Shown: piece by piece, positions 1 through 64,000 of the stretch
Layout of the letters: each line of letters opens with the position of its first letter
How positions within the stretch are numbered: position 1 is the stretch's first letter
From: Escherichia coli
GTDB lineage: Bacteria > Pseudomonadota > Gammaproteobacteria > Enterobacterales > Enterobacteriaceae
Direction: 5' to 3' (one strand)
DNA length: 64,000 nucleotides
Assembly: GCF_024502345.1 (NCBI RefSeq)
Contig: NZ_JALDNN010000001.1
Made by a program: the position numbers and the translations under genes
Notes under the pieces: generated by a model
Told to the model about the DNA's origin: nothing
Seen by the model: only the letters and a program-made list of their open reading frames with translations
Databases searched by the model: none

Positions 1-278
1 GGTAAGGTTAATGCCAGCGTCAGCCAGGCCGGATCGGCCCCCATCGCTGCCAGATCGCTTAGGTTCACCGCCAGTGCTTTATAAGCCAGATCCGCAGGAT
101 CGATATCAGGGAGGAAGTGGTTGCCCGCCACCAGCGTATCAGTGCTGATCGCCAGGGTCTGTTTCTCGGGGATATTGAGAAGTGCGCAATCGTCGCCGAT
201 GCCCAGTTCGACATCAAGACGAGAACTTCTTACACGGTCAAAATAACGGGCAATCAGGGAGAACTCGCCACATGCCAT
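1..278 (-). CDS. thiL: thiamine-monophosphate kinase ThiL, N-terminal part (gene runs off the window start)
   Basis: Minus-strand ATG at 276-278 then [34 protein letters not shown]..., frame open through the positions translated (181-278); lies directly downstream of nusB as in the nusB-thiL operon. Confidence 0.8.
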
Positions 279-355
279 ACGTTATGCCTCAGCAGGTAAA
301 AAAGAAAAGGCCGGCGATCATGGAACGGTCTTCCGTGAATCTACCGGCCTGGATA

Positions 356-775
356 TTACTTTTTGTTAGGGCGAATCACAGGTGCTGCTTTATCGAGTAC
401 ACCGTTGACGAACTTATGGCTGTCTTCTGCGCCGAACGATTTCGCCAGTTCGATCGCTTCGTTAATGGCCACTTTGTATGGCACATCGCTACGTTTAGAC
501 AGTTCGTACAGCGCAATGCGCAGTACTGCTTTTTCTACCTGTCCCAGTTCTTCCAGCAGGCGGGACAGGTATGGCTTCATCAGTCCGTCGAGGTATGCGG
601 TATTAGTCGCCACCCCGGCCAGCAGCTCACGGAAGTACAGGACGTCAACGTCTTTTACATCCTGTTCAGCCAGGAACTGGTATTCAACATCAGCGATGTC
701 GTTCTGGGACAACTGCCAGGAGTAGAGCGCCTGGACGGCACACTCACGAGCGCGGCGACGAGCAGCAGGTTTCAC
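356..775 (-). CDS. nusB: transcription antitermination factor NusB
   Basis: Track ORF 139 aa, [20 protein letters not shown]...; length and sequence match NusB. Confidence 0.95.
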
Positions 776-794
776 GGATTTCCCCTTACTAATT

Positions 795-1265
795 TCAGGC
801 CTTGATGGCTTTCAATACATTAATCATTTCAAGCGCGGTCAGTGCAGCTTCTGCACCTTTGTTGCCAGCTTTGGTGCCAGCACGTTCGATCGCTTGTTCA
901 ATGCTTTCAGTGGTCAGAACCCCAAAAGCAACCGGAATTTCGCTGTCCTGGGCAACATGCGCCAGGCCGTTGCTTGCACCACCAGCGACATATTCAAAAT
1001 GGGCAGTGCCACCACGAATAACCGTACCCAGCGCAATCACCGCGTCGTATTTACCGGTTTTAGCCAGTGCACCCGCCGCCAGCGGCAGCTCATAGGCACC
1101 AGGCACCCAAACAACGGTAATGTTTTCATCTTTTACCTGACCGATACGTTTCAGTGCATCAATTGCACCTTCCAGCAGGCTGTCATTGATAAAGTTGTTG
1201 AAACGCGCGATGGTGATGGCGACGCGAGCGTCCGGGGTAGCAACGTTAGCTTCAATAATGTTCAT
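795..1265 (-). CDS. ribE: 6,7-dimethyl-8-ribityllumazine synthase
   Basis: Track ORF 795..1361; recognised N-terminus [24 protein letters not shown] gives a 156 aa product starting at 1265. Confidence 0.9.
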
Positions 1266-1353
1266 TTTCTTCCTTCGGGTTCGAGTATGGCCCCGCAGGG
1301 GGGCGGATTTTAGCATAATATTTCGTGCGCTGCTTCCCTTTCGAGCCGGGAGA

Positions 1354-2457
1354 TCATGCACCCACTAAATGCAGGCAAACATCCGGGCCTACATGACGTA
1401 TCTCTTTGAATTTAAATTGGGGGGCGTCAGCTAATTTCTCAAGCCCTGGCAGTGTGCATAATCCACGGGCGTCGCTGCCTAATAGTTTAGGTGCGATATA
1501 GACAATCAGCTCATCGACTAAACCCGCCTGCAGCAATGCGCCAGCGAGCGTTGGCCCCGCTTCCACCCAGATGCTGTTAATCTGCTGTTTACCCAGTTGC
1601 ATCATCAGTACAACCAGATCCAGATGACCTTTATGCTCTGGAATCAGCAAGGTACGCACCGTTTCCGGCCACTCACGAGAATCTTCCTGCGTACGCGCGA
1701 ACCAGGTTTCGCCGGGCTGCTGCACAATGTGATGTTCCGGCGTCACGCGATTTTGGCTATCAATCACAATACGTACCGGCTGGCGGAGATTTTGTTGCGG
1801 GTAGAGCGCCTGAGTTTGTTCATCCAGTTCAGACCAACGCACCGTTAAGGCAGGATCATCCGCCAGCACCGTAGCGCTGCTGGTTAAAATGGCATGACTT
1901 TGTGCGCGCAGTCGTTGTACGTCGCGCCGCGCCTGAGGCGAAGTGATCCACTGGCTTTCGCCGCTCGCCATCGCCGTGCGGCCATCAAGCGATGCGCCAA
2001 GTTTTAACTGAATATAAGGAAAGCCGGTGCGCATCCGCTTGAGAAAGCCTTTATTCAATTGCTCGGCTTCACTCATCATCAGCCCGTGGCTGACGTCAAT
2101 GCCAGCCTGTTGCAAACGGTAAAGTCCACGCCCAGCGACCTGCGGGTTCGGGTCCTGCATCGCAGCGACCACGCGCGCTACACCAGCGGCGATGAGTGCG
2201 TCACAGCACGGTGGCGTACGACCATGATGGCTACAGGGTTCGAGTGTGACATAGGCGGTCGCACCTTTGGCTTTTTCACCCGCCATTCGCAATGCGTGTA
2301 CTTCGGCATGTGGTTCACCCGCTCGTTGGTGGTAACCTTCACCGACAATTTCGCCATCTTTGACGATGACGCACCCGACATTCGGGTTGGGGTGGGTGGT
2401 AAAACGTCCTCGTTGCGCCAGCTTTAGCGCCCGCGCCATGTAATACTCGTCCTGCAC
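1354..2457 (-). CDS. ribD: bifunctional riboflavin biosynthesis deaminase/reductase RibD
   Basis: Track ORF 367 aa, [17 protein letters not shown]...; cytidine/dCMP deaminase zinc motif HAEVHAL...[11 protein letters not shown]. Confidence 0.95.
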
Positions 2458-2460
2458 GGC

Positions 2461-2946
<486 letters not shown>

Positions 2947-3060
2947 TTACCCTGAACTGACGATACAACAAAGGCGCAACGCTTTTGAGATAAAGGATCG
3001 ATGCTTTCGCTGCTTTTACCCTCTACCATTAGGCTAATTGCGACGAGAAAGGGACGACCT

Positions 3061-3600
3061 ATGAATATTAACGTTTTTCGACTGATCCTGCTGGGAAGCC
3101 TATTCAGCCTTAGCGCCTGTGTGCAGCAAAGTGAAGTGCGACAGATGAAACACAGCGTCAGCACGCTGAACCAGGAGATGACGCAACTCAATCAAGAAAC
3201 AGTCAAAATCACTCAGCAAAACAGGCTGAATGCAAAATCCAGCAGTGGGGTTTACCTTCTGCCTGGAGCGAAAACACCGGCAAGACTGGAAAGCCAGATC
3301 GGTACTTTACGTATGTCGCTGGTGAATATTACGCCTGATACAGATGGCACCACCCTGACACTACGTATTCAGGGTGAGTCGAATGATCCCTTGCCCGCAT
3401 TCAGCGGAACTGTTGAATATGGGCAAATTCAGGGAACAATAGACAACTTTCAGGAAATCAATGTACAGAATCAATTGATTAATGCCCCTGCCAGCGTCCT
3501 CGCCCCCAGCGATGTTGATATTCCGTTACAGTTAAAGGGGATTTCTGTGGATCAGTTAGGCTTTGTACGTATCCACGACATTCAACCTGTTATGCAGTAA
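3061..3600 (+). CDS. yajI: lipoprotein YajI
   Basis: Track ORF 3001..3600; lipoprotein signal peptide MNINVFRLILLGSLFSLSAC (lipobox LSAC) begins at 3061. Confidence 0.85.
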   Translation: MNINVFRLILLGSLFSLSACVQQSEVRQMKHSVSTLNQEMTQLNQETVKITQQNRLNAKSSSGVYLLPGAKTPARLESQIGTLRMSLVNITPDTDGTTLTLRIQGESNDPLPAFSGTVEYGQIQGTIDNFQEINVQNQLINAPASVLAPSDVDIPLQLKGISVDQLGFVRIHDIQPVMQ

Positions 3601-3898
3601 ACGTATAGCGGGGCGATTTTGTGCGTCCCGCAACATCCTTCCCCATCATTTTGTTACTCCGCTTACATAACCCAGATTGATAGTAAAAGTTTGCAACAAG
3701 GGCGAAAGTCAGTACAATCCCCGCCCGAATGTGTGTAAACGTGAACGCAATCGATTACGTAAATGATAGAACTGTGAAACGAAACATATTTTTGTGAGCA
3801 ATGATTTTTATAATAGGCTCCTCTGTATACGAAATATTTAGAAACGCAATTTGCGCCTTTTTCACTCCCGCAAGGGATTTTCAAACAGTGGCATACAT

Positions 3899-4783
3899 AT
3901 GAAAAAAACATTACTGGCAGCCGGTGCGGTACTGGCGCTCTCTTCGTCTTTTACTGTCAACGCAGCTGAAAACGACAAACCGCAGTATCTTTCCGACTGG
4001 TGGCACCAGAGCGTTAACGTTGTCGGAAGCTATCACACCCGTTTCGGACCGCAGATCCGCAACGATACCTACCTTGAGTACGAAGCATTCGCTAAAAAAG
4101 ACTGGTTCGACTTCTATGGTTATGCGGATGCGCCGGTATTCTTCGGCGGTAACTCCGATGCAAAAGGTATCTGGAACCACGGTTCTCCGCTGTTTATGGA
4201 AATCGAACCACGTTTCTCCATCGACAAGCTGACCAATACTGACCTTAGCTTCGGTCCGTTCAAAGAGTGGTACTTCGCGAACAACTACATTTACGACATG
4301 GGTCGTAATAAAGATGGTCGCCAGAGCACCTGGTACATGGGTCTGGGTACCGATATCGACACTGGCCTGCCGATGAGCCTGTCCATGAACGTCTATGCGA
4401 AATACCAGTGGCAGAACTATGGCGCAGCGAACGAAAACGAGTGGGACGGTTACCGTTTCAAAATTAAATACTTTGTGCCGATTACCGATCTGTGGGGCGG
4501 TCAGCTGAGCTACATCGGCTTTACCAACTTCGACTGGGGTTCCGATTTAGGGGATGACAGCGGTAACGCAATCAACGGTATTAAGACCCGTACTAATAAC
4601 TCTATCGCTTCCAGCCATATTCTGGCTCTGAACTACGATCACTGGCACTACTCTGTCGTAGCTCGTTACTGGCACGACGGTGGTCAGTGGAACGACGATG
4701 CAGAACTGAACTTCGGCAACGGCAACTTCAACGTTCGCTCTACCGGCTGGGGTGGTTACCTGGTAGTAGGTTACAACTTCTGA
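3899..4783 (+). CDS. tsx: nucleoside-specific outer membrane channel Tsx
   Basis: Track ORF 3851..4783; [25 protein letters not shown]... signal peptide starts at 3899; ends in aromatic residue (..VVGYNF) typical of OMPs; 294 aa. Confidence 0.95.
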
Positions 4784-4790
4784 TTATGAA

Positions 4791-4818
4791 AATGCCGGGA
4801 TTTATTCCCGGCATTTCA
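4791..4818 (+). terminator. rho-independent terminator of tsx
   Basis: Hairpin GCCGGGATTTATTCCCGGC (4794-4812) followed by ATTTCAG just after the tsx stop. Confidence 0.6.
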
Positions 4819-4844
4819 GATTGTTAACAACGTGCGCTTTGTTC

Positions 4845-4946
4845 ATGCCGGATGCGGCGTAAACGCTTTGTCCGGCCCACAAAAGCACGTAAATTCAATA
4901 TATTGCTGAAATAACGTAGGCCTGATAAGCGTAGCGCATCAGGCAA
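4845..4946. repeat. REP (repetitive extragenic palindrome) pair
   Basis: GCCGGATGCGGCGTAAACGCTTTGTCCGGC and GTAGGCCTGATAAGCGTAGCGCATCAGGC, canonical REP consensus, between convergent tsx and yajD. Confidence 0.8.
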
Positions 4947-4959
4947 TTTTACGTTTTAA

Positions 4960-5307
4960 TCACTTCTTCTTGTTCATCATCGCTTTCAGGTCAGCGAATG
5001 GGTTGTACTTCGCTTCACCGACATCTTTCTGCGCATCTTCCCCTGCGATAACGGTCGTACCATACTGATCCGCTTCGGTATATTTCGAATGCTCATGATC
5101 GTGGCAATAGAGACAAAGCAATTCCTAGTTACTGCCATCTTCCGGGTTATTGGTATGGTCGTGATCAATGTGGTGAACAGTAAGTTCACGCAGGTTGGAA
5201 TAGACAAACTCGCGGGAACAGCGACCGCAGACCCACGGATAGATTTTTAATGCTTTTTCGCGATAGCCGCTTTCTAACCGCGCATAGTTTTTTGGGATGA
5301 TAGCCAT
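4960..5307 (-). pseudogene. yajD: HNH-family protein YajD, interrupted by an in-frame amber codon (TAG at 5125-5127, minus strand)
   Basis: Track ORF 5125..5307 (60 aa, MAIIPKNYARLESGYREK...NNPEDGSN) stops at TAG; the same frame continues ELLCLYCH... to TGA at 4960-4962, giving the recalled 115 aa YajD length if read through. Confidence 0.75.
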
Positions 5308-5382
5308 GAAAAGTTACCTGGATGAAATGTAGAGTTACGCGCAGTTTCCCAAGATGCGGGGATTATCGCAATCTCCATACAT

Positions 5383-5414
5383 CAAAAAAAATCCCGATCT
5401 TCTGACCGGGATTT
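5383..5414 (-). terminator. rho-independent terminator downstream of secF
   Basis: Minus-strand hairpin AATCCCGGTCAGAAGATCGGGATT followed by a run of 8 T. Confidence 0.6.
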
Positions 5415-5435
5415 TCAACATCAACGGGAAATTGA

Positions 5436-6407
5436 TTAAGGCAGAATTGACGGCTGATCCGCTCCTTCTTTTTCCACTTTCTGCTGCAACATGTGTTCGC
5501 GCTTCATACCCAGTTTCAGAGCCAACGCAGATGCTACGTAGATGGAAGATGCAGTGCCGATGGAAACACCGATAAGCATGGTCAGCGAGAAGCCTTCCAG
5601 TACCGGACCACCGAAGAGATACAGCATCAGGATAACCATCAAGGTAGTACCGGATGTGATCAAGGTACGGTGCAGCGTCTGGGTCAAGGACACGTTAAAG
5701 ATTTCGTAAGGCGTACCGCGACGGATCTTGCGGAAGTTTTCACGAATACGGTCCGATACCACGATACTGTCGTTAAGCGAGTAACCGATAACCGACATCA
5801 ACGATGCCACAATGGTCAGGTCAATCTCGATATGGAATAACGACAAAATACCCAGCGTAATGATAACGTCGTGCGCCAGCGCAATAACCACCCCTGCCGC
5901 CAGTCGCCACTCAAAGCGGAAACCTACGTACACAAGGATAGACAGCAGCGCTGCCATCAACGCCATCGCACCGGTTTGCGCAAGGTCTGCCCCCACGCTC
6001 GGACCGACGAACTCAATACGCTTCACTGCTGCATTCTGATTGGTGGATTCGTTAATCACCTTCAGAACCTGGCTGCCCAGCACCTGACCGCCGGTTTCGC
6101 CTTCAGCAGGCGGCATACGGACCATGATGTCGTGGCTGCTACCAAAGTTTTGCAGCATCGGCTCTTCAAAACCGGCTTTTTGCAATGCATCACGCATTAC
6201 GTCAATTTCAGCCGGTTTTTCGAGCGTAATTTCGATAACCGTACCACCGGTGAAATCCAGCCCCCAGTTAAAGCCGCGCACGCCCATAATAACGATAGCA
6301 GCGATTAACAGCAGACCAGAGATGCCAAAAGCCCAGTAGTCCCAGCGCATAAAGTCATAGACTTTACGGCCGTGGTTTAGTTGTTCAACAGTATATTCCT
6401 GTGCCAC
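5436..6407 (-). CDS. secF: protein translocase subunit SecF
   Basis: Track ORF 5436..6452; recognised SecF N-terminus (V/M)[23 protein letters not shown] starts at a GTG at 6407, giving 323 aa. Confidence 0.9.
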
Positions 6408-6417
6408 ATCGCACTCC

Positions 6418-8265
6418 TCAGATTGACAGCTTCTTGACGCGCTTGCCGCCATATAGCAGGTTTACGATGGCACGCGTACCGACAATCGCGGTAAACATCG
6501 ACGTCGCCACACCGATACCGGTAGTAATCGCGAACCCTTTAATTGCCCCGGTACCCACTGCGTACAGGATGATGACTTTAATCAGCGTGGTGATGTTCGC
6601 ATCGAAGATAGAACTGAATGCGCCACGATAACCTTCATCAATTGCCTGTTGAACAGTACGTCCGTTGCTCAACTCTTCTTTAATACGTTCGTTGATCAGT
6701 ACGTTCGCATCGACCGCTACCGCAAGGGTTAAGACGATACCCGCGATACCTGGCATACTCAGTGTTGCGCCTGGCAACAGCGACATAATACCGACGATCA
6801 AGATCAAGTTGGCAATCAGAGCACTGGTCGCAATCAGACCAAACTTCTTATAGAAGATGATCATGAACAGAATAGAAACCAGCAGACCGGCAAGGCAAGC
6901 CTCCAGCCCCTGCTCAATGTTCTGCATACCCAGGGTCGGGCCAATTGTACGTTCTTCAACAATCTGAATCGGCGCGATCAACGCACCGGCACGCAGCAGC
7001 AGTGACAGCTGACGGGCTTCGTTCGGGTTGTTGATGCCGGTGATACGGAAGCTGTTACCCAGACGAGACTGGATGTTGGCGATGTTAATCACCTCTTCCT
7101 GTTTCACCAGAACCGCACGACCATTTGCATCTTTCTTACCGCTGTCTTTGTACTCCACAAACAGGGTTGCCATCGGTTTGCCGATGTTGTCCTTGGTGAA
7201 GTTAGACATAATGTTGCCACCAGCGCTATCGAGCGAGATGTTAACCTGCGGCTGGTTGTATTCGTCCTGGCTGGAAGTGGAGTCGGTGATATGGTCACCG
7301 GTAAGAATTACGCGTTTGTACAGCACAACCGGCTGACCTTCGCGGGTCTGTTTCACTTCAGAGTCGCCCGGTACGCGACCGGATGCCGCAGCGGCCTGAT
7401 CAACGTTGGTGTTTACCAGACGGAATTCCAGCGTTGCCGTCGCACCCAGAATCTCTTTCGCACGCGCAGTGTCCTGAATACCTGGCAGTTCAACAACGAT
7501 ACGGTCAGCACCCTGACGCTGAACCACCGGCTCCGCCACGCCAAGTTGGTTTACACGGTTACGCAGGATATTGATGTTCTGCTGCACCGCATATTCACGC
7601 GCTTCACTCAGACGAGCATCGCTCATTACCGCACGCAGCTGGTTGCTGCCCTGGCTACTAATCACCAGGTCCGGATGGCGCTTGCTCAGATACGCAATGG
7701 CTTCATCACGAGCTTTAGCATCGCGGAAAGTGATGCTCAGGCCGTAGTTGTTTTCTTTACGAACGGTGGTATACGGGATGCCCTTTTCGCGCAGGTCGCT
7801 GCGCAGGCTATCGATATTTTGTTCCTGGAGTTTGCCAAGCGCGGTGTCCATATCCACTTCCATCAGGAAGTGAACGCCGCCACGCAGGTCAAGGCCGAGC
7901 TTCATCGGCTCAGCGTGAATAGCTGCCAGCCAGCGCGGCGTTGCCGGGGCAAGGTTAAGCGCCACGACGTATTTGTCACCCATAACGCCCATTAATGCTT
8001 CACGAGCGCGCAGCTGGGTGTCAGTGGAGTCGAAGCGCGCAAGAATAGCGCCCTCTTCCAGTGCCACAGACTTAGCAGTTATTTTTTCTTCTTGTAACGT
8101 TTTCTGGACCTGGATCAGCGTTTGCTCACTGGCGGCGACTCCGCGCGCACCAGTGATCTGAACAGCCGGATCCTCACCAAACAGGTTGGGAAGCGCATAC
8201 AGCAGACCGATGACAATCACCACGATCAGCATGACGTACTTCCACAAAGGATAACGGTTTAACAC
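6418..8265 (-). CDS. secD: protein translocase subunit SecD
   Basis: Track ORF 615 aa, [39 protein letters not shown]... Confidence 0.95.
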
Positions 8266-8292
8266 GGCAATTCCCTTAGGGAAAAATTTTAA

Positions 8293-8625
8293 TTACAGCG
8301 CCTTCATGGTGCCTTTCGGCAGGACGGCAGCTACGAAGTCACGTTTAATAACTACTTCAGTGGTGTCATTCAGCGCGATAGCAATGTAGCCGTTTTCCGC
8401 TACTTTGGTTACGCGACCAACCAGGCCACCGTTCGTCAGAACTTCATCACCTTTGGCAATGGAGTCCATCAGCTTTTTGTGTTCTTTGGTGCGCTTCTGC
8501 TGTGGACGCAGGATCATGAAATAGAAAATCAGACCGAATACCACCAGCATCAAAATCAAAGACATCGGGCTACCTTGCGCCGGTGCACCCGTTGCCGCTA
8601 CCGCATCAGAAATAAAAAAGCTCAT
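8293..8625 (-). CDS. yajC: Sec translocon accessory subunit YajC
   Basis: Track ORF 8293..8655; recognised N-terminus MSFFISDAVAATGAPAQGSPMSLILMLVVFGLIFYFMILRPQQKR gives 110 aa. Confidence 0.9.
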   Translation of the reverse strand: MSFFISDAVAATGAPAQGSPMSLILMLVVFGLIFYFMILRPQQKRTKEHKKLMDSIAKGDEVLTNGGLVGRVTKVAENGYIAIALNDTTEVVIKRDFVAAVLPKGTMKAL

Positions 8626-8647
8626 TAAATTTCCCTCATTATTAATA

Positions 8648-9790
<1,143 letters not shown>

Positions 9791-9830
9791 TCAGAAAAAC
9801 AGTCCAACGTTTTAAACCAGCGCCGCGGAA

Positions 9831-10901
9831 TTACTCCCCGACGCGCTCATTAATTGCCTGCGGATTGTACGTGATAAACATCGCATCACCGTAACTAAAA
9901 AAGCGATATTTCTCTTCTACCGCTGCTTTATAGGCGTTCATGGTGTGTTGATAACCGGCAAAGGCCGAAACCAGCATAATCAGCGTCGATTCCGGCAGGT
10001 GGAAGTTTGTCACCAGCGCATCGACCACTTTGTACTGGAAGCCCGGATAGATAAAGATTTGGGTATCGTCAAAGAACGGTTCGATAAGATCGTTTTTCGC
10101 CGCCTGAGCCGCGCTTTCCAGCGAACGTACTGAGGTGGTGCCAACCGCAATCACCCGGTTACCGCGCGCTTTCGCCGCCAGTACCGCGTCTACCACATCC
10201 TGCGGCACTTCAGCGTATTCCGAGTGCATGATGTGATCTTCAATGGTGTCGACGCGCACCGGCTGGAAGGTGCCCGCACCAACGTGCAACGTCACAAACG
10301 CCATCTCCACGCCTTTGGCGCGTAATTTTTCCAGCAAAGGTTCGTCAAAATGCAGACCTGCGGTCGGGGCTGCAACCGCGCCCGGTTTTTCGCTATAAAC
10401 GGTTTGATAAAGTTCGCGGTCAGCGTCTTCGTCCGGACGGTCGATATACGGCGGCAGCGGCATATGGCCGATGCTATTGAGAATATCCAGCACCGAGCGT
10501 TCATCATTAAATTCGACTTCAAACAGTGCGCCGTGGCGCGCGGTCATTGTTGCGTTAATACTTTCGTCATCGCCCAGCAGCAGTTCTGCGCCAGGTTTTG
10601 GCGCTTTCGAGGCGCGAATATGCGCAAGAATGCGTTTGTCGTCGAGCATCCGTTCAACCAGCACTTCAATCTTGCCGCCGCTGGCTTTACGCCCAAACAG
10701 GCGCGCCGGGATCACGCGGGTATTATTAAAAACCAGAAGATCGCCGGGGTTGAGCTTATCAAGTAAATCGGTGAAAGTACCGTGCGTCAGCGCGCCCGTC
10801 GGCCCGTCCAGCGACAGTAAACGACAGCTACTGCGTTCAGGCATGGGATAGTGGGCAATCAGGGATTCGGGCAATTCAAAGGAGAAATCGGTAACGCGCA
10901 T
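9831..10901 (-). CDS. queA: S-adenosylmethionine:tRNA ribosyltransferase-isomerase QueA
   Basis: Track ORF 356 aa, [29 protein letters not shown]... Confidence 0.95.
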
Positions 10902-10993
10902 GACACTGACTCAGACTAAAATAAGAGGCGGGTAGTCTAGTGCCGGGGCGCTCTCCCTGCAACCTTTACCCCCTTTTGGATAGAATATAATCG

Positions 10994-11575
10994 ATGAATT
11001 TTTTAGCTCACCTGCATTTAGCCCATCTCGCGGAAAGCTCGCTTTCCGGCAATTTACTGGCTGATTTCGTACGCGGAAATCCTGAAGAAAGTTTTCCGCC
11101 CGACGTCGTGGCTGGCATTCATATGCATCGACGTATCGACGTATTAACCGACAATCTGCCGGAAGTCCGCGAAGCACGGGAATGGTTTCGTAGTGAAACT
11201 CGCCGCGTTGCGCCTATTACGCTGGATGTCATGTGGGATCACTTTCTTTCCCGCCACTGGTCGCAGCTGTCGCCGGACTTTCCGCTACAGGAATTTGTCT
11301 GTTATGCCCGCGAGCAAGTGATGACGATTTTGCCGGACTCACCGCCACGTTTTATCAATCTGAACAATTACTTGTGGTCAGAGCAGTGGCTGGTGCGCTA
11401 TCGCGATATGGATTTCATCCAGAACGTGTTAAACGGCATGGCAAGCCGCCGCCCACGTCTGGATGCCCTGCGTGACTCCTGGTACGATTTAGACGCTCAT
11501 TATGACGCCCTCGAAACCCGCTTCTGGCAGTTTTATCCGCGGATGATGGCGCAGGCGTCACACAAGGCGTTATAA
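10994..11575 (+). CDS. acpH: acyl carrier protein phosphodiesterase
   Basis: Track ORF 193 aa, [32 protein letters not shown]... Confidence 0.9.
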
Positions 11576-11579
11576 AACG

Positions 11580-13397
11580 TTAGTTCATCCATACCGTAGC
11601 CGAAATGGCAGGCAAAGCCAGAATCCCGTCAGTCAGTTGCCCATGCCCTTCTTTGCATTGCCATTGCACGGCATTGAGCAACGGTGACGCGGGTAGCACG
11701 ACTTCACAAGCTTCGCCACGGTTGATTGCCACCAGTACACGCTGCTGATTCAGCATGCGGACAAATACCACCACGTTATCTTCCGCATACAGCACCTGAC
11801 AGCCGCCATGACGTAGCGCCTGACTTTTCTTACGCAGCGCAATCATTCGCTGGTACAGCGCGAATAACGCCGTATCCTGCTTTTCCACCTGCCAGGGGAA
11901 CGGTTTACGGCAAAACGGATCGTTTTTGCCATCCAGTCCTACTTCATCACCGTAATAAATGCACGGTACACCAGGCCAGGTGAACAGCCAGACCACCGCC
12001 AGCGGCAGGCGCGCAATATCCCGACCGAGCAGCGTTTTAAATCGCGCAGTATCGTGGCTGTCGAGCTGATTAAACATACGTAATTGTTGTTGATGAGAAA
12101 GCCCTGCGCGGTAATTATCCATCCAGGCCATACAGGTTTGGGCATCAATTTGCTGCGGATCGTAAGAGATATCGGTATTGGCAAGAAATCCCCACAACGG
12201 GAATGTGAAGCCACGATAGTTCATGGCGGCATCTTCCACATCGGCCTGTAACCATTGCCGTGCATCGCCAAAATGTTCGCCGACAATATACGCTTCCGGC
12301 TGGGTTTCTTTCGCCGCTTCGGTGATCCCAGCAACGTGCTGCATATTATTGCGCGCCCCACCCGCCTCCCCTAGCATATGCACCACATCCAGCCGCCAGC
12401 CGTCCATACTCCACGGCGCTTTCAGCCAATGGCGGACAATACTGTCTTCCCCGCGATAAATTTCATTCACCAGACTTTCCGACTGATAATCCAGCTTCGG
12501 CAAGCTGGCATAGCCAAGCCAGTCGAGCGCCGTGCCATCATCACTAAACGAGTACCAGTCGCGCCAGGGCGATTCAGGGTTGTGACAAGCTCCCCCCGTG
12601 CCACGATTGTGCCTGTCAAACCAGGCATGGGAATCGCCACTGTGGTTAAACACGCCATCCAGCACCAGCCGCATTCCCAGCTGCTGCGTATTGTGGCGTA
12701 AGCGCAGCAACGCCCCATCACCGCCAAACTGCGGATCGACATGGCGATAATCCTCGGTATCGTATTTATGTACGCTGGGAGCTTTAAACACCGGATTGAG
12801 ATACAGCGCCGTCACGCCAAGCTTTTTCAGATACGGCAGTTTTTCGCTTATCCCGTCCAGATCGCCGCCATAGAACGTTGATCCGCCCGCCTGCGCCGTG
12901 ACCGGTTCATCCCAGTCACGCAAGATGATCTCTTGTCCGGCTGCATGATGGTAATAGACATGATCCTGTTCAGCTTCACGAGGAAGACTACGCGCAAAAC
13001 GATCAGGGAAGATCTGATAAAAAATCTGATCCGCAGCCCATTGTGGGCCGATATCCGGTACATCGACGGCAAACTGCTCCAGTCGTGCCGGCGGCATTCG
13101 GCTGAAGCCCTGCGGTGTAAACCAACGCTGGCGATCGTGCCACAGCAGTTTGAAACTGTAACGCCGCCGGGGTTGTCCGCTGGAGAGATCAATCGCCGCA
13201 CGCCATGCGGTGACGCCTGGCTGCGGCTGACTGCGCTGCTTATGCATTGGTACTGACATTTCTTCGTTATCGTGTTCTGTACGCAGCATAATGCGCTGCG
13301 GTGGGTCTTCGCCCGTCAGCCACAGTGTAATGAGCAGTTGATCTTTGCTTTGTTTAACAAATGGGGGCACCGGCAGGTGCCATGCATTTAACATCAT
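11580..13397 (-). CDS. malZ: maltodextrin glucosidase MalZ
   Basis: Track ORF 605 aa; GH13 alpha-amylase family motifs ([24 protein letters not shown]); position between acpH and proY. Confidence 0.9.
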
Positions 13398-13552
13398 AAT
13401 TCCCCTGTGATGAAAATCTGATCACCTTGCCATAGCCTAATGCAGGATCACTCATCATCTGAAGGATATTTGGGGGAGGAGGACGGGGGCGGATAACTTT
13501 CGGAATAGCCGGATCAGGATTTCCTCCTGAACCGGCTTACAGAACGCAAGTA

Positions 13553-14926
13553 TTATTGGTTTTCAGCCAGCTGACGATCGTGGCGACGCTTAAACATCCA
13601 GCCAATCAACAGCACAACAATCCACGCGAAACCGACATACAGCGAGATACGCGTATCCGGGTGATAACCAATCAACCCGATAATAAAGAGCAGGAAAATC
13701 AGCCCGCCGATGGTCGTTGCTACCCCACCCGGCACTTTAAATTTCAGCGCATTAACTTCTTCTGGCGGCAAACGGCGACGGAAGGCAATTTGCGACAGCA
13801 GGATCATAATCCACACCCACACCGTGGCGAAGGTTGCCAGCGAAGCGATCACCAGGAAGACGTTTTCCGGCATGATGTAGTTCAGATACACCGCAAACAG
13901 CAGCGCGGTAGTCATCACCAGCACCGTAACCCACGGAATACCGCGACGCGACGTTTTGCTGAAAATTTTCGGCGCGCTGCCCTGCTCTGCCATACCGTGG
14001 AGCATACGGCCTACGCCAAATACATCACTGTTAATTGCCGACAGCGAAGCAGTCAGCACAACAAAGTTAAGAATGCTGGCGGCAAAGGTAATGCCCATAT
14101 GCTGGAACGTCAGCACGAACGGGCTACCGGCAGTGCCAACCTGATTCCACGGGTAGATAGACATAATGACGAACAGCGTACCGACGTAGAACACCAGAAT
14201 ACGCATCGGCACGGAGTTAATCGCACGCGGTATCGATTTCTCAGGATCTTTCGCTTCACCGGCGGTAATCCCGATAATTTCGATCCCACCGTAAGCAAAC
14301 ATCACCATTTGCAACGACATTACCATGCCAAGCCAGCCGTTACTGAAGAAGCCGCCGTTGCTCCACAGGTTATGAATACCGGTCGGTTGCCCGCCGTTGC
14401 CAATCCCCCAGATGATGATGCCGAAACCGGCGACAATCATGATGATGATGGTGGCGACTTTAAAGAACGAGAACCAGAATTCCAGCTCACCGAAGACCTT
14501 CACGCTCATCAGGTTTACGGCGCAAATGATCAGCACCACGCTCAGTACCCAAATCCAGTGCGGCACCGTCGGGAACCAGACACCCATATAGATACCAAAA
14601 GCGGTCACATCGGCGATGGCGACAATAAGGATTTCAAAGCAGTAGGTCCATCCGGTAATGTAACCTGCCAGCGGGCCGAGGTTTTCCTGCGCATAACGCG
14701 AGAAAGAGCTGGCGGCCGGGTTATGTACCGACATTTCCCCCAGCGCACGCATAATGATATACGCCGCGATACCACCGATAATATAGGCCAACAACACGCT
14801 CGGACCGGCCATTTTGATGGCGTCTGCCGAACCGTAAAACAGCCCGGTGCCAATTGCTGAACCCAGTGCCATAAAGCGTATGTGGCGGGTACTTAGCCCA
14901 CGCTTTAGCTTGTTCTTACTTTCCAT
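13553..14926 (-). CDS. proY: proline-specific permease ProY (APC family)
   Basis: Track ORF 13553..14929 (MMESKNK...); taking the second Met gives the 457 aa amino acid permease. Confidence 0.9.
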
Positions 14927-15001
14927 CAATTCCTAACCCATCAACACAATAAAAAACCACGGGGCATCGCAGCCCCGTGGTTAAAACAAATGTTCAGTGA
15001 T

Positions 15002-16321
15002 TTAGTGAGCGCTGGAGGTCACCTGACGACCTGCCGCGCGATCCCAGATAATGGCCAGAACCACCATCACCACTGTTGGCATTAACCACGCCAGACCTTG
15101 TTCGGCCAGCGGTAAACGCTGCGCCCAGGACGGTAAGATATCGCTGAATGCAGATGCTTTGATCCCGTCGAGAATACCAAAAAGCAGGCTGATAAACATC
15201 GGCGGAGCAATCACGCGGGACGAATTATGCCACCATGAGCGTGTAAAACTTAATACAACCAGTGCGATACACGGCGGATAAATAGCGGTCAGCACCGGTA
15301 CGGAGATCTGGATCAGCTGGCTTAAGCCGAGGTTAGAAACCACCATCGAGAAGCCGCCGAGGATAAACACCAGCGTACGATAAGAGAGCGGTACGTACTG
15401 GGCAAAGAATTCTGCACAAGCACAGGTCAGGCCAACTGCCGTTACCAGGCAGGCGATGAAGATTAACGCCGCCAGCAGGAAGCTACCGCCGCCGCCAAAG
15501 GTGTGCTGAACGTAAGCATGCAGAATAGCAGCGCCGTTTGCAGACTGATCGACCAGCGACGCGCTGTCTGAACCCAGACGGAACAGCGCCAGGTACAGCA
15601 GAGTCAGACCAACACCCGCCATCAGGCCAGCCCAGACGGTATAACGGGTCAGCAGACGCGCTTCGGTAACGCCACGAGAACGCGCCGCGTTAACAATAAC
15701 GATACCAAACACCATTGCGCCCAGCGTATCCATGGTCAGATAGCCGTTAACGAAGCCGTTAGAAAACGCAGCGTTTTGATAAGCCTCAGTCGCCGTGCTG
15801 ATAGAACCCGCCGGCCAGACAATCGCGGCAACAGACAGGATGACCAGCGCGATAATTTTCAGCGGCGCAAGGAAGTTGCCCACGGTATCCAGCAGCTTGC
15901 CCGGATAGAGCGAAACCAGAATAACGATAGCGAAATAGACCAGGCTGTAGATAAACAGCGGCAGCGCGGAATCACCAGTCAGCGGCGCAATCCCCACTTC
16001 AAAGGAAACGGTAGCTGTACGCGGCGTAGCGAAAAGCGGCCCCACCGCCAGGTAACAAACCGTTGCCAGCAGCACGCCAGCGACTTTACCGATTGGCGTG
16101 CTGAGGCTGTCAACACCGCCGCCAACTTTTGCCAGCGCCACTACCGTTAATACCGGCAGGCCAACGGCAGTAATGAGGAAGCCGAATGCCGCAGTCCAGA
16201 CGTGTTCGCCTGCCTGCAAGCCGACCATTGGAGGGAAAATAATGTTACCTGCGCCGACGAACAACGCAAATGTCATAAAGCCCAGAGCGATGATATCGCG
16301 CGATCTTAATTGATGGGTCAT
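15002..16321 (-). CDS. brnQ: branched-chain amino acid transport system 2 carrier BrnQ
   Basis: Track ORF 439 aa, [38 protein letters not shown]... Confidence 0.95.
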
Positions 16322-16669
16322 AAATCATACTGCCTGTGGATGTGGTGTTGTAACGTTAAATTTTTGTGCCAATCCCTGGGGATGATACAGCGGTATATTT
16401 AAACAATTTTAGCGGGAAATACTCCCAACCAGGCGCGGCGAAGAATAGTTTTTCGATTTACCGCGTTAATGCAGTCAGTATGACAGCACCTGAAGCGCAA
16501 TTTAAACGCTTATAACGTTTTAAAGCAAGGAGGGATCTAAAAACCAGAGGTATATAGCGATAAGAAATCACCAACCAGTATAAAACACTATTTCCGTGAA
16601 AAAGACATGGCTAATCATGCGAACAAAAAATCACCAACCGTTGTAAAATCTAACGCCCGTATTTTGACT

Positions 16670-16698
16670 GCAAAGAAAATAAGCCAGCATCGGCTGGC
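16670..16698 (-). terminator. rho-independent terminator after phoR
   Basis: Minus-strand hairpin GCCAGCCGATGCTGGC (16683-16698) followed by TTATTTTCTTT. Confidence 0.6.
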
Positions 16699-16727
16699 TT
16701 ATGGCAATAAAAGATGACAAAGGCGGA

Positions 16728-18023
16728 TTAATCGCTGTTTTTGGCAATTAAACGTTCCGGGATAACAAAACTGAAACGTGTTCCTTTTCCTACTGTACTC
16801 TCAATATTCAGGCGACTTTCGTGATGATTCACAGCATGTTTCACGATCGCTAACCCTAATCCGCTACCGCCGGTTTGCCGGGAACGCGCTTTATCAACGC
16901 GATAAAAACGCTCGGTCAGGCGCGGAATATGCTCCGCTGCAATGCCCGGTCCGTTATCTTCAACGCTAAATTCGGCACCGTGCGGCACTCGCTGCCAGCG
17001 TACGGTGATATGCGTGCCTTCCGGCGTATGATTCACGGCGTTATAGACCAGGTTCGAAATCGCACTGCGTAGCTGATCTTCGTTGCCAGACACCTTGAGG
17101 CCGCTATCTATCTCAAAGGTAAATGTCTGTTTTTTCTGACTCAGAGTCTGAGCCTCACGCTCAACAACGCGCAGCATCATCGGCACATCAACCTTTTCAT
17201 TGAGCAAATGCGTCGGTGCGGCTTCTATTTTCGACAGCGTCAGCAATTGCTTCACCAGCCCTTCCATCCGCTGGGTCTGCTCGCGCATGGTGTGCAACGC
17301 TTTTTCACGTACAGCCCCCTCCAGGGGTTGCTCATCCATCATCTCCAGGTAACCCTGTAACACGGTCAATGGCGTACGTAACTCATGGCTCACGTTGGCA
17401 AAAAAGTTACGCCGCGCCCCTTCCAGTTGATGCATTTGCGTGACATCACGCGCCACCATCAGCAACTGTTTGTGGGTATAAGGCATGACACGAATTTCCA
17501 GATGCCGCCCGGTGTTGAGCACCAGATTGAGCGGGCGAGAAAAATCACGCGTTTTCAGATATTGCGTAAACTCCGGGTAACGCAGCAGGTTAAGGATGTT
17601 CTGCCCATTATCTTCCGGCCAGCGCAAACCAAGAATCTGTTGCGCCAGACCGTTACACCAGAAAATACCGCCCTCTTCCGTGGTCAGCACCACTGCGTCG
17701 GGTAGCGACTCCGCGCCGCTACGAAAGCGTTTAATCAGATTGCCCAGTTCACGGCGGCGTTTTTTATTTCGCAGCTGCATCTGGTGTAAGCCGTATAGCA
17801 GCGGTTCCCAGCTACCACGCCCCGGTGGTGGGGTCATACTACGATCCACCCACAGCCACCATGAAAGGCGCAATAAATTCCAGAAATGCCAGATAAGCAG
17901 TCCCGTTACCGATGCCAGCAAAAACCAGGGTAGGTAACCAAAAAATGCACCCAGGATGAAAGCCGGGAGGCAGCAAAGTAGCAGCTCCAGCACCAGCCTT
18001 TTCCACGACAGCCGTTCCAGCAC
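16728..18023 (-). CDS. phoR: phosphate regulon sensor histidine kinase PhoR
   Basis: Track ORF 431 aa; N-terminal membrane segment, HisKA H-box ([14 protein letters not shown]) and HATPase_c motifs. Confidence 0.95.
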
Positions 18024-18080
18024 GTAAGATACTCCAGTTAAGAAATCATAAGCCCTGCTCTGCGTCCGATGAGCAAGGCG

Positions 18081-18770
18081 TTAAAAGCGGGTTGAAAAAC
18101 GATATCCTGTACCGCGCACGGTCTGCACCATGCGGTCATGCCCGCCGGGCTCCAGTGCTTTACGCAGGCGACGAATGTGGACATCGACCGTGCGGTCTTC
18201 CACATACACGTTAGTTCCCCAGACGTGGTTTAACAGCTGCTCGCGGCTGTACACGCGCTCAGGATGCGTCATAAAAAAGTGCAGCAGTTTAAATTCTGTC
18301 GGCCCCATCTCCAGCGGCTCTTCGCCCGCCATCACCCGGTGAGATGTCGGGTCGAGACTTAATCCCTGCATCTCAATCACCTCTTCCACCGCCATTGGCG
18401 AAATACGGCGCATTACCGCTTTGATTCGCGCCACCAGCTCCTTCGGCGAAAACGGCTTGGTGATATAGTCATCCGCGCCGGTTTCAAGGCCGCGCACGCG
18501 ATCTTCTTCTTCCCCTCTGGCGGTCAACATCACCACTGGAATATCCCGGGTCATCGACTCGCGCTTGAGGTGTTTGATGAACTGGATACCGGAGCCGCCA
18601 GGTAACATCCAGTCAAGGAGAATTAAATCCGGCCAGGGTTCATTCAGTTGATTCACAGCACTGTCATAATCTTCCGCTTCGACCGGCTGAAAGCCATTTT
18701 GTTCGAGCACGAAGCAGACCATTTCGCGAATTGGAGCTTCATCTTCTACGACCAGAATACGTCTCGCCAT
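18081..18770 (-). CDS. phoB: phosphate regulon response regulator PhoB
   Basis: Track ORF 229 aa, [29 protein letters not shown]...; OmpR-family winged helix at the C-terminus. Confidence 0.95.
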
Positions 18771-18820
18771 GATTTGCCCTGTTGTAATAAATAGGTTGCG
18801 ATCATTAATGCGACGTCATT

Positions 18821-18851
18821 ATGCGTCAGATTTATGACAGATTTATGAAAA
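18821..18851 (-). promoter_or_regulatory. Pho box in the phoB promoter
   Basis: Minus strand reads TTTTCATAAATCTGTCATAAATCTGACGCAT, direct 7-bp CTGTCAT-like repeats at 11-bp phasing, 50-80 bp upstream of the phoB ATG. Confidence 0.8.
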
Positions 18852-18959
18852 GCTCGTCGCACATATCTTCAGGTTATTGATTTCCGTGGCGCAGAAAAAA
18901 GCAAATGGCACATCTGTTTGGGTATAATCGCGCCCATGCTTTTTCGCCAGGGAACCGTT

Positions 18960-20162
18960 ATGCGCATCCTTCACACCTCAGACTGGCATCTCGGCCAGAA
19001 CTTCTACAGTAAAAGCCGCGAAGCTGAACATCAGGCTTTTCTTGACTGGCTGCTGGAGACAGCACAAACCCATCAGGTGGATGCGATTATTGTTGCCGGT
19101 GATGTTTTCGATACCGGCTCGCCGCCCAGTTACGCCCGCACGTTATACAACCGTTTTGTTGTCAATTTACAGCAAACTGGCTGTCATCTGGTGGTACTGG
19201 CAGGAAACCATGACTCGGTCGCCACGCTGAATGAATCGCGCGATATCATGGCGTTCCTCAATACGACCGTGGTCGCCAGCGCCGGACATGCGCCGCAAAT
19301 CTTGCCTCGTCGCGACGGGACGCCAGGCGCAGTGCTGTGCCCCATTCCGTTTTTACGTCCGCGTGACATTATTACCAGCCAGGCGGGGCTTAACGGTATT
19401 GAAAAACAGCAGCATTTACTGGCAGCGATTACCGATTATTACCAACAACACTATGCCGATGCCTGCAAACTGCGCGGCGATCAGCCTCTGCCCATCATCG
19501 CCACGGGACATTTAACGACCGTGGGGGCCAGTAAAAGTGACGCCGTGCGTGACATTTATATTGGCACGCTGGACGCGTTTCCGGCACAAAACTTTCCACC
19601 AGCCGACTACATCGCGCTCGGGCATATTCACCGCGCACAGATTATTGGCGGCATGGAACATGTTCGCTATTGCGGCTCCCCCATTCCACTGAGTTTTGAT
19701 GAATGCGGTAAGAGTAAATATGTCCATCTGGTGACATTTTCAAACGGCAAATTAGAGAGCGTGGAAAACCTGAACGTACCGGTAACGCAACCCATGGCGG
19801 TGCTGAAAGGCGATCTGGCGTCGATTACCGCACAGCTGGAACAGTGGCGCGATGTATCACAGGAGCCGCCTGTCTGGCTGGATATCGAAATCACTACTGA
19901 TGAGTATCTGCATGATATTCAGCGCAAAATCCAGGCATTAACCGAATCATTGCCTGTTGAAGTATTGCTGGTACGCCGGAGTCGCGAACAGCGCGAGCGT
20001 GTGTTAGCCAGCCAACAGCGTGAAACCCTCAGCGAACTCAGCGTCGAAGAGGTGTTCAATCGCCGTCTGGCACTGGAAGAACTGGAGGAATCGCAGCAGC
20101 AACGTCTGCAGCATCTTTTCGCCACGACGTTGCATAGCCTCGCCGGAGAACACGAAGCATGA
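18960..20162 (+). CDS. sbcD: DNA hairpin nuclease SbcD (Mre11 homologue)
   Basis: Track ORF 18918..20162; recognised N-terminus [31 protein letters not shown] gives 400 aa; calcineurin-like phosphoesterase motifs. Confidence 0.9.
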
Positions 20163-23100
20163 AAATTCTCAGCCTGCGCCTGAAAAACCTGAACTCATTA
20201 AAAGGCGAATGGAAGATTGATTTCACCCGCGAGCCGTTCGCCAGCAACGGGCTGTTTGCCATTACCGGCCCAACCGGTGCGGGGAAAACCACCCTGCTGG
20301 ACGCCATTTGTCTGGCGCTGTATCACGAAACTCCGCGCCTCTCTAACGTTTCACAATCGCAAAATGATCTCATGACCCGTGATACCGCCGAATGTCTGGC
20401 GGAGGTGGAGTTTGAAGTGAAAGGTGAAGCGTATCGCGCGTTCTGGAGCCAGAATCGGGCGCGTAACCAGCCCGACGGTAATTTGCAGGTGCCACGCGTA
20501 GAGCTGGCGCGCTGCGCCGATGGCAAAATTCTCGCCGACAAAGTGAAAGATAAGCTGGAACTGACGGCGACGTTAACCGGACTGGATTACGGGCGCTTCA
20601 CCCGTTCGATGCTGCTTTCGCAGGGGCAATTTGCTGCCTTCCTGAATGCCAAACCAAAAGAACGCGCGGAATTGCTCGAGGAGTTAACCGGCACTGAAAT
20701 CTACGGGCAAATCTCGGCGATGGTTTTTGAGCAGCACAAATCGGCCCGCACTGAGCTGGAGAAGCTGCAAGCGCAGGCCAGCGGCGTCGCGTTGCTCACG
20801 CCGGAACAAGTGCAATCGCTGATAGCGAGTTTGCAGGTACTTACTGACGAAGAAAAACAGTTACTTACCGCGCAGCAGCAAGAACAACAATCACTAAACT
20901 GGTTAACGCGTCTGGACGAATTGCAGCAAGAAGCCAGCCGCCGTCAGCAGGCCTTGCAACAGGCGTTAGCCGAAGAAGAAAAAGCGCAACCTCAACTGGC
21001 GGCGCTCAGTCTGGCACAACCGGCACGAAATCTTCGTCCGCACTGGGAACGCATCGCAGAACACAGCGCGGCGCTGGCGCATACTCGCCAGCAGATTGAA
21101 GAAGTAAATACTCGCTTACAGAGCACAATGGCGCTTCGCGCGAGCATTCGCCACCACGCGGCGAAGCAGTCAGCAGAATTACAGCAGCAGCAACAAAGCC
21201 TGAATACCTGGTTACAGGAACACGACCGCTTCCGTCAGTGGAACAACGAACTGGCGGGTTGGCGTGCGCAGTTCTCCCAACAAACCAGCGATCGCGAGCA
21301 TCTGCGGCAATGGCAGCAACAGTTAACCCATGCTGAGCAAAAACTTAATACGCTTGCGGCGATCACGTTGACGTTAACCGCCGATGAAGTTGCTAGCGCC
21401 CTTGCGCAACATGCCGAGCAACGCCCACTGCGTCAGCGCCTGGTCGCGCTGCATGGGCAGATTGTTCCCCAACAAAAACGTCTGGCGCAGTTAATGGCCA
21501 CTATCCAGAATGTCACTCTGGAACAGACGCAACGTAATGCCGCACTTAACGAAATGCGCCAGCGTTATAAAGAAAAGACGCAGCAGCTTGCCGATGTGAA
21601 AACCATTTGCGAGCAGGAAGCGCGCATCAAAACGCTGGAAGCCCAGCGCGCGCAGTTACAGGCGGGTCAGCCTTGTCCACTTTGTGGTTCCACCAGCCAT
21701 CCAGCGGTCGAGGCGTATCAGGCGCTGGAACCAGGCGTTAATCAGGCCCGGCTATTAACGCTGGAAAAAGAAGTGAAAAAGCTCGGCGAAGAAGGTGCGG
21801 CGCTGCGCGGGCAACTGGATGCATTAACGAAGCAGCTTCAGCGCGATGAAAACGAAGCGCAAAGCCTCCGACAAGATGAGCAAGCACTTACTCAACAATG
21901 GCAAGCCGTCACGGCCAGCCTCAATATCACCCTGCAGCCACAGGACGATATTCAACCGTGGCTAGATGCACAAGATGAGCACGAACGCCAGCTGCGGTTA
22001 CTCAGCCAACGACATGAATTACAAGGGCAGATTGCCGCGCATAATCAGCAAATTATCCAGTATCAACAGCAAATTGAACAACGCCAGCAGCAGCTCTTAA
22101 CGGCATTGGCGGGTTATGCACTGACATTGCCACAGGAAGATGAAGAAGAGAGCTGGTTGGCGACACGTCAGCAAGAAGCGCAGAGTTGGCAGCAACGCCA
22201 GAACGAATTAACCGCGCGGCAAAACCGTATTCAGCAGCTGACGCCGATTCTGGAAACGTTGCCGCAAAGTGATGAGCTCCCGCACAGCGAAGAAACTGTG
22301 GCGCTGGAAAACTGGCGGCAGGTTCATGAACAATGTCTCGCATTACACAGCCAGCAGCAGACGTTACAGCAACAGGACTTTCTGGCGGCGCAAAGTCTGC
22401 AAAAAGCCCAGGCGCGGTTTGACACCGCGCTACAGGCCAGCGTCTTTGACGATCAGCAGGCGTTCCTTGCGGCGCTAGTGGATGAACAAACACTAACGCA
22501 GCTGGAACAGCTCAAGCAGAATCTGGAAAACCAGCGCCGTCAGGCGCAAACGCTGGTCACTCAGACAGCAGAAGCGCTGGCACAGCATCAGCAACACCGA
22601 CCTGACGGGTTGGCTCTCACTGTGACGGTGGAGCAGATTCAGCAAGAGTTAGCGCAAACTCACCAAAAGTTGCGTGAAAACACCACGAGTCAAGGCGAGA
22701 TTCGCCAGCAGCTGAAGCAGGATGCAGATAACCGTCAGCAACAACAAACCTTAATGCAGCAAATTGCTCAAATGACGCAGCAGGTTGAGGACTGGGGATA
22801 TCTGAATTCGCTAATAGGTTCCAAAGAGGGCGATAAATTCCGCAAGTTTGCCCAGGGGCTGACGCTGGATAATTTAGTCCATCTCGCTAATCAGCAACTT
22901 ACCCGGCTGCACGGGCGCTATCTGTTACAGCGCAAAGCCAGCGAGGCGCTGGAAGTCGAGGTTGTTGATACCTGGCAGGCAGATGCGGTACGCGATACCC
23001 GTACCCTTTCCGGCGGCGAAAGTTTCCTCGTTAGTCTGGCGCTGGCGCTGGCGCTTTCGGATCTGGTCAGCCATAAAACACGTATTGACTCGCTGTTCCT

Positions 23101-23302
23101 TGATGAAGGTTTTGGCACGCTGGATAGCGAAACGCTGGATACCGCCCTTGATGCGCTGGATGCCCTGAACGCCAGTGGCAAAACCATCGGTGTGATTAGC
23201 CACGTAGAAGCGATGAAAGAGCGTATTCCGGTGCAGATCAAAGTGAAAAAGATCAACGGCCTGGGCTACAGCAAACTGGAAAGTACGTTTGCAGTGAAAT
23301 AA
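20159..23302 (+). CDS. sbcC: DNA repair ATPase SbcC (Rad50 homologue)
   Basis: Track ORF 1047 aa; Walker [10 protein letters not shown] at the N-terminus, long Q/E-rich coiled coil, central CPLCGS zinc hook, C-terminal signature [16 protein letters not shown] and D-loop; start overlaps the sbcD stop (ATGA). Confidence 0.95.
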
Positions 23303-23427
23303 CTATTCAGCAGGATAATGAATACAGAGGGGCGAATTATCTCTTGGCCTTGTTGGTCGTTATCCTGCAAGCTATCACTTTATTGGCTACGGTGATTGGT
23401 AGCCGTTCTGGTGGTTGTGATGGTGGT

Positions 23428-24612
23428 ATGAAAAAAGTCATTTTATCTTTGGCTCTGGGCACGTTTGGTTTGGGGATGGCCGAATTTGGCATTATGGGCG
23501 TGCTCACAGAGCTGGCGCATAACGTAGGAATTTCGATTCCTGCTGCCGGGCATATGATCTCGTATTATGCGCTGGGGGTGGTGGTCGGTGCGCCAATAAT
23601 CGCACTCTTTTCCAGCCGCTACTCACTCAAACATATCTTGTTGTTTCTGGTGGCGTTGTGCGTCATTGGCAACGCCATGTTCACGCTCTCTTCGTCTTAC
23701 CTGATGCTTGCCATTGGTCGCCTGGTTTCCGGCTTTCCGCATGGCGCATTTTTTGGCGTCGGAGCGATCGTGTTATCAAAAATTATCAAACCCGGAAAAG
23801 TCACCGCCGCCGTGGCGGGGATGGTTTCCGGGATGACAGTCGCCAATTTGCTGGGCATTCCGCTGGGAACGTATTTAAGTCAGGAATTTAGCTGGCGTTA
23901 CACCTTTTTATTGATCGCTGTTTTTAATATTGCGGTGATGGCATCGGTCTATTTTTGGGTGCCGGATATTCGCGACGAGGCGAAAGGAAAGCTGCGCGAA
24001 CAATTTCACTTTTTGCGCAGCCCGGCCCCGTGGTTAATTTTCGCCGCCACCATGTTTGGCAACGCAGGTGTGTTTGCCTGGTTCAGCTACGTAAAGCCAT
24101 ACATGATGTTTATTTCCGGTTTTTCGGAAACGGCGATGACCTTTATTATGATGTTAGTTGGGCTAGGGATGGTGCTGGGAAATATGCTAAGTGGCAGGAT
24201 TTCAGGACGTTATTCACCACTGCGCATTGCAGCAGTGACTGACTTTATAATTGTACTGGCACTGCTGATGCTCTTTTTCTGCGGCGGCATGAAAACAACG
24301 TCGCTTATTTTTGCTTTTATTTGTTGCGCGGGATTATTTGCCCTTTCAGCACCTCTGCAAATATTGTTACTGCAAAATGCCAAAGGCGGAGAGTTATTAG
24401 GTGCCGCAGGTGGGCAAATAGCGTTTAACCTCGGTAGCGCTGTCGGCGCATATTGCGGAGGTATGATGCTGACGCTGGGGCTGGCATATAATTACGTGGC
24501 GCTGCCTGCCGCCCTGCTTTCGTTTGCTGCGATGTCATCGTTGTTGCTGTATGGTCGCTATAAGCGCCAGCAAGCGGCGGATAGTCCGGTGCTGGCGAAA
24601 CCACTGGGGTAG
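23428..24612 (+). CDS. araJ: MFS transporter AraJ
   Basis: Track ORF 23344..24612; recognised N-terminus MKKVILSLALGTFGLGMAEFGIMGVL gives 394 aa. Confidence 0.85.
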   Translation: MKKVILSLALGTFGLGMAEFGIMGVLTELAHNVGISIPAAGHMISYYALGVVVGAPIIALFSSRYSLKHILLFLVALCVIGNAMFTLSSSYLMLAIGRLVSGFPHGAFFGVGAIVLSKIIKPGKVTAAVAGMVSGMTVANLLGIPLGTYLSQEFSWRYTFLLIAVFNIAVMASVYFWVPDIRDEAKGKLREQFHFLRSPAPWLIFAATMFGNAGVFAWFSYVKPYMMFISGFSETAMTFIMMLVGLGMVLGNMLSGRISGRYSPLRIAAVTDFIIVLALLMLFFCGGMKTTSLIFAFICCAGLFALSAPLQILLLQNAKGGELLGAAGGQIAFNLGSAVGAYCGGMMLTLGLAYNYVALPAALLSFAAMSSLLLYGRYKRQQAADSPVLAKPLG

Positions 24613-24639
24613 ATTACTGTCACGGTGCGCGTTGCTTAT

Positions 24640-24730
24640 TGCCGGATGCGGCGTGAACGCCTTATCCGCCCTACGCGGTTCTGGCACATTTTGTAGGCCT
24701 GATAAGACGCGGCAAGCGTCGCATCAGGCA
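24640..24730. repeat. REP pair
   Basis: GCCGGATGCGGCGTGAACGCCTTATCCGCC and GTAGGCCTGATAAGACGCGGCAAGCGTCGCATCAGGC between convergent araJ and mak. Confidence 0.8.
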
Positions 24731-24754
24731 TGATGCGCCAATTGCCTACGTTTT

Positions 24755-25663
24755 TTACTCTTGTGGCCATAACCACGCAGCGCCGCGTACGCCGCTGGAA
24801 TCACCGTGCTTCGCCTTACGCACCGGCGTTTCACATTCGCCGCCGAAGACAAATTGTTTAATCAACTGCGGAACCGTTTGATATAAACGGTCTACATTGC
24901 TCATCCCGCCCCCCAGGACAATCACATCCGGATCGAGAATATTCACGACATGTGCCAGCGATTTTGCCAGCCGCAGCTCGTAGCGACGCAATGCCAGTTC
25001 CGCTACCGGATCGCTTTCTTCAACCAGGCGGATAATTTCACTGCCTTTCAGCGCATGTCCGCTCAAACGACGATAATCCGTCGCGAATCCCGTGCCCGAA
25101 ATAAAGGTTTCAATACAACCTTGTTTACCGCAATAACAAGGGACTTCCTCGCGATAACGCAGTTCGTCTTCGTCCATCCACGGTAGCGGATTGTGTCCCC
25201 ACTCACCTGCCGTGCCATTGCCGCCGATATGCGCCCGCCCATTGAATGCCACGCCCGCGCCGCATCCCGTGCCGATAATCACGGCAAATACCGTCTGCGC
25301 TCCCGCTGCCGCGCCATCTACTGCTTCTGAAACCGCCAGACAGTTGGCGTCATTTGCCAGCCGCACTTCCCGCTGCAACCTCGCGCTTAAGTCTTTATCG
25401 AATGGCTGACCGTTGAGCCAGGTTGAATTGGCATTCTTCACCACACCGGTGTAAGGCGAAATTGAGCCAGGAATGCCCATACCTACCGTTCCGCGCTGCC
25501 CTGTCGCCTGCTCCGCCATATCAACCAACGTGGCGATCGTTTCAATAGTCTGCCGGTAATCATCACGCGGCGTGGGCAGACGATGGCGGTACAACTGCTC
25601 CCCTGCATCGCCCAGTGCAATCACTTCAGTTTTGGTGCCGCCTAAATCGATACCTATACGCAC
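24755..25663 (-). CDS. mak: fructokinase/manno(fructo)kinase Mak (ROK family)
   Basis: Track ORF 24755..25801; recognised Mak N-terminus (V)[17 protein letters not shown] begins at a GTG at 25663, giving 302 aa. Confidence 0.85.
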
Positions 25664-25787
25664 GGTACTCTCCTTATTTTTTTCAATATCAATAGCGTAG
25701 AGACGGACAACCGGATTGGCAATGCAAGGCCGCCGACAATTCGTTATCATGCCCGCTAAATTTAACGACAAGGCCGTGGAAATTATC

Positions 25788-26699
25788 ATGCTGTGGTTCA
25801 AAAATTTAATGGTTTACCGTCTTAGCCGCGAGATTTCGCTGCGTGCAGAAGAGATGGAAAAACAGCTAGCCTCGATGGCATTTACCCCATGCGGCAGCCA
25901 GGACATGGCGAAGATGGGCTGGGTTCCTCCGATGGGATCGCACAGCGATGCGTTAACGCACGTTGCCAATGGTCAAATTGTTATCTGCGCGCGCAAAGAA
26001 GAAAAAATCCTCCCGTCTCCGGTGATTAAACAGGCGCTGGAAGCGAAAATCGCCAAACTGGAAGCGGAACAGGCGCGTAAGCTGAAGAAAACCGAAAAAG
26101 ATTCGCTGAAAGACGAAGTGCTGCACTCTCTGCTGCCGCGAGCTTTCAGCCGTTTTAGCCAGACAATGATGTGGATCGACACGGTTAATGGTTTGATTAT
26201 GGTGGACTGCGCCAGCGCCAAAAAAGCGGAAGATACGCTGGCACTGCTGCGTAAAAGCCTGGGGTCGTTACCTGTTGTACCATTGAGCATGGAAAACCCG
26301 ATTGAACTGACGCTGACCGAATGGGTACGTTCCGGTAGTGCGGCACAGGGCTTCCAGCTGCTTGATGAAGCCGAGCTGAAATCGTTGCTGGAAGATGGCG
26401 GAGTGATCCGCGCGAAGAAACAAGATCTGACCAGCGAAGAGATCACCAATCACATTGAAGCCGGAAAAGTGGTGACTAAACTGGCGCTCGACTGGCAGCA
26501 GCGCATTCAGTTTGTGATGTGCGACGATGGTTCGCTCAAGCGTCTGAAGTTCTGCGACGAGCTGCGCGATCAAAACGAAGATATCGACCGTGAAGATTTC
26601 GCCCAGCGTTTTGATGCCGATTTCATCCTGATGACTGGTGAACTGGCAGCGTTAATTCAAAACCTGATTGAAGGATTAGGTGGCGAAGCACAACGTTAA
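25788..26699 (+). CDS. rdgC: recombination-associated protein RdgC
   Basis: Track ORF 25716..26699; recognised N-terminus [18 protein letters not shown] gives 303 aa. Confidence 0.9.
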
Positions 26700-26718
26700 T
26701 TGCTGATTTTCCTTTAAT

Positions 26719-26752
26719 GCCGGATGCGACGCCTGCCGCGTCTTATCCGGCG
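26719..26752. repeat. REP element
   Basis: GCCGGATGCGACGCCTGCCGCGTCTTATCCGGC palindrome directly after the rdgC stop. Confidence 0.75.
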
Positions 26753-26776
26753 TACAAAGCCACACCAGGCATATAA

Positions 26777-27232
26777 TTATTCGCTACGGCGGGCAATAAT
26801 TTTTAGCGCAGCAATATTATGCGTTTTACGCCGTAACTGATCGAATCGTCTCATCCCTATTCGCCTGTCAGCAGCACGCAGAATATTCACTAACCCCCAT
26901 TTATCGCTGGTAAATTGTTTTGTTAACAGCTCCGCTTTTGGGGTATCAATATATTCACGCAATAAATCAGAAATTGAACAAATATCCGTCAGGTAAGGAT
27001 ACCAGCAAGTTTCACCGTGAAAATTACGCACTCCACCGTTACCTGCAATAAAGTCTTTCGGGTAATCCCAGATCACGTTTTTATCCAACGTGATCCAATA
27101 ACGCGGTAAATCGGTGCTTCCACCATTTAGGCTGCGCATGGGGTAACGGGTACAGTGAATTTGCAGGTTGATCGTTGGCGTCAGTAAGTCATAGATCTCC
27201 CGCTGTAACTTGCTCCAGGGGCGTTGTGTCAT
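26777..27232 (-). CDS. hypothetical protein, 151 aa, downstream gene of a two-gene cassette at the K-12 ykiA position
   Basis: Track ORF MTQRPWSKLQREIYDLLTPTINLQIHCTRYPM...; ATG overlaps the upstream ORF stop (ATGA at 27229-27232); no family recognised from sequence. Confidence 0.6.
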   Translation of the reverse strand: MTQRPWSKLQREIYDLLTPTINLQIHCTRYPMRSLNGGSTDLPRYWITLDKNVIWDYPKDFIAGNGGVRNFHGETCWYPYLTDICSISDLLREYIDTPKAELLTKQFTSDKWGLVNILRAADRRIGMRRFDQLRRKTHNIAALKIIARRSE

Positions 27233-27510
27233 TGTTTTTCCTCAAGCCGGTGACGCGCTTCACTGCGAATTTTCCGCATTGCCCCGGTTTTCACTAAATC
27301 CCGTAACAGCGAAAGATCGGGTTGTTCGACAAATAAGAGTAATGATGGATCCTCTTTTAACCACGTCGTTTTCACATCGGCAGCGAGCTGTGGATTATTC
27401 ATAGCTAGCGACCGATGCCGAGACTCGGTCAATGTCGTTAACAACGACGCCGGGGTATGTGCGTTGCGTAATGCCGTTTGGCGCAAATGATCATTGCGAC
27501 TTTGCAGCAA
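27229..27510 (-). CDS. hypothetical protein, 93 aa, upstream gene of the two-gene cassette
   Basis: Track ORF MLQSRNDHLRQTALRNAHTPASLLTTLTESRH...; translationally coupled to the 151 aa ORF; AT-rich 5' region 27511-27675. Confidence 0.55.
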   Translation of the reverse strand: MLQSRNDHLRQTALRNAHTPASLLTTLTESRHRSLAMNNPQLAADVKTTWLKEDPSLLLFVEQPDLSLLRDLVKTGAMRKIRSEARHRLEEKQ

Positions 27511-27717
27511 TGCACGCCACCATTCATCATCTGATTTATCTTTTATCGTAGCCAGTTCCGCAACAATATCTGGAGATCTTCACTGATATTTATATCAACC
27601 TTGATAAATTATGAATATATCGGAAATTGAAAAAATCGCAGCAAAGGAAATATTATTATGGGTTAAAGAAAGGATATTTCAGAAAAATGCCCTCCCGTTC
27701 AAGGGGAAGGCGAGGAA

Positions 27718-28002
27718 TTACAGATAGCGGCACAGATAAGAGGTGGGTTCGGCAACTTGCAGATGAAACTCACTGTGACCGGGAACATTAAACACCGAAC
27801 CGGCTTCATACACCTGCCAGTCGGTCGCGTCAGGCAGTAACACATTCAGCGCGCCACTGATTACCGTCATCTCTTCCGGCTCAGCGGTGCTGAAGGTGTA
27901 TTCGCCTTCAACCATAACACCCACGCTGGCGCGACCAGTGCTGCTGCTGGAAAAGCCGATTGATTTCACTTTGCCGGAAAAGTACTCATTACTTTGAAGC
28001 AT
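27718..28002 (-). CDS. ppnP: pyrimidine/purine nucleoside phosphorylase PpnP
   Basis: Track ORF 94 aa, [37 protein letters not shown]... Confidence 0.9.
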
Positions 28003-28073
28003 AAACTGGCCCTGTCTGGTAGTTGAACATCTACTTCACTATAGGGGCCAGAGGCGCTGGCTGTCACGCAAAA

Positions 28074-28751
28074 TTACACCAGTAATTCCGCAGCCAGCCG
28101 TGCAATCAATACGTTAGACAGCAAGACAGGAACATCGAGCTGTTTTTGCAGTAAATCGCGATGACGTTGGTGAAATCCTAAACAATCCAGCATGATGACA
28201 TCAGCCCCTTTTGCCAGTAATTCTTTCCCGGCATCAATGATTTTTTGTTCTGAATCATGAATGGGGTTACCCAATGAAAATACCGGCGATTTCTGCAAAA
28301 TTTGCCATTTTTGCGCCTGAACGGTCAGCATCTCCTCAACCGGTACGATAACCCCCACCTGATGATCTTCAACAATAGAGGAAACCAGCGGTGGCAATAT
28401 CCGCGACGGCTCAAGAAAGATCGTATTACGCGCAGTCATACTACTAATGTTTGCCGTACTCATTAATATAATGACGTCATAACCCTGATTATCGAGCACT
28501 TCAACCACACCTTGCAGGTCACGCTCTACTTTGCGACGCGAAACATGGGCCAGATGGTTGTCATTTAATAATGTGAGAATTGTGTCTTCGCCTGCTTCTG
28601 GCGCGTACTCCGCCATCACTTCTTCGCGGCTTAACTTCCCCAGCAGGCTATGATGGGAAATATTATCTTCGTCAATGTATTCTGTCAGGAGCGGCAAAAC
28701 TTCCTGCATAGGTACAATGCCGATGGTCAGGATCGCCAACGACGCACTCAT
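28074..28751 (-). CDS. aroM: protein AroM
   Basis: Track ORF 225 aa, [25 protein letters not shown]...; last gene of the aroL-yaiA-aroM arrangement. Confidence 0.9.
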
Positions 28752-29008
28752 TGTTCTTCCACCTTACTTTTATTTCGTCGTTAATTACCGGGCAAGTGTT
28801 AAGCACCACTGCTGACACTTACTTGTGCTACAAATGACAAAAAGCGTAGCAGCAGACGTGCACGGCATAATGTAAAGATTCCAAATGATTCCAGTAATGG
28901 ATTGTTATTGTTTAATATTCTAATTATTTGAAAAACATGAATTATGAAAAATGTGACGCAGATCCCTTGTAGTGGCACTCAGAATCCCTTCCGAGCAGTC
29001 TGATGCGG

Positions 29009-29209
<201 letters not shown>

Positions 29210-29249
29210 TTATTTCACGGGATGAACGTTAAGTATAGGCGCTCGAAAA

Positions 29250-29774
29250 TCAACAATTGATCGTCTGTGCCAGGGCGCTGCGAATTTCAGAAATCACCTG
29301 GCTGGGTTCGTTTGTTGCGTCGATGATAATATGCGCAACTTCGCGATATAGCGCATCGCGTTCTTCCAGCACTTCCTGAACTTCTTCGCTCAGCGGTTTT
29401 CCCGTTAAGGTTGGCCGTAAATCTTCTTCCGGTGCAGCTTGCAGTCGGTTAACCAGGACTGATACTGGCGCACACAAATAAACCACGATCCCGTTATTTT
29501 GCATGAAGTGACGATTAAATTCCGTCAGAATAATGCCGCCGCCTGTAGCGATAACGGTGGATGGCGCAGTTACCGCTTCCAGCGCCGCCGTTTCTCTGGC
29601 TCGGAATCCCGCCCACTCTTCCCTTTCGACGATCTCCGCGACCGTCATATTGAGCTGTGATTGCAACCACTGATCGGTATCGACAAACCGACGGTTAAGC
29701 GAATCGGCAAGGGCCATTCCGACCGTTGTTTTACCACAGCCCCGAGGCCCGATCAGAAAAAGAGGTTGTGTCAT
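29250..29774 (-). CDS. aroL: shikimate kinase II
   Basis: Track ORF 174 aa, [26 protein letters not shown]... with P-loop GPRGCGKTT. Confidence 0.95.
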
Positions 29775-29937
29775 CGTGGGTTTTCCCCAATAGGTCGCAA
29801 TGCGGCGAAAGCCGGTGTCATGAGAATAGCGATCATACCATCAAACTAGTACAATTTCGATTGTAAAGAAAAAATTCCACTTAAAGTGAAAATCTCAATA
29901 CATCCCTTACTATACCAATAAATATTCAAGAATGAAG

Positions 29938-29955
29938 TGTAAATAATAAATTACA
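29938..29955 (-). promoter_or_regulatory. TyrR box in the aroL regulatory region
   Basis: TGTAAATAATAAATTACA matches the TyrR consensus TGTAAA-N6-TTTACA; a weaker TGTAAAGAAAAAATTCCA lies at 29862-29879 and an ACTAGTACA TrpR-like half-site near 29845. Confidence 0.65.
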
Positions 29956-29956
29956 T

Positions 29957-30415
29957 TTAGCCACGACTACGTTGCACTTCCAGCCACCACTTCTCCAGCT
30001 CCGCGGCAAATGCCTGGCGGTCACGTTGTGAAAGGCTATCTGGTCCGCCAGTCTGGATCCCACTGGCACGTAAGGTATCCATAAAATCGCGCATCGTCAG
30101 GCGCTCACGAATGGTCGCTGGCGTGTAACGTTCACCGCGCGGATTAAGCGCCGCAGCGCCTTTCTCGATGGCTTCAGCAGCCAAAGGTATATCTGCGGTG
30201 ATCACCAAATCGCCCGCTTCACACTGCCGGACAATTTCGTTATCGGCAACGTCGAAACCTGCCGCGACGCGCAGCGTACGAATAAATCGCGATGGCGGCA
30301 CGCGTAAACTCTGGTTTGCTACCAGTACCAGCGGCATCTGCATACGTTCCGCCGCGCGATACAAAATCTCTTTAATTACATTGGGACACGCGTCGGCGTC
30401 CACCCAAATTGTCAT
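29957..30415 (-). CDS. yaiI: UPF0178 family protein YaiI
   Basis: Track ORF 29957..30535; recognised N-terminus [24 protein letters not shown] gives 152 aa. Confidence 0.85.
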
Positions 30416-30534
30416 AAAGTCATCCTTTGTTGGGTAATCCTCTATTGTGTCGCGCTTTTGCCTTCCGGCATAGTTCTGTTTATGCTTCTGCCAGCGATTA
30501 TCAAAACAATGAATTTCACGGCAGGAGTGAGGCA

Positions 30535-31344
30535 ATGGAAAAGAAAATCGGTTTTATTGGCTGCGGCAATATGGGAAAAGCCATTCTCGGCGGTCTGATT
30601 GCCAGCGGTCAGGTGCTTCCAGGGCAAATCTGGGTATATACCCCCTCCCCGGATAAAGTCGCCGCCCTGCATGACCAGTTCGGCATCAACGCCGCAGAAT
30701 CGGCGCAAGAAGTGGCGCAAATCGCCGACATCATTTTTGCTGCCGTTAAACCTGGCATCATGATTAAAGTGCTTAGCGAAATCACCTCCAGCCTGAATAA
30801 AGACTCTCTGGTCGTTTCTATTGCTGCAGGTGTCACGCTCGACCAGCTTGCCCGCGCGCTGGGCCATGACCGGAAAATTATCCGCGCCATGCCGAACACT
30901 CCCGCGCTGGTTAATGCCGGGATGACCTCGGTAACGCCAAACGCGCTGGTAACCCCAGAAGATACCGCTGATGTGCTGAATATTTTCCGCTGCTTTGGCG
31001 AAGCGGAAGTAATTGCTGAGCCGATGCTCCACCCGGTGGTCGGTGTGAGCGGTTCTTCGCCAGCCTACGTATTTATGTTTATCGAAGCGATGGCCGACGC
31101 CGCCGTGCTGGGCGGGATGCCACGCGCCCAGGCGTATAAATTTGCCGCTCAGGCAGTAATGGGTTCCGCAAAAATGGTGCTGGAAACGGGAGAACATCCG
31201 GGGGCACTGAAAGATATGGTCTGCTCACCGGGAGGCACCACCATTGAAGCGGTACGCGTACTGGAAGAGAAAGGCTTCCGTGCTGCAGTGATCGAAGCGA
31301 TGACGAAGTGTATGGAAAAATCAGAAAAACTCAGCAAATCCTGA
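30535..31344 (+). CDS. proC: pyrroline-5-carboxylate reductase
   Basis: Track ORF 30427..31344; recognised N-terminus [21 protein letters not shown] (NAD-binding GxGxxG) at 30535 gives 269 aa. Confidence 0.95.
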
Positions 31345-31360
31345 TGACTTTCGCCGGACG

Positions 31361-32476
31361 TCAGGCCGCCACTTCGGTGCGGTTACGTCCGGCTTTCTTT
31401 GCTTTGTAAAGCGCCAAATCTGCCGATTTCAACCACTCACGATAGTGACTCATTTGTGGGTTCAGCGGCGCAACCCCCACACTAATCCGTAAAGTTACCT
31501 GTGGCGTATTCGGCAAACGTAATGTATTTAGCCCTTCATGCACCCGTAACATGGCGGTAATGGCGCTCTCAGCTGGCGTACCGGACATGATTACTGCAAA
31601 CTCATCGCCGCCAAACCGACCAATCACATCGCTACCGCGCAGGGTAATTTGTAACTGTCGGGTAAGCGCCACAATCGCTTCATCGCCCACATCATGGCCC
31701 CAGGTATCGTTGATGCTCTTGAAATGGTCGATATCGATAATCAGTAACGTTGCATCGCGATTATGCCGCCGACAGTTATCAAATTCATTGCGTAACATAG
31801 TTTCCCAATGACGTCGGTTATACACGCCCGTCATGCCGTCGCGGGTACTCATGACCTGCAACCTGCGTTTATGTTCCGCCAGTTTGGTTGCCGTCTGGTA
31901 GCTGACCCAGCCAAACAGCAGAGGATAAATGACAATAATGGGAAGGGAGAGCCACCATTCCAGCGGCGCACTATTGAACGACACGGTAATGCCCGTCAGC
32001 TCGAGGGTGACAAGGCAGGAAACCACCATCAACACCAGACCCGCGACAAACAGACGGGGGCCGCCTGCCCCCATCAAATTCAGACACATAATCATCAACA
32101 TCGCGGTGGAAGGCAGCACGTTTACGCCCATTACGCCTACCCACATTCCCGCTAATACTGCATCGGTTTTTAAGTTGTAAATTTCCCGGCTAAGCGGATC
32201 GACGGCCCTGCTCGCTATCTGCCAGGCTAAATGCGGCCAGACGAACGCCCAGCCGACCAACACCAGCCACCACCAGCCCGGCGGCGGGTGCGAAACCAGC
32301 GTTGAAGCAATCGGTAAGAACATGCCAGCCAGGCCAACCGCGCGGGGTAGTCTGACGCGACGGGCGAAGCGCAGCCCGGACCGCTGATGTTCGTTTTGAG
32401 GAGTTAAAGGAGGTTCCTCCCCGTGCGCCGCCGCTTTTTTGAAAAAGTTTTCATCATTCATTATTTTTGGGAACAT
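31361..32476 (-). CDS. dgcC: diguanylate cyclase DgcC (AdrA)
   Basis: Track ORF 371 aa; N-terminal MASE2-like membrane region and C-terminal GGDEF domain (RFGGDEF present). Confidence 0.9.
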   Translation of the reverse strand: MFPKIMNDENFFKKAAAHGEEPPLTPQNEHQRSGLRFARRVRLPRAVGLAGMFLPIASTLVSHPPPGWWWLVLVGWAFVWPHLAWQIASRAVDPLSREIYNLKTDAVLAGMWVGVMGVNVLPSTAMLMIMCLNLMGAGGPRLFVAGLVLMVVSCLVTLELTGITVSFNSAPLEWWLSLPIIVIYPLLFGWVSYQTATKLAEHKRRLQVMSTRDGMTGVYNRRHWETMLRNEFDNCRRHNRDATLLIIDIDHFKSINDTWGHDVGDEAIVALTRQLQITLRGSDVIGRFGGDEFAVIMSGTPAESAITAMLRVHEGLNTLRLPNTPQVTLRISVGVAPLNPQMSHYREWLKSADLALYKAKKAGRNRTEVAA

Positions 32477-32577
32477 TCAGAAACAATTTTCCCAAATTAT
32501 AGAGACGGGGCTAAAGGCAGAAGTATGAAATTTCGGGTGAGCCATTTTAGTAGCTCACCCGTTAGCACTATCAGGTA

Positions 32578-32898
32578 TCAGGCGGCTTTCTTGAGGCAGG
32601 CGCTCATAAACTTATTACGATCATCACCTTTCAGTGATTGTTGCGTTGCTTGATTATTACATTCGCGCATCTTTTGCTGCTGTGGCGTCAAACTTTTTTC
32701 ACCAGGCGCAGACTTGCTGTTCTTCAGGCAATCACTCATGTAGGTCTTACGAGCATCCCCTTTCAACGCCTGTGCCGTCGCCTGCTGATTACAGGAGGTC
32801 ATACGCTGTTGTTGTGGGGTTAAGGTTCTCTCGGCAGCGCCGACGGTGGTTAAAAAAACCAGACCGAAAAGCAAGGTAACCAGTAATGTAATTTTCAT
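32578..32898 (-). CDS. psiF: phosphate starvation-inducible protein PsiF
   Basis: Track ORF 32578..32916; MKITLLVTLLFGLVFLTTVGAAE... signal peptide; tandem-duplicated LTPQQQ(R/K)M..CN.QAT motif; directly downstream of phoA. Confidence 0.9.
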   Translation of the reverse strand: MKITLLVTLLFGLVFLTTVGAAERTLTPQQQRMTSCNQQATAQALKGDARKTYMSDCLKNSKSAPGEKSLTPQQQKMRECNNQATQQSLKGDDRNKFMSACLKKAA

Positions 32899-32971
32899 AG
32901 CACCATCCCTCTTCATGTTTTAACCATGAGCGTATGCGCCCGTGATCTGCCATTAAGTCTGGTTGCTAACA

Positions 32972-33010
32972 GCAAAAAAACCACCCGGCAGCGAAAATTC
33001 ACTGCCGGGC
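32972..33010 (-). terminator. rho-independent terminator after phoA
   Basis: Minus-strand hairpin CCCGGCAGTGAATTTTCGCTGCCGGG followed by TGGTTTTTTTGCT. Confidence 0.7.
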
Positions 33011-33016
33011 GCGGTT

Positions 33017-34432
33017 TTATTTCAGCCCCAGAGCGGCTTTCATGGTGTAGAAGAGATCGGTCTGGTCGGTCAGTCCAACGACATTGGCGGCATGCGGGCC
33101 ATACGCCGCAATACGCAACTGACTGCCGGTATGTTCTTGTGAATCCTCTTCGGAGTTCCCGTAACTCATCACCATCACTGCGCCATCTTTGGTATTTAGC
33201 GCCTGGGTGAGGCCCGGAGCTTTGGTATCTGGCGCAACAATCTGGCTGGCGTGGGCGTGATCAGCGGTGACTATGACCAGCGTGTTACCATCCTTTTTGG
33301 CGAATTCCAGCGCCCGTTGTACGGCTTCATCGAGATCGACCGTCTCGCCAATTTGCCCACAAGGATTCGCAGCATGATCCTGTTTATCGATTGACGCACC
33401 TTCAACTTGCAGGAAAAAGCCTTTCTCATTTTTACTCAACAATTCAATGGCTTTGTCGGTCATCTGTGCCAGGGTCGGTACACTGTCATTACGTTGCGGA
33501 TTAGGCGTACAGGTGACTGCGGGCTTATCGATATTACCGTGGTACGTTGCTTTCGGTCCTAGCCAGCGCACTGGCATATTGCCGTCAGCAAACAGGCCAA
33601 GCAGGGGTTTTTGCTGATTCGCTTCCGTCACCGAATTCAGTGAGGCAGCATCGCTCACCAACTGATAACCACGCGCCTGTGCCTGTTCACGCAGCGTTTT
33701 TCCCTGCCATTCACCAGCGGTTGCCGTTTCAGCAAAGGTTTTTGCGCCGCCGCCAAGCGTAACGTCGGCACGAGCGTTAAGCAGCTGTTCGGTAATCGAT
33801 CCTTTTCCGCCTTTTTCCAGAGCGTTACCCGGACATTTTTCACTGGTCGCGCTCGGACCGTAGCATTTGCGCGAGGTCACATGCGCCACCAGCGCGGCGG
33901 GCGTGGCATCCTGCAACTCTGCGGTAGAAACGTTACCGGTCGCCAGACCTGCGGCTTTTGCCATTTCCAGAATCGTTGGGTGATCTTTTTCGTGAATATC
34001 GACGCCCAGCGCGCCGTTATAGGTTTTGACACCGGTTGACCAGGCGGTTGCTGATGCAGCCGAGTCGGTGACGTAGTCCGGTTTGCCGGTTTTTTTATTC
34101 AGCGCATAGTGAGTGTATTGCCCGGTAAGCGGTAAGGCATCGATACCTTTAAAAAAGCCGCCCGCACCTTCGGCATAATTACGTGCGGCAGTAATTTCCG
34201 AATCCCCCATCCCATCGCCAATCAGCAAAATAATATTTTTTGCTGGTTTATCGCTAAGAGAATCACGCAGAGCGGCGGTCTGATCAGCCGTTAAGCGGCG
34301 AGCACCGCCGGGTGCAGTAATATCGCCCTGAGCAGCCCGGTTTTCCAGAACAGGCATTTCTGATGTCCGGGCTTTTGTCACAGGGGTAAACAGTAACGGT
34401 AAGAGTGCCAGTGCAATAGTGCTTTGTTTCAC
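33017..34432 (-). CDS. phoA: alkaline phosphatase
   Basis: Track ORF 33017..34501; recognised precursor N-terminus (V)[20 protein letters not shown] from a GTG at 34432 gives 471 aa; active-site region DSAASATAW. Confidence 0.95.
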
Positions 34433-34493
34433 TTTATTTTCTCCATGTACAAATACATCAAAAAATAAAAACAAAGCGACTATAAGTCTCGGC

Positions 34494-34512
34494 CATGACA
34501 ACTTTATGACAG
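34494..34512 (-). promoter_or_regulatory. Pho box of the phoA promoter
   Basis: Minus strand reads CTGTCATAAAGTTGTCA, the classical PhoB-binding direct repeat, about 65 bp upstream of the phoA start. Confidence 0.8.
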
Positions 34513-34532
34513 CTGTTGAAAAGATTAACTTT

Positions 34533-34793
34533 TTACTGACGAGGATGCTTCAATAACTTCTTTACGTAATCGCGCAGCAGCTCCGTATCGTCGTCAGGAA
34601 TGCTGGCATCGGGCTTTACCTCGTACAGCGCCCCCTCTACCTGATCAATCAACCGTTGTTGGTCATTTTGCGCCATATTGCGAAGCATTGCAGTGACGAT
34701 AATCTCCAAAGCTTCTACCTGCGCATACAGTTCTTTCGACTCTTCTTCTTTTTGGGCAAGCTTAAATAACAACTCAGCAATGAGATTTTTCAT
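34533..34793 (-). CDS. iraP: anti-adaptor protein IraP
   Basis: Track ORF 86 aa, [33 protein letters not shown]... Confidence 0.9.
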
Positions 34794-35255
34794 GTCTGTA
34801 TTTCCTTATCCAAAGTATGGAGAAGTTAACATTATGTTTCACAACTTCATAGTGTCTGGAAGTATTATTTTTATGACAAAGGAAATACTTTGCGCAAATA
34901 TTTTTTGTTTGATTACCAGCGAAACGTTTCTCTTATTTAAATAATTACACACACAAAATATAGGCTTTTAATTATCAACTTTTATTATAAATAAAAGTTA
35001 TGAAATATATTCTCTTCGTTAACTTATAATTAAGAGAAAAAAACTCACCGCATGGCCATTTAAGCCAGGAATAAATTAGCTTCCCGTTCATCATTTTTGT
35101 GATCTTGCGCACATCTTTGAGATGACGCACTTTCTTCACCAGTACGTTGCACGCTTTGTCAGCAGAAGATTGCAACAATCTTTCAGAAGGCCGCGAATCC
35201 CCCGTTTTGTCGTGGTAATGTATGCACTTTGTGTTAGACGGGATAGGTTTTTAAG

Positions 35256-36350
35256 ATGGAAAAACTGCGGGTAGGAATCGTTTTTGGTGGTAAATCAGCG
35301 GAACATGAAGTGTCTCTGCAATCGGCAAAAAACATTGTCGATGCCATTGATAAAAGTCGCTTCGACGTTGTGCTGCTGGGCATTGATAAACAAGGGCAAT
35401 GGCACGTCAGCGATGCCAGCAATTATCTGCTAAATGCAGACGATCCTGCCCATATTGCGTTGCGCCCTTCGGCGACCAGCCTCGCCCAGGTGCCAGGTAA
35501 ACATGAGCATCAGCTTATCGACGCGCAAAACGGTCAGCCGTTGCCGACGGTGGATGTCATTTTCCCGATTGTCCACGGTACGCTGGGCGAAGATGGTTCC
35601 TTGCAGGGAATGCTGCGGGTCGCCAATTTACCGTTTGTAGGTTCTGATGTTCTGGCTTCAGCAGCCTGTATGGATAAAGATGTCACCAAACGTCTGCTAC
35701 GCGATGCCGGGCTGAACATTGCGCCATTTATTACCCTGACGCGCGCTAATCGTCACAACATCAGTTTTGCCGAAGTGGAGTCTAAACTGGGGTTACCACT
35801 GTTTGTAAAACCGGCTAATCAGGGCTCTTCTGTTGGTGTCAGCAAAGTAACCAGTGAAGAACAGTACGCAATTGCCGTCGATCTGGCGTTCGAGTTCGAT
35901 CATAAAGTGATCGTTGAGCAAGGGATCAAAGGTCGTGAGATCGAATGCGCAGTTCTGGGCAACGACAATCCGCAAGCCAGCACCTGTGGCGAGATCGTAC
36001 TCACCAGCGATTTCTATGCCTACGACACCAAGTACATTGACGAAGATGGCGCGAAAGTGGTAGTTCCGGCAGCCATTGCGCCAGAAATCAACGATAAGAT
36101 CCGGGCGATTGCCGTTCAGGCTTATCAGACGTTGGGATGCGCAGGCATGGCGCGTGTAGACGTGTTTTTAACCCCAGAGAACGAAGTGGTGATCAACGAG
36201 ATCAACACACTGCCTGGCTTCACCAACATCAGTATGTATCCGAAGCTGTGGCAAGCCAGCGGTCTGGGTTACACCGATCTGATCACACGTTTGATTGAGC
36301 TGGCGCTGGAGCGTCACGCTGCGGATAACGCATTGAAAACCACAATGTAA
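35256..36350 (+). CDS. ddlA: D-alanine--D-alanine ligase A
   Basis: Track ORF 364 aa, [38 protein letters not shown]...; ATP-grasp fold. Confidence 0.95.
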
Positions 36351-36357
36351 TATTTTA

Positions 36358-36390
36358 ACGCCCGATAATATTCTTATTGGGCGTTTTCAG
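36358..36390. terminator. bidirectional rho-independent terminator between ddlA and yaiZ
   Basis: Hairpin AACGCCCGATAATATTCTTATTGGGCGTT flanked by A/T runs on both sides between convergent genes. Confidence 0.55.
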
Positions 36391-36586
36391 TTTCTTCATC
36401 GCGACGACGAATAATCAACCCCGCCAGCCAGAAACTAATCACCCACGTCACCAGACCGACGGCATAGGTCTGCCAACCTTTTGCTTCAAATCCCAGTAAC
36501 CCCACCACGCCATTAAGAATGAATATAAGGCCAATGGCGAACGCATAGTAGTGCCAGTCACGGCGGATTTTTACAGGCAGATTCAT
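36374..36586 (-). CDS. yaiZ: small inner membrane protein YaiZ
   Basis: Track ORF 36374..36718; recognised N-terminus MNLPVKIRRDWHYYAFAIGLIFILNG gives 70 aa with two hydrophobic helices; the start could be further upstream. Confidence 0.7.
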   Translation of the reverse strand: MNLPVKIRRDWHYYAFAIGLIFILNGVVGLLGFEAKGWQTYAVGLVTWVISFWLAGLIIRRRDEETENAQ

Positions 36587-36845
36587 GGCAGCTCCGTTAA
36601 CGAAAAACAACATCCTTGCATATTCTGTAACAACCGTCTGTGGTGTAGACAACATTTTCGTAATTGTTAATAAATTTAACTTAAGGTTGCCATTTTGTGA
36701 CTCACAACGAAGATTCACGCTTCGGGAATATTCCCAACATCAATTTACCATGATTCTGATATTGACAATCTAAATGACCTGTCAGACTTGCCATAAGCCG
36801 CTGGTATCACACCAGAAGAGAAGCAGATGACTTCCGGAGGTTTTT

Positions 36846-37154
36846 ATGGCTGATTTCACCCTGTCAAAATCGCTGTTTAGCGGAAAATATCGCAATGCCT
36901 CTTCAACGCCTGGCAACATTGCCTATGCGTTGTTTGTGCTGTTTTGCTTTTGGGCTGGGGCGCAATTGCTGAACCTGTTAGTGCATGCGCCCGGCGTCTA
37001 TGAGCGTTTAATGCAGGTCCAGGAAACAGGTCGCCCACGGGTGGAAATTGGTTTAGGTGTCGGCACCATTTTCGGGCTGATCCCGTTTTTAGTAGGCTGC
37101 CTCATTTTTGCAGTGGTGGCGCTATGGCTGCACTGGCGACATCGCCGCCAGTAA
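36846..37154 (+). CDS. yaiY: inner membrane protein YaiY
   Basis: Track ORF 102 aa, [38 protein letters not shown]...; two predicted TM helices. Confidence 0.85.
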
Positions 37155-37174
37155 GATTTACGTTGCCAGATACG

Positions 37175-37205
37175 GCCTAAAACGCCTTATCTGGCATGAC
37201 ATTCC
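37175..37205. repeat. REP-like palindrome / convergent terminator
   Basis: GCCAGATACGGCCTAAAACGCCTTATCTGGC between the yaiY stop and the yaiW stop. Confidence 0.6.
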
Positions 37206-37212
37206 TGTTTGA

Positions 37213-38307
37213 TCACTGTTTCATACAACGCGCCCGCCGTTCGTCTACGCGCTTCGCAAACCAGGCCGTAGTCAGGTTGCGGGTGATTTTCGGGCTTTCC
37301 AGTTGAATGCCAGGCAACATTTCGCGGGGTAGTGATTTACCCGTTTTCGCTTCGGCAAGTTGATAAACTTTCTTGTACAGCGCCGTCTCCTCAAAAGAGA
37401 AGCTGTCACCTTTCTCTAACTGACGGCGAATTTCGCTGTCGCTCATCCCCAGTTTTCCCGCCAGTTTGCGCGTTGCCAGTTCGGTTTTCCCGGGTTCTTT
37501 ACTGTCGTAACGAATTAAATCACCGTCCAGTGCCAGCTTCACGCCGCTGGCCTTACTGACTGCGTTCTGAAACGCGGCATTACGGCTGGCATACCAGCCA
37601 GCGTTAAAATCAGCAAAGCGGTATATCGGTGCGCTATAGCTGGCGGGATAATTCAGTAAATGGTAAGTACCAAACCACAACCCGCCGCGGCGACTGAAGA
37701 CTTCCTGACGAACTGTACCGTCCATTTTCCACGGATACCCTTTGGTATGCTGTTCGGCAAAAGCAATGCTGACCTGCATCGGCCCACCGGTGCGCACAGG
37801 ATTAAGCGAACCAAACAGCGTCTGCCCCATTGGTACCATGCTGATCAGATCGTCAAAAATCGCGCTCAATTGCTTTTCTGTACGCACCGAATCTAACCGT
37901 TCGCTATAACTTTTGCCGTTTGGCGATTTGATTTTTAGCGCGGTATGAACCAGAAAAGCAGGAATGTGCATCCGTTCAGCACGACGGTCAATCTCTTGCC
38001 AGGCGATCTTGCTTAAGCCCGGAACGGCCGGATCTGCCTGATAATTTGACTCCTGCTGCGCCACCGCCAGCACCGAGCAGACGTTTTCCAGCGTCGGTGC
38101 CAGCCCCTGACTTTCAAAGGTGGTGGCGAGATCTTTCGCCCAGGCATCGCGGTCTTTCACGCTCGCAGGCATCTTCTGCCGCACGACGCTCGCTACATCT
38201 ATCGCTTTTTCGCCCTTTTTCAACGGTTGCGGAGCCTGACTACTACACCCCGCTAAAACCAGAACCGCCAACAATGACAGCGAAGATAGATGATTGACGC
38301 GCGACAT
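37213..38307 (-). CDS. yaiW: lipoprotein YaiW
   Basis: Track ORF 364 aa; signal peptide with lipobox (MSRVNHLSSLSLLAVLVLAGC); directly downstream of sbmA. Confidence 0.9.
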   Translation of the reverse strand: MSRVNHLSSLSLLAVLVLAGCSSQAPQPLKKGEKAIDVASVVRQKMPASVKDRDAWAKDLATTFESQGLAPTLENVCSVLAVAQQESNYQADPAVPGLSKIAWQEIDRRAERMHIPAFLVHTALKIKSPNGKSYSERLDSVRTEKQLSAIFDDLISMVPMGQTLFGSLNPVRTGGPMQVSIAFAEQHTKGYPWKMDGTVRQEVFSRRGGLWFGTYHLLNYPASYSAPIYRFADFNAGWYASRNAAFQNAVSKASGVKLALDGDLIRYDSKEPGKTELATRKLAGKLGMSDSEIRRQLEKGDSFSFEETALYKKVYQLAEAKTGKSLPREMLPGIQLESPKITRNLTTAWFAKRVDERRARCMKQ

Positions 38308-38319
38308 TACTTCTCCTTT

Positions 38320-39540
38320 TTAGCTCAAGGTATGGGTTACTTCCTGAATTTTGTCACCATCCAGCTCATGTTCAAAGCTGCGCAGACGTTTGTAGATAGA
38401 CATCAACTCAACCAGTGTGGTCCATGAGTTAATCAGGTACTGGAAAGCACCGCGAACCTGACCAAAAACGTTGGTAATCTGCGTCATCAGGCCGAGCGTA
38501 ATCGTACCGGCAACAATTGACGGAAACAGCAAGAACAAACCGAAAACGTTATCGACCTGCAAATAGAGAATGCGGGCGATGTTGAAATACATATAGTGAA
38601 AATAGAGGCGAAAATAGTTTTTCCGTACGGCGCTAAACAGCTCGCGTACCGTAGGCGGCGTCGCGCGCGTGGCATCGTCTTCACCATAAACCAGCTCTTT
38701 ACGGTAGGCGGCCTCTACTCGCTGGTTTTTAAACTCCAGCCCCGGCAGTTTGATCCCTACCACTGCCAGCAATCCGGTCCCCATCAGCGACCAGACGATA
38801 GCGGCAATCACCAGACCATACGGAATGTGCCCGATAATCGGCAGCTCCGGCACATGCGCGGAGAGCGTTACCAGCACCGGCAGGAAGGCGATCAACGTCA
38901 TGATGGCGTTGATAAAACTGACGCCCATATTCTCCAGCGTTGAAGCAAAACGCATGGTGTCTTCCTGCACACGCTGTGCGGCACCTTCGATATGACGCAG
39001 TTGTTGCCAGTTCGCCATGTAATATTCGTTCATCGCCGTACGCCAGCGGAACACATAGTGACTGACAAAGAAGTTGTTCAGTACACTGATCACCACCGCG
39101 ATCAGCGCAATCCCCAGAAAGACGCCCACTTCGCGGTAAAATTGTTCGATAGTGACTTTATGCGGCGAACTTAGCGCGGTTTGAATCAGATCATAGAACG
39201 GTGCATACCAGGCGTTGACGGCGACCCCGACTTCCACCAAAAACCAGGTGACGAAGATGATCAGTGCAGTACCGAGTATTGACCAGTATTGCCAACGGTG
39301 CGGGCTGTAGATAAACCAGAAAAATGCAAAAAGTCCTACGCAAACAATGTAGTAAGCGTAAAAAATCAGGAAATCCAACGACCAGAAACGCGCGGCGCTA
39401 ATCGGGATCTGCCCGGAAGCGCCGGTGATACGCGCCACCCAGTCACCCCCACCGGCTTGCCAGAAGATAACGGCAATCAATGCCCAAACAAAGGCCGAGA
39501 GAAAAAACGCTCCCGGCTTTGGGAAAAAAGACTTAAACAT
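38320..39540 (-). CDS. sbmA: peptide antibiotic transporter SbmA
   Basis: Track ORF 38320..39546 (MHMFKSFF...); second Met gives the 406 aa [24 protein letters not shown]... multi-TM protein. Confidence 0.9.
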
Positions 39541-39891
39541 ATGCACTCCTGCTAACTTCTTATCGTTTTAACAACTGCTGTGTATTAACCGCATGACCAC
39601 TACAAAGCGTCAGCCAAATGAAACCGCCCATTGTGACCCATAGCAAGGCGCTTAGTTCGCCAGCCTGACCATAAGAATTGTTTCGACGGATTTCACAAAC
39701 CAAAGATTGTTTACATAAGCGGATTAACACGCGCAGGATCACAAATGCAGGCATTGGTGAGCAGGAAAAAGATCGTGTTTACGCGCCGTTACGTTTTTAA
39801 CACTATTATTGCACTAATTCGCCCTTTGCAATCCATCAATGAGTAGTATAAATACGCTCAGTTACCTTCATTCAATCTATGGACACCACCG

Positions 39892-41049
39892 TTGAAACGT
39901 AGTCTGCTTTTTTCTGCCGTGCTGTGTGCGGCGTCATTGACCTCCGTCCATGCGGCGCAGCCGATCACTGAACCGGAGTTTGCCTCTGATATTGTCGATC
40001 GTTATGCCGATCATATTTTTTACGGCAGCGGTGCCACGGGGATGGCGCTGGTTGTTATCGACGGTAACCAGCGCGTCTTTCGTAGTTATGGCGAAACGCG
40101 ACCTGGTAATAACGTTCGCCCGCAGCTGGATTCGGTCGTGCGTATTGCTTCCCTCACCAAACTAATGACCAGTGAAATGCTGGTGAAATTGCTCGACCAG
40201 GGGACCGTAAAGTTAAACGACCCGCTAAGTAAATATGCTCCGCCAGGCGCACGCGTGCCGACCTACAATGGGACGCCCATTACCCTAGTGAATCTGGCAA
40301 CCCATACCAGCGCCCTGCCCCGTGAACAGCCCGGTGGCGCGGCACATCGTCCGGTGTTTGTCTGGCCAACGCGCGAGCAACGCTGGAAATACCTTTCTAC
40401 GGCGAAGCTGAAAGCCGCGCCAGGCAGTCAGGCGGCGTACTCTAACCTTGCGTTCGACCTGCTGGCAGATGCACTGGCGAATGCGTCCGGCAAGCCTTAT
40501 ACCCAGTTGTTTGAAGAGCAGATTACCCGTCCATTGGGGATGAAAGACACCACCTACACCCCCTCACCGGATCAGTGCCGCCGTTTAATGGTTGCTGAGC
40601 GCGGTGCCAGTCCGTGCAATAACACGCTGGCGGCAATTGGCAGCGGCGGCGTCTATTCCACGCCTGGCGATATGATGCGCTGGATGCAGCAGTATTTGTC
40701 ATCTGATTTTTATCAGCGCAGTAACCAGGCAGATCGCATGCAGACGTTGATTTATCAGCGCGCGCAGTTTACCAAAGTGATTGGCATGGATGTCCCCGGC
40801 AAAGCGGATGCGCTTGGTTTAGGCTGGGTATATATGGCCCCGAAAGAGGGGCGTCCGGGGATTATTCAGAAGACAGGCGGTGGTGGCGGTTTCATTACCT
40901 ATATGGCGATGATCCCGCAGAAGAATATTGGCGCGTTTGTGGTGGTCACTCGTTCGCCGTCGACGCGCTTTAAAAATATGAGCGATGGCATCAATGACCT
41001 GGTGACCGAGCTAAGCGGGAATAAACCGTTGGTTATCCCCGCATCCTGA
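39892..41049 (+). CDS. ampH: D-alanyl-D-alanine carboxypeptidase/endopeptidase AmpH
   Basis: Track ORF 385 aa; signal peptide; serine beta-lactamase-like SxxK motif (ASLTK). Confidence 0.9.
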   Translation: MKRSLLFSAVLCAASLTSVHAAQPITEPEFASDIVDRYADHIFYGSGATGMALVVIDGNQRVFRSYGETRPGNNVRPQLDSVVRIASLTKLMTSEMLVKLLDQGTVKLNDPLSKYAPPGARVPTYNGTPITLVNLATHTSALPREQPGGAAHRPVFVWPTREQRWKYLSTAKLKAAPGSQAAYSNLAFDLLADALANASGKPYTQLFEEQITRPLGMKDTTYTPSPDQCRRLMVAERGASPCNNTLAAIGSGGVYSTPGDMMRWMQQYLSSDFYQRSNQADRMQTLIYQRAQFTKVIGMDVPGKADALGLGWVYMAPKEGRPGIIQKTGGGGGFITYMAMIPQKNIGAFVVVTRSPSTRFKNMSDGINDLVTELSGNKPLVIPAS

Positions 41050-41738
<689 letters not shown>

Positions 41739-41739
41739 T

Positions 41740-44743
<3,004 letters not shown>

Positions 44744-45268
44744 TTGTCATCCCTCCTCAGGGACATAATAAGTTGATCCATCAATTATCAATGCATAGAA
44801 AACATATTATGTTTCGCGTTGACGATTATGCGGCGTTATAGAGGAATGGTTCAATTATTCTTTCCCCTAAGTCCGATTGCGGACATATATAAAGCACGTG
44901 AACACACACACAGAAATAAATAACAAAAACACAATATTTCAATACGTTAATGAAAGCGTTAATTTTAAAACATAGACCATGAAAATATAAAACAACTAAA
45001 ACAGACAAATAATGTATCAATAAGCAATGAACTTTAAGTTATTCACTTTTTGAAAACGTCACCAAATCCCCAAAAACAATAATCTATGGCTATAAATAAA
45101 AATTAAAAATATTTTCAGTGAATATGAAATTATTGCTATTTCTATTACAAAGATGTCCTGGTCTCTCTTTCATTCTCTTCTTGTCAACATCACGACAACT
45201 TTCGTAAAACACTCCTGCCCCGCTTCAGGTATACTGTGCACCTTAATTCCACAAACATCAGGCAGACC

Positions 45269-46243
45269 ATGACAGACTTAATCCAACGCCCTCGTCGCCT
45301 GCGCAAATCTCCTGCGCTGCGCGCTATGTTTGAAGAGACAACACTTAGCCTTAACGACCTGGTGTTGCCGATCTTTGTTGAAGAAGAAATTGACGACTAC
45401 AAAGCCGTTGAAGCCATGCCAGGCGTGATGCGCATTCCAGAGAAACATCTGGCACGCGAAATTGAACGCATCGCCAACGCCGGTATTCGTTCCGTGATGA
45501 CTTTTGGCATCTCTCACCATACCGATGAAACCGGCAGCGATGCCTGGCGGGAAGATGGACTGGTGGCGCGTATGTCGCGCATCTGCAAGCAGACAGTGCC
45601 AGAAATGATTGTTATGTCAGACACCTGTTTCTGTGAATACACTTCTCACGGTCACTGCGGTGTGCTGTGCGAGCATGGCGTCGACAACGACGCGACTCTG
45701 GAAAATTTAGGCAAGCAAGCCGTGGTTGCAGCTGCTGCAGGTGCAGACTTCATCGCCCCTTCCGCCGCGATGGATGGCCAGGTACAGGCGATTCGCCAGG
45801 CGCTGGACGCTGCTGGCTTTAAAGATACGGCGATTATGTCGTATTCGACCAAGTTCGCCTCCTCCTTTTATGGTCCGTTCCGTGAAGCTGCCGGAAGCGC
45901 ATTAAAAGGCGACCGCAAAAGCTATCAGATGAACCCAATGAACCGTCGTGAGGCGATTCGTGAGTCACTGCTGGATGAAGCCCAGGGCGCAGACTGCCTG
46001 ATGGTTAAACCTGCTGGAGCGTACCTCGACATCGTGCGTGAGCTGCGTGAACGTACTGAATTGCCGATTGGCGCGTATCAGGTGAGCGGTGAGTACGCGT
46101 TGATTAAGTTCGCCGCGCTGGCGGGTGCTATAGATGAAGAGAAAGTGGTGCTCGAAAGCTTAGGTTCGATTAAGCGTGCGGGTGCGGATCTGATTTTCAG
46201 CTACTTTGCGCTGGATTTGGCTGAGAAGAAGATTCTGCGTTAA
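45269..46243 (+). CDS. hemB: porphobilinogen synthase (delta-aminolevulinic acid dehydratase)
   Basis: Track ORF 45236..46243; recognised N-terminus [28 protein letters not shown] at 45269 gives 324 aa. Confidence 0.95.
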
Positions 46244-46293
46244 TTTTGTTTCCTCTCAGAAAGGGGGAGTTAACCTGTTGAAAGTACGGTGAA

Positions 46294-46334
46294 CGCCCCC
46301 TCACCCTAACCCTCTCCCCAAGGGGGCGAGGGGA
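46294..46334. repeat. GC-rich palindromic intergenic element / probable bidirectional terminator
   Basis: CGCCCCCTCACCCTAACCCTCTCCCCAAGGGGGCGAGGGG; CGCCCCC pairs with GGGGGCG; between convergent hemB and tauD. Confidence 0.5.
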
Positions 46335-46349
46335 CCGTCCACTCTCGTA

Positions 46350-47201
46350 TTACCCCGCCCGATAAAACGGTTTATCCCCAAGAATCGTCGCCCGATGCAT
46401 TATCCGTCGCTGTGGCAGGTAATCGGCATTGGCATAGTGCTGGGTCACGCGGTTATCCCAAATCGCAATATCATTTGGTTGCCAGCGCCAGCGCACCTGA
46501 AACTCCGGTTTGGTGATATGGGCAAACAAAAAACTTAACAAGGCTTCGCTCTCTTTCTCGCTCACATCAACAATTCGCGTAGTAAAGCCTTCATTCACAA
46601 ACAGCGCCTGTTTACCGCTCACCGGATGCGTTCGCACCACCGGATGTAGCAACGGCGGGTTTTTCGCGACCGCCTCGCGCCAGCGTTGATGTTCCTCCTC
46701 GGTTTTGCGGTATTTGTATTCCGGGAACGATTTACGAAAATCATGCTCCGCACGCAGCCCGCTCAGCAGCTGGCGGAAGGGAACAGAGAGCGCCTCATAG
46801 GCCGCAATACCGCTGGTCCAGAGCGTATCGCCGCCGGTCGAAGGTAACTCTTTCGCTGCCAGAATCGCCCCTGCGGGTGGCGTTTCAATAAATGTCACAT
46901 CGGTATGCCAGTTGTCGTTATCCGGCGGATTATCGTTATGGGTATCCAGCACGATGATCTCGTCAACCCCTTCAGCATGAGGGTAAACAGGGTGAATATG
47001 CAGTTCGCCAAAACGCTGGGCCAGCGCGCGTTGCTGCAGCGGCGTAATGGCTTGATCGCGCAGAAACACCACCTGATGGCGCAGTACCGCATGGTAAAGT
47101 TGTTCAAACTGATTATCGCTTAACGGGCGCGTCAGGTCGGCACCCGAAATTTGTGCTCCGATATACGGCCCCAGCGGGGTAATGCTCAGACGTTCACTCA
47201 T
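46350..47201 (-). CDS. tauD: taurine dioxygenase (alpha-ketoglutarate dependent)
   Basis: Track ORF 283 aa, [39 protein letters not shown]... Confidence 0.95.
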
Positions 47202-48025
47202 TGTACTTCTCCATGCCAGGGCGTCAGTCGGCGCTGTAACGCGCGCAAACCCAGTTCTAAAAGAAAGGCGATAATCGCAATCACCGCGATCCCCGCCAGC
47301 ACCACGTCAGTCGCGAGAAATTCACCCGCTGACTGAACCATAAATCCTAAACCGCGCGTCGCGGCAATCAGCTCCGCCGCTACCAGGGTAGACCAGCCCA
47401 CCCCCAGACCAATGCGTAATCCGGTGAGGATTTCCGGCAGCGCGCCGGGCAAAATGACAAACCACAGCACCTGCGCACGGCTGGCACCCAGCGACTGGGC
47501 GGCACGAATGCGAACCTGCTGCGCGCTTTTCACCCCTGCCAGCGCCGACATCGCCACCGGTGCAAAAATCGCTAAATAGATCAGTAAGATCTTCGAGGTT
47601 TCGCCAATACCAAACCAGATCACCATCAGTGGTAAATAAGCCAGCGGCGGCACCGGACGATAAAGTTCGATTACCGGATCCAGAATGCCGCGCACCGTCG
47701 GGCTTAGCCCCATGGCGATCCCGACCGGAATGCCGATCAACACCGCCGCGAGTAGCGCCAGCACAATGCGCGTCAGGCTGGCTGCCAGATGCTGCCACAG
47801 CGTGGCGTCCATAAATCCCTGCGGTCCGGCAATGGTGAGCAGTTTTGCCAGTACTTGTTGCGGCGGCGGCAAAAACAGCGGGCTAATCAGTTGCAGCGCC
47901 GCCACCGTCCACCATACAGTGAGTAAAACCGCTAACGTGCCAATGCTTAAGGTCACCTGACGCGAGAGCGGCCAGCGCCATTTCAGCCGCCGCGAATGCA
48001 GTTTTTCATTAATGAGCACACTCAT
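47198..48025 (-). CDS. tauC: taurine ABC transporter permease
   Basis: Track ORF 275 aa; ABC permease; start overlaps the tauB stop. Confidence 0.9.
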
Positions 48026-48789
48026 GAGAACGCCTCCCGTTGCTCAAATACGCGGCTTAAAACATATTCGCGCATGGCGATGAATTGTGGATCGGACTTG
48101 ATGCTGCGGCTCGACTCTCCCGCAACAAAGCGGCGAGCAAAGTTGAGCTGCAGCCGCTCCAGCACACGGCCAGGACCGGATGAAAGCAGAACCAGTTCAG
48201 TCGCCATAAACACCGCTTCTTCTATATCGTGGGTAATCAACAGCACCTGCTTGCCCGTCTCCTGCCAGAGTTTCAGCAGCAGGGTTTGCATCTGGTCGCG
48301 GGTGAAGGCGTCCAGCGCACCAAACGGTTCGTCGAGTAATAACAGCTGGGGATTCGCCGCCAGCGCGCGGGCAATCCCCACCCGCTGACGTTGACCACCG
48401 GAAAGCTGCCAGATGTAGCGTTTTTCTGCGCCTTCCAGCCCCACTTTTTTCAGCATCTGGTGCGCGATTTCCAGTCGCTGCATTTTCTCTATACCTGCCA
48501 ATTGCAGGCCGAACGCCACGTTGTCCTGTACATTGCGCCACAGTAGTAGCCCTTCATTCTGAAAAACTACGCCACGCTCTGCTCCCGGTCCCTCAATACG
48601 CTTACCCGCCAGTTGAATGCTGCCATGCTGATAAGGCACAAAACCGGCAATCAGATTCAGCAGGGTGGTTTTACCGCAGCCGGACGGCCCCAGCACCACC
48701 AGTAGCTCGCCGCTTTCCAGCGTCAGGTTGATATCTTCCAGTGCCGGTTTGCCGCCATAATCGGCGTAAAGATGAGAGATTTGCAGCAT
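48022..48789 (-). CDS. tauB: taurine ABC transporter ATP-binding protein
   Basis: Track ORF 255 aa; Walker [10 protein letters not shown], signature LSGGQRQRV. Confidence 0.95.
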
Positions 48790-48801
48790 CTGCGCCTCCT
48801 T

Positions 48802-49764
48802 TTATTGCACGAAGCGCGAGGTAACGTACTGGCTGTAATCATTCGCTACAGCCGGGACCTTGCCCTGCTCTTTCAAAAACTGCGCGGTGTCGATGATCGC
48901 TTTGTTCACCGGTCCGGTCAGTTCTGCCGTTTGTTGCTGCGGCGTCAGATAGGTATTCCCCTTCACCAGCCCCGGAACGTCACCTTCAGGCACGCCGCTT
49001 AAACGCGCCAGTTTGCTGATGTTTTCCGGCTGTTTCAGCCACGCGTCTGGGTTAGCAATGTACGGTTGCTGAGCATCGATGGCGCTTTTGGCGAACGCTT
49101 TCACGACCTCAGGATGTTTCTCGGCAAAATCTTTGCGCACCACCCAGACGTCCAGCGTTGGCGCACCCCACTGCCCGACCTGTTCAGAATCGGTCAGCAC
49201 CTTGCCGTCTTTTTCCAGGGCGTTAACCGCCGGTGCCCAGACATAAGCACCATCAATATCTCCCCGCTGCCAGGCAGCGATAATCGCGGGCGGCTGCAGG
49301 TTCACAATCTCCACTTGCCCGGGTTTAATGCCCCAGTGTTTCAGCGCCGCCAGCAGGCTGTAGTGGGTAGTGGAGATAAACGGTACGGCGATGCGTTTGC
49401 CAATCAGATCTTCGGGTTTGCTGATAGTTTTCTTCACCACCAGCGCTTCGGAGTTACCCAGTTTTGACGCCAGCAAGAAGACTTCAATCGGCACCTGTTG
49501 GCTGGCTGCAACCGCTAATGGGCTGGAACCGAGGTTGCCGATTTGCACGTCGCCAGAAGCCAGCGCCCGCACGATGCTGGCTCCGCTGTCAAACTTACGC
49601 CAGTCCACGGTTGCTCCGCTTTCTTTAGCAAAGGTGTTGTCGGCCTGAGCCACTTTCGCCGGTTCGGCTGAGGTTTGATACGCCACGGTGACGTTCACCG
49701 CCTGCGCCTGAAAAGCGATGAATGCCAGTGCGGCAAGAAGAGTGTTACGCGATGAAATTGCCAT
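48802..49764 (-). CDS. tauA: taurine ABC transporter periplasmic binding protein
   Basis: Track ORF 320 aa; signal peptide MAISSRNTLLAALAFIAFQAQA. Confidence 0.95.
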   Translation of the reverse strand: MAISSRNTLLAALAFIAFQAQAVNVTVAYQTSAEPAKVAQADNTFAKESGATVDWRKFDSGASIVRALASGDVQIGNLGSSPLAVAASQQVPIEVFLLASKLGNSEALVVKKTISKPEDLIGKRIAVPFISTTHYSLLAALKHWGIKPGQVEIVNLQPPAIIAAWQRGDIDGAYVWAPAVNALEKDGKVLTDSEQVGQWGAPTLDVWVVRKDFAEKHPEVVKAFAKSAIDAQQPYIANPDAWLKQPENISKLARLSGVPEGDVPGLVKGNTYLTPQQQTAELTGPVNKAIIDTAQFLKEQGKVPAVANDYSQYVTSRFVQ

Positions 49765-50066
49765 GATTGTCTGCTCCCCTGTCTTGTTATGGGAGCAGTA
49801 TTTCGTTGCGGGTCAGTTTGATAAAGGAATTAAAAGGTCTTGTTAAGAACAAAGCGTTTTTAGAAAAAAATCGGCAATGGTTAGCGAGTTTGCGCATTTT
49901 GCGGTTTTGGCGAACGTATCCCGCCGGTTCACAAGCCAGATAAGATGTGCGCGCTCCGGCAAATTATTGCCATTTTGTTACATCCATTCCATATCTGTCG
50001 CTGGTTGATTGCCAGCGCCGCGCCGTGATGCATGATAGGAGAATTAGATAATAAGAGAAGAAAAGT

Positions 50067-50696
50067 ATGATTCGGGTAGTGCTGGTGGATGACCATGTGG
50101 TGGTGCGCTCTGGCTTCGCACAATTACTCTCTCTGGAAGACGATCTGGAGGTCATTGGTCAGTACAGTAGTGCCGCGCAGGCATGGTCGGCATTAATCCG
50201 TGATGACGTCAATGTTGCCGTCATTGATATTGCCATGCCGGACGAAAACGGCCTCAGTTTGCTTAAGCGCCTGCGTGCACAAAAACCGCAATTTCGCGCC
50301 ATTATTCTTAGCATTTATGACGCGCCAACCTTTGTGCAAAGCGCGCTGGATGCCGGTGCCAGCGGGTATTTAACCAAACGCTGTGGGCCGGAAGAGTTAG
50401 TACAGGCGGTGCGCTCGGTCGGGCTGGGCGGGCATTATCTCTGTGCCGATGCGATTCGGGCTTTACGCGGCGGCGGGCAACCCGCCCAGGCGCTGGAAAT
50501 TCTCACCCCACGAGAACGTGAAGTGTTTGATTTACTGGTCAAAGGAGACAGCGTTAAAGAGATCGCCTTTAAACTCGAACTCAGTCATAAAACGGTACAT
50601 GTGCATCGCGCCAATGTGCTGGGAAAACTGAACTGCCATAGCACCATTGAACTGGTACATTTTGCGCTCGACCACCATCTGCTGGCGGGGCATTAA
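50067..50696 (+). CDS. UhpA-like response regulator (NarL/FixJ family, LuxR-type HTH)
   Basis: Track ORF 209 aa, MIRVVLVDDHVVVRSGFAQLL...; receiver domain with DD..D and C-terminal HTH (KEIAFKLELSHKTVHVHRANVLGKL); aligns along its length with recalled UhpA. Confidence 0.85.
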   Translation: MIRVVLVDDHVVVRSGFAQLLSLEDDLEVIGQYSSAAQAWSALIRDDVNVAVIDIAMPDENGLSLLKRLRAQKPQFRAIILSIYDAPTFVQSALDAGASGYLTKRCGPEELVQAVRSVGLGGHYLCADAIRALRGGGQPAQALEILTPREREVFDLLVKGDSVKEIAFKLELSHKTVHVHRANVLGKLNCHSTIELVHFALDHHLLAGH

Positions 50697-52237
50697 TGTC
50701 GCGCAATCTTCGTCATTGGGTGATTTCGCTGTTTATTGTGCTGGCCTGGGGAACCGGCTGGCTGATGCTGTGGACGCTCAGCTTTTATCTGACCAATAAC
50801 GGTCAACAGGCGGTGTTGTTTCTCCCGCAGGGAGTTTATCTCGCCCTTGTTATTTTGCTCTCTCGCCGCTACTGGCCTGCGTTGGTGCTCCCCCCTTTGC
50901 TGATGATGTTCTGGCTCCATAGTGAACAGCTATTGAACGGTTATCTCATGCTGGCAACGCCGGTTATTAGCCTGTTTCCTGTCCTCCTTGCGCAAAACTT
51001 CTGGCACCGTTTTCCACTTTACTGGCAGCGTCTGACGTTGCTGTTAGCCACTGTCACGGCAGCTTCATTGTTGAATACCGCCCTGCTCTCCCCTTTTATG
51101 TCAGGCCCAATAATGCTGCCGGGTTTGACCTCATTTACCGGCGGCGTATTACTGACGCCGTTTGTCTATCTTATCTTTGAGTTTCTGCGCCAGCAGCATC
51201 GCTACCAGCTCCTGGGACTCGATACGCATAATCCCCCCTTGCGTACCTCTTTAATCATCTGGTGTAGCCTGTTTTTTATTATTGGTATCGGCACTCAGAT
51301 GGTGCTGTCACCTGAAATTGAACGTCTGCTGTTGATCGTGGTCTTTTTGCCCAATGTGGTGATGGCGTGGAAATTTGGCTGGCAAGGTGGCGTACTCTCC
51401 GGGCTTTTGGGCAGCATGATGATCACCATCGCCCGCCAGATTGGCGTGGGCTTTAGTAACCTGGTGGAGCTGGAGATTTTCCTCGCGACCCAGGCCTTGC
51501 TGGGAATTGGCCTGGGCATTGCCATCAGTCGCCAGCAACATCTGGCGCTAAACCTGCACCATTACCGACAACGGCTGGAGGCCGAGCTGGCAGCGCGGCG
51601 GGCATTGGCGGAAAAGCTGATCCACACCGAGGAGGACACGCGAAAAAACCTGGCGCGAGAGCTGCACGACGAAATCGGTCAGAACATCACCGCCATTCAG
51701 ATCCAGTCGCAACTGGTGAAGCGGGCGCGTGATCCGGCGCAAATTCAATCCGCAGCCAGCCAAATCAATGAGCTCGCCCGCCGCATTCATCTCTCCACCC
51801 GCCAATTGCTGCGCCAGTTGCGGCCTCCCGCGCTTGATGAACTGACATTTCGCGAAGCGTTGCTGCATCTGATTAATGAATTTGCCTTTAGTGAACGCGG
51901 CATTCATTGCCAGTTTGCCTATCAACTGAACTCCACACCAGAAAACGAAACGGTGCGCTTTACCTTGTATCGGTTATTGCAGGAGTTGCTCAATAACATC
52001 TGTAAACACGCCGAAGCCAGCGAAGTGACGATTATCCTGCGCCAGCAGGGAGAGGTATTGCATCTGGAAGTCAGCGACAACGGTGTGGGGATCGCCAGCG
52101 GGAAAATGGCCGGATTTGGCATTCAGGGGATGCGTGAGCGCGTCAGCGCCCTGGGCGGCGACTTAACGCTCGAAAAACAGCACGGCACGCGGGTAATTGT
52201 TAACTTGCCCACATTTTTGCAACAAATCGCCGGATAA
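50696..52237 (+). CDS. UhpB-like sensor histidine kinase (MASE1-type membrane domain, HisKA_3, HATPase)
   Basis: Track ORF 513 aa; multiple N-terminal TM helices, H-box ELHDEIGQNITAI, ATP-binding region; start overlaps the stop of the upstream regulator. Confidence 0.85.
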   Translation: MSRNLRHWVISLFIVLAWGTGWLMLWTLSFYLTNNGQQAVLFLPQGVYLALVILLSRRYWPALVLPPLLMMFWLHSEQLLNGYLMLATPVISLFPVLLAQNFWHRFPLYWQRLTLLLATVTAASLLNTALLSPFMSGPIMLPGLTSFTGGVLLTPFVYLIFEFLRQQHRYQLLGLDTHNPPLRTSLIIWCSLFFIIGIGTQMVLSPEIERLLLIVVFLPNVVMAWKFGWQGGVLSGLLGSMMITIARQIGVGFSNLVELEIFLATQALLGIGLGIAISRQQHLALNLHHYRQRLEAELAARRALAEKLIHTEEDTRKNLARELHDEIGQNITAIQIQSQLVKRARDPAQIQSAASQINELARRIHLSTRQLLRQLRPPALDELTFREALLHLINEFAFSERGIHCQFAYQLNSTPENETVRFTLYRLLQELLNNICKHAEASEVTIILRQQGEVLHLEVSDNGVGIASGKMAGFGIQGMRERVSALGGDLTLEKQHGTRVIVNLPTFLQQIAG

Positions 52238-52309
52238 CCAGGAAAAAGTCTTAGGTATCCCGGATTTTCTCTCATCCCCTTTCACTTTCATTTTCATATA
52301 GTCAGCAAC

Positions 52310-53626
52310 ATGGAGACAACCATGCACGCGCGTTCAGCGAGAGAAATTAATCAATGCTACCGGACATTACGTCCGCGATTGCTGATGTGCATGATTATTG
52401 GCTACGCCGCATTTTATCTGACGCGAAAAAGCGTGAATTACGTCCTTCCGGCGCTACAAACCGACCTCGGACTGGATAAAGGCGACATTGGCCTGCTGGG
52501 TTCGCTGTTTTATCTCAGCTACGGATTGTCGAAATTTACCGCCGGACTGTGGCATGACAGCCATGGACAACGCGGTTTTATGGGCGTCGGCTTGTTCGCC
52601 ACCGGGTTATTGAACGTGGTGTTTGCCTTTGGCGAATCACTTACGCTTCTGCTTGTGGTCTGGACACTGAACGGTTTTTTTCAGGGCTGGGGATGGCCAC
52701 CGTGTGCCCGCTTGCTGACCCACTGGTACTCACGCAATGAGCGCGGTTTCTGGTGGGGCTGCTGGAATATGTCGATCAACATTGGCGGAGCGATTATTCC
52801 GCTGATTAGCGCCTTTGCCGCCCACTGGTGGGGCTGGCAGGCCGCGATGCTGACACCGGGGATAATCAGCATGGCATTAGGGATCTGGTTAACGCTACAA
52901 CTCAAAGGCACGCCCCAGGAAGAGGGATTACCGACAGTTGGTCACTGGCGTCACGATCCGCTGGAGTTACGTCAGGAACAACAAAGTCCGCCGATGGGGC
53001 TGTGGCAAATGTTGCGCACCACCATGCTGCAAAATCCGCTGATCTGGCTACTGGGCGTCTCTTATGTACTGGTTTATGTGATCCGGATTGCGCTTAACGA
53101 CTGGGGCAATATCTGGCTGACGGAAAGCCACGGTGTCAACCTGCTCAGCGCCAACGCCACGGTAATGCTGTTTGAAGTGGGCGGCTTACTCGGCGCGTTA
53201 TTTGCCGGATGGGGATCGGATTTGCTGTTTAGCGGGCAACGAGCGCCAATGATTTTGCTGTTCACGTTGGGGTTGATGGTGTCAGTCGCCGCACTGTGGC
53301 TGGCACCGGTTCATCACTACGCTCTGCTGGCAGTGTGCTTTTTTACCGTGGGCTTTTTCGTCTTTGGCCCACAAATGCTGATTGGACTTGCGGCGGTGGA
53401 GTGTGGGCACAAAGCTGCGGCGGGTTCAATCACCGGATTTCTCGGCCTGTTCGCTTACCTTGGCGCGGCGCTGGCAGGCTGGCCGCTGTCGCTGGTCATC
53501 GAACGCTACGGCTGGCCGGGAATGTTCAGTTTACTCTCGGTCGCCGCAGTACTTATGGGTTTACTGCTGATGCCGTTACTGATGGCGGGCATCACCACCA
53601 CTCACGCTCGAAGGATAAAACAATGA
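52310..53626 (+). CDS. UhpC-like MFS membrane protein (putative sugar-phosphate sensor)
   Basis: Track ORF 438 aa; organophosphate:Pi antiporter-type MFS motifs (YLTRKS, FFQGWGWPPCARLLTHWYS), similar in length and sequence to recalled UhpC. Confidence 0.8.
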   Translation: METTMHARSAREINQCYRTLRPRLLMCMIIGYAAFYLTRKSVNYVLPALQTDLGLDKGDIGLLGSLFYLSYGLSKFTAGLWHDSHGQRGFMGVGLFATGLLNVVFAFGESLTLLLVVWTLNGFFQGWGWPPCARLLTHWYSRNERGFWWGCWNMSINIGGAIIPLISAFAAHWWGWQAAMLTPGIISMALGIWLTLQLKGTPQEEGLPTVGHWRHDPLELRQEQQSPPMGLWQMLRTTMLQNPLIWLLGVSYVLVYVIRIALNDWGNIWLTESHGVNLLSANATVMLFEVGGLLGALFAGWGSDLLFSGQRAPMILLFTLGLMVSVAALWLAPVHHYALLAVCFFTVGFFVFGPQMLIGLAAVECGHKAAAGSITGFLGLFAYLGAALAGWPLSLVIERYGWPGMFSLLSVAAVLMGLLLMPLLMAGITTTHARRIKQ

Positions 53627-54654
53627 AAATGACCTTTACCTCTACTCTGATTGCTTCTGCCGTTGCGCTGGCGACTTTAACGGGTGCCGCGCAGGCAAAA
53701 GGCCGGCTGGTGGTCTATTGCAGCGCCACCAATGAAATGTGTGAGGCCGAAACCAAAGCGTTTGGCGAGAAATATGATGTAAAAACCTCGTTTATCCGCA
53801 ACGGTTCCGGAAGCACCCTGGCAAAAGTCGATGCTGAAAAGAAAAACCCCCAGGCTGACGTCTGGTACGGCGGCACTTTAGACCCGCAATCGCAGGCTGG
53901 CGAGATGGGCCTGCTACAGGCGTATAAATCCCCTAACCTTGAGCAGATCATGGAGAAATTCCGCGATCCGGCAAAAGTGAAAGGGAATCTGTCCTCTGCC
54001 GTTTATGTGGGGATCCTCGGTTTTGGCGTAAACACCGATCGTCTGAAAGAGAAAAACCTGCCGGTGCCGAAGTGCTGGAAAGATCTCACCAAACCGGAAT
54101 ATAAAGGCGAAATTCAAATTGCCGATCCGCAAAGTTCCGGTACTGCCTACACCGCCCTGGCTACTTTTGCGCAGCTGTGGGGGGAAGATCAGGCCTTTGA
54201 TTATCTAAAACAACTGAACGCCAACGTCTCTCAGTACACCAAATCAGGCATAGCCCCGGCACGTAACGCCGCCCGTGGCGAAACGGCGATTGGTATTGGC
54301 TTCCTGCATGACTACTCGCTGGAAAAAGAACAGGGCGCGCCGCTGGAGTTGATTTCCCCGTGTGAAGGTACGGGCTACGAAATTGGCGGCGTCAGCATTC
54401 TGAAAGGCGCGCGCAACCTCGACAACGCCAAACTGTTTGTGGACTGGGTATTATCAAAAGAAGCTCAGGAACTGGCGTGGAAGAAAGGGAAGTCTTATCA
54501 GATCCTGACCAATACCACCGCCGAAACGTCGCCAAATTCGCTGAAGCTCGACGACCTGAAATTAATCAACTACGACATGGATAAATATGGTTCCACGGAT
54601 GTTCGTAAGGCATTGATTAATAAATGGGTCAGCGAAGTGAAGATGGGTAAATAA
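53623..54654 (+). CDS. afuA: AfuA/FbpA-type periplasmic substrate-binding protein of an ABC importer
   Basis: In-frame ATG at 53623 within track ORF 53296..54654 gives 343 aa with signal peptide MKMTFTSTLIASAVALATLTGAAQA; ATG overlaps the stop of the UhpC-like gene (ATGA). Confidence 0.8.
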   Translation: MKMTFTSTLIASAVALATLTGAAQAKGRLVVYCSATNEMCEAETKAFGEKYDVKTSFIRNGSGSTLAKVDAEKKNPQADVWYGGTLDPQSQAGEMGLLQAYKSPNLEQIMEKFRDPAKVKGNLSSAVYVGILGFGVNTDRLKEKNLPVPKCWKDLTKPEYKGEIQIADPQSSGTAYTALATFAQLWGEDQAFDYLKQLNANVSQYTKSGIAPARNAARGETAIGIGFLHDYSLEKEQGAPLELISPCEGTGYEIGGVSILKGARNLDNAKLFVDWVLSKEAQELAWKKGKSYQILTNTTAETSPNSLKLDDLKLINYDMDKYGSTDVRKALINKWVSEVKMGK

Positions 54655-54722
54655 ACCCGCATTAGGCGTATTTGCCGGGTGCAGCACAAACGCCTGCCCC
54701 GGCCAACCATACCGGAACTACT

Positions 54723-56801
54723 ATGTCACAGACACTTGCACTCCATCCCGTGAAAAAGCGGGATGCGATTTTCCTTTGGGTTTTACTGGGCTGGCTGGCA
54801 TTTATACTGTTGCCGAGCTGGAGCCTCGATTATGGCCTGCTGGAGTCCACGAGTGATGAGATCCTCGAGGCTTATGGCTGGTCGCATTTTAATATCAGCT
54901 GGCTGTGGTATTTACTCCCGAGCCTGTTGCTGGTTCGCCCGTTTCGTGAGGCCACGCGCGAACAGCGTAGTCGTCATTATTTTGATGCCAGCTGGGCATT
55001 GCTCTGTATGGCGTTTATCGTCATCAGCGCCACCGTGGCTGGACGCGGTTTAGGCTACGCCGCCATCGTGCTGTTTGTTGAACTAGGCGCGATTATGACG
55101 CTGGCCTTAACCCGCCTCGAATGGCTGGGCGGCGACCGCTTCGTGATCGGCTCACTGATTGCGATTGTGGCGCTGATTGGCATTTTTATCGTCTGGCCGA
55201 GCATCGCCATTTTTATCCCGATGTTCACCAACGACGCGGGAGAGTTCGCCCCGCTGGCGTTTATGACCGTGCTCTCGCAGGCACATATTGTTCAGGTGAT
55301 CGTCAACTCTATCGTCTTGTCGATAGCGGTGGGGATAGGCTGTACTTTCTTCGGCCTGGTGCTGGCGATTTATACCACGCGCATCGCTAAACGCAGCGCC
55401 ATTATTGGTCGCATCTTTTCCATTTTGCCCATCGTTACGCCACCGTTTGTGGTCGGCTTAGGCGTGACGCTCATGATGGGGCGCTCCGGCTATGTTACGG
55501 AATTTATGGTGGAGTGGTTTGGGCTGACCAACACCAACTGGCTGTACGGTTTTACCGGGATCTGGCTGGCACAGGTTCTGGCATTCACGCCAATGGCATT
55601 TATGATCCTCGACGGGGCCATTAAAACCATTCATCCCTCGCTGGAAGAGGCCTCCTACACCCTGCGCGCCAGCCGCTGGCAAACCTTTAACGGCGTGTTT
55701 GTGCCGTTGTTGAAGCCCGCACTCGCCAATGCCTTTTTAATCGTCGTGGTACAGTCACTGGCTGATTTCAGTAACCCGCTGGTACTTGGCGGTAACTTCG
55801 ACGTACTGGCGACGCAAATTTACTTCTATATTACCGGCTCGCAGCTGGATTATCAGGCCGCCAGCACGCTTGGCGCTTTCCTGCTGCTGTTCTCGCTGCT
55901 GGTGTTCTGCATCCAGTATATGTGGATTGGTAAACGCTCTTACGTCACGGTTTCCGGCAAATCCTACCGTGGCGACGTCCAGCCGCTACCGGTCACCCTG
56001 GTGTGGAGCGTGGTCGCCATACTTGCGATATGGATTGCCTTTAACGCCCTGCTCTACGGCAGCATTTTCTACGGCAGCTTCACGGTGAACTGGGGCGTGG
56101 ACTACACCCTGACGCTGGATAACTTTATCAAGCTATTTGGTCAGGGAATGAGCGACGGCGCGTGGCCTTCACTGCTGGATACCCTGCTCTACGCCGGGAT
56201 TGCCGCTCCCATTACCGCTATCTTTGGCCTGCTCATCGCCTGGGTGGTGGTGCGTCAACAATTCAAAGGCAAAAAGACCATCGAGTTCACCACCATGCTG
56301 TGCTTTGCCGTACCGGGTACGGTGGCGGGCGTTTCGTATATTCTTGCCTTTAACAGCGCTCCGGTTTATCTCACCGGAACGGCGGCAATTGTGATTATCT
56401 CGATGGTGATGCGTAACGTTCCGGTGGGTATTCGCGCCGGGATTGCGGGTCTGGGGCAGATCGACAAATCGCTGGATGAAGCCTCACTCAGCCTGCGCGC
56501 GGGTTCCTTGCGAACCATAACCCACATTTTACTGCCGCTGCTGCGTCCGGCCATTCTCTCGGCCCTGATCTACAGCTTTGTGCGGGCCATCACGACGGTC
56601 AGCGCCATCGTCTTTCTCGTCACGCCGGACACCCGCGTGGCAACCGCCTACATTCTTAACCGCGTTGAAGACGGCGAATATGGCGTAGCCATCGCCTATG
56701 GTTCGATTCTGATCGTGGTGATGCTGGCGATTATTTTCCTCTTTGACTGGCTGATCGGAGAAGCTCGTATCTCCCGTTCTAAAGCCAAAAACAAGGCGTA
56801 A
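54723..56801 (+). CDS. afuB: AfuB/FbpB-type ABC permease with two fused transmembrane domains
   Basis: Track ORF 54672..56801 starts at a TTG; first ATG at 54723 (MSQTLALHP...) gives about 692 aa; duplicated ABC permease modules; the alternative start at 54672 cannot be excluded. Confidence 0.8.
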
Positions 56802-57859
56802 TGGAGCGCACTATGAGTCAGAAAAATTTTGTTGAACTGCGCAACGTCACTAAACGATTCGGCAGTAATACGGTTATCGACAATATCAATCTCACCATTC
56901 CACAAGGGCAAATGGTGACGCTGCTCGGTCCTTCCGGCTGTGGCAAAACCACCATTTTGCGTCTGGTTGCCGGGCTGGAAAAACCGAGCGAAGGGCAAAT
57001 TTTTATTGATGGCGAAGATGTCACGCATCGTTCCATTCAACAGCGCGATATCTGCATGGTGTTTCAGTCATACGCTCTGTTCCCGCATATGTCGCTGGGT
57101 GAAAACGTTGGCTACGGGCTGAAGATGCTTGGCGTCTCGCGTAGCGAAGTGAAACAGCGGGTGAAGGAGGCGCTGGCAATGGTGGATCTGGAAGGCTTCG
57201 AGGACCGCTATGTCGATCAGATTTCCGGTGGTCAGCAACAGCGTGTGGCACTGGCCCGCGCGTTGATCCTCAAGCCAAAGGTGCTGCTGTTTGATGAGCC
57301 GTTAAGTAACCTCGATGCCAACCTGCGCCGCAGTATGCGCGATAAGATCCGCGAGCTGCAAAAGCAGTTTAATATCACGTCGCTCTACGTCACTCACGAT
57401 CAAAGTGAAGCTTTCGCGGTGTCCGACACTGTGCTGGTGATGAATAAAGGTCACATCATGCAGATTGGCTCACCGCAGGATCTCTATCGTCAGCCAGCCT
57501 CCCGATTTATGGCAAGTTTTATGGGCGACGCCAACCTGTTCCCGGCGAACTTTAGCGAAGAGTATGTCGATATCTACGGTTATCGCCTGCCGCGCGCGGC
57601 GCATTTCCCGGCGCAAGGTAGCGGCACCGTCGGCGTTCGCCCGGAAGCCATCACCTTAAGCAATCACGGCGAAGAGAGTCAGCGTTGTGTTATTCGCCAT
57701 GTCGCCTACATGGGGCCGCAGTACGAAGTGACCGTAGAGTGGCATGGACAGGAGATTTTATTACAAGTAAACGCCACCCGTTTACAGCCCGATATTGGTG
57801 AGCACTATTACCTCGAAATCCATCCTTACGGGATGTTTGTTTTAGCGGATACGGCATAA
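56801..57859 (+). CDS. afuC: AfuC/FbpC-type ABC transporter ATP-binding protein
   Basis: Track ORF 352 aa; Walker [10 protein letters not shown], signature [14 protein letters not shown], Walker [11 protein letters not shown]-terminal TOBE-like regulatory domain; ATG overlaps the afuB stop (TAATG); a start at 56813 with a GGAG RBS is also possible. Confidence 0.85.
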
Positions 57860-57873
57860 AAATAGCACATAAA

Positions 57874-57900
57874 CGGTCCCCATCTGTCTTGAGGGACCGT
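57874..57900 (+). terminator. possible terminator hairpin after afuC
   Basis: GGTCCC-N12-GGGACC stem-loop 15 bp after the afuC stop; no strong T-tract. Confidence 0.4.
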
Positions 57901-57943
57901 TCACCTGGTTAGGCTTCGGACAACAATTATTCTCCAGTGTTAT

Positions 57944-57992
57944 ATACTATAGGGGGGTATGTATTGACATATAGCATACCCCCCTATAGTAT
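57944..57992 (+). promoter_or_regulatory. frmRAB promoter/operator: long inverted repeat with G6/C6 tracts
   Basis: ATACTATAGGGGGGTATG-(12 bp with TTGACA)-CATACCCCCCTATAGTAT, near-perfect 18-bp arms 27 bp upstream of the frmR ATG; matches the TACT-G6-N-AGTA type RcnR/FrmR operator. Confidence 0.75.
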
Positions 57993-58018
57993 ATTGCGTG
58001 CAGATGATGAGGTGCGAA

Positions 58019-58294
58019 ATGCCCAGTACTCCGGAAGAGAAGAAAAAGGTCCTTACTCGAGTTCGTCGTATTCGGGGGCAGATTGATGCTCTGGAACGGT
58101 CGCTGGAGGGTGATGCCGAATGCCGTGCCATACTCCAACAGATCGCTGCCGTTCGGGGCGCGGCTAACGGGCTGATGGCAGAAGTGCTTGAAAGCCATAT
58201 CCGGGAAACGTTTGACCGAAATGACTGCTACAGCCGCGAAGTCAGCCAATCCGTTGACGACACTATTGAACTGGTTCGAGCCTATCTTAAATAG
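58019..58294 (+). CDS. frmR: formaldehyde-responsive repressor FrmR (CsoR/RcnR family)
   Basis: Track ORF 57998..58294; recognised N-terminus [31 protein letters not shown] gives 91 aa. Confidence 0.9.
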
Positions 58295-58298
58295 CTGA

Positions 58299-59438
<1,140 letters not shown>

Positions 59439-59530
59439 TTTCCCGCTGGTTTACCCCGTCCACTTCAGACGGGGTTCTTAATACTCTCCCCGGGCAGCCG
59501 TCCGGGGGATTAACCGTGAGATAATGACTG

Positions 59531-60364
59531 ATGGAACTCATTGAAAAACATGCCAGCTTTGGCGGCTGGCAAAATGTGTATCGGCATTATTCCGCATCAC
59601 TGAAATGTGAAATGAATGTCGGCGTCTATCTCCCACCAAAAGCTGCAGGTGAAAAATTACCGGTGCTGTACTGGCTTTCGGGCCTGACCTGCAATGAGCA
59701 GAATTTCATTACTAAATCGGGGGTGCAGCGTTACGCGGCTGAGCACAACATTATTGTTGTTGCGCCGGATACCAGTCCGCGAGGCAGTCATGTCGCAGAT
59801 GCAGACCGTTACGATCTCGGGCAAGGTGCCGGGTTTTACCTGAACGCGACGCAAGCGCCGTGGAATGAACATTACAAAATGTATGACTATATCCGCAACG
59901 AGCTGCCGGATTTAGTGATGCATCATTTTCCGGCAACGGCCAAAAAGTCTATCTCTGGTCATTCTATGGGCGGGCTGGGCGCGCTGGTGCTGGCGTTACG
60001 TAACCCAGATGAATATGCCAGCGTCTCGGCGTTTTCGCCCATTGTCTCCCCATCGCAAGTACCGTGGGGACAGCAAGCCTTTGCTGCATATCTTGGTGAA
60101 AATAAAGATGCCTGGTTGTATTACGACCCGGTGAGTCTTATTTCACAAGGTCAACGCGTTGCGGAAATAATGGTTGATCAGGGGTTGAGTGATGATTTTT
60201 ACGCGGAACAGCTGCGGACTCCAAATCTTGAAAAGATCTGCCAGGAGATGAATATCAAGACGTTAATCCGTTATCACGAGGGTTACGACCACAGCTATTA
60301 TTTTGTCTCCAGTTTTATTGGCGAGCATATTGCCTACCACGCCAATAAACTGAATATGCGTTGA
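59531..60364 (+). CDS. frmB: S-formylglutathione hydrolase
   Basis: Track ORF 277 aa; esterase D family, GHSMGG serine-hydrolase motif. Confidence 0.95.
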   Translation: MELIEKHASFGGWQNVYRHYSASLKCEMNVGVYLPPKAAGEKLPVLYWLSGLTCNEQNFITKSGVQRYAAEHNIIVVAPDTSPRGSHVADADRYDLGQGAGFYLNATQAPWNEHYKMYDYIRNELPDLVMHHFPATAKKSISGHSMGGLGALVLALRNPDEYASVSAFSPIVSPSQVPWGQQAFAAYLGENKDAWLYYDPVSLISQGQRVAEIMVDQGLSDDFYAEQLRTPNLEKICQEMNIKTLIRYHEGYDHSYYFVSSFIGEHIAYHANKLNMR

Positions 60365-60377
60365 TAATAGTGCACGA

Positions 60378-60470
60378 CTGCCGGATGCGGCGTGAACGCC
60401 TTATCCGGCCTACACTTCGCCCATAAACCGTAGGCCTGATAAGACGCGTAAGCGTCGCATCAGGCATCTG
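60378..60470. repeat. REP pair
   Basis: CCGGATGCGGCGTGAACGCCTTATCCGG and GTAGGCCTGATAAGACGCGTAAGCGTCGCATCAGGC between convergent frmB and yaiL. Confidence 0.8.
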
Positions 60471-60488
60471 CGCACGACTTATCTATGT

Positions 60489-61028
60489 TTACCACATCAA
60501 ATCATCAGGCACTTTGAAGTCGGCATACGGGTCGTCTTCATCCTGCTCTTCGGCACTGAGCGCGCTGTGCAACACAATACTGCTGGCATCACGCTGAGCA
60601 ATTTTATCGGCAACGCTGGCGGGAATAATTGCGTATTCACCTTCGCTATTGTTATCGACCAACAAGCGGGCAATCGCCAGACGACCATTAATCAACTGCG
60701 CCTGTGTGAGCTTATCGACAAAAATCTTCTTAATCAGATTGCCGTCAGTGAAATTAAAACCAATATCGCCATTGGCAATGGTGATCCGGTTCATTTCAAT
60801 AAGCTGCTTCACCTGAGCTTTATATTCTTTCGCCAACGCCGCTTGTTTTTGCTGTTCGCTAAGCTGTTTATCACGCTCAAGCTGTGCCTTTTTATTTTCT
60901 TCTACCGCCGCCCGAGCTTCACGCGCCTGAACGCGCGATTTTTTCGCCGTTCTCTCGACCTTCGCCGCTTTTTTGCTGGTGACTAATCCTGCTTTGAGCA
61001 ACTGCTCTTGTAAGGTAAGTTTTGCCAT
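60489..61028 (-). CDS. yaiL: DUF2058-family protein YaiL
   Basis: Track ORF 60489..61145; recognised N-terminus MAKLTLQEQLLKAGLVTSKKAAKVER gives 179 aa. Confidence 0.8.
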   Translation of the reverse strand: MAKLTLQEQLLKAGLVTSKKAAKVERTAKKSRVQAREARAAVEENKKAQLERDKQLSEQQKQAALAKEYKAQVKQLIEMNRITIANGDIGFNFTDGNLIKKIFVDKLTQAQLINGRLAIARLLVDNNSEGEYAIIPASVADKIAQRDASSIVLHSALSAEEQDEDDPYADFKVPDDLMW

Positions 61029-61129
61029 CTTTGTTTCCAAACCCGCTGAATAATTTTTAGCGAGTATACCTGTAAACGCCGTGGGTGTATTGGGGGCAAG
61101 TCCCTTTCGCCCCTGCTTAATAAGGCGCG

Positions 61130-62341
61130 TCAGGCATCGGCACACGGCTGCATTCTTGATCTCCGACTCATCAAAATAAACACCGCCAACCCAGCAACAA
61201 GAATACCCGGTGCAGAAGCGGCCATTACGCCGACCGTGCCAGTGCCTAATGCCAGCATTTTCCCGGCCAGTAACGGACCGCTCATAGCCCCCAGACGCCC
61301 TACCGCCACGGCTGTTCCCACACCTGTTGCGCGGATCTGCGAACTGTAAAACAACGGTGCCAGGGCATATAAAACGCTTTGCCCACCTGTCGCAAACAAC
61401 CCCGCGACAAATCCCGCCAGCAACATACCGTTAAATGACGACACCGTTCCAAGCGCCAGCAGCGAAGCTAACATGCCGCTATAAATCAGTCGCGACATGG
61501 TTACTGGACGCAGCTTATCCATCAATGCGCCCAACATTAACGTCCCGCTTGCCGCCCCCATTTGCAGGGCAAACATCACCCCTGCCGCCTGCGATGGCTG
61601 GAATCCTTGCTCCACCAAAAGTAGCGGTAGCCAGTTGATCAACATATAAACCACCAGCAGAGTGAAGAAATAACACAACCACAGCAGCAGCGTCGCGGTT
61701 GCCGTTTCTGGCGCAAATAAGGCACGCAGTGGTGGCGCAGCCTGTTTTTCGCCAGCGAAAACCGCTGACTCCGGCAGCCAGCGCATTAATAGCGGCACCA
61801 GAATCAACGGCACCACACCACCTACCCAAAACACCGTTTGCCATGCTAAGTTTGCCCCCGCGAAACCCAGTGTCGCCGCCAGCGCCGCGCCAATGGGAAC
61901 ACCGCAATACATCAGGCTCACTGCCGTCCCACGAAAACGTGGACCCGCGGCTTCAGATGTCAGGGCGATAAGATTCGGCAACGCCGCCCCCAGCCCGACA
62001 CCGGTCATCAGCCGCGCAAAGACCAGTGAGGGGAAATCCCAGGCAATCGCCGTTGCCAGTGAGAACAAACCAAACAGCGCAACTGAGCCAATCAAAATAC
62101 GCTTACGACCATAACGGTCTGCCAGCATCCCGCCAACCAACGCGCCGGGTAGCAAACCGAGTATTCCGGCGCTAAATATCCAGCCCATTTGCATTTTATC
62201 GAGTGCGAAAGCCTGGGCGATGCCACCCGCCGCAATGCCAGCCGCCTGAAGATCCAGCCCTTCCATCAGAGCGACCAAAAAACAAAGCCCGATGGTCAGC
62301 ATCAGGCGGGATGAAGATGATGAAGGGGTACGAGTCGACAT
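61130..62341 (-). CDS. mhpT: 3-(3-hydroxyphenyl)propionate MFS transporter MhpT
   Basis: Track ORF 61130..62386; recognised N-terminus MSTRTPSSSSSRLMLTIGLCFLVALMEGLDLQ gives 403 aa; 12-TM MFS. Confidence 0.85.
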   Translation of the reverse strand: MSTRTPSSSSSRLMLTIGLCFLVALMEGLDLQAAGIAAGGIAQAFALDKMQMGWIFSAGILGLLPGALVGGMLADRYGRKRILIGSVALFGLFSLATAIAWDFPSLVFARLMTGVGLGAALPNLIALTSEAAGPRFRGTAVSLMYCGVPIGAALAATLGFAGANLAWQTVFWVGGVVPLILVPLLMRWLPESAVFAGEKQAAPPLRALFAPETATATLLLWLCYFFTLLVVYMLINWLPLLLVEQGFQPSQAAGVMFALQMGAASGTLMLGALMDKLRPVTMSRLIYSGMLASLLALGTVSSFNGMLLAGFVAGLFATGGQSVLYALAPLFYSSQIRATGVGTAVAVGRLGAMSGPLLAGKMLALGTGTVGVMAASAPGILVAGLAVFILMSRRSRMQPCADA

Positions 62342-62432
62342 AAGATGAACCTCATTGCGAGTGCAGGTGAATCGCGACTGATACATTGCCAGCCGCGTAA
62401 TCAGAACTATTTAATGACTGCCTACGGGCAAA

Positions 62433-62780
62433 ATGTAGGCCGGATAAGGCGTTCACGCCGCATCCGGCAGTCGTGTGCAGATGCCTGATGCGACGCTTGC
62501 GCGTCTTATCAGGCCTACAAATTCCCGCGCCATCCGTAGGCCGGACAAGACGTTTGCGCCGCATCTGGCAGTCGTGCGCAGATGCCTGATGCGACGCTAA
62601 CGCGTCTTATCAGGCCTACAAATTCCCGCGCCATCCGTAGGCCGGATAAGGCGTTCACGCCGCATCCGGCAGTCGTGCGCAGATGCCTGATGCGACGCTA
62701 ACGCGTCTTATCAGGCCTACAAATTCTCGCGCCATCCGTAGGCCGGATAAGGCGTTCACGCCGCATCCGGCAGTCGTGCT
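62433..62780. repeat. BIME: array of about seven alternating REP units (about 3.5 tandem doublets of roughly 100 bp)
   Basis: Repeated GTAGGCCGGATAAGGCGTTCACGCCGCATCCGGCAGTCGTG and GATGCCTGATGCGACGCT(A/T)(A/G)CGCGTCTTATCAGGCCTAC units with near-identical copies between mhpT and mhpE. Confidence 0.85.
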
Positions 62781-62819
62781 GGGATGGGCATACAAAATGC
62801 ACGTTCTCGGCAGTCAATA

Positions 62820-63833
62820 TTATTTGTTGTTGCGCAGATCCAGCGCCACGTCGACGATCATATCCTCCTGGCCGCCAACCATCCGGCGTTTGCCCAGCTC
62901 AACGAGAATATCCACCGCGCTTAAGCCATAACGCGCCGCCGCCGTTTCACAGTGACGCAGGAAGCTGGAGTAAACACCAGCATATCCCAGCGCCAGCGTT
63001 TCGCGATCGACTCGTACCGGTCGATCCTGCAACGGACGCACCAGGTCGTCGGCGGCATCCATTAACGCATAGAGATCGGCCCCATGCTGCCAACCCAGTT
63101 TATCCACGGCGGCAATAAATACTTCCAGCGGCGCGTTACCTGCGCCCGCGCCCATTCCCGCGAGGCTGGCGTCGATTCGGTCGCAGCCCTCTTCCACCGC
63201 CGCGATAGAGTTCGCCACGCCAAGACTCAGGTTATGGTGAGCGTGCATGCCAGTTTGCGTTTCTGGTTTCAGCACTGCTTTCAGGGCGCGGAAACGGTCA
63301 CGGATATCGCTCATGTTCATCGCACCGCCAGAATCCACCACATAAATACAGGTCGCACCGTAGCCTTCCATCAGCTTTGCCTGCTTGGCGAGATTCTCCG
63401 GCGTGGTCATATGGCTCATCATCAGAAAACCAACGGTGTCCATTCCGAGTTCGCGGGCATACTGAATATGCTGGGCGGAAACATCAGCTTCGGTACAGTG
63501 CGTAGCCACACGAACCACCCGCGCGCCAGCCTGCCAGGCATTTTTCAGATCGTGAATAGTGCCGATTCCTGGCAGCAACAACGTCGCGATTTTGGCGTGC
63601 TTCACCACATCCGCCGCTGCTTCAATCCATTCAAGGTCGCTATGTGCGCCGAAACCATAGTTAAAGCTGGACCCCTGCAAACCGTCGCCATGGGCCACTT
63701 CAATCGAATCCACGCGGGCATCGTCCAGTGCTTTGGCAATCTGCCGAACATTTTCCAGCGAATACTGATGACGAATGGCGTGCATACCGTCACGCAACGT
63801 GACGTCCGAGATATAAAGTTTTTTACCGTTCAT
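62820..63833 (-). CDS. mhpE: 4-hydroxy-2-oxovalerate aldolase
   Basis: Track ORF 337 aa, [26 protein letters not shown]... Confidence 0.95.
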
Positions 63834-64000
63834 GCCGCTTCTCCTGCCTTGCGCGCCAGTGACTGGGCCATTTTTTCTGCTGTCGCCAGCGCACTGGAAG
63901 TCATAATGTCGAGGTTGCCCGCATAGGCAGGCAGATAATGCGCTGCGCCTTCGACTTCCAGCCAGACCGCCGTTTTCAGCCCGGAGAACTGACCCACGCC
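63830..64000 (-). CDS. mhpF: acetaldehyde dehydrogenase (acetylating) MhpF, C-terminal part (gene runs off the window end)
   Basis: Minus-strand frame open to the window end, finishing ..LARKAGEAA with a stop overlapping the mhpE ATG; typical mhpF-mhpE coupling. Confidence 0.75.

Follow-up and report, generated by a model that had tools for sequence, protein, structure and literature searches.

Escherichia coli O-island 20 joins a second, paralogous set of Uhp sensing genes to the AfuABC importer behind a predicted uhpT-type promoter

The DNA analysed here is a window of 64,000 nucleotides from Escherichia coli (GCF_024502345.1, NZ_JALDNN010000001.1). It carries an accessory locus in which the Uhp sensing genes, present as a second and paralogous copy, are joined to a binding-protein-dependent ABC importer. 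This locus is O-island 20 (OI-20) of E. coli O157:H7 EDL933, fusR/Z0463-fusK/Z0462-z0461-afuABC, and has already been described. The preliminary description of the window had missed the published island and its FusR, FusK and fucose-sensor literature. As a genome feature, OI-20, a named island with one primary paper for each half, is ordinary. What our analysis adds is the age and the spread of the cassette, together with a predicted promoter of the uhpT type, which suggests that the cassette senses sugar phosphates.

The tauA-frmR interval of the window contains six genes on the plus strand, in the order response regulator, histidine kinase, MFS protein, AfuA, AfuB, AfuC (Table 1). The six co-oriented genes and their limits had been proposed from the start, and they agree both with the open reading frames that we checked in the window and with the RefSeq annotation of the O157:H7 locus. 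Only some of the proposed starts had to be corrected, those of AfuB and AfuC being slightly later and that of the MFS protein being probably the second ATG, at position 52322 after GGAG; RefSeq uses either ATG, varying by strain. Positions 49803-57926 showed 99.2% DNA identity over 8124 nt to EDL933 and to many other O157:H7 genomes. The proteins of O157:H7, including EDL933, were 99-100% identical to those of the block, with 99.5% for FusR and 100% for the MFS protein as compared to Z0461. The annotated O157:H7 context reads tauA / response regulator / histidine kinase / uhpC / substrate-binding protein / permease / fbpC / frmR. Genes, order and tauA-frmR position are thus the same in OI-20 of EDL933 as in the window, whose allele differs by a few amino-acid changes. 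This allele was closest (99.7-99.9%) to strains without an O157 label, such as L26 from chicken and one O169:H41 strain.

Using blastn with strain E57, homology was seen to end at position 49802 and to restart at 57927. The genes yaiS, yaiP, yaiX and yaiO, named in the preliminary description as the K-12-type content of the interval, were indeed observed there in other strains. The limits of the cassette core were set by query positions 171-8079 of 49803-57926, which matched the divergent island alleles. Integrases were found beside these divergent island-borne alleles only, not at the tauA-frmR locus. At that locus, a search of the block ends for direct repeats, IS ends or an integrase found none. 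The block showed no compositional anomaly, with a GC content of 0.535 as compared to 0.518 for the window and a GC3 similar to that of the tau genes. An Rfam scan of the block gave no RNA family match.

Table 1. Features of the OI-20 cassette and its surroundings in the window; regulatory elements are predictions.
Feature	Position	Strand	Basis or remark
Variable segment replacing yaiS-yaiP-yaiX-yaiO of other E. coli	49803..57926		blastn vs strain E57
Cassette core	49973..57881	+	common to 92-94% divergent alleles on integrase-associated islands of other E. coli
Candidate sigma-70-like promoter TTGCCA-16-CATGAT, upstream of fusR	50009..50036	+	pattern match, consensus scan 9/12
fusR (Z0463-type), NarL/FixJ-family response regulator, UhpA paralogue	50067..50696	+	RefSeq O157:H7 annotation, homology
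fusK (Z0462-type), MASE1-HisKA_3-HATPase_c sensor kinase, UhpB paralogue	50696..52237	+	Pfam, homology
Predicted CRP-like site TGTTAACTTGCCCACA	52198..52213	+	within fusK 3' end, centred at -103.5 from predicted transcription start
Palindrome CCAGGAAAAAGTCTTAGG, proposed FusR operator	52238..52255	+	conserved, centred at ~-63
Invariant element TCTCATCC	52270..52277	+	-39 to -32; uhpT promoter has TCTCAGGC there
Predicted -10 hexamer TATAGT	52297..52302	+	conserved across loci
z0461-type MFS gene, organophosphate:phosphate antiporter family, UhpC paralogue	52310..53626	+	RefSeq, homology
afuA, periplasmic sugar-phosphate-binding protein	53623..54654	+	phmmer, RefSeq
afuB, fused two-domain ABC permease	54723..56801	+	NCBIfam permease families, two stretches each; RefSeq O157:H7
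afuC (annotated fbpC), ABC ATPase	56813..57859	+	NCBIfam NF008513, RefSeq
8-bp perfect hairpin (ACGGTCCC...GGGACCGT)	57873..57900	+	sequence inspection; 14 nt after afuC stop codon

The complete block was found in 518 of 5426 complete E. coli genomes (~9.5%). The term strain-specific, under which the block had been introduced, is therefore justified within E. coli, but not across Enterobacterales, where the cassette is a conserved unit. Its six-gene order was kept wherever the flanks were present, in all 80 Enterobacterales species loci that were fetched. All six genes were seen in 73 of these loci, the stored DNA stopping within the cassette in the remaining 7, and neither a UhpT homologue nor a departing gene order was found in the block or in the 80 loci. 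One further metagenome contig showed the identical six-gene order. As in the window, the cassette adjoins tauA in 29 other species. The six genes are also found together in plant-associated and environmental genera, namely Erwinia, Pantoea, Brenneria, Rahnella and Pectobacterium. UhpABC-like loci of the same arrangement also exist in Vibrio. In Pasteurellaceae, on the other hand, the three afuABC loci examined stand alone, all of them without the regulator-kinase-MFS trio; two of the three have a second binding-protein gene. Because these loci have no sensor genes, the combination of sensor and transporter appears lineage-specific, though ancient. The earlier notion of a chimera holds in this limited sense only. 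Overall, the cassette is old and widespread in enteric bacteria, and FusKR occurs not only in E. coli strains other than O157 but also in at least 80 Enterobacterales species.

The sensor genes were then compared with their K-12 counterparts. The fusR product was 48% identical to UhpA (E=2e-60), and the two proteins have a common KTVHVHRAN stretch in the aligned recognition-helix region of the helix-turn-helix. The best NCBIfam family of FusR was the UhpA equivalog NF007685, with a score of 193 bits under the cut-off of 258; by sequence, FusR is a paralogue and not UhpA itself. FusK has the same architecture as UhpB, with MASE1 (5e-60), HisKA_3 and HATPase_c domains detected with Pfam, and was 35% identical to UhpB along its full length (E=7e-72). 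On the UhpB equivalog model NF008649, it scored 382 bits for a cut-off of 408. The MFS protein was 53% identical to UhpC (E=4e-164) as compared to 29% for UhpT, and its score on the UhpC subfamily model NF008661 (587.7 bits) was over the cut-off of 564. The phospho-acceptor Asp54 of FusR was invariant in 79 loci, His324 of FusK in 82 loci, and both Arg39 and Arg259 of the MFS protein in 83 loci. Both FusR and FusK thus fall short of the respective equivalog cut-off and may have diverged in signal or specificity. The likeness of the first three genes to UhpA, UhpB and UhpC that had been noted at first is thus borne out, as a relation between paralogues. The canonical uhpABCT genes were found elsewhere in 5415 of the 5426 E. 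coli genomes, showing that the block is a second system. This, together with the absence of uhpT from the block, where the ABC importer takes its place, ruled out that the block is the canonical uhp locus, in agreement with the preliminary description.

The uhpT promoter has a CAP site at -103.5, response-regulator sites from about -80 to -32 and no -35 element. We predict that z0461-afuABC is preceded by a promoter of this type, in which a CRP-like site is centred at -103.5 and a palindrome near -63, and which lacks a -35. The distance from the CRP-like site to the -10 hexamer is 91 nt, the same as for the CAP site of the K-12 uhpT promoter, and third-codon positions within the site were conserved at 0.98 as compared to 0.61 in the preceding 60 nt (79 loci). 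In 76 of 79 loci, the palindrome comes directly behind the stop codon of fusK, and it is perfect in other genera, with for instance CTAGGAATAATTCCTAG. It occurs once in the 64-kb window, against 0.13 chance matches expected; no further copy that might serve autoregulation or a site before afuA was found within one mismatch in the 64 kb. No -35 element was recognisable for TATAGT and a sigma-70 scan detected no full promoter here, so that TATAGT is predicted to belong to an activator-dependent promoter for z0461-afuABC. When the DNA upstream of z0461 was aligned in register with the K-12 uhpT promoter, 54 of 121 positions were identical, as compared to 31.4 +/- 4.8 in shuffles (z ~4.7), and offset 0 was the best of the 61 offsets tried. 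Inverted CCAGG...CCTGG repeats are found upstream in both promoters, as is TCTCA at -39. The spacing of the repeats differs however, CCAGG-N7/8-CCTRG in the block as compared to CCAGG-N5-CCTGG in uhpT. Conservation and alignment served to predict the CRP site, the FusR operator and the transcription start, the last at about position 52309, 7 nt downstream of TATAGT. The published 29-nt FusR site of the ler promoter was also tried on the cassette promoter and was rejected, the best match being 15/29 and 57 window positions reaching at least 16.

On the transporter side, AfuABC has been reported to import G6P, F6P and S7P; transport was shown with the A. pleuropneumoniae and C. rodentium systems, and the operons of both species conferred a G6P/F6P uptake supporting growth of a uhpT mutant (Sit 2015, PMC4546632). 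The H/D/E motif, the fused two-domain permease and the ATPase of these systems are all present in the block. Between the MFS stop codon and the start of afuA there is an overlap of 4 nt, and in nearly all loci the two overlap or lie within ~60 nt. AfuC scored 699 bits on NCBIfam NF008513, over the cut-off of 496. With phmmer, AfuA matched the sugar-phosphate-bound AfuA structures PDB 4r72-4r75 at E=1.5e-169, and Actinobacillus AfuA was 74% identical to it in tblastn. His229, Asp230 and Glu253, invariant in 87 loci, align with the sugar-coordinating H/D/E motif. According to the original Afu/Fbp annotation, the last three genes would instead serve ferric-iron uptake, and an unrelated sensor would be coupled to iron acquisition. 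The name fbpC, still used in RefSeq, the database name 'ferric ABC transporter ATP-binding protein' and PDB titles such as 'Fe3+ transport system' speak for such a role. However, the matches of AfuA to ferric binders were far weaker (HitA 2e-12, FbpA 4e-11). Moreover, the pair of tyrosines that ligates iron in ferric-binding proteins is absent from AfuA, the 'NNYYW' sequence of HitA aligning with 'GFLHD' and its Tyr-Tyr falling at Leu228-His229. By sequence, AfuA therefore groups with sugar-phosphate binders and not with ferric FbpA, an outcome that the preliminary description had left to be checked, and ferric uptake by AfuABC was rejected on the AfuA matches and the missing tyrosines. As sugar-phosphate binding and transport have in addition been shown (Sit 2015, PMC4546632), an iron-acquisition module is hardly conceivable, and the initial view of AfuABC as a sugar-phosphate importer is upheld. 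That the importer drifted to another organophosphate, either pyridoxal-5-phosphate or 2-aminoethylphosphonate, also appears very unlikely. The Actinobacillus pyridoxal-5-phosphate binder P5PA (PDB 6wce; PMC8427247) belongs to the binding-protein family of AfuA, comes from a comparable operon type and matches AfuA at E=1.5e-109, and PhnS2 and PhnU2 were the top NCBIfam matches for AfuA and AfuB. These two scores remained nevertheless well under their cut-offs (238 bits for 393 and 250 for 593, respectively). The sugar-binding Asp230 and Glu253 are kept in AfuA of the window, which is of the sugar-phosphate type, but are replaced by Ala in P5PA. Furthermore, the C. rodentium orthologue, >83% identical to that of EHEC, binds G6P and compensates for a deleted uhpT (PMC4546632).

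We favour, with moderate confidence, the view that the OI-20 cassette is a Uhp-type sensor that would drive AfuABC from the uhpT-type promoter upon a sugar-phosphate signal. An external hexose or heptose phosphate would be recognised by the UhpC-like MFS protein Z0461, which would bring the MASE1 kinase FusK into its kinase mode. Phospho-FusR would act at the palindrome of the CRP-assisted promoter between fusK and z0461, and z0461-afuABC would be transcribed as one operon, of which the hairpin downstream of afuC, devoid of a T-run, might possibly be the end. The outcome would be an ATP-driven, high-affinity scavenging of sugar phosphates, independent of phosphate exchange, unlike that by UhpT. 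In EHEC, according to the literature, FusR has also taken on the repression of the LEE virulence genes, and it is reportedly fucose-responsive. The scheme thus predicts hexose-phosphate control of z0461-afuABC through the UhpC-like co-sensor. In the literature searched, FusK with UhpB and afuA with uhpC were found paired in Sit 2015 only, where no regulatory link is proposed.

The sugar-phosphate prediction sits uneasily with the published fucose model. FusKR was reported as a fucose-sensing system (Pacheco 2012). In the model as later papers summarise it, FusK autophosphorylates in response to L-fucose, and FusR acts on z0461 and the fuc genes as a repressor and not as an activator, and also represses ler/LEE; z0461 is described as aiding fucose import and as being regulated by FusKR. 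FusK would then be a direct L-fucose sensor, Z0461 a fucose importer repressed by FusR~P, and afuABC a mere neighbour without regulatory link. This account has experimental literature behind it, as far as two reviews (from 2016 and 2024), a paper of 2016 and a transcriptome study of 2018 relate it, including the attenuation of fusK mutants in vivo. Sit 2015 also placed afuABC and FusKR together on OI-20 with FusKR as a separate neighbouring system (PMC4546632). However, Z0461 belongs to the organophosphate:phosphate-antiporter family, for which a neutral deoxy-sugar would be an unusual substrate, and it both passes the UhpC cut-off and keeps the two arginines. In the Uhp system, the ligand is seen by the MFS partner and not by the kinase, so that assays with FusK only would miss any UhpC-mediated signal. 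The 4-nt overlap of z0461 with afuA, behind a uhpT-like promoter, further argues against the fucose account. To our knowledge, the LEE is restricted to a few attaching-and-effacing enteric pathogens; since the six genes occur together in the plant-associated and environmental genera, control of the LEE would not be their ancestral role. We therefore regard fucose sensing with afuABC as a bystander as rather unlikely. Tentatively, we propose that FusK, FusR and Z0461 originated as a Uhp-type sensor for external hexose/heptose phosphates, and perhaps still serve mainly as one, in which Z0461 binds the ligand and which activates the CRP-assisted, uhpT-homologous promoter of z0461-afuABC; that the fucose and LEE effects are secondary or indirect; and that the locus is an old one of the Enterobacteriaceae, vertically retained at tauA, rather than a recent EHEC acquisition. 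Taken as a whole, this proposal falls slightly short of probable.

As compared to UhpABC-UhpT, the block has a homologous regulator, MASE1 kinase and MFS co-sensor, with the regulator and the kinase under the equivalog cut-offs. Its target is an ABC importer, whereas that of uhp is the antiporter UhpT. Moreover, the inducible promoter is predicted before the UhpC-like gene, whereas it comes after uhpC in uhp, and the co-sensor would therefore be self-induced. In the Gram-positive Staphylococcus aureus, HptRSA-UhpT combines a two-component system with an extracytoplasmic accessory sensor controlling sugar-phosphate uptake. SpsRK of Bacillus cereus is likewise a two-component sugar-phosphate sensor with an extracytoplasmic accessory protein (PMC4049939). 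A two-component system plus an accessory sensor for sugar-phosphate uptake is common to these systems and the block, a likeness of logic and presumably not of sequence. The logic is in fact mirrored: a binding-protein-like sensor controls an MFS transporter there, whereas an MFS-like sensor would control a binding-protein-dependent transporter here.

Reviews hold FusKR to be restricted to O157:H7, or to be of Enterococcus origin, and these statements would need correcting. If the proposed control by sugar phosphates is true, two published stories would become one system, with a sugar-phosphate sensor driving a sugar-phosphate importer, and the signal now attributed to FusKR, a much-cited virulence regulator of EHEC, would have to be revised. 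Such control would also account for the activation in the gut of afuABC, which contributes to colonisation and transmission in C. rodentium.

Six open reading frames occupy the tauA-frmR interval, all on the + strand (window 50067-57859), confirming the co-oriented genes of the preliminary description. They are flanked by the divergent tauABCD operon and by frmR-frmA-fghA. Just upstream of frmR, at 57942-57994, a perfect 20-nt inverted repeat (ATATACTATAGGGGGGTATG / CATACCCCCCTATAGTATAT) overlaps a strong promoter-like site. The repeat, presumably the FrmR operator, belongs to the core sequence and is also found in strains that lack the cassette.

Genes of the cassette (window coordinates; gene limits as annotated by RefSeq in an O157:H7 locus of 99.2% identity) and comparison loci (coordinates of the fetched loci)
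Feature	Coordinates	Strand
Regulator (fusR)	50067-50696	+
Kinase (fusK)	50696-52237	+
MFS (z0461)	52310-53626	+
Binding protein (AfuA)	53623-54654	+
Permease (AfuB)	54723-56801	+
ATPase (AfuC)	56813-57859	+
Divergent island-borne alleles / K-12-type remnant loci	L087 (E. coli PI12) 3379-13928; L088 (E. coli CE0026a) 3631-12887; L084 (E. coli H7) 5288-7407	

The regulator is 48% identical to K-12 UhpA, the kinase (domain order MASE1-HisKA_3-HATPase_c) 35% identical to UhpB over its full length, and the MFS protein 53% identical to UhpC and only 29% to UhpT. UhpA, UhpB and UhpC are also the top-ranked NCBIfam models, which bears out the resemblance first noticed. However, only the MFS protein clears its model (587.7 bits vs a cut-off of 564), the regulator (193 bits, cut-off 258) and the kinase (382 bits, cut-off 408) staying below, showing that the three are paralogues and not canonical uhp genes. 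The canonical uhpABCT operon was found in 5415 of the 5426 complete E. coli genomes, so that nearly all 518 cassette-bearing genomes carry both systems. The possibility, raised in the preliminary description against its own reading, that the block is the canonical uhp locus was rejected on these grounds. In the aligned helix-turn-helix region, FusR and UhpA share an identical KTVHVHRAN stretch, on our reading of the family the DNA-recognition helix. Arg39 and Arg259 of Z0461, invariant in 83 loci, align with two arginines conserved in its transporter family, which we take to be phosphate-binding residues.

The importer gave an equally clear assignment. AfuA hits the crystal structures of its A. 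pleuropneumoniae counterpart (4r72-4r75) with E=1.5e-169, as compared to only about 1e-11 to 1e-12 for the ferric-binding HitA and FbpA. Aligned to HitA, AfuA has GFLHD opposite the di-tyrosine stretch NNYYW, whose tyrosines are presumably the iron ligands. The sugar-coordinating triad defined by Sit et al. (PMC4546632) is present as His229, Asp230 and Glu253, invariant in 87 related loci; in the vitamin-B6 binder P5PA, Ala replaces the Asp and the Glu. A ferric FbpA-type binder, the other objection that had been foreseen, is rejected on the E values, the kept triad and the replaced tyrosines. Published work shows that AfuABC transports G6P and F6P and has a role in how C. rodentium colonises and is transmitted (PMC4546632).

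As a genome feature, the cassette is already known. In EHEC, afuABC shares O-island 20 with the FusKR two-component system (PMC4546632), and the six proteins of the window are 99-100% identical to their O157:H7 counterparts. Reviews and later papers describe FusK (Z0462) as a fucose-sensing MASE1 kinase and FusR (Z0463) as repressing ler/LEE, the fuc genes and z0461, the last being needed for optimal fucose import. The earlier view of a sugar-phosphate scavenging module is partly supported, by Uhp paralogy and a sugar-phosphate-type AfuA; it had missed the OI-20/FusKR identity.

Compared to a yaiS/yaiP/yaiX/yaiO strain, the differing segment spans window 49803-57926; no flanking repeats or mobility genes were found at its ends and no GC anomaly in the block. 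Of 5426 complete E. coli genomes, 518 carry the whole cassette. Many of these are O157:H7 or O55:H7, but O145, O169:H41 and unlabelled pig, chicken, cattle and human strains are among them too. Matching places were plasmid-borne in 45 cases. Alleles at 90-95% identity occur in 68 records; the two inspected (92-94%) lie directly beside a tyrosine integrase, one at a tRNA-Phe gene and one near ulaD, and in one of them mmuPM follows the cassette. In K-12 and its relatives, all that is left is an IS1-truncated afuB'-afuC remnant (85.5%) adjoining mmuPM. Integrative islands are thus a further vehicle of the cassette.

Elsewhere in the window, the autotransporter gene between iprA and hemB (41761-44743, - strand) is split by a stop codon into two ORFs (43409-44743 and 41761-43188), where one CDS of 992 aa is present in the chicken strain L26. 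Window 43030-44662 gave no megablast alignment to L26, so that either the passenger domain is divergent or the gene is a pseudogene. Two L26 segments are absent from the window: 1.7 kb with a hypothetical gene in the acpH-malZ interval (~11570-11580) and about 1.9 kb in the DUF2773-gene region (~27570-27576). The window gave no Rfam hit apart from three tandem naRNA4 (REP/BIME-type) copies at 62438-62717.

Scanning one genome per species, we found an AfuA relative in 348 species and fetched the best 80 of these loci. All 80 are from Enterobacterales (Citrobacter, Klebsiella, Raoultella, Enterobacter, Serratia, Buttiauxella, Rahnella, Erwinia, Pantoea, Yersinia, Brenneria and others). All six genes are visible in 73 of them, the stored DNA ending inside the cassette in the other 7; none of the 80 departs from the six-gene order or contains a UhpT homologue. 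Among the fetched loci, the cassette adjoins tauA, divergently as in the window, in 29 other Enterobacteriaceae species. Divergence from Citrobacter amalonaticus is similar for the cassette proteins (88-98%), TauA (96%) and TauB (91%). Together, the conserved order, the tauA neighbourhood and the tau-like divergence argue for an old locus, differentially retained or recombined. They argue against the published statements that FusKR is confined to O157:H7 or was possibly acquired from E. faecalis. Three Pasteurellaceae genomes carry afuABC alone, without the regulator-kinase-MFS trio, which makes the sensor-importer combination lineage-specific; the "chimera" previously proposed is defensible in that core only. 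In [Pasteurella] aerogenes and Basfia (fetched loci L091 8001-10181; L092 8001-10161), the afu operon, also devoid of sensor genes, has two tandem binding-protein genes, the second of which may encode a vitamin-B6-type binder.

The 73-nt fusK-z0461 spacer is strongly conserved across genera. Directly 3′ to the kinase stop codon lies a palindrome (CCAGGAAAAAGTCTTAGG in the window, perfect CTAGGAATAATTCCTAG in other genera), present in 76 of 79 loci and only once in the 64-kb window. It is accompanied by an invariant TCTCATCC, a TATAGT hexamer with no detectable -35 element upstream, then GGAG and a second ATG. With the -10 hexamers superposed, an ungapped alignment to the K-12 uhpT promoter gave 54 identities over 121 positions (shuffles 31.4 ± 4.8, 0/5000 reaching 54; offset 0 best among 61 offsets). 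Setting this hexamer at -12 to -7 puts the uhpT CAP site at -103.5, its position in the literature. A CRP-like 16-mer inside fusK, at its 3′ end (TGTTAACTTGCCCACA, 52198-52213), lies at exactly the same distance from the -10. Its third-codon positions are 0.98 conserved (79 loci) vs 0.61 in the preceding 60 nt of fusK, indicating constraint on the DNA itself and not on the protein alone. Positions -39 to -32 read TCTCATCC in the cassette and TCTCAGGC in uhpT. The palindrome centre, at about -63, falls inside the uhpT region where UhpA occupies its strong site. A review describes a strong and a weak UhpA site next to each other. RefSeq places the z0461 start at 52310 or 52322, depending on the strain; with transcription predicted to start at about 52309, the first ATG would be leaderless, the second (52322) being preceded by GGAG. 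A 4-nt overlap joins z0461 to afuA in the window and in 32 loci; in almost all others the two genes lie at most about 60 nt apart. We infer that z0461-afuABC forms one operon with a putative FusR- and CRP-dependent promoter homologous to PuhpT.

By homology of the regulator, kinase, MFS partner and promoter, and from the importer substrate range, the most economical model would have external hexose or heptose phosphate sensed by Z0461, leading to FusK activation, FusR~P formation and z0461-afuABC transcription. An organophosphate ligand fits the invariant Arg39/Arg259 better than fucose. According to a review, UhpC and not the kinase sees the ligand in the Uhp system, so assays of FusK alone would not reveal a UhpC-type signal. 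Two points count against the sugar-phosphate model: the published data name fucose as the signal and have FusR repress z0461, and no afuABC expression data were found in the literature searched. Overall, we consider this model reasonably probable as a general account of the cassette. The stronger claim, that in EHEC the primary signal is something other than fucose, is tentative and falls a little short of even chances.

Within the literature searched, drawn largely from outside the subscription journals, FusK with UhpB, or afuA with uhpC, appear together only in Sit et al. (PMC4546632), where a sensor-importer regulatory link is not proposed. The analysis thus joins two published systems, FusKR and AfuABC, in a testable hypothesis, and corrects the presumed origin and host range of the island.

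What the first reader, a model, noticed from the sequence alone, without database searches (positions are those of the whole stretch)
52238..53626. No intergenic space between the UhpC-like sensor and afuA: sensor and transporter appear co-transcribed
In the canonical system UhpA activates a separate uhpT promoter. Here the UhpC-like stop and the afuA start overlap (ATGA at 53623-53626), and afuA/afuB/afuC are also tightly packed. The only candidate promoter region inside the block is the 72-bp gap at 52238-52309. Inference: the sensor gene may be autoinduced together with the transporter, a different wiring from uhpABC-uhpT.
Basis: inference. Interest (0 to 1): 0.45.

Follow-up and report, generated by a model that had tools for sequence, protein, structure and literature searches.

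The report
Uhp-type promoter drives sensor plus AfuABC
The gene for a UhpC-like sugar-phosphate sensor and the AfuABC sugar-phosphate importer genes form one tightly coupled operon behind a promoter built like the classic uhpT promoter, so the sensor is probably induced together with its transporter; this is a modest rewiring of a known system, in a locus published under another name (FusKR).

Summary
The UhpC-like stop and the afuA start overlap (ATGA, 53623-53626). The upstream gap is 84 bp, not 72, because the conserved start is ATG 52322. afuA and afuB are 68 bp apart, with a REP-like hairpin between them.

The locus is EHEC island OI-20: fusR, fusK, z0461 and afuABC. The gap sequence is 100% identical to O157:H7 Sakai.

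In 79 related Enterobacterales loci the six-gene order is kept. The kinase-to-sensor gap carries a conserved footprint:
- two 6-5-6 inverted-repeat boxes, centred at about -63 and -42;
- a TAnnnT -10 element and no -35;
- an invariant CRP-like site at -103.5, inside the last codons of the kinase gene.

These spacings match the K-12 uhpT promoter to within 1 bp. No box, and no sign of a conserved embedded element, precedes afuA.

Published arrays show ECs0416 and afuA rising together when glucose runs out.

The most likely wiring is a Uhp-type regulator activating one uhpC'-afuABC transcript, which gives positive feedback on the sensor. Two points are unresolved. Nobody has mapped the transcript. 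The only reported regulation, seen second-hand, is that FusKR represses z0461 in response to fucose.

I rate this a new variant of a known kind, of moderate interest.

The parts
49976..49991 (+). CRP-like site (TGTTA-N6-TTCCA), roughly 60 bp upstream of the predicted P1 start
   Evidence: The block TTTTGTTAC...CAT is conserved in 76 aligned upstream regions. Its position relative to P1 is inferred.
50009..50036 (+). P1, a sigma-70-type promoter for the regulator-kinase genes (-35 TTGCCA, 16 nt, -10 CATGAT)
   Evidence: Found by the consensus scan. Both hexamers are conserved across genera whose upstream neighbour genes differ.
50067..50696 (+). Response regulator (NarL/FixJ type; UhpA paralogue; FusR / Z0463 / ECs_0418)
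   Evidence: 48% identical to K-12 UhpA, with an identical recognition-helix stretch KTVHVHRAN. The best NCBIfam hit is UhpA, at 193 bits, below the equivalog cut-off of 258.
50696..52237 (+). MASE1 histidine kinase (UhpB paralogue; FusK / Z0462 / ECs_0417). Its start overlaps the regulator stop by 1 nt (TAATG).
   Evidence: 35% identical to UhpB over the full length. NCBIfam UhpB scores 381.7 bits against a cut-off of 408. PGAP names it a MASE1 kinase.
52198..52213 (+). CRP-like site TGTTA-N6-CCACA inside kinase codons 500-506, centred at 52205.5, which is -103.5 from the predicted start
   Evidence: Present in all 75 distinct sequences, 8 of 10 core positions matching the CRP consensus (9 of 10 in one), at a fixed distance from the stop. 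It has the lowest synonymous-codon entropy of 2189 windows in the six genes: 0.26 against a median of 1.06. Its distance to the -10 element is 91.5 bp, the same as the CAP site of K-12 uhpT.
52238..52254 (+). Upstream ('strong'-type) regulator box CCAGGA-AAAAG-TCTTAG, centred at about -63
   Evidence: Conserved in all loci, and a perfect palindrome CCAGGAA-N3-TTCCTGG in Buttiauxella and Erwinia. It is the only weight-matrix hit in the 64-kb window, at 31.4 bits against 6.6 for the next best. It matches the K-12 uhpT box at 14 of 17 positions.
52259..52275 (+). Downstream ('weak'-type) box CCCGGA-TTTTC-TCTCAT, centred at about -42; it contains the nearly invariant TCTCATCC
   Evidence: TCTCATCC is conserved in nearly all sequences. 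The box centre lies 30.0 bp from the -10 element in both the window and K-12 uhpT.
52297..52302 (+). P2 -10 element TATAGT, with no -35 hexamer. The predicted start is about 52309.
   Evidence: The TAnnnT pattern is kept in all taxa. The generic -35/-10 scan finds nothing here, as expected for an activator-dependent promoter. The start site is inferred by analogy with uhpT.
52312..52315 (+). Ribosome-binding site GGAG for the sensor gene
   Evidence: Conserved, 6 nt before the conserved ATG at 52322.
52322..53626 (+). UhpC-like MFS protein (Z0461 / ECs_0416). The in-frame ATG at 52310 is the ORF-finder start but is not conserved.
   Evidence: 53% identical to K-12 UhpC. It passes the NCBIfam UhpC subfamily cut-off, 587.7 against 564. 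The protein accession is the same as EDL933 Z0461.
53611..53626 (+). Translational-coupling junction: AAGGA (53611-53615) inside the last sensor codons, then ATGA (53623-53626)
   Evidence: Read from the sequence. The AAGGA motif is kept before the afuA ATG in all junction variants.
53623..54654 (+). afuA, periplasmic sugar-phosphate-binding protein
   Evidence: E = 1.5e-169 to the A. pleuropneumoniae AfuA structures 4R72-4R75. The function is shown in PMC4546632.
54674..54703 (+). REP-like GC-rich hairpin between afuA and afuB
   Evidence: Predicted stem of about -19 kcal/mol, z-score -1.67. A hairpin sits at this position in all taxa although its sequence differs, and in Buttiauxella and Atlantibacter it is followed by a T-rich run. 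There is a sub-threshold Rfam naRNA4 match.
54723..56801 (+). afuB, fused double permease
   Evidence: PGAP start. ATGTCA/ATGTCT is conserved in most loci; Erwinia-group and a few others read ATGAGT, ATGACT or ATGGCA. NCBIfam permease hits.
56813..57859 (+). afuC, ABC ATPase (alternative start at ATG 56801)
   Evidence: NCBIfam NF008513 scores 699 bits, above its cut-off of 496. Annotated by PGAP.

Best explanation
The block is a paralogue of the UhpABC hexose-phosphate sensing system. In it, the regulated uhpT-type promoter (P2, 52198-52309) sits between the kinase gene and the UhpC-like gene, rather than after uhpC.

P1 (50009-50036) transcribes the regulator and kinase genes. No convincing terminator follows the kinase gene, so read-through probably supplies a basal level of the sensor.

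When the UhpC-like protein detects external sugar phosphate, it switches the MASE1 kinase on. The phosphorylated regulator then binds the two inverted-repeat boxes at about -63 and -42. With help from CRP-cAMP at -103.5, it recruits RNA polymerase to a -10-only promoter.

One mRNA then carries uhpC'-afuA-afuB-afuC. afuA is translationally coupled to the sensor gene (AAGGA plus ATGA). The REP-like hairpin after afuA probably stabilises or partly terminates the 5' segment, so that more binding protein than permease is made.

The net effect is induction of an ATP-driven sugar-phosphate importer, together with positive feedback on the sensor.

Shown by sequence and comparison: the gene order, the overlap, the promoter anatomy and its match to uhpT, the nucleotide-level constraint on the CRP-like site, and the absence of any other conserved element.

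Inferred: the ligand, the sensor-kinase partnership, activation rather than repression, the start site, read-through from P1, and the role of the hairpin.
For: - Gene identities.
- The six-gene order is kept in 79 of 80 related loci across several Enterobacterales families.
- The kinase-to-sensor gap keeps its length and a footprint of two boxes, -10, SD and ATG.
- The geometry equals that of K-12 uhpT. CRP centre to -10 is 91.5 bp in both. Weak box to -10 is 30.0 bp in both. Strong box to weak box is 21 bp against 22 bp (using the CAP position at -103 quoted in PMC5352689).
- The weight matrix from afu loci finds, as its only hit of at least 8 bits in 9.5 kb of the K-12 uhp locus, the box within the region reported as the UhpA strong site. 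It is unique in the 64-kb window and occurs only in this gap across 1.13 Mb of related loci.
- The regulator's recognition-helix stretch KTVHVHRAN is identical to that of UhpA.
- The CRP-like site has the strongest synonymous-site constraint in the whole block.
- The last 120 codons of the sensor gene show ordinary synonymous variation; the lowest window ranks 632 of 2189. No sigma-70-like site lies on the + strand within the sensor gene.
- Expression: in O157:H7 Sakai at glucose exhaustion, ECs0416 rose by 3.55 log2 and afuA by 5.21 log2, in the same expression cluster, while ECs0418 rose transiently (PMC2241611). Z0461 and afuB (Z0459) each appear among the up-regulated genes in bovine gut contents; whether in the same contrasts was not checked.
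Against: - No transcript start or operon mapping is available to me.
- PMC6199705, citing Pacheco et al. 2012, states that FusKR represses z0461 in minimal medium with fucose. That is the opposite sign to the one I infer.
- The reviews describe fucose, not sugar phosphate, as the FusK signal.
- The published FusR site in the ler promoter does not resemble the boxes: weight-matrix score -17.
- The induction reported in PMC2241611 occurred without any added sugar phosphate, so CRP or RpoS alone could account for it.
- afuA rose more than the sensor gene, which fits either mRNA stabilisation by the hairpin or an extra promoter.
- Two Yersinia species have about 160 bp between the sensor gene and afuA.
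Confidence: 0.65

Rival explanations
1. The published FusKR model applies as it stands. The kinase senses fucose on its own, and the phosphorylated regulator is a repressor.
For: Second-hand reports say that FusK senses fucose, that FusR represses ler, and that FusKR represses z0461 and the fuc genes. The window is the same allele as EHEC: the P2 region is 100% identical to Sakai.
Against: The box positions (-63 and -42), the missing -35 and the CRP-like site at -103.5 reproduce an activator-dependent promoter, uhpT, to within 1 bp. Repressors normally overlap the -35 to +1 region (established knowledge). The module is conserved next to afuABC in many genera where, to my knowledge, LEE is not found. 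The kinase has no periplasmic domain and always comes with a UhpC-type partner. The ler site does not match the boxes. I could not read the primary paper.
Confidence: 0.2
2. afuABC has its own promoter inside the 3' end of the sensor gene. It is expressed largely independently, and the ATGA overlap is incidental.
For: afuA was induced more strongly than the sensor gene: 5.21 against 3.55 log2. afuABC exists without any Uhp-like module in Xenorhabdus and in more distant homologues. Two Yersinia have a spacer of about 160 bp.
Against: There is no sigma-70-like match on the + strand in 52322-53626. There is no regulator box near the junction in any of 80 loci. Synonymous variation in the last 120 sensor codons is ordinary. 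The spacer is 60 bp or less in 77 of 79 loci and has no conserved motif other than the ribosome-binding site. The higher afuA signal is equally explained by the hairpin after afuA.
Confidence: 0.1
3. The UhpC-like protein is mainly an induced transporter, the 'UhpT' of this module, rather than the sensor. In that case no sensor feedback exists, only two transporters in one regulated operon.
For: The gene occupies the position that uhpT occupies after the regulated promoter. [quoted passage not shown]
Against: It scores 587.7 bits on the UhpC subfamily model against 213.8 on UhpT. It co-occurs with the kinase and regulator in every complete locus. The MASE1 kinase lacks a periplasmic sensing domain, as does UhpB, which depends on UhpC (established knowledge).
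Confidence: 0.15

Closest known systems
E. coli UhpABC-uhpT hexose-6-phosphate system
   Same: The three regulatory proteins are paralogous: 48%, 35% and 53% identity. The recognition-helix stretch is identical. The promoter logic is the same: a CAP site at -103.5, two CYnRGA inverted-repeat boxes at about -64 and -42, and a -10 element without a -35. Spacings agree to within 1 bp.
   Different: The regulated promoter lies upstream of the UhpC-type gene rather than downstream, so the sensor gene is inside the regulated operon. The output is an ATP-driven ABC importer (afuABC) instead of the UhpT antiporter. The CRP-like site is embedded in the kinase coding sequence. The regulator and kinase score below the NCBIfam equivalog cut-offs for UhpA and UhpB.
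FusKR two-component system of EHEC island OI-20 (Pacheco et al. 2012, known to me only through citing papers)
   Same: These are the same genes. The promoter region is 100% identical to O157:H7 Sakai ECs_0416-0417, and the Z0461 protein accession is the same.
   Different: The published description concerns fucose sensing and repression of ler and z0461. It does not, in anything I could read, describe a uhpT-type promoter, a CRP site, or co-transcription of z0461 with afuABC. One review says the system is confined to EHEC O157:H7. Here it is complete in 518 of 5426 finished E. coli genomes, including urinary isolates, and is widespread in other genera.
AfuABC sugar-phosphate ABC importer (Sit et al. 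2015, PMC4546632)
   Same: afuA is an orthologue of the crystallised protein. The C. rodentium version of this island was shown to transport sugar phosphates.
   Different: That paper notes only that afuABC and the two-component system are neighbours. It gives no promoter, operon or regulation data; a search of its text found zero occurrences of 'promoter'. Xenorhabdus and two more distant AfuA homologues examined here have no Uhp-like module next to afuA.
malE-malF type intergenic REP hairpins in ABC operons (established knowledge)
   Same: A GC-rich palindrome lies directly after the binding-protein gene and before the permease gene.
   Different: The function here is untested. The sequence is REP-like only in Escherichia, Citrobacter and Klebsiella. 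Other genera have unrelated hairpins at the same position.

Membership tests
UhpABC-uhpT system | Response regulator is a UhpA equivalog (NCBIfam NF007685, cut-off 258 bits) | tested here: not met
   It is the best hit but scores 193.4 bits. It is 48% identical to UhpA, with the same recognition-helix stretch. It is a paralogue, not an equivalog.
UhpABC-uhpT system | Kinase is a UhpB equivalog (NF008649, cut-off 408 bits) | tested here: not met
   381.7 bits over the full length. 35% identity, including the membrane domain.
UhpABC-uhpT system | MFS protein belongs to the UhpC receptor subfamily (NF008661, cut-off 564 bits) | tested here: met
   587.7 bits, against 213.8 for UhpT. 53% identity to K-12 UhpC.
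UhpABC-uhpT system | Regulated promoter with a CAP site at -103.5, strong and weak UhpA sites between -80 and -32, and no -35 | tested here: met
   All sequence elements are present with spacings equal to K-12 within 1 bp. The weight matrix cross-identifies the K-12 site. Binding itself was not tested.
UhpABC-uhpT system | Regulated target is the UhpT antiporter gene, and uhpC lies upstream of the regulated promoter | tested here: not met
   The genes after the promoter are uhpC' followed by afuABC.
UhpABC-uhpT system | Induction by external glucose-6-phosphate through UhpC and UhpB | not testable with these tools
   This needs reporter or expression assays with and without G6P.
FusKR (EHEC OI-20) | Sequence identity with EHEC z0461-z0463 / ECs_0416-0418 | tested here: met
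   The P2 region is 100% identical to Sakai. Z0461 has the same accession, WP_000543352.1. The gene order is identical.
FusKR (EHEC OI-20) | Fucose-stimulated kinase activity and repression of ler and z0461 | not testable with these tools
   Known only from citing papers; the primary paper is not held. The quoted ler site does not match the boxes found here.
AfuABC sugar-phosphate importer | Binding protein orthologous to the AfuA crystallised with G6P, F6P and S7P | tested here: met
   E = 1.5e-169 to 4R72-4R75 and 1.7e-173 to 8X1A. The ligand-contact residues were not individually checked against 4R73.
AfuABC sugar-phosphate importer | Fused double permease plus one ATPase gene downstream | tested here: met
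   A 692-aa protein with permease-profile matches in both halves (residues 199-399 and 485-674), and a 348-aa ATPase.
REP element | Imperfect GC-rich palindrome of about 35 bp in an intergenic, transcribed position | tested here: inconclusive
   The hairpin at 54674-54703 folds at about -19 kcal/mol, but its z-score is only -1.67. The Rfam naRNA4 match, a family I recall as REP-derived, is sub-threshold at 26.9 bits against 59.5. The resemblance to the REP consensus is from memory.

The most novel reading that the evidence does not exclude
The module published as the fucose sensor FusKR is, in origin and in its main output, a UhpABC-type sugar-phosphate sensing system. Its own target is the uhpC'-afuABC operon. 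It activates that operon through a uhpT-like, CRP-assisted promoter, part of which is written into the kinase coding sequence. The effects on fucose use and LEE in EHEC would then be secondary or due to cross-talk. Because the recognition helices are identical, the canonical UhpA and this regulator may also cross-activate each other's promoters.
Probability: 0.45. Interest if true: 0.65.

Novelty: new variant of a known kind. Interest (0 to 1): 0.45.

Why it matters
If this is right, a virulence-linked two-component system of EHEC has a clear ancestral job: switching on an ATP-driven sugar-phosphate importer that Sit et al. 2015 showed to matter for gut colonisation in C. rodentium.

The wiring differs from the textbook Uhp circuit because the signal receptor sits inside its own regulon. 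That arrangement predicts positive feedback, with possible hysteresis or memory of exposure.

It also gives a well-supported example of a transcription-factor site kept invariant within the last codons of an upstream gene.

Finally, it gives concrete coordinates for testing whether fucose or sugar phosphates are the physiological signal. It also suggests cross-talk with UhpA and uhpT, which could bear on fosfomycin uptake.

Tried and rejected
Papers not held:
- Pacheco 2012 (PMC3518558 and its PubMed id).
- Olekhnovich and Kadner 2002 (PMC135017).
- Moisi 2013 (PMC3624563).

As a result, the UhpA half-site description and the FusR data are second-hand or from memory. The uhpT geometry was rebuilt from the K-12 sequence plus the CAP position quoted in PMC5352689.

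Readings rejected:
- The terminator-like hairpin at 52189-52210 flagged by the scan is not a conserved structure. Only 9 of 75 sequences keep all six pairs, and no changes are compensated. The conserved part is the CRP-like primary sequence.
- TTG 54672 is not the afuB start, and ATG 52310 is not the conserved sensor start.

Searches that found nothing useful:
- Rfam found nothing above threshold in 49000-58500.
- I looked for a second regulator box upstream of the regulator gene, at the sensor/afuA junction and in the Yersinia 160-bp spacer. None was found.
- I looked for the Uhp-like module next to more distant AfuA homologues (72%, 54%, and Xenorhabdus at 80%). It was absent. P0125 sat on a contig too short to judge.
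- My recollection that Vibrio cholerae has the coupled arrangement could not be checked.
- Literature searches found no paper on the regulation of afuABC by this two-component system.
Full report
**Observation.**
The ORF table and the sequence confirm the overlap. The UhpC-like frame ends at 53626 and an ATG at 53623 opens afuA, so the two share ATGA. RefSeq annotation of a 99.8% identical genome (EC1515) and of O157:H7 Sakai shows the same 4-nt overlap.

Three details need correcting.
- The ORF finder's first ATG (52310) is not conserved. The ATG shared by all relatives is 52322, preceded by GGAG at 52312-52315. The kinase-to-sensor gap is therefore 84 bp (52238-52321).
- afuA and afuB are separated by 68 bp (54655-54722). 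The TTG at 54672 lies inside that spacer.
- afuB and afuC are 11 bp apart.

An ATGA overlap is one of the most frequent junctions in bacterial operons (established knowledge), so on its own it says little.

**What the genes are.**
- The regulator (50067-50696) is 48% identical to K-12 UhpA.
- The MASE1 kinase (50696-52237) is 35% identical to UhpB over its full length.
- The MFS protein is 53% identical to UhpC.
- In NCBIfam, the MFS protein passes the UhpC subfamily cut-off (587.7 against 564). The regulator and kinase hit UhpA and UhpB best but fall below the equivalog cut-offs. They are paralogues.
- afuA matches the crystallised sugar-phosphate-binding AfuA (4R72-4R75) at E = 1.5e-169.

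The block lies between tauABCD and frmRAB. It is complete in 518 of 5426 finished E. coli genomes. It is EHEC island OI-20:
- ECs_0418 / Z0463 is fusR.
- ECs_0417 / Z0462 is fusK.
- ECs_0416 / Z0461 is the UhpC-like gene.
- ECs_0415-0413 are afuABC.

The window's promoter region is 100% identical to Sakai.

**Relatives.**
A scan of one genome per species returned 80 loci with AfuA at least 85% identical. They come from Citrobacter, Klebsiella, Raoultella, Enterobacter, Serratia, Buttiauxella, Rahnella, Erwinia, Pantoea, Brenneria, Yersinia and others.

Every locus that is not cut off by a contig end keeps the order regulator, kinase, UhpC', AfuA, AfuB, AfuC on one strand.

The distance from the sensor stop to the afuA start varies:
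- -4 in E. coli, Citrobacter and Serratia marcescens.
- -1, or +4 to +20, in Klebsiella, Enterobacter, Buttiauxella and others.
- 35-60 in Rahnella, Erwinia and Brenneria.
- About 160 only in two Yersinia.

An AAGGA ribosome-binding site 6-9 nt before the afuA ATG is always kept. By contrast, the kinase-to-sensor gap is present in almost every locus, mostly at 81-135 bp.

**The gap is a uhpT-type promoter.**
Aligning 75 distinct gaps gives a sharp footprint:
- Immediately after the kinase stop there is a 17-bp inverted repeat. It reads CCAGGAAAAAGTCTTAG at 52238-52254 in the window, and is a perfect CCAGGAA-N3-TTCCTGG in Buttiauxella and Erwinia.
- A second 6-5-6 repeat ends in the nearly invariant TCTCATCC (52259-52277).
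- A TAnnnT -10 element follows (TATAGT, 52297-52302).
- Then come GGAG and the ATG.
- There is no -35 hexamer, and the generic -35/-10 scan does not flag the gap.

The K-12 uhpT promoter contains CTAAGA-AATTT-TCCAGG and CCTGGA-CGCTA-TCTCAG. The four boxes share half-sites of the form CYnRGA.

I placed the uhpT start from the CAP centre at about -103 quoted in PMC5352689. On that basis the K-12 boxes centre at -64 and -42, which lies within the strong and weak UhpA sites described in the literature. A script confirmed the spacings:

| Spacing | Window | K-12 uhpT |
|---|---|---|
| Weak box centre to -10 | 30.0 bp | 30.0 bp |
| Strong box to weak box | 21 bp | 22 bp |
| CRP-type site to -10 | 91.5 bp | 91.5 bp |

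A weight matrix built only from the afu loci gave these results:
- One hit in the 64-kb window: 31.4 bits, with the next best at 6.6.
- One hit of at least 8 bits in the 9.5-kb K-12 uhp locus. It is the box within the reported UhpA strong-site region, at 17.3 bits.
- Hits only in this gap across 1.13 Mb of related loci.

The regulator's recognition-helix stretch KTVHVHRAN is identical to that of UhpA. This fits recognition of the same kind of box.

**A third element inside the kinase gene.**
TGTTA-N6-CCACA at 52198-52213 is centred at 52205.5, which is -103.5 from the predicted start at about 52309. It lies in kinase codons 500-506 (VIVNLPT).

It is present, at a fixed distance from the stop, in all 75 sequences. 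This holds even where the kinases are only 55-58% identical.

I computed a synonymous-codon entropy scan over all six genes, using 2189 seven-codon windows. This window came out lowest, at 0.26 against a median of 1.06. That indicates selection on the DNA itself, beyond what the protein requires.

The terminator-like hairpin that the simple scan placed here is not supported. Only 9 of 75 sequences keep all six pairs, and changes are not compensated.

A CRP site is the best reading because of the 8-of-10 core match and the identical position to the uhpT CAP site. Binding is untested.

**Nothing else precedes afuA.**
- No box lies near the junction in any locus.
- No sigma-70-like match lies on the + strand within the sensor gene.
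- The last 120 sensor codons vary normally at synonymous sites; the best window ranks 632 of 2189.
- The Yersinia 160-bp spacers are poorly conserved between the two species and show no clear signal.

Between afuA and afuB, every taxon has a GC-rich hairpin, though its sequence differs. It is REP-like in E. coli (54674-54703, about -19 kcal/mol). In Buttiauxella and Atlantibacter it is followed by a T-rich run. By analogy with malE-malF, this probably raises the ratio of binding protein to permease. That is an inference.

**Upstream promoter.**
Before the regulator gene, a -35 TTGCCA and a -10 CATGAT (50009-50036) are conserved across genera, along with a further TGTTA-containing block (49976-49991) at a plausible class-I CRP distance. 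No Uhp-type box is present there. The regulator and kinase therefore do not seem to sit in the feedback loop; only the sensor does.

**Expression data in the literature.**
Sakai was grown in glucose minimal medium (PMC2241611). At glucose exhaustion:
- ECs0416 rose by 3.55 log2.
- ECs0415 (afuA) rose by 5.21 log2. This was the largest rise among O157-specific genes, and it fell in the same expression cluster as ECs0416.
- ECs0418 rose transiently.

This fits co-transcription and catabolite control. No sugar phosphate was added, however, so it does not show regulator dependence.

In EDL933 grown in bovine gut contents, Z0461 and Z0459 (afuB) both appear among the up-regulated genes; I did not check whether they rise in the same contrasts.

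**Model and its status.**
The most likely mechanism is the one given under Best explanation. P1 makes the regulator and kinase, with read-through giving basal sensor. Sugar phosphate acts through UhpC' and the kinase to phosphorylate the regulator. The regulator binds at -63 and -42 and, with CRP at -103.5, fires P2. One uhpC'-afuABC mRNA results, with translational coupling at ATGA and a hairpin after afuA.

- Supported by sequence: the anatomy and its conservation.
- Inferred: the ligand, the direction of regulation and the start site.

**Conflict with the published name.**
Reviews and citing papers say that FusK senses fucose, and that FusR represses ler and, together with FusK, z0461. I could not read the primary paper.

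Several points are hard to reconcile with a role limited to fucose and LEE:
- Repression from boxes at -63 and -42 of a promoter with no -35 would be unusual.
- The quoted ler site does not resemble the boxes (score -17).
- The module is widespread in bacteria that, to my knowledge, do not carry LEE, and it is always joined to afuABC.
- One review states that the system is confined to EHEC O157:H7. It is in fact complete in about 10% of finished E. coli genomes, including urinary isolates.

None of this disproves the published observations. It suggests they are not the whole story.

**Range of the coupling.**
The following have no Uhp-like module and no box:
- afuABC in Xenorhabdus (AfuA 80% identical).
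- A 72% homologue.
- A 54% homologue.

The importer therefore exists both free-standing and coupled. The coupled form is documented here only for Enterobacterales other than Morganellaceae.

**Verdict.**
The finding is a rewired variant of a known circuit in an already named locus. It is of moderate interest, mainly because it offers a concrete, testable alternative view of FusKR, and because of the regulatory site embedded in coding sequence.

Noticed in passing
window 49976-50036: The promoter upstream of the regulator gene (-35 TTGCCA, -10 CATGAT) and a TGTTA-containing block about 60 bp upstream of the predicted start are conserved across genera whose neighbouring genes differ. This suggests CRP control of the regulator-kinase genes as well.
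   Followed up: partly
window 52198-52213: A transcription-factor-like site is kept invariant inside the last codons of the kinase gene. It shows the strongest synonymous-site constraint in the six-gene block. The canonical uhpT CAP site likewise overlaps the uhpC stop codon in K-12 (L002 4296-4309).
   Followed up: yes
window 54674-54703; L003, L007, L046 at about 8040-8170: There is a REP-like palindrome between afuA and afuB. Some Citrobacter carry two copies (spacer 136-139 bp), whereas Buttiauxella and Atlantibacter have an unrelated hairpin followed by a T-rich run at the same place.
   Followed up: partly
L083 6582-7000 (Xenorhabdus bovienii): Here afuABC stands alone after a 419-bp AT-rich spacer. 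It has no regulator, kinase or UhpC' genes and no Uhp-type box, so it must be regulated differently.
   Followed up: partly
L049 13540-13556 (Entomohabitans teleogrylli): A perfect CCAGGAAATTTTCCTGG palindrome lies about 2.3 kb downstream of afuC, in a gap between two minus-strand ORFs, with a good CRP-like TGTGATCACA about 90 bp away. It may be another target of the same regulator family.
   Followed up: no
L079 6841-7000 and L082 6844-7000 (Yersinia nurmii, Y. aldovae): A spacer of about 160 bp separates the sensor gene from afuA, against 60 bp or less elsewhere. It is poorly conserved between the two species and has no clear promoter or terminator.
   Followed up: partly
L012 5422-5699; L073 5244-5659; L078 about 5667: These loci have irregular kinase-to-sensor junctions: a 278-bp gap in Raoultella planticola, an apparently truncated kinase in a Buttiauxella MAG, and a kinase frame running into the sensor start in a Cedecea isolate. 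They may reflect insertions, pseudogenes or assembly errors.
   Followed up: no
window 49800-58000 compared with L010: E. coli carries at least two alleles of the island. The window allele is 99.8% identical to urinary isolate EC1515 and identical to Sakai in the promoter. Strain SCPM-O-B-8794 has a version with 95-99% protein identity.
   Followed up: no
window 57821-57835 and 57964-57992: No clear terminator follows afuC. The only terminator-like hairpin lies inside the afuC 3' end. A strong sigma-70-like site (TTGACA-17-TAGTAT) follows, presumably the frmR promoter.
   Followed up: no

Follow-up and report, generated by a model that had tools for sequence, protein, structure and literature searches.

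The palindrome upstream of frmRAB in an Escherichia coli strain is the FrmR operator of Pfrm

The palindrome, its two FrmR sites and the promoter

In the 64-kb stretch of E. coli DNA analysed here (the window), a long perfect palindrome lies immediately upstream of the frmR gene. It is the already described FrmR operator of the Pfrm promoter, and as such it is known. Very probably it serves frmRAB, an autoregulated operon, as its operator-promoter: the palindrome is formed by two 17-bp FrmR sites, the repressor bound to them blocks the polymerase, and formaldehyde releases it. For K-12, binding, release by formaldehyde and repression in vitro are established in the literature. For the system in the window, the evidence consists of sequence identity to K-12, of overlap with the promoter, and of a site strongly conserved among frmR orthologues.

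Using a repeat finder, we found two unstranded arms of 20 nt each, the left one at 57942-57961 (ATATACTATAGGGGGGTATG) and the right one at 57975-57994 (CATACCCCCCTATAGTATAT). They are 100% complementary and are separated by 13 nt (57962-57974, TATTGACATATAG), with TTGACA inside this spacer at 57964-57969. An earlier note on this DNA had described a near-perfect 18-bp inverted repeat. The sequences ATACTATAGGGGGGTATG (57944-57961) and CATACCCCCCTATAGTAT (57975-57992) are indeed present and are exact reverse complements of each other, so that the repeat itself stands; its size and quality were underestimated, since it is perfect and extends 2 bp further at each outer end. The G6 and C6 tracts that the note had reported are located at 57952-57957 and 57979-57984. 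Among perfect inverted repeats with a spacer of up to 40 nt, this is the longest in the window, and the runner-up has arms of 13 nt. In 20 dinucleotide-preserving shuffles of the window the longest repeats had arms of 9-13 nt; analytically, 2.4e-6 perfect repeats of 20 nt are expected. The palindrome is thus far beyond chance.

Denby et al. (2016; Sci Rep 6:38879, Fig. 6a; PMC5146963) described K-12 Pfrm with a large inverted repeat centred at -29, which holds tandem type I FrmR sites with ATAC/GTAT flanks, that is, ATAC-N9-GTAT. A type I operator is defined as a G/C tract of 3-8 bp flanked by an AT-rich inverted repeat (PMC5146963). A motif search of the window gave just two matches to ATAC-N9-GTAT, neither assigned to a strand, and no further FrmR-type sites besides this frm pair. 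The distal type I site, ATAC-TATAGGGGG-GTAT, occupies positions 57944-57960, and its K-12 counterpart was defined in the 2016 paper. The proximal site, ATAC-CCCCCTATA-GTAT, occupies positions 57976-57992 and has a counterpart upstream of nearly all frmR orthologues. The two sites have opposite polarity, and their centres (57952 and 57984) are 32 bp, or about three helical turns, apart. The published centre-to-centre distance is 31 bp (PMC5146963), as against the 32 bp counted from the sequence. In the window, each G/C tract is within the 3-8 bp range and is flanked by ATAC...GTAT. The sites are at a promoter, where they overlap the -35/-10 consensus, and belong to an operon with a cognate PF02583 (DUF156) regulator. 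Two ATAC-N9-GTAT sites in a large inverted repeat upstream of frmRAB is also the arrangement that characterizes the E. coli Pfrm operator.

By the consensus scan only, the -35 hexamer is the TTGACA of the spacer (57964-57969, plus strand). The same scan places the -10 hexamer TAGTAT at 57987-57992 on the plus strand, within the proximal site and the right arm; the pair has a spacing of 17 bp and 10/12 matches. The idea that the repeat embraces the frmR -35 element is therefore right as regards the bracketing. It is incomplete, since the scan pairs TTGACA with TAGTAT and the right arm thus carries the -10 element too. From the -29 centre given by Denby et al. and the coordinates of the repeat, transcription is predicted to start at 57997 on the plus strand. 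The centre of the palindrome (57968) and the end of the -10 hexamer (57992) are compatible with a start near this position.

All three genes of the operon are on the plus strand: frmR (58019-58294, ATG start, 91 aa), frmA for S-(hydroxymethyl)glutathione dehydrogenase (58329-59438) and frmB/fghA for S-formylglutathione hydrolase (59531-60364). Downstream of frmB, yaiL and mhpT follow on the minus strand. The frmR product is 100% identical over 91 residues to PDB 5LBM, the crystal structure of the E. coli "Transcriptional repressor FrmR". Because this identity covers the full length of the crystallised protein, the start of frmR is the ATG at 58019, 25 bp past the right arm, and not the mechanically listed GTG at 57998. 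The product matches Pfam PF02583 (E = 3.3e-23) and scores 189 bits with the NCBIfam FrmR equivalog, for which the cut-off is 133. The PF02583 match and the identity to 5LBM agree with the assignment of FrmR to the CsoR/RcnR family made earlier. Both sensor residues, Pro2 and Cys35, are present in the FrmR of the window (...GDAEC(35)).

In the proposed mechanism, the two inverted FrmR sites with their G6/C6 tracts bracket the -35 element, and the proximal one overlaps the -10 element. Because of this position, FrmR tetramers bound to the frm sites would occlude the promoter and block RNA polymerase. Formaldehyde would cross-link Pro2 to Cys35 between FrmR subunits and remodel the DNA-binding surface; FrmR would then leave the DNA, and frmR, frmA and frmB would be de-repressed. 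For the K-12 system, a Kd of ~220 nM on Pfrm compared to ~3600 nM on unrelated DNA was reported, formaldehyde abolishes the binding of FrmR to Pfrm, FrmR represses transcription in vitro and formaldehyde relieves this repression, and a Pro2-Cys35 methylene bridge was reported as the mechanism (all PMC5146963). We infer that one tetramer occupies each site, as well as which bases are contacted. Denby et al. raised the alternative of a single tetramer bridging both sites (PMC5146963). In Salmonella, two FrmR tetramers bind the operator, and mutating one of its T/A-rich flanks abolishes FrmR binding (Osman 2015/2016; PMC4528141, PMC5016687); this stoichiometry was measured on an operator with one C6 tract and not on that of E. 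coli. The frmRA operator of Salmonella Typhimurium is like that of the window in its C6 tract, its T/A-rich inverted-repeat flanks, the need for a flank in binding and its formaldehyde-responsive FrmR. However, it has a single tract where the window has two, its FrmR is only 52% identical to E. coli FrmR and polyphyletic with it, and its authors call the promoter sequences distinct. The reviews that cite mutagenesis and engineering work on Pfrm contain no base-level map of the promoter.

FrmR sites upstream of 80 frmR loci

We surveyed 80 frmR loci from Gamma-, Beta- and Alphaproteobacteria, scanning one genome per species. The range extends from Escherichia (100% protein identity) through other Enterobacterales, Aeromonas, Tatumella, Deefgea and Pasteurellaceae to the Beta- and Alphaproteobacteria and Xanthomonadales, where FrmR identity is 52-65%. 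The frmA gene is directly downstream of frmR in 76/80 loci. An exact ATAC-N9-GTAT was found no more than 120 bp upstream of frmR in 65 of the 80 loci, one site in 47 and two in 18. In total, these 9.6 kb of upstream sequence contain 83 sites; the remaining 244 kb of the loci has 3, so that the enrichment is ~700-fold. In a control window at -400..-280, 0/78 loci had a site. From 33 distinct proximal sites we derived the consensus ATACTCCCCnnnAGTAT, i.e. ATACT-CCCC-nnn-AGTAT, which has the TACT-N7-AGTA geometry of the two K-12 RcnR boxes. In all 33 orthologous sites the ATAC/GTAT flanks are invariant; position 5 is T in 26 and position 13 is A in 27. In this survey, the proximal ATACT-N7-AGTAT is nearly universal among the frmR-frmA units of Proteobacteria.

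The distal, inverted site is found mainly in orthologues from Enterobacterales, Aeromonas and Deefgea. The spacing in two-site loci is 32 bp (7 loci), 33 bp (1), 34 bp (8), 35 bp (1) or 23 bp (1). The G-tract precedes the C-tract in 14 loci, the order is reversed in 2, and in 2 the sites share the same polarity. Most of the Enterobacterales sequences with two sites have a TTGAC -35 element between them. Only 10/80 loci have a perfect inverted repeat of at least 12 nt upstream of frmR. What is conserved is thus a 17-bp protein-binding unit, and the long palindrome arises because two such units stand in opposite polarity. The G6 homopolymer is confined to Escherichia among the 80 loci; other genera carry, e.g., ATACTATAGTGGAGTAT.

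FrmR proteins of 84-91% identity are encoded by Edwardsiella anguillarum plasmid 1 and in Enterobacter, Aeromonas, Morganella and Maribrevibacterium. These loci mostly have a two-site operator of the ATACTATAGTGGAGTAT type. The occurrence of frmR on a plasmid and in scattered genera suggests that the frm unit may move horizontally together with its operator. In a Citrobacter MAG, Klebsiella grimontii and Maribrevibacterium, a frmR of ~91% identity stands without frmA within 1.5 kb downstream, and the distal site has a 10-bp core instead of a 9-bp one. The record of a 42.9-kb plasmid of E. coli strain 11 (NZ_CP195335.1) starts inside a frmR-like gene, annotated as "metal-sensing transcriptional repressor", which is followed by frmA; its identity to the window is 99%.

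Complementarity of the arms reaches past the 17-bp cores, to 20 nt in the window and 21 nt in the commonest allele of the sampled E. coli. In addition, the tracts co-vary in both arms: GGGGGG/CCCCCC in Escherichia compared to GTGGAG/CTCCAC in Edwardsiella, Enterobacter and Morganella. In two-site loci, identity of the N9 arms is 6.25/9 within a genome and 5.56/9 between genomes (permutation p = 0.0036, in a small and phylogenetically related sample). One could suppose from this that exact palindromy is itself maintained, beyond what two independent FrmR sites need, but we consider this improbable. The likeness of the arms could come from homogenisation by template switching or from a structural role (a bridging tetramer or a cruciform). 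Common descent, or a preference of the protein that both arms satisfy, would be as good an explanation.

It could also be proposed that the palindrome works as RNA, forming a hairpin (a terminator, a pause or a processing site) in read-through from the upstream gene and so insulating frmRAB. The RNA of 57930-58010 does fold to -39.8 kcal/mol (z = -6.0), and the upstream gene is co-directional both here (fbpC/afuC) and in K-12 (yaiO). However, no T/U run follows the stem on either strand, a terminator scan makes no call, and the predicted transcription start is downstream of the stem. Hairpin potential is not conserved either, with 47/80 promoters having a single site and only the 10 loci mentioned above a perfect repeat of at least 12 nt. 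In Erwinia the two sites have the same polarity, and therefore no long hairpin can form. Conservation is seen at the ATAC/GTAT flanks of the 17-bp units. We give this explanation very little weight. An intrinsic (Rho-independent) terminator, taken as a candidate of its own, was rejected: the G+C-rich stem is present, the T run is missing on both strands, and the hairpin is unconserved in orthologues.

K-12, operator alleles and the edge of the variable block

The comparison with K-12 that the earlier note had proposed was run, and MG1655 carries the palindrome upstream of frmR; a K-12 promoter lacking it, which the note had named as evidence against the operator, is thus not the case. The K-12 Pfrm operator is at the same locus and has both 17-bp cores (ATACTATAGGGGGGTAT and ATACCCCCCTATAGTAT), the -35 element in the spacer and an identical FrmR. 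Within the 53 bp of the palindrome, K-12 and the window differ by two SNPs only, at 57962 (C in K-12, T here) and 57975 (A in K-12, C here), both at the inner edge of the arms and outside the 17-bp cores. The gene next to frmR on the upstream side is also different, yaiO in K-12 and fbpC/afuC in the window. The two SNPs define three alleles. The window allele (T at 57962, C at 57975) gives a perfect palindrome of 20 nt. The K-12 allele (C and A) gives 19 nt, a mismatch and then 1 nt. The commonest allele among the sampled E. coli and other Escherichia (C and C) gives a perfect palindrome of 21 nt. Using megablast, we found the exact 65-bp window allele in 135/5426 complete E. coli genomes, one O157:H7 strain among them; this census is partly informative, as K-12-like alleles break the 28-base word and 1388 genomes gave no match.

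In E. coli isolate 12 (NZ_CM194533.1), the G6 tract has a G to A change and the C6 tract a C to A change, at the equivalents of window positions 57955 and 57984. A compensatory change was rejected, since these tract SNPs are not at mirror positions. They could reflect real decay of the operator or an assembly error.

The frmR region was matched in 5415/5426 complete E. coli genomes. In 450 genomes only, the fbpC side was also matched; all others start matching at window position 57927. Alignments with K-12, E. albertii, E. whittamii and two further Escherichia species place the junction, an unstranded feature, at 57917-57927, 15-25 bp left of the palindrome, with the shared Escherichia frm promoter sequence beginning here and the variable block lying to the left. 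The claim that the block boundary is within about 80 bp of the frm regulatory region is true and loose: the distance is 15-25 bp, and ~80 bp is the distance from the fbpC stop codon. In four sampled genomes without the block, yaiO is upstream of frmR, as in K-12.

The variable block itself (50067-57859) has genes for a UhpA-like response regulator, for a kinase and a receptor resembling UhpB and UhpC, respectively, and for an ABC transporter. The binding protein of the transporter matches the AfuA crystal structures 4R72-4R75 (E = 1.5e-169), and for this reason we identify the transporter, although it is annotated as "ferric", with the sugar-phosphate importer AfuABC (Sit et al. 2015, PMC4546632). 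The block neighbours frmR in 450/5426 E. coli genomes. Just past the afuC/fbpC stop codon there is another hairpin at 57872-57901 (ACGGTCCC...GGGACCGT), which has no T run and an unremarkable folding z of -1.4.

Such closeness of a palindrome to a junction could mean that it was a target of recombination or insertion (a cruciform or att-like site) and set the insertion point of the AfuABC block. Indeed, at least three unrelated Escherichia upstream contexts (the afuC block, yaiO and the E. albertii type) converge on CGGAnAA..TTATTCTCC at 57917-57927, 15-25 bp away. Nevertheless, the palindrome is intact in every context, the two junctions of the block have no 9-mers in common, neither junction contains repeats, and the block has no integrase or transposase in its annotation or ORFs. 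Purifying selection on a promoter unit beside a variable region accounts for the convergence equally well. A part for the palindrome in the insertion therefore seems most unlikely to us.

Likeness to the RcnR operator and significance

The architecture of the operator had been compared earlier with the TACT-G6-N-AGTA motif of the CsoR/RcnR family. The geometry agrees, but the literal motif does not. The RcnR box TACTGGGGGGNAGTA is absent, and the frm sites read TACT-ATAGGGG-GGTA and TACC-CCCCTAT-AGTA. Like the frm operator, the E. coli RcnR operator in the rcnR-rcnA intergenic region is of type I, has the TACT-N7-AGTA geometry, a G6-7 tract and two sites per promoter, and is served by a PF02583 regulator. 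The RcnR boxes of K-12 read TACTGGGGGGTAGTA and TACTGGGGGGGAGTA. They are direct repeats at a distance of 20 bp, whereas the frm pair is inverted, at a distance of 32 bp. In the RcnR boxes the tract fills the gap, and in the frm sites it is offset to one side by ATA/TAT. Each frm site has one half-site that is degenerate with respect to RcnR, and its conserved flank is one base longer (ATACT/AGTAT). In the window it is the inner half-site that deviates (GGTA, TACC), as the G6/C6 run continues into this half-site. With the same geometry and a different sequence, the frm sites are not RcnR boxes. The shared TACT-N7-AGTA geometry and G6 tract would speak for binding of the G6 boxes mainly by another protein of the CsoR/RcnR family, e.g., by RcnR in nickel/cobalt cross-regulation, but we see almost no chance of this. 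Each frm site has a mismatch in one half-site and a tract displaced by ATA, the frm promoter is reported to show no metal response in cells (PMC4528141), and the motif tracks frmR-frmA units, also in taxa sampled for frmR alone.

Thus, the palindrome is the operator of FrmR, and beyond annotation, in which this operator is now placed, it matters little. The survey of frmR loci adds modest detail, which may help engineers of Pfrm-based formaldehyde biosensors. The variable AfuABC block ends close to the frm regulatory unit but leaves it intact, so that this strain is expected to control its formaldehyde response as K-12 does.

What the first reader, a model, noticed from the sequence alone, without database searches (positions are those of the whole stretch)
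62433..62780. Unusually large BIME (about 7 REP units) between mhpT and mhpE
Roughly 3.5 tandem copies of a 100-bp REP doublet with near-identical units fill the convergent mhpT/mhpE gap. Arrays this long are recombination and replication-slippage prone and bind gyrase/IHF in E. coli. Copy number here is probably strain-variable and may be misassembled in short-read data.
Basis: partly seen in the sequence, partly recalled or inferred. Interest (0 to 1): 0.3.

Follow-up and report, generated by a model that had tools for sequence, protein, structure and literature searches.

The report
Known REP array between mhpE and mhpT
This is an ordinary, already catalogued E. coli repeat array (a BIME-2, the counterpart of K-12's REP31): seven small palindromes between two same-direction genes of an aromatic-acid pathway, in a number that differs between strains.

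Summary
The repeat is real. Tandem Repeats Finder reports 62435-62779, period 101 bp, 3.4 copies, 94% matches. It resolves into 4 Y and 3 Z2 REP palindromes in alternating orientation, joined by 13-nt and 17-nt linkers. That is a canonical BIME-2.

It lies between mhpE (62820-63833) and mhpT (61130-62341).

The K-12 counterpart is EcoCyc REP31. It has 9 REPs, one doublet more than here, and is the third-largest of 263 BIME-2 intervals in K-12.

Across 5,426 complete E. coli genomes the locus has 1, 3, 5, 7 or 9 REPs, always in 101-bp steps:
- 1 REP: about 48%
- 3, 5 or 7 REPs together: 20% (7 REPs about 3%)
- 9 REPs: about 21%
- locus absent or rearranged: about 12%

Published Topo-seq data show three gyrase cleavage sites in the K-12 array. 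There is no IHF consensus in the gap; IHF sites belong to BIME-1.

By analogy with REP325, the likely local role is a 3'-decay barrier for mhpE mRNA and partial attenuation of read-through into mhpT. This was not tested.

Nothing here is new, so interest is low.

The parts
62435..62779 (.). BIME-2 array: (Y, 13-nt head-to-head linker, Z2, 17-nt tail-to-tail linker) x3, then a terminal Y and a partial head-side linker (GTCGTGC)
   Evidence: TRF period 101, 3.4 copies, 94% matches; direct-repeat family; unit map
62435..62469 (.). Y REP 1 (GTAGGCCGGATAAGGCGTTCACGCCGCATCCGGCA), nearest mhpT
   Evidence: Exact match to the Y core; RNA hairpin -21.3 kcal/mol on the transcribed strand
62483..62518 (.). 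Z2 REP 1 (loop variant CTTGCG)
   Evidence: 2 mismatches to the Z2 core; hairpin -20.5 kcal/mol
62536..62570 (.). Y REP 2, degenerate (5 of 35 substitutions that weaken the stem and are not compensatory)
   Evidence: Unit map; hairpin only -11.4 kcal/mol; 4 of the 10 differences from strain F9792 fall here
62584..62619 (.). Z2 REP 2
   Evidence: Exact match to the Z2 core; hairpin -20.5 kcal/mol
62637..62671 (.). Y REP 3
   Evidence: Exact match; hairpin -21.3 kcal/mol
62685..62720 (.). Z2 REP 3
   Evidence: Exact match; hairpin -20.5 kcal/mol
62738..62772 (.). Y REP 4, nearest mhpE; the first REP met by a transcript reading out of mhpE
   Evidence: Exact match; lies 47 nt downstream of the mhpE stop codon
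62820..63833 (-). mhpE (4-hydroxy-2-oxovalerate aldolase), the upstream gene
   Evidence: ORF; NCBIfam TIGR03217 equivalog, 600.6 bits against a cut-off of 286; RefSeq annotation of near-identical loci
61130..62341 (-). mhpT (3-(3-hydroxyphenyl)propionate transporter), the downstream gene
   Evidence: ORF; ATG at 62341; NCBIfam NF008586 equivalog, 625 bits against a cut-off of 410
62342..62434 (-). 93-nt unique leader between the array and the mhpT ATG; no recognisable promoter or MhpR operator
   Evidence: No sigma-70-like site; no 7-mer shared with the mhpR-mhpA control region and no palindrome
62780..62819 (-). 40-nt unique spacer between the mhpE stop codon and the array
   Evidence: Sequence; distances

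Best explanation
The feature is a canonical BIME-2, the class of E. coli repeat arrays built from alternating, inverted Y and Z2 REP palindromes with short linkers. It sits in the 478-nt gap between the co-directional genes mhpE and mhpT. It is the strain-specific allele (7 REPs) of the element catalogued in K-12 as REP31 (9 REPs).

Shown here:
- Composition, position and the orientation of the flanking genes.
- Stable hairpins on the transcribed strand.
- Copy number varies between strains in whole 101-bp doublets.

Taken from published K-12 data: gyrase cleaves the orthologous array, mainly in Y units.

Inferred by analogy with REP325 and other BIMEs between tandem genes: when the mhp operon is transcribed from the mhpA promoter, the REP hairpins block 3'-to-5' decay of the mhpABCDFE message. 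They also let only part of the transcription continue into mhpT, so the array sets the enzyme-to-transporter expression ratio.

Also inferred: copy number changes by unequal recombination or replication slippage between the 101-bp direct repeats, or by RayT (TnpA-REP) cleavage and joining.
For: Anatomy:
- TRF array.
- Seven REPs, 4 Y and 3 Z2, with constant 13-nt and 17-nt linkers.
- Each Y-linker-Z2 unit hits Rfam RF02564 above its gathering score (88, 85 and 69 bits against 59.5). That model was built from the Y+Z2 units of REP325 (PMC4550694).

The BIME-2 definition (z2 + y, short S linker, multiple tandem copies, strain-variable number) comes from PMC3333891.

Gene order and strand. REP31 is listed as 'Tandem mhpE mhpT', 374931-375366.

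Alleles:
- Spans differ by multiples of 101 bp.
- Fetched loci have 1, 3, 5, 7 or 9 REPs, with Y at both ends.
- 2,203 against 1,084 genomes at 80% coverage or more puts 1,119 genomes in the 9-REP class.

Gyrase: K-12 W3110 interval 374155-374590 has 3 Cfx cleavage sites. Two lie in Y REPs, 202 bp apart. Poisson P(3 or more) = 0.011.

RNA:
- Read-through transcript MFE -249.8 kcal/mol, z = -11.3.
- Six of the seven REP hairpins are -20.5 to -21.3 kcal/mol.

Functional analogy: REP325, a Y/Z2 array between the tandem genes yjdM and yjdN, raises upstream mRNA and lowers downstream expression 8- to 10-fold. REP-containing tandem pairs show upstream-biased expression genome-wide (bioRxiv 10.64898/2026.03.23.713779).
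Against: - No expression data for mhpE or mhpT were examined, so the stabiliser/attenuator role at this locus rests on analogy only.
- The array has the opposite polarity to REP325 relative to transcription: the stronger Rfam hits are on the plus strand, antisense to mhp.
- The only rut site reported near REP31 in the Harris supplement is on the antisense strand. Sense-strand Rho loading is therefore not documented.
- The first REP is 47 nt from the mhpE stop codon. That is beyond the 15-nt limit reported for REP-mediated translational down-regulation (cited).
- Gyrase signal at the K-12 array is weak: 3 sites with ciprofloxacin only, against 35 at tldD-yhdP.
- About 48% of genomes manage with a single Y REP, so a long array is not required.
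Confidence: 0.9

Rival explanations
1. Assembly artefact: the true locus has a single doublet or a single REP, and the 3.4 copies arose by mis-assembly of short reads.
For: The units are 91-94% identical and the array (345 bp) is longer than a typical short read. The window's strain is not in the complete-genome collection: best flank identity is 99.4% and the best array match is 98.5%. The exact sequence therefore has no independent confirmation.
Against: At least 30 complete RefSeq genomes carry an allele of exactly this length (601/601 span). Strain F9792 has the same 7-REP layout, differing by 10 substitutions in 478 nt and no indels. Alleles form a clean series of 1, 3, 5, 7 and 9 REPs, as expected of biology. 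The units carry distinguishing substitutions (degenerate Y2, different Z2 loops), which helps an assembler place them.
Confidence: 0.04
2. The array is primarily a gene for naRNA4-like nucleoid-associated small RNAs that work with HU to condense the chromosome.
For: Three units score above the Rfam RF02564 gathering threshold on the plus strand, and one on the minus strand. Qian et al. 2015 reported HU-naRNA4-dependent DNA condensation for REP325.
Against: The best-scoring orientation is antisense to the only evident transcription, which is mhpE to mhpT on the minus strand. No promoter-like site lies in the gap. The 2026 re-examination found that deleting or overexpressing REP325 does not change nucleoid volume and that REP-REP contacts are absent. 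The Rfam match reflects shared Y+Z2 sequence common to all BIME-2, not a specific gene.
Confidence: 0.03
3. The array is functionally neutral selfish DNA: a REPIN/RayT-driven or slippage-driven expansion with no effect on mhp expression or topology.
For: Half of the genomes carry only one Y REP at this site and about 12% lack the locus. One unit in the window is decaying, with non-compensatory substitutions and a hairpin of -11.4 kcal/mol. Copy number at a given BIME-2 locus is generally variable (PMC3333891).
Against: Six of the seven hairpins are intact at about -21 kcal/mol. Arrays of this type measurably alter the expression of flanking genes where tested (REP325). Gyrase cleaves the K-12 array in vivo. 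Any transcript leaving mhpE must pass seven stable hairpins, so some effect on RNA fate is physically hard to avoid.
Confidence: 0.25

Closest known systems
REP31 of E. coli K-12 MG1655 (EcoCyc; 374931-375366, between mhpE and mhpT)
   Same: Orthologous locus with the same flanking genes in the same order, the same Y/Z2 units, the same linkers and the same 101-bp period.
   Different: K-12 has 4.4 copies (9 REPs, gap 577 bp) against 3.4 copies (7 REPs, gap 478 bp) here. The substitutions within units differ, and K-12's mhpT-proximal Y carries an indel.
REP325 / naRNA1-6 (BIME-2 between yjdM and yjdN, K-12)
   Same: A Y+Z2 tandem array between two co-directional genes. Units here match the Rfam naRNA4 model at 69-88 bits. 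It is the best-studied functional analogue, acting as stabiliser of the upstream mRNA and partly Rho-dependent attenuator of the downstream gene.
   Different: REP325 has 12 hairpins and a different spacer between units. Its polarity relative to transcription is opposite to that of this array. No expression data exist for the mhp array.
BIME-1 (RIB/RIP elements; y + z1 with long L linker)
   Same: Also built from a Y REP plus an inverted Z-type REP in an extragenic position.
   Different: BIME-1 occurs as a single copy, uses z1, and has a long L linker that often carries an IHF site. Here the linker is 13 nt, the partner is Z2, copies are tandem, and no IHF consensus is present. In Topo-seq, BIME-1 intervals are not enriched for gyrase sites (3 observed against 9 expected).
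Strongly cleaved gyrase BIME-2s (tldD-yhdP, eco-mqo, sucB-sucC)
   Same: The same element class. The K-12 mhp array also has cleavage sites, preferentially in Y units.
   Different: Far weaker signal: 3 Cfx sites and none under the other three conditions, against 35/13/3/10 at tldD-yhdP and 11/7/2/5 at eco-mqo.

Membership tests
BIME-2 | Built from Y and Z2 REP palindromes in alternating (inverted) orientation | tested here: met
   4 Y and 3 Z2 alternate, with GTAG/CTAC feet facing tail-to-tail and heads facing head-to-head. The Y+Z2 assignment is backed by Rfam RF02564 hits, a model built from Y+Z2 units. Telling Z2 from the shorter Z1 rests partly on my recollection of the published consensus sequences.
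BIME-2 | Short head-to-head linker (S) rather than the long L linker with an IHF site | tested here: met
   The linker is 13 nt (GTCGTG[C/T]GCAGAT) in all three units. No WATCARNNNNTTR site lies in 62342-62819. Definition from PMC3333891.
BIME-2 | Occurs as multiple tandem copies that are well conserved within a locus | tested here: met
   3.4 copies, 94% matches, no indels.
BIME-2 | Extragenic location | tested here: met
   Lies wholly between the mhpE stop codon (62820) and the mhpT start (62341).
BIME-2 | [quoted passage not shown] | tested here: met
   Alleles of 1, 3, 5, 7 and 9 REPs among 5,426 complete genomes.
BIME-2 | Cleaved or bound by DNA gyrase in vivo | not testable with these tools
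   Not testable for this strain. The K-12 W3110 orthologue has 3 Cfx cleavage sites (PMC6379681 DS3), two of them in Y units.
BIME-1 (IHF-binding RIB/RIP) | y + z1 separated by a long L linker that carries an IHF consensus; single copy | tested here: not met
   Short 13-nt linker, Z2-type partner, tandem copies, and no IHF consensus in the gap.
naRNA4 (Rfam RF02564) | Sequence and structure score above the family's gathering threshold | tested here: met
   Plus strand: 88, 85 and 69.4 bits against 59.5. Minus strand: 62.7, 58.6 and 50.4 bits.
naRNA4 (Rfam RF02564) | Expressed as a discrete HU-associated RNA in the modelled orientation | not testable with these tools
   The flanking genes are transcribed on the minus strand, opposite to the best hits, and no promoter-like site lies in the gap. 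The proposed function is itself disputed.
REPIN / RayT-associated REP population | REP doublets of the type recognised by a single-copy rayT (tnpA-REP) gene in the same genome | not tested
   rayT is not expected in this window; in K-12 (from my own recollection) it lies about 118 kb from mhp. K-12 REP31a-g was predicted to be RAYT-associated by RAREFAN (bioRxiv 10.1101/2024.07.17.603846).
CRISPR array | Constant repeats separated by unique, variable spacers | tested here: not met
   The sequences between palindromes are themselves constant (13-nt and 17-nt linkers repeated), and the palindromes alternate between two types.

The most novel reading that the evidence does not exclude
The number of REP doublets between mhpE and mhpT (1 to 9 REPs across E. 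coli) acts as a heritable, stepwise dial on mhpT. No promoter or MhpR operator is recognisable upstream of mhpT, so its induction may depend on read-through across the array. Each added 101-bp doublet would then lower transporter expression relative to the catabolic enzymes. This would make the locus a natural allelic series for testing the dose-response of REP-mediated attenuation.
Probability: 0.2. Interest if true: 0.35.

Novelty: already known. Interest (0 to 1): 0.1.

Why it matters
It matters little as a discovery. The element class (BIME-2), this specific locus (REP31 in K-12), its gyrase cleavage and the general variability of BIME-2 copy number between strains are all published.

Two things are of practical use:
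- A corrected annotation: the genes are co-directional, the element is BIME-2 rather than an IHF-binding BIME-1, and it is smaller than the K-12 allele.
- A locus-specific allele spectrum (1, 3, 5, 7 or 9 REPs) across 5,426 complete genomes. This could serve as a natural series for testing how the number of REP hairpins tunes read-through and mRNA stability.

Tried and rejected
1. IHF binding. No WATCARNNNNTTR match lies anywhere in the gap; the 8 matches in the window are all elsewhere. Rejected.
2. Convergent-gene terminator role. Both genes are on the minus strand. Rejected.
3. An mhpT promoter or intrinsic terminator in the gap. The consensus scan found no sigma-70-like site. The only terminator-like hairpin is inside mhpT (62307-62287), not in the gap.
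4. An MhpR operator upstream of mhpT. The mhpR-mhpA region holds the palindrome GGTGCACCTGGTGCACA. The 93-nt mhpT leader shares no 7-mer with that region and has no palindrome. Rejected.
5. REP-mediated ribosome stalling at the mhpE stop codon. The first REP is 47 nt away, beyond the reported 15-nt limit. Unlikely.
6. Literature on an mhpT promoter or on REPs in the mhp cluster. The searchable library has no paper linking mhpE or mhpT to REPs. The two papers I recalled (Xu 2013, Ferrandez 1997) are not held.
7. Locating REP31 from the mobilome preprint's supplement gave nothing. It was resolved from the Harris supplement instead.
8. Scans of genome contigs or metagenomes for outgroup species were not run. 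The cost was not justified for an already known element.

Full report
OBSERVATION

Tandem Repeats Finder reports a single array at 62435-62779: period 101 bp, 3.4 copies, 94% matches, no indels, score 627. It is the only tandem array scoring 80 or more in the whole 64-kb window. The repeat finder independently gives three 150-nt copies spaced 101 bp apart at 91-92% identity.

Reading the sequence and mapping units gives seven palindromes:
- Y REPs at 62435-62469, 62536-62570, 62637-62671 and 62738-62772.
- Z2 REPs at 62483-62518, 62584-62619 and 62685-62720.

Within each doublet the two REPs face head-to-head across a 13-nt linker (GTCGTG[C/T]GCAGAT). Between doublets they face tail-to-tail across a 17-nt linker (AAATTC[C/T]CGCGCCATCC). 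Dinucleotide-preserving shuffles of the window give zero matches to either REP core.

SURROUNDINGS

The flanking ORFs are 62820-63833 and 61130-62341, both on the minus strand.
- The first matches the NCBIfam equivalog for 4-hydroxy-2-oxovalerate aldolase MhpE (600.6 bits, cut-off 286).
- The second matches the equivalog for the 3-(3-hydroxyphenyl)propionate transporter MhpT (625 bits, cut-off 410).
- RefSeq annotations of near-identical loci agree. In K-12 both genes are on one strand, in the order mhpF-mhpE-mhpT-yaiL.

The genes are therefore co-directional, with mhpE upstream of mhpT.

The gap is 478 nt. From the mhpE stop codon to the first REP is 47 nt. From the last REP to the mhpT ATG is 93 nt. 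A consensus scan finds no sigma-70-like promoter and no intrinsic terminator inside the gap.

WHAT IT IS

Ton-Hoang et al. (PMC3333891) define BIME-2 as z2 + y REPs in multiple tandem copies with a short S linker and s/l/r flanking motifs. BIME-1 is a single y + z1 pair with a long L linker that frequently carries an IHF site.

The array meets every BIME-2 criterion I could test and fails the BIME-1 criteria. In particular, no WATCARNNNNTTR match lies in the gap.

Each Y-linker-Z2 unit also hits Rfam RF02564 (naRNA4) above its gathering score on the plus strand: 88, 85 and 69 bits against 59.5. That model was built from the 77-nt Y+Z2 units of REP325 (PMC4550694). The hit confirms unit type rather than identifying a gene.

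THE LOCUS IS ALREADY CATALOGUED

K-12 MG1655 carries the same array with 4.4 copies (9 REPs) in a 577-bp gap.
- The supplement of Harris et al. (bioRxiv 10.64898/2026.03.23.713779) lists it as 'REP31, Tandem, 375366-374931, mhpE, mhpT'.
- Sutormin et al. (PMC6379681, table DS3) list it as a BIME-2 interval of 435 bp at 374155-374590 in W3110 coordinates.

In that table it is the third-largest of 263 BIME-2 intervals, after 654 bp (eco-mqo) and 582 bp. A 345-bp array would rank about sixth. The array is therefore large for a BIME-2, but smaller than the reference allele at its own locus.

STRAIN VARIATION

I searched the locus plus flanks against 5,426 complete E. coli genomes and listed records at even steps down the ranking. 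Locus spans differ by multiples of 101 bp. Fetched representatives have these counts, always odd and with Y at both ends:

| REPs | Example strains |
|---|---|
| 1 | S51, ECOCN22 |
| 3 | CUVET21-424 |
| 5 | ATCC 8739 |
| 7 | F9792 |
| 9 | MG1655, E203449, DA33133 |

For MG1655, DA33133 and CUVET21-424 the substitution-only map missed one variant Y. The totals given follow from the gap lengths, the TRF copy number and, for MG1655, the indel-tolerant map.

Frequencies come from two sources: coverage counts, and two 60-row samples taken at even steps down the rankings.
- 2,203 genomes cover at least 80% of the K-12-allele query, which takes in the 3-, 5-, 7- and 9-REP classes.
- 1,084 genomes cover at least 80% of the window-allele query, which takes in the 3-, 5- and 7-REP classes.
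- The 9-REP class is therefore 1,119 genomes, or 20.6%.
- The 3-, 5- and 7-REP classes together are 20.0%. From the samples they split roughly 10%, 7-8% and 3%.
- The samples put the 1-REP class at about 48%.
- The locus is absent or rearranged in about 12%.

No allele longer than 9 REPs appeared in the samples. At least 30 complete genomes have an allele of exactly the window's length.

The window's own strain is not in the collection. The best 10.4-kb flank identity is 99.4%. The closest 7-REP array (F9792) differs by 10 substitutions in 478 nt, 7 of them inside the array, with no indels.

An assembly expansion is unlikely, though the reads for this window cannot be checked.

PROTEIN BINDING

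In K-12 W3110 the orthologous array holds three ciprofloxacin-trapped gyrase cleavage sites and none under the other three conditions. With 4,635 sites in 4.52 Mb the expectation is 0.45, so Poisson P(3 or more) = 0.011.

Whatever coordinate offset between 767 and 778 is used, two of the three sites fall at equivalent positions in Y units 202 bp apart, and one falls in a Z2. This matches the paper's statement that Y is cleaved more often than z2.

The signal is weak beside tldD-yhdP, which has 35 sites.

IHF is not expected. BIME-1 intervals are the IHF class, and no consensus is present here.

RNA

The read-through transcript (minus strand, 479 nt) folds at -249.8 kcal/mol against -179.7 +/- 6.2 for shuffles, z = -11.3. 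Taken one at a time, six REPs form hairpins of -20.5 to -21.3 kcal/mol on the transcribed strand. The degenerate Y2 reaches only -11.4, and its five substitutions are not compensatory.

LIKELY MECHANISM (INFERRED)

The best-studied analogue is REP325, a Y/Z2 array between the tandem genes yjdM and yjdN.
- Harris et al. report that it does not compact the nucleoid.
- It stabilises the upstream mRNA and reduces downstream expression 8- to 10-fold, with partial Rho dependence.
- It yields a ladder of hairpin-terminated RNAs.
- Genome-wide, REP-containing tandem gene pairs show upstream-biased expression.

Applied here, transcripts from the mhpA promoter that leave mhpE would be protected from 3' exonucleases by the REP hairpins. 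Only a fraction would continue into mhpT.

I found no promoter-like site. The 93-nt mhpT leader also has no counterpart of the mhpR-mhpA palindrome GGTGCACCTGGTGCACA. Read-through may therefore be a real source of mhpT expression.

None of this was measured. Three points weigh against a strong claim:
- The array's polarity relative to transcription is opposite to that of REP325.
- The only rut site listed near REP31 is antisense (375401-375492, 35 bp away).
- Half of all genomes carry a single REP.

Copy-number change in exact 101-bp steps fits two routes: unequal recombination or slippage between direct repeats, and the RayT cleavage-and-joining models of Ton-Hoang et al.. The data here cannot tell them apart.

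RIVALS

- Assembly artefact, about 4%. It is contradicted by identical-length alleles in independent complete genomes.
- A dedicated naRNA4-like sRNA gene, about 3%. The orientation is wrong, there is no promoter, and the proposed function is disputed.
- Neutral selfish DNA, about 25%. It cannot be excluded, but six intact hairpins in a transcribed gap and in vivo gyrase cleavage argue for at least passive effects.

VERDICT

It is wrong on gene orientation and on IHF. The element is a textbook BIME-2 and the counterpart of K-12's REP31. Novelty: already known. Interest: low, 0.1.

Noticed in passing
window 60375-60480: A second, single BIME-2 doublet (Y, a 16-nt tail-to-tail linker ACTTCGCCCATAAACC, Z2, then the S motif). 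It lies between the 3' end of the ORF at 59531-60364 (+) and the ORF at 60489-61145 (-), which covers the yaiL position, so this gap really is convergent. Close relatives such as 88-3493 and F9792 span 10,502 bp against 10,401 bp here, i.e. one extra 101-bp unit somewhere in 52000-62400. K-12 has a 186-bp BIME-2 interval about 2 kb from REP31. I did not confirm that the extra unit lies at this BIME.
   Followed up: partly
L008 1490-1510 (E. coli IH5, NZ_CP168269.1): In this strain mhpT is replaced by Rhs/DUF4329/YbbC fragments. The junction falls exactly at the foot of a Y REP (...GCAAGCCAC|TAGGCCGGATAAGG), leaving 3 REPs next to mhpE. A rearrangement breakpoint at the GTAG end of a REP could reflect REP-targeted recombination, or chance.
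   Followed up: partly
window 62536-62570: The second Y unit carries five non-compensatory substitutions, and its hairpin is -11.4 against -21.3 kcal/mol. Two of them (GGACAAGACG) recur in the terminal Y of the 5-REP allele of ATCC 8739 (L003). This suggests unit shuffling by unequal exchange or gene conversion between alleles.
   Followed up: partly
window 52000-64000: The window's strain is not among the 5,426 complete RefSeq E. coli genomes. The best identity is 99.4% over 10.4 kb of flank and 98.5-98.7% over the array region. The closest relatives are O169:H41 ETEC-type strains (F9792, F8111-1SC3, 2014EL-1345-2) and 88-3493.
   Followed up: partly
window 62342-62434 (K-12 375401-375492, antisense strand): The Harris et al. 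supplement lists a NusG-dependent rut (Rho-loading) site antisense to the mhpT 5' UTR, 35 bp from REP31. An antisense transcript running out of mhpT towards the array may therefore be Rho-terminated at its edge. That antisense strand is also the one on which the Rfam naRNA4 hits are strongest.
   Followed up: no
K-12 REP31 and REP32 (orthologue of window 62435-62779; REP32's position not confirmed): A mobilome-sequencing preprint (10.1101/2024.07.17.603846) reports REP31a-g and REP32a-d among only eight REP regions whose DNA was protected from exonuclease, with raised coverage under SDS or copper stress. No circular junction reads were found. The cause is unexplained; the authors suggest protein (RayT) binding.
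   Followed up: no
E. coli genome collection: About 12% of sampled records have no mhpE-mhpT junction at all (for example ATCC 25922, UPEC132, SCU-306). Long arrays (5-9 REPs) were seen mostly in strains with small genomes (4.5-4.9 Mb) such as K-12, ATCC 8739 and ETEC lineages. O157:H7 strains carry a single Y REP and O26:H11 carries 3 REPs. This suggests a phylogenetically structured expansion.
   Followed up: partly
window 62345-62931: Several mechanical ORFs of 41-82 aa run through the array on both strands. At least one RefSeq genome annotates a 'hypothetical protein' over the region (H96). These look like artefacts of GC-rich repeats rather than genes.
   Followed up: no
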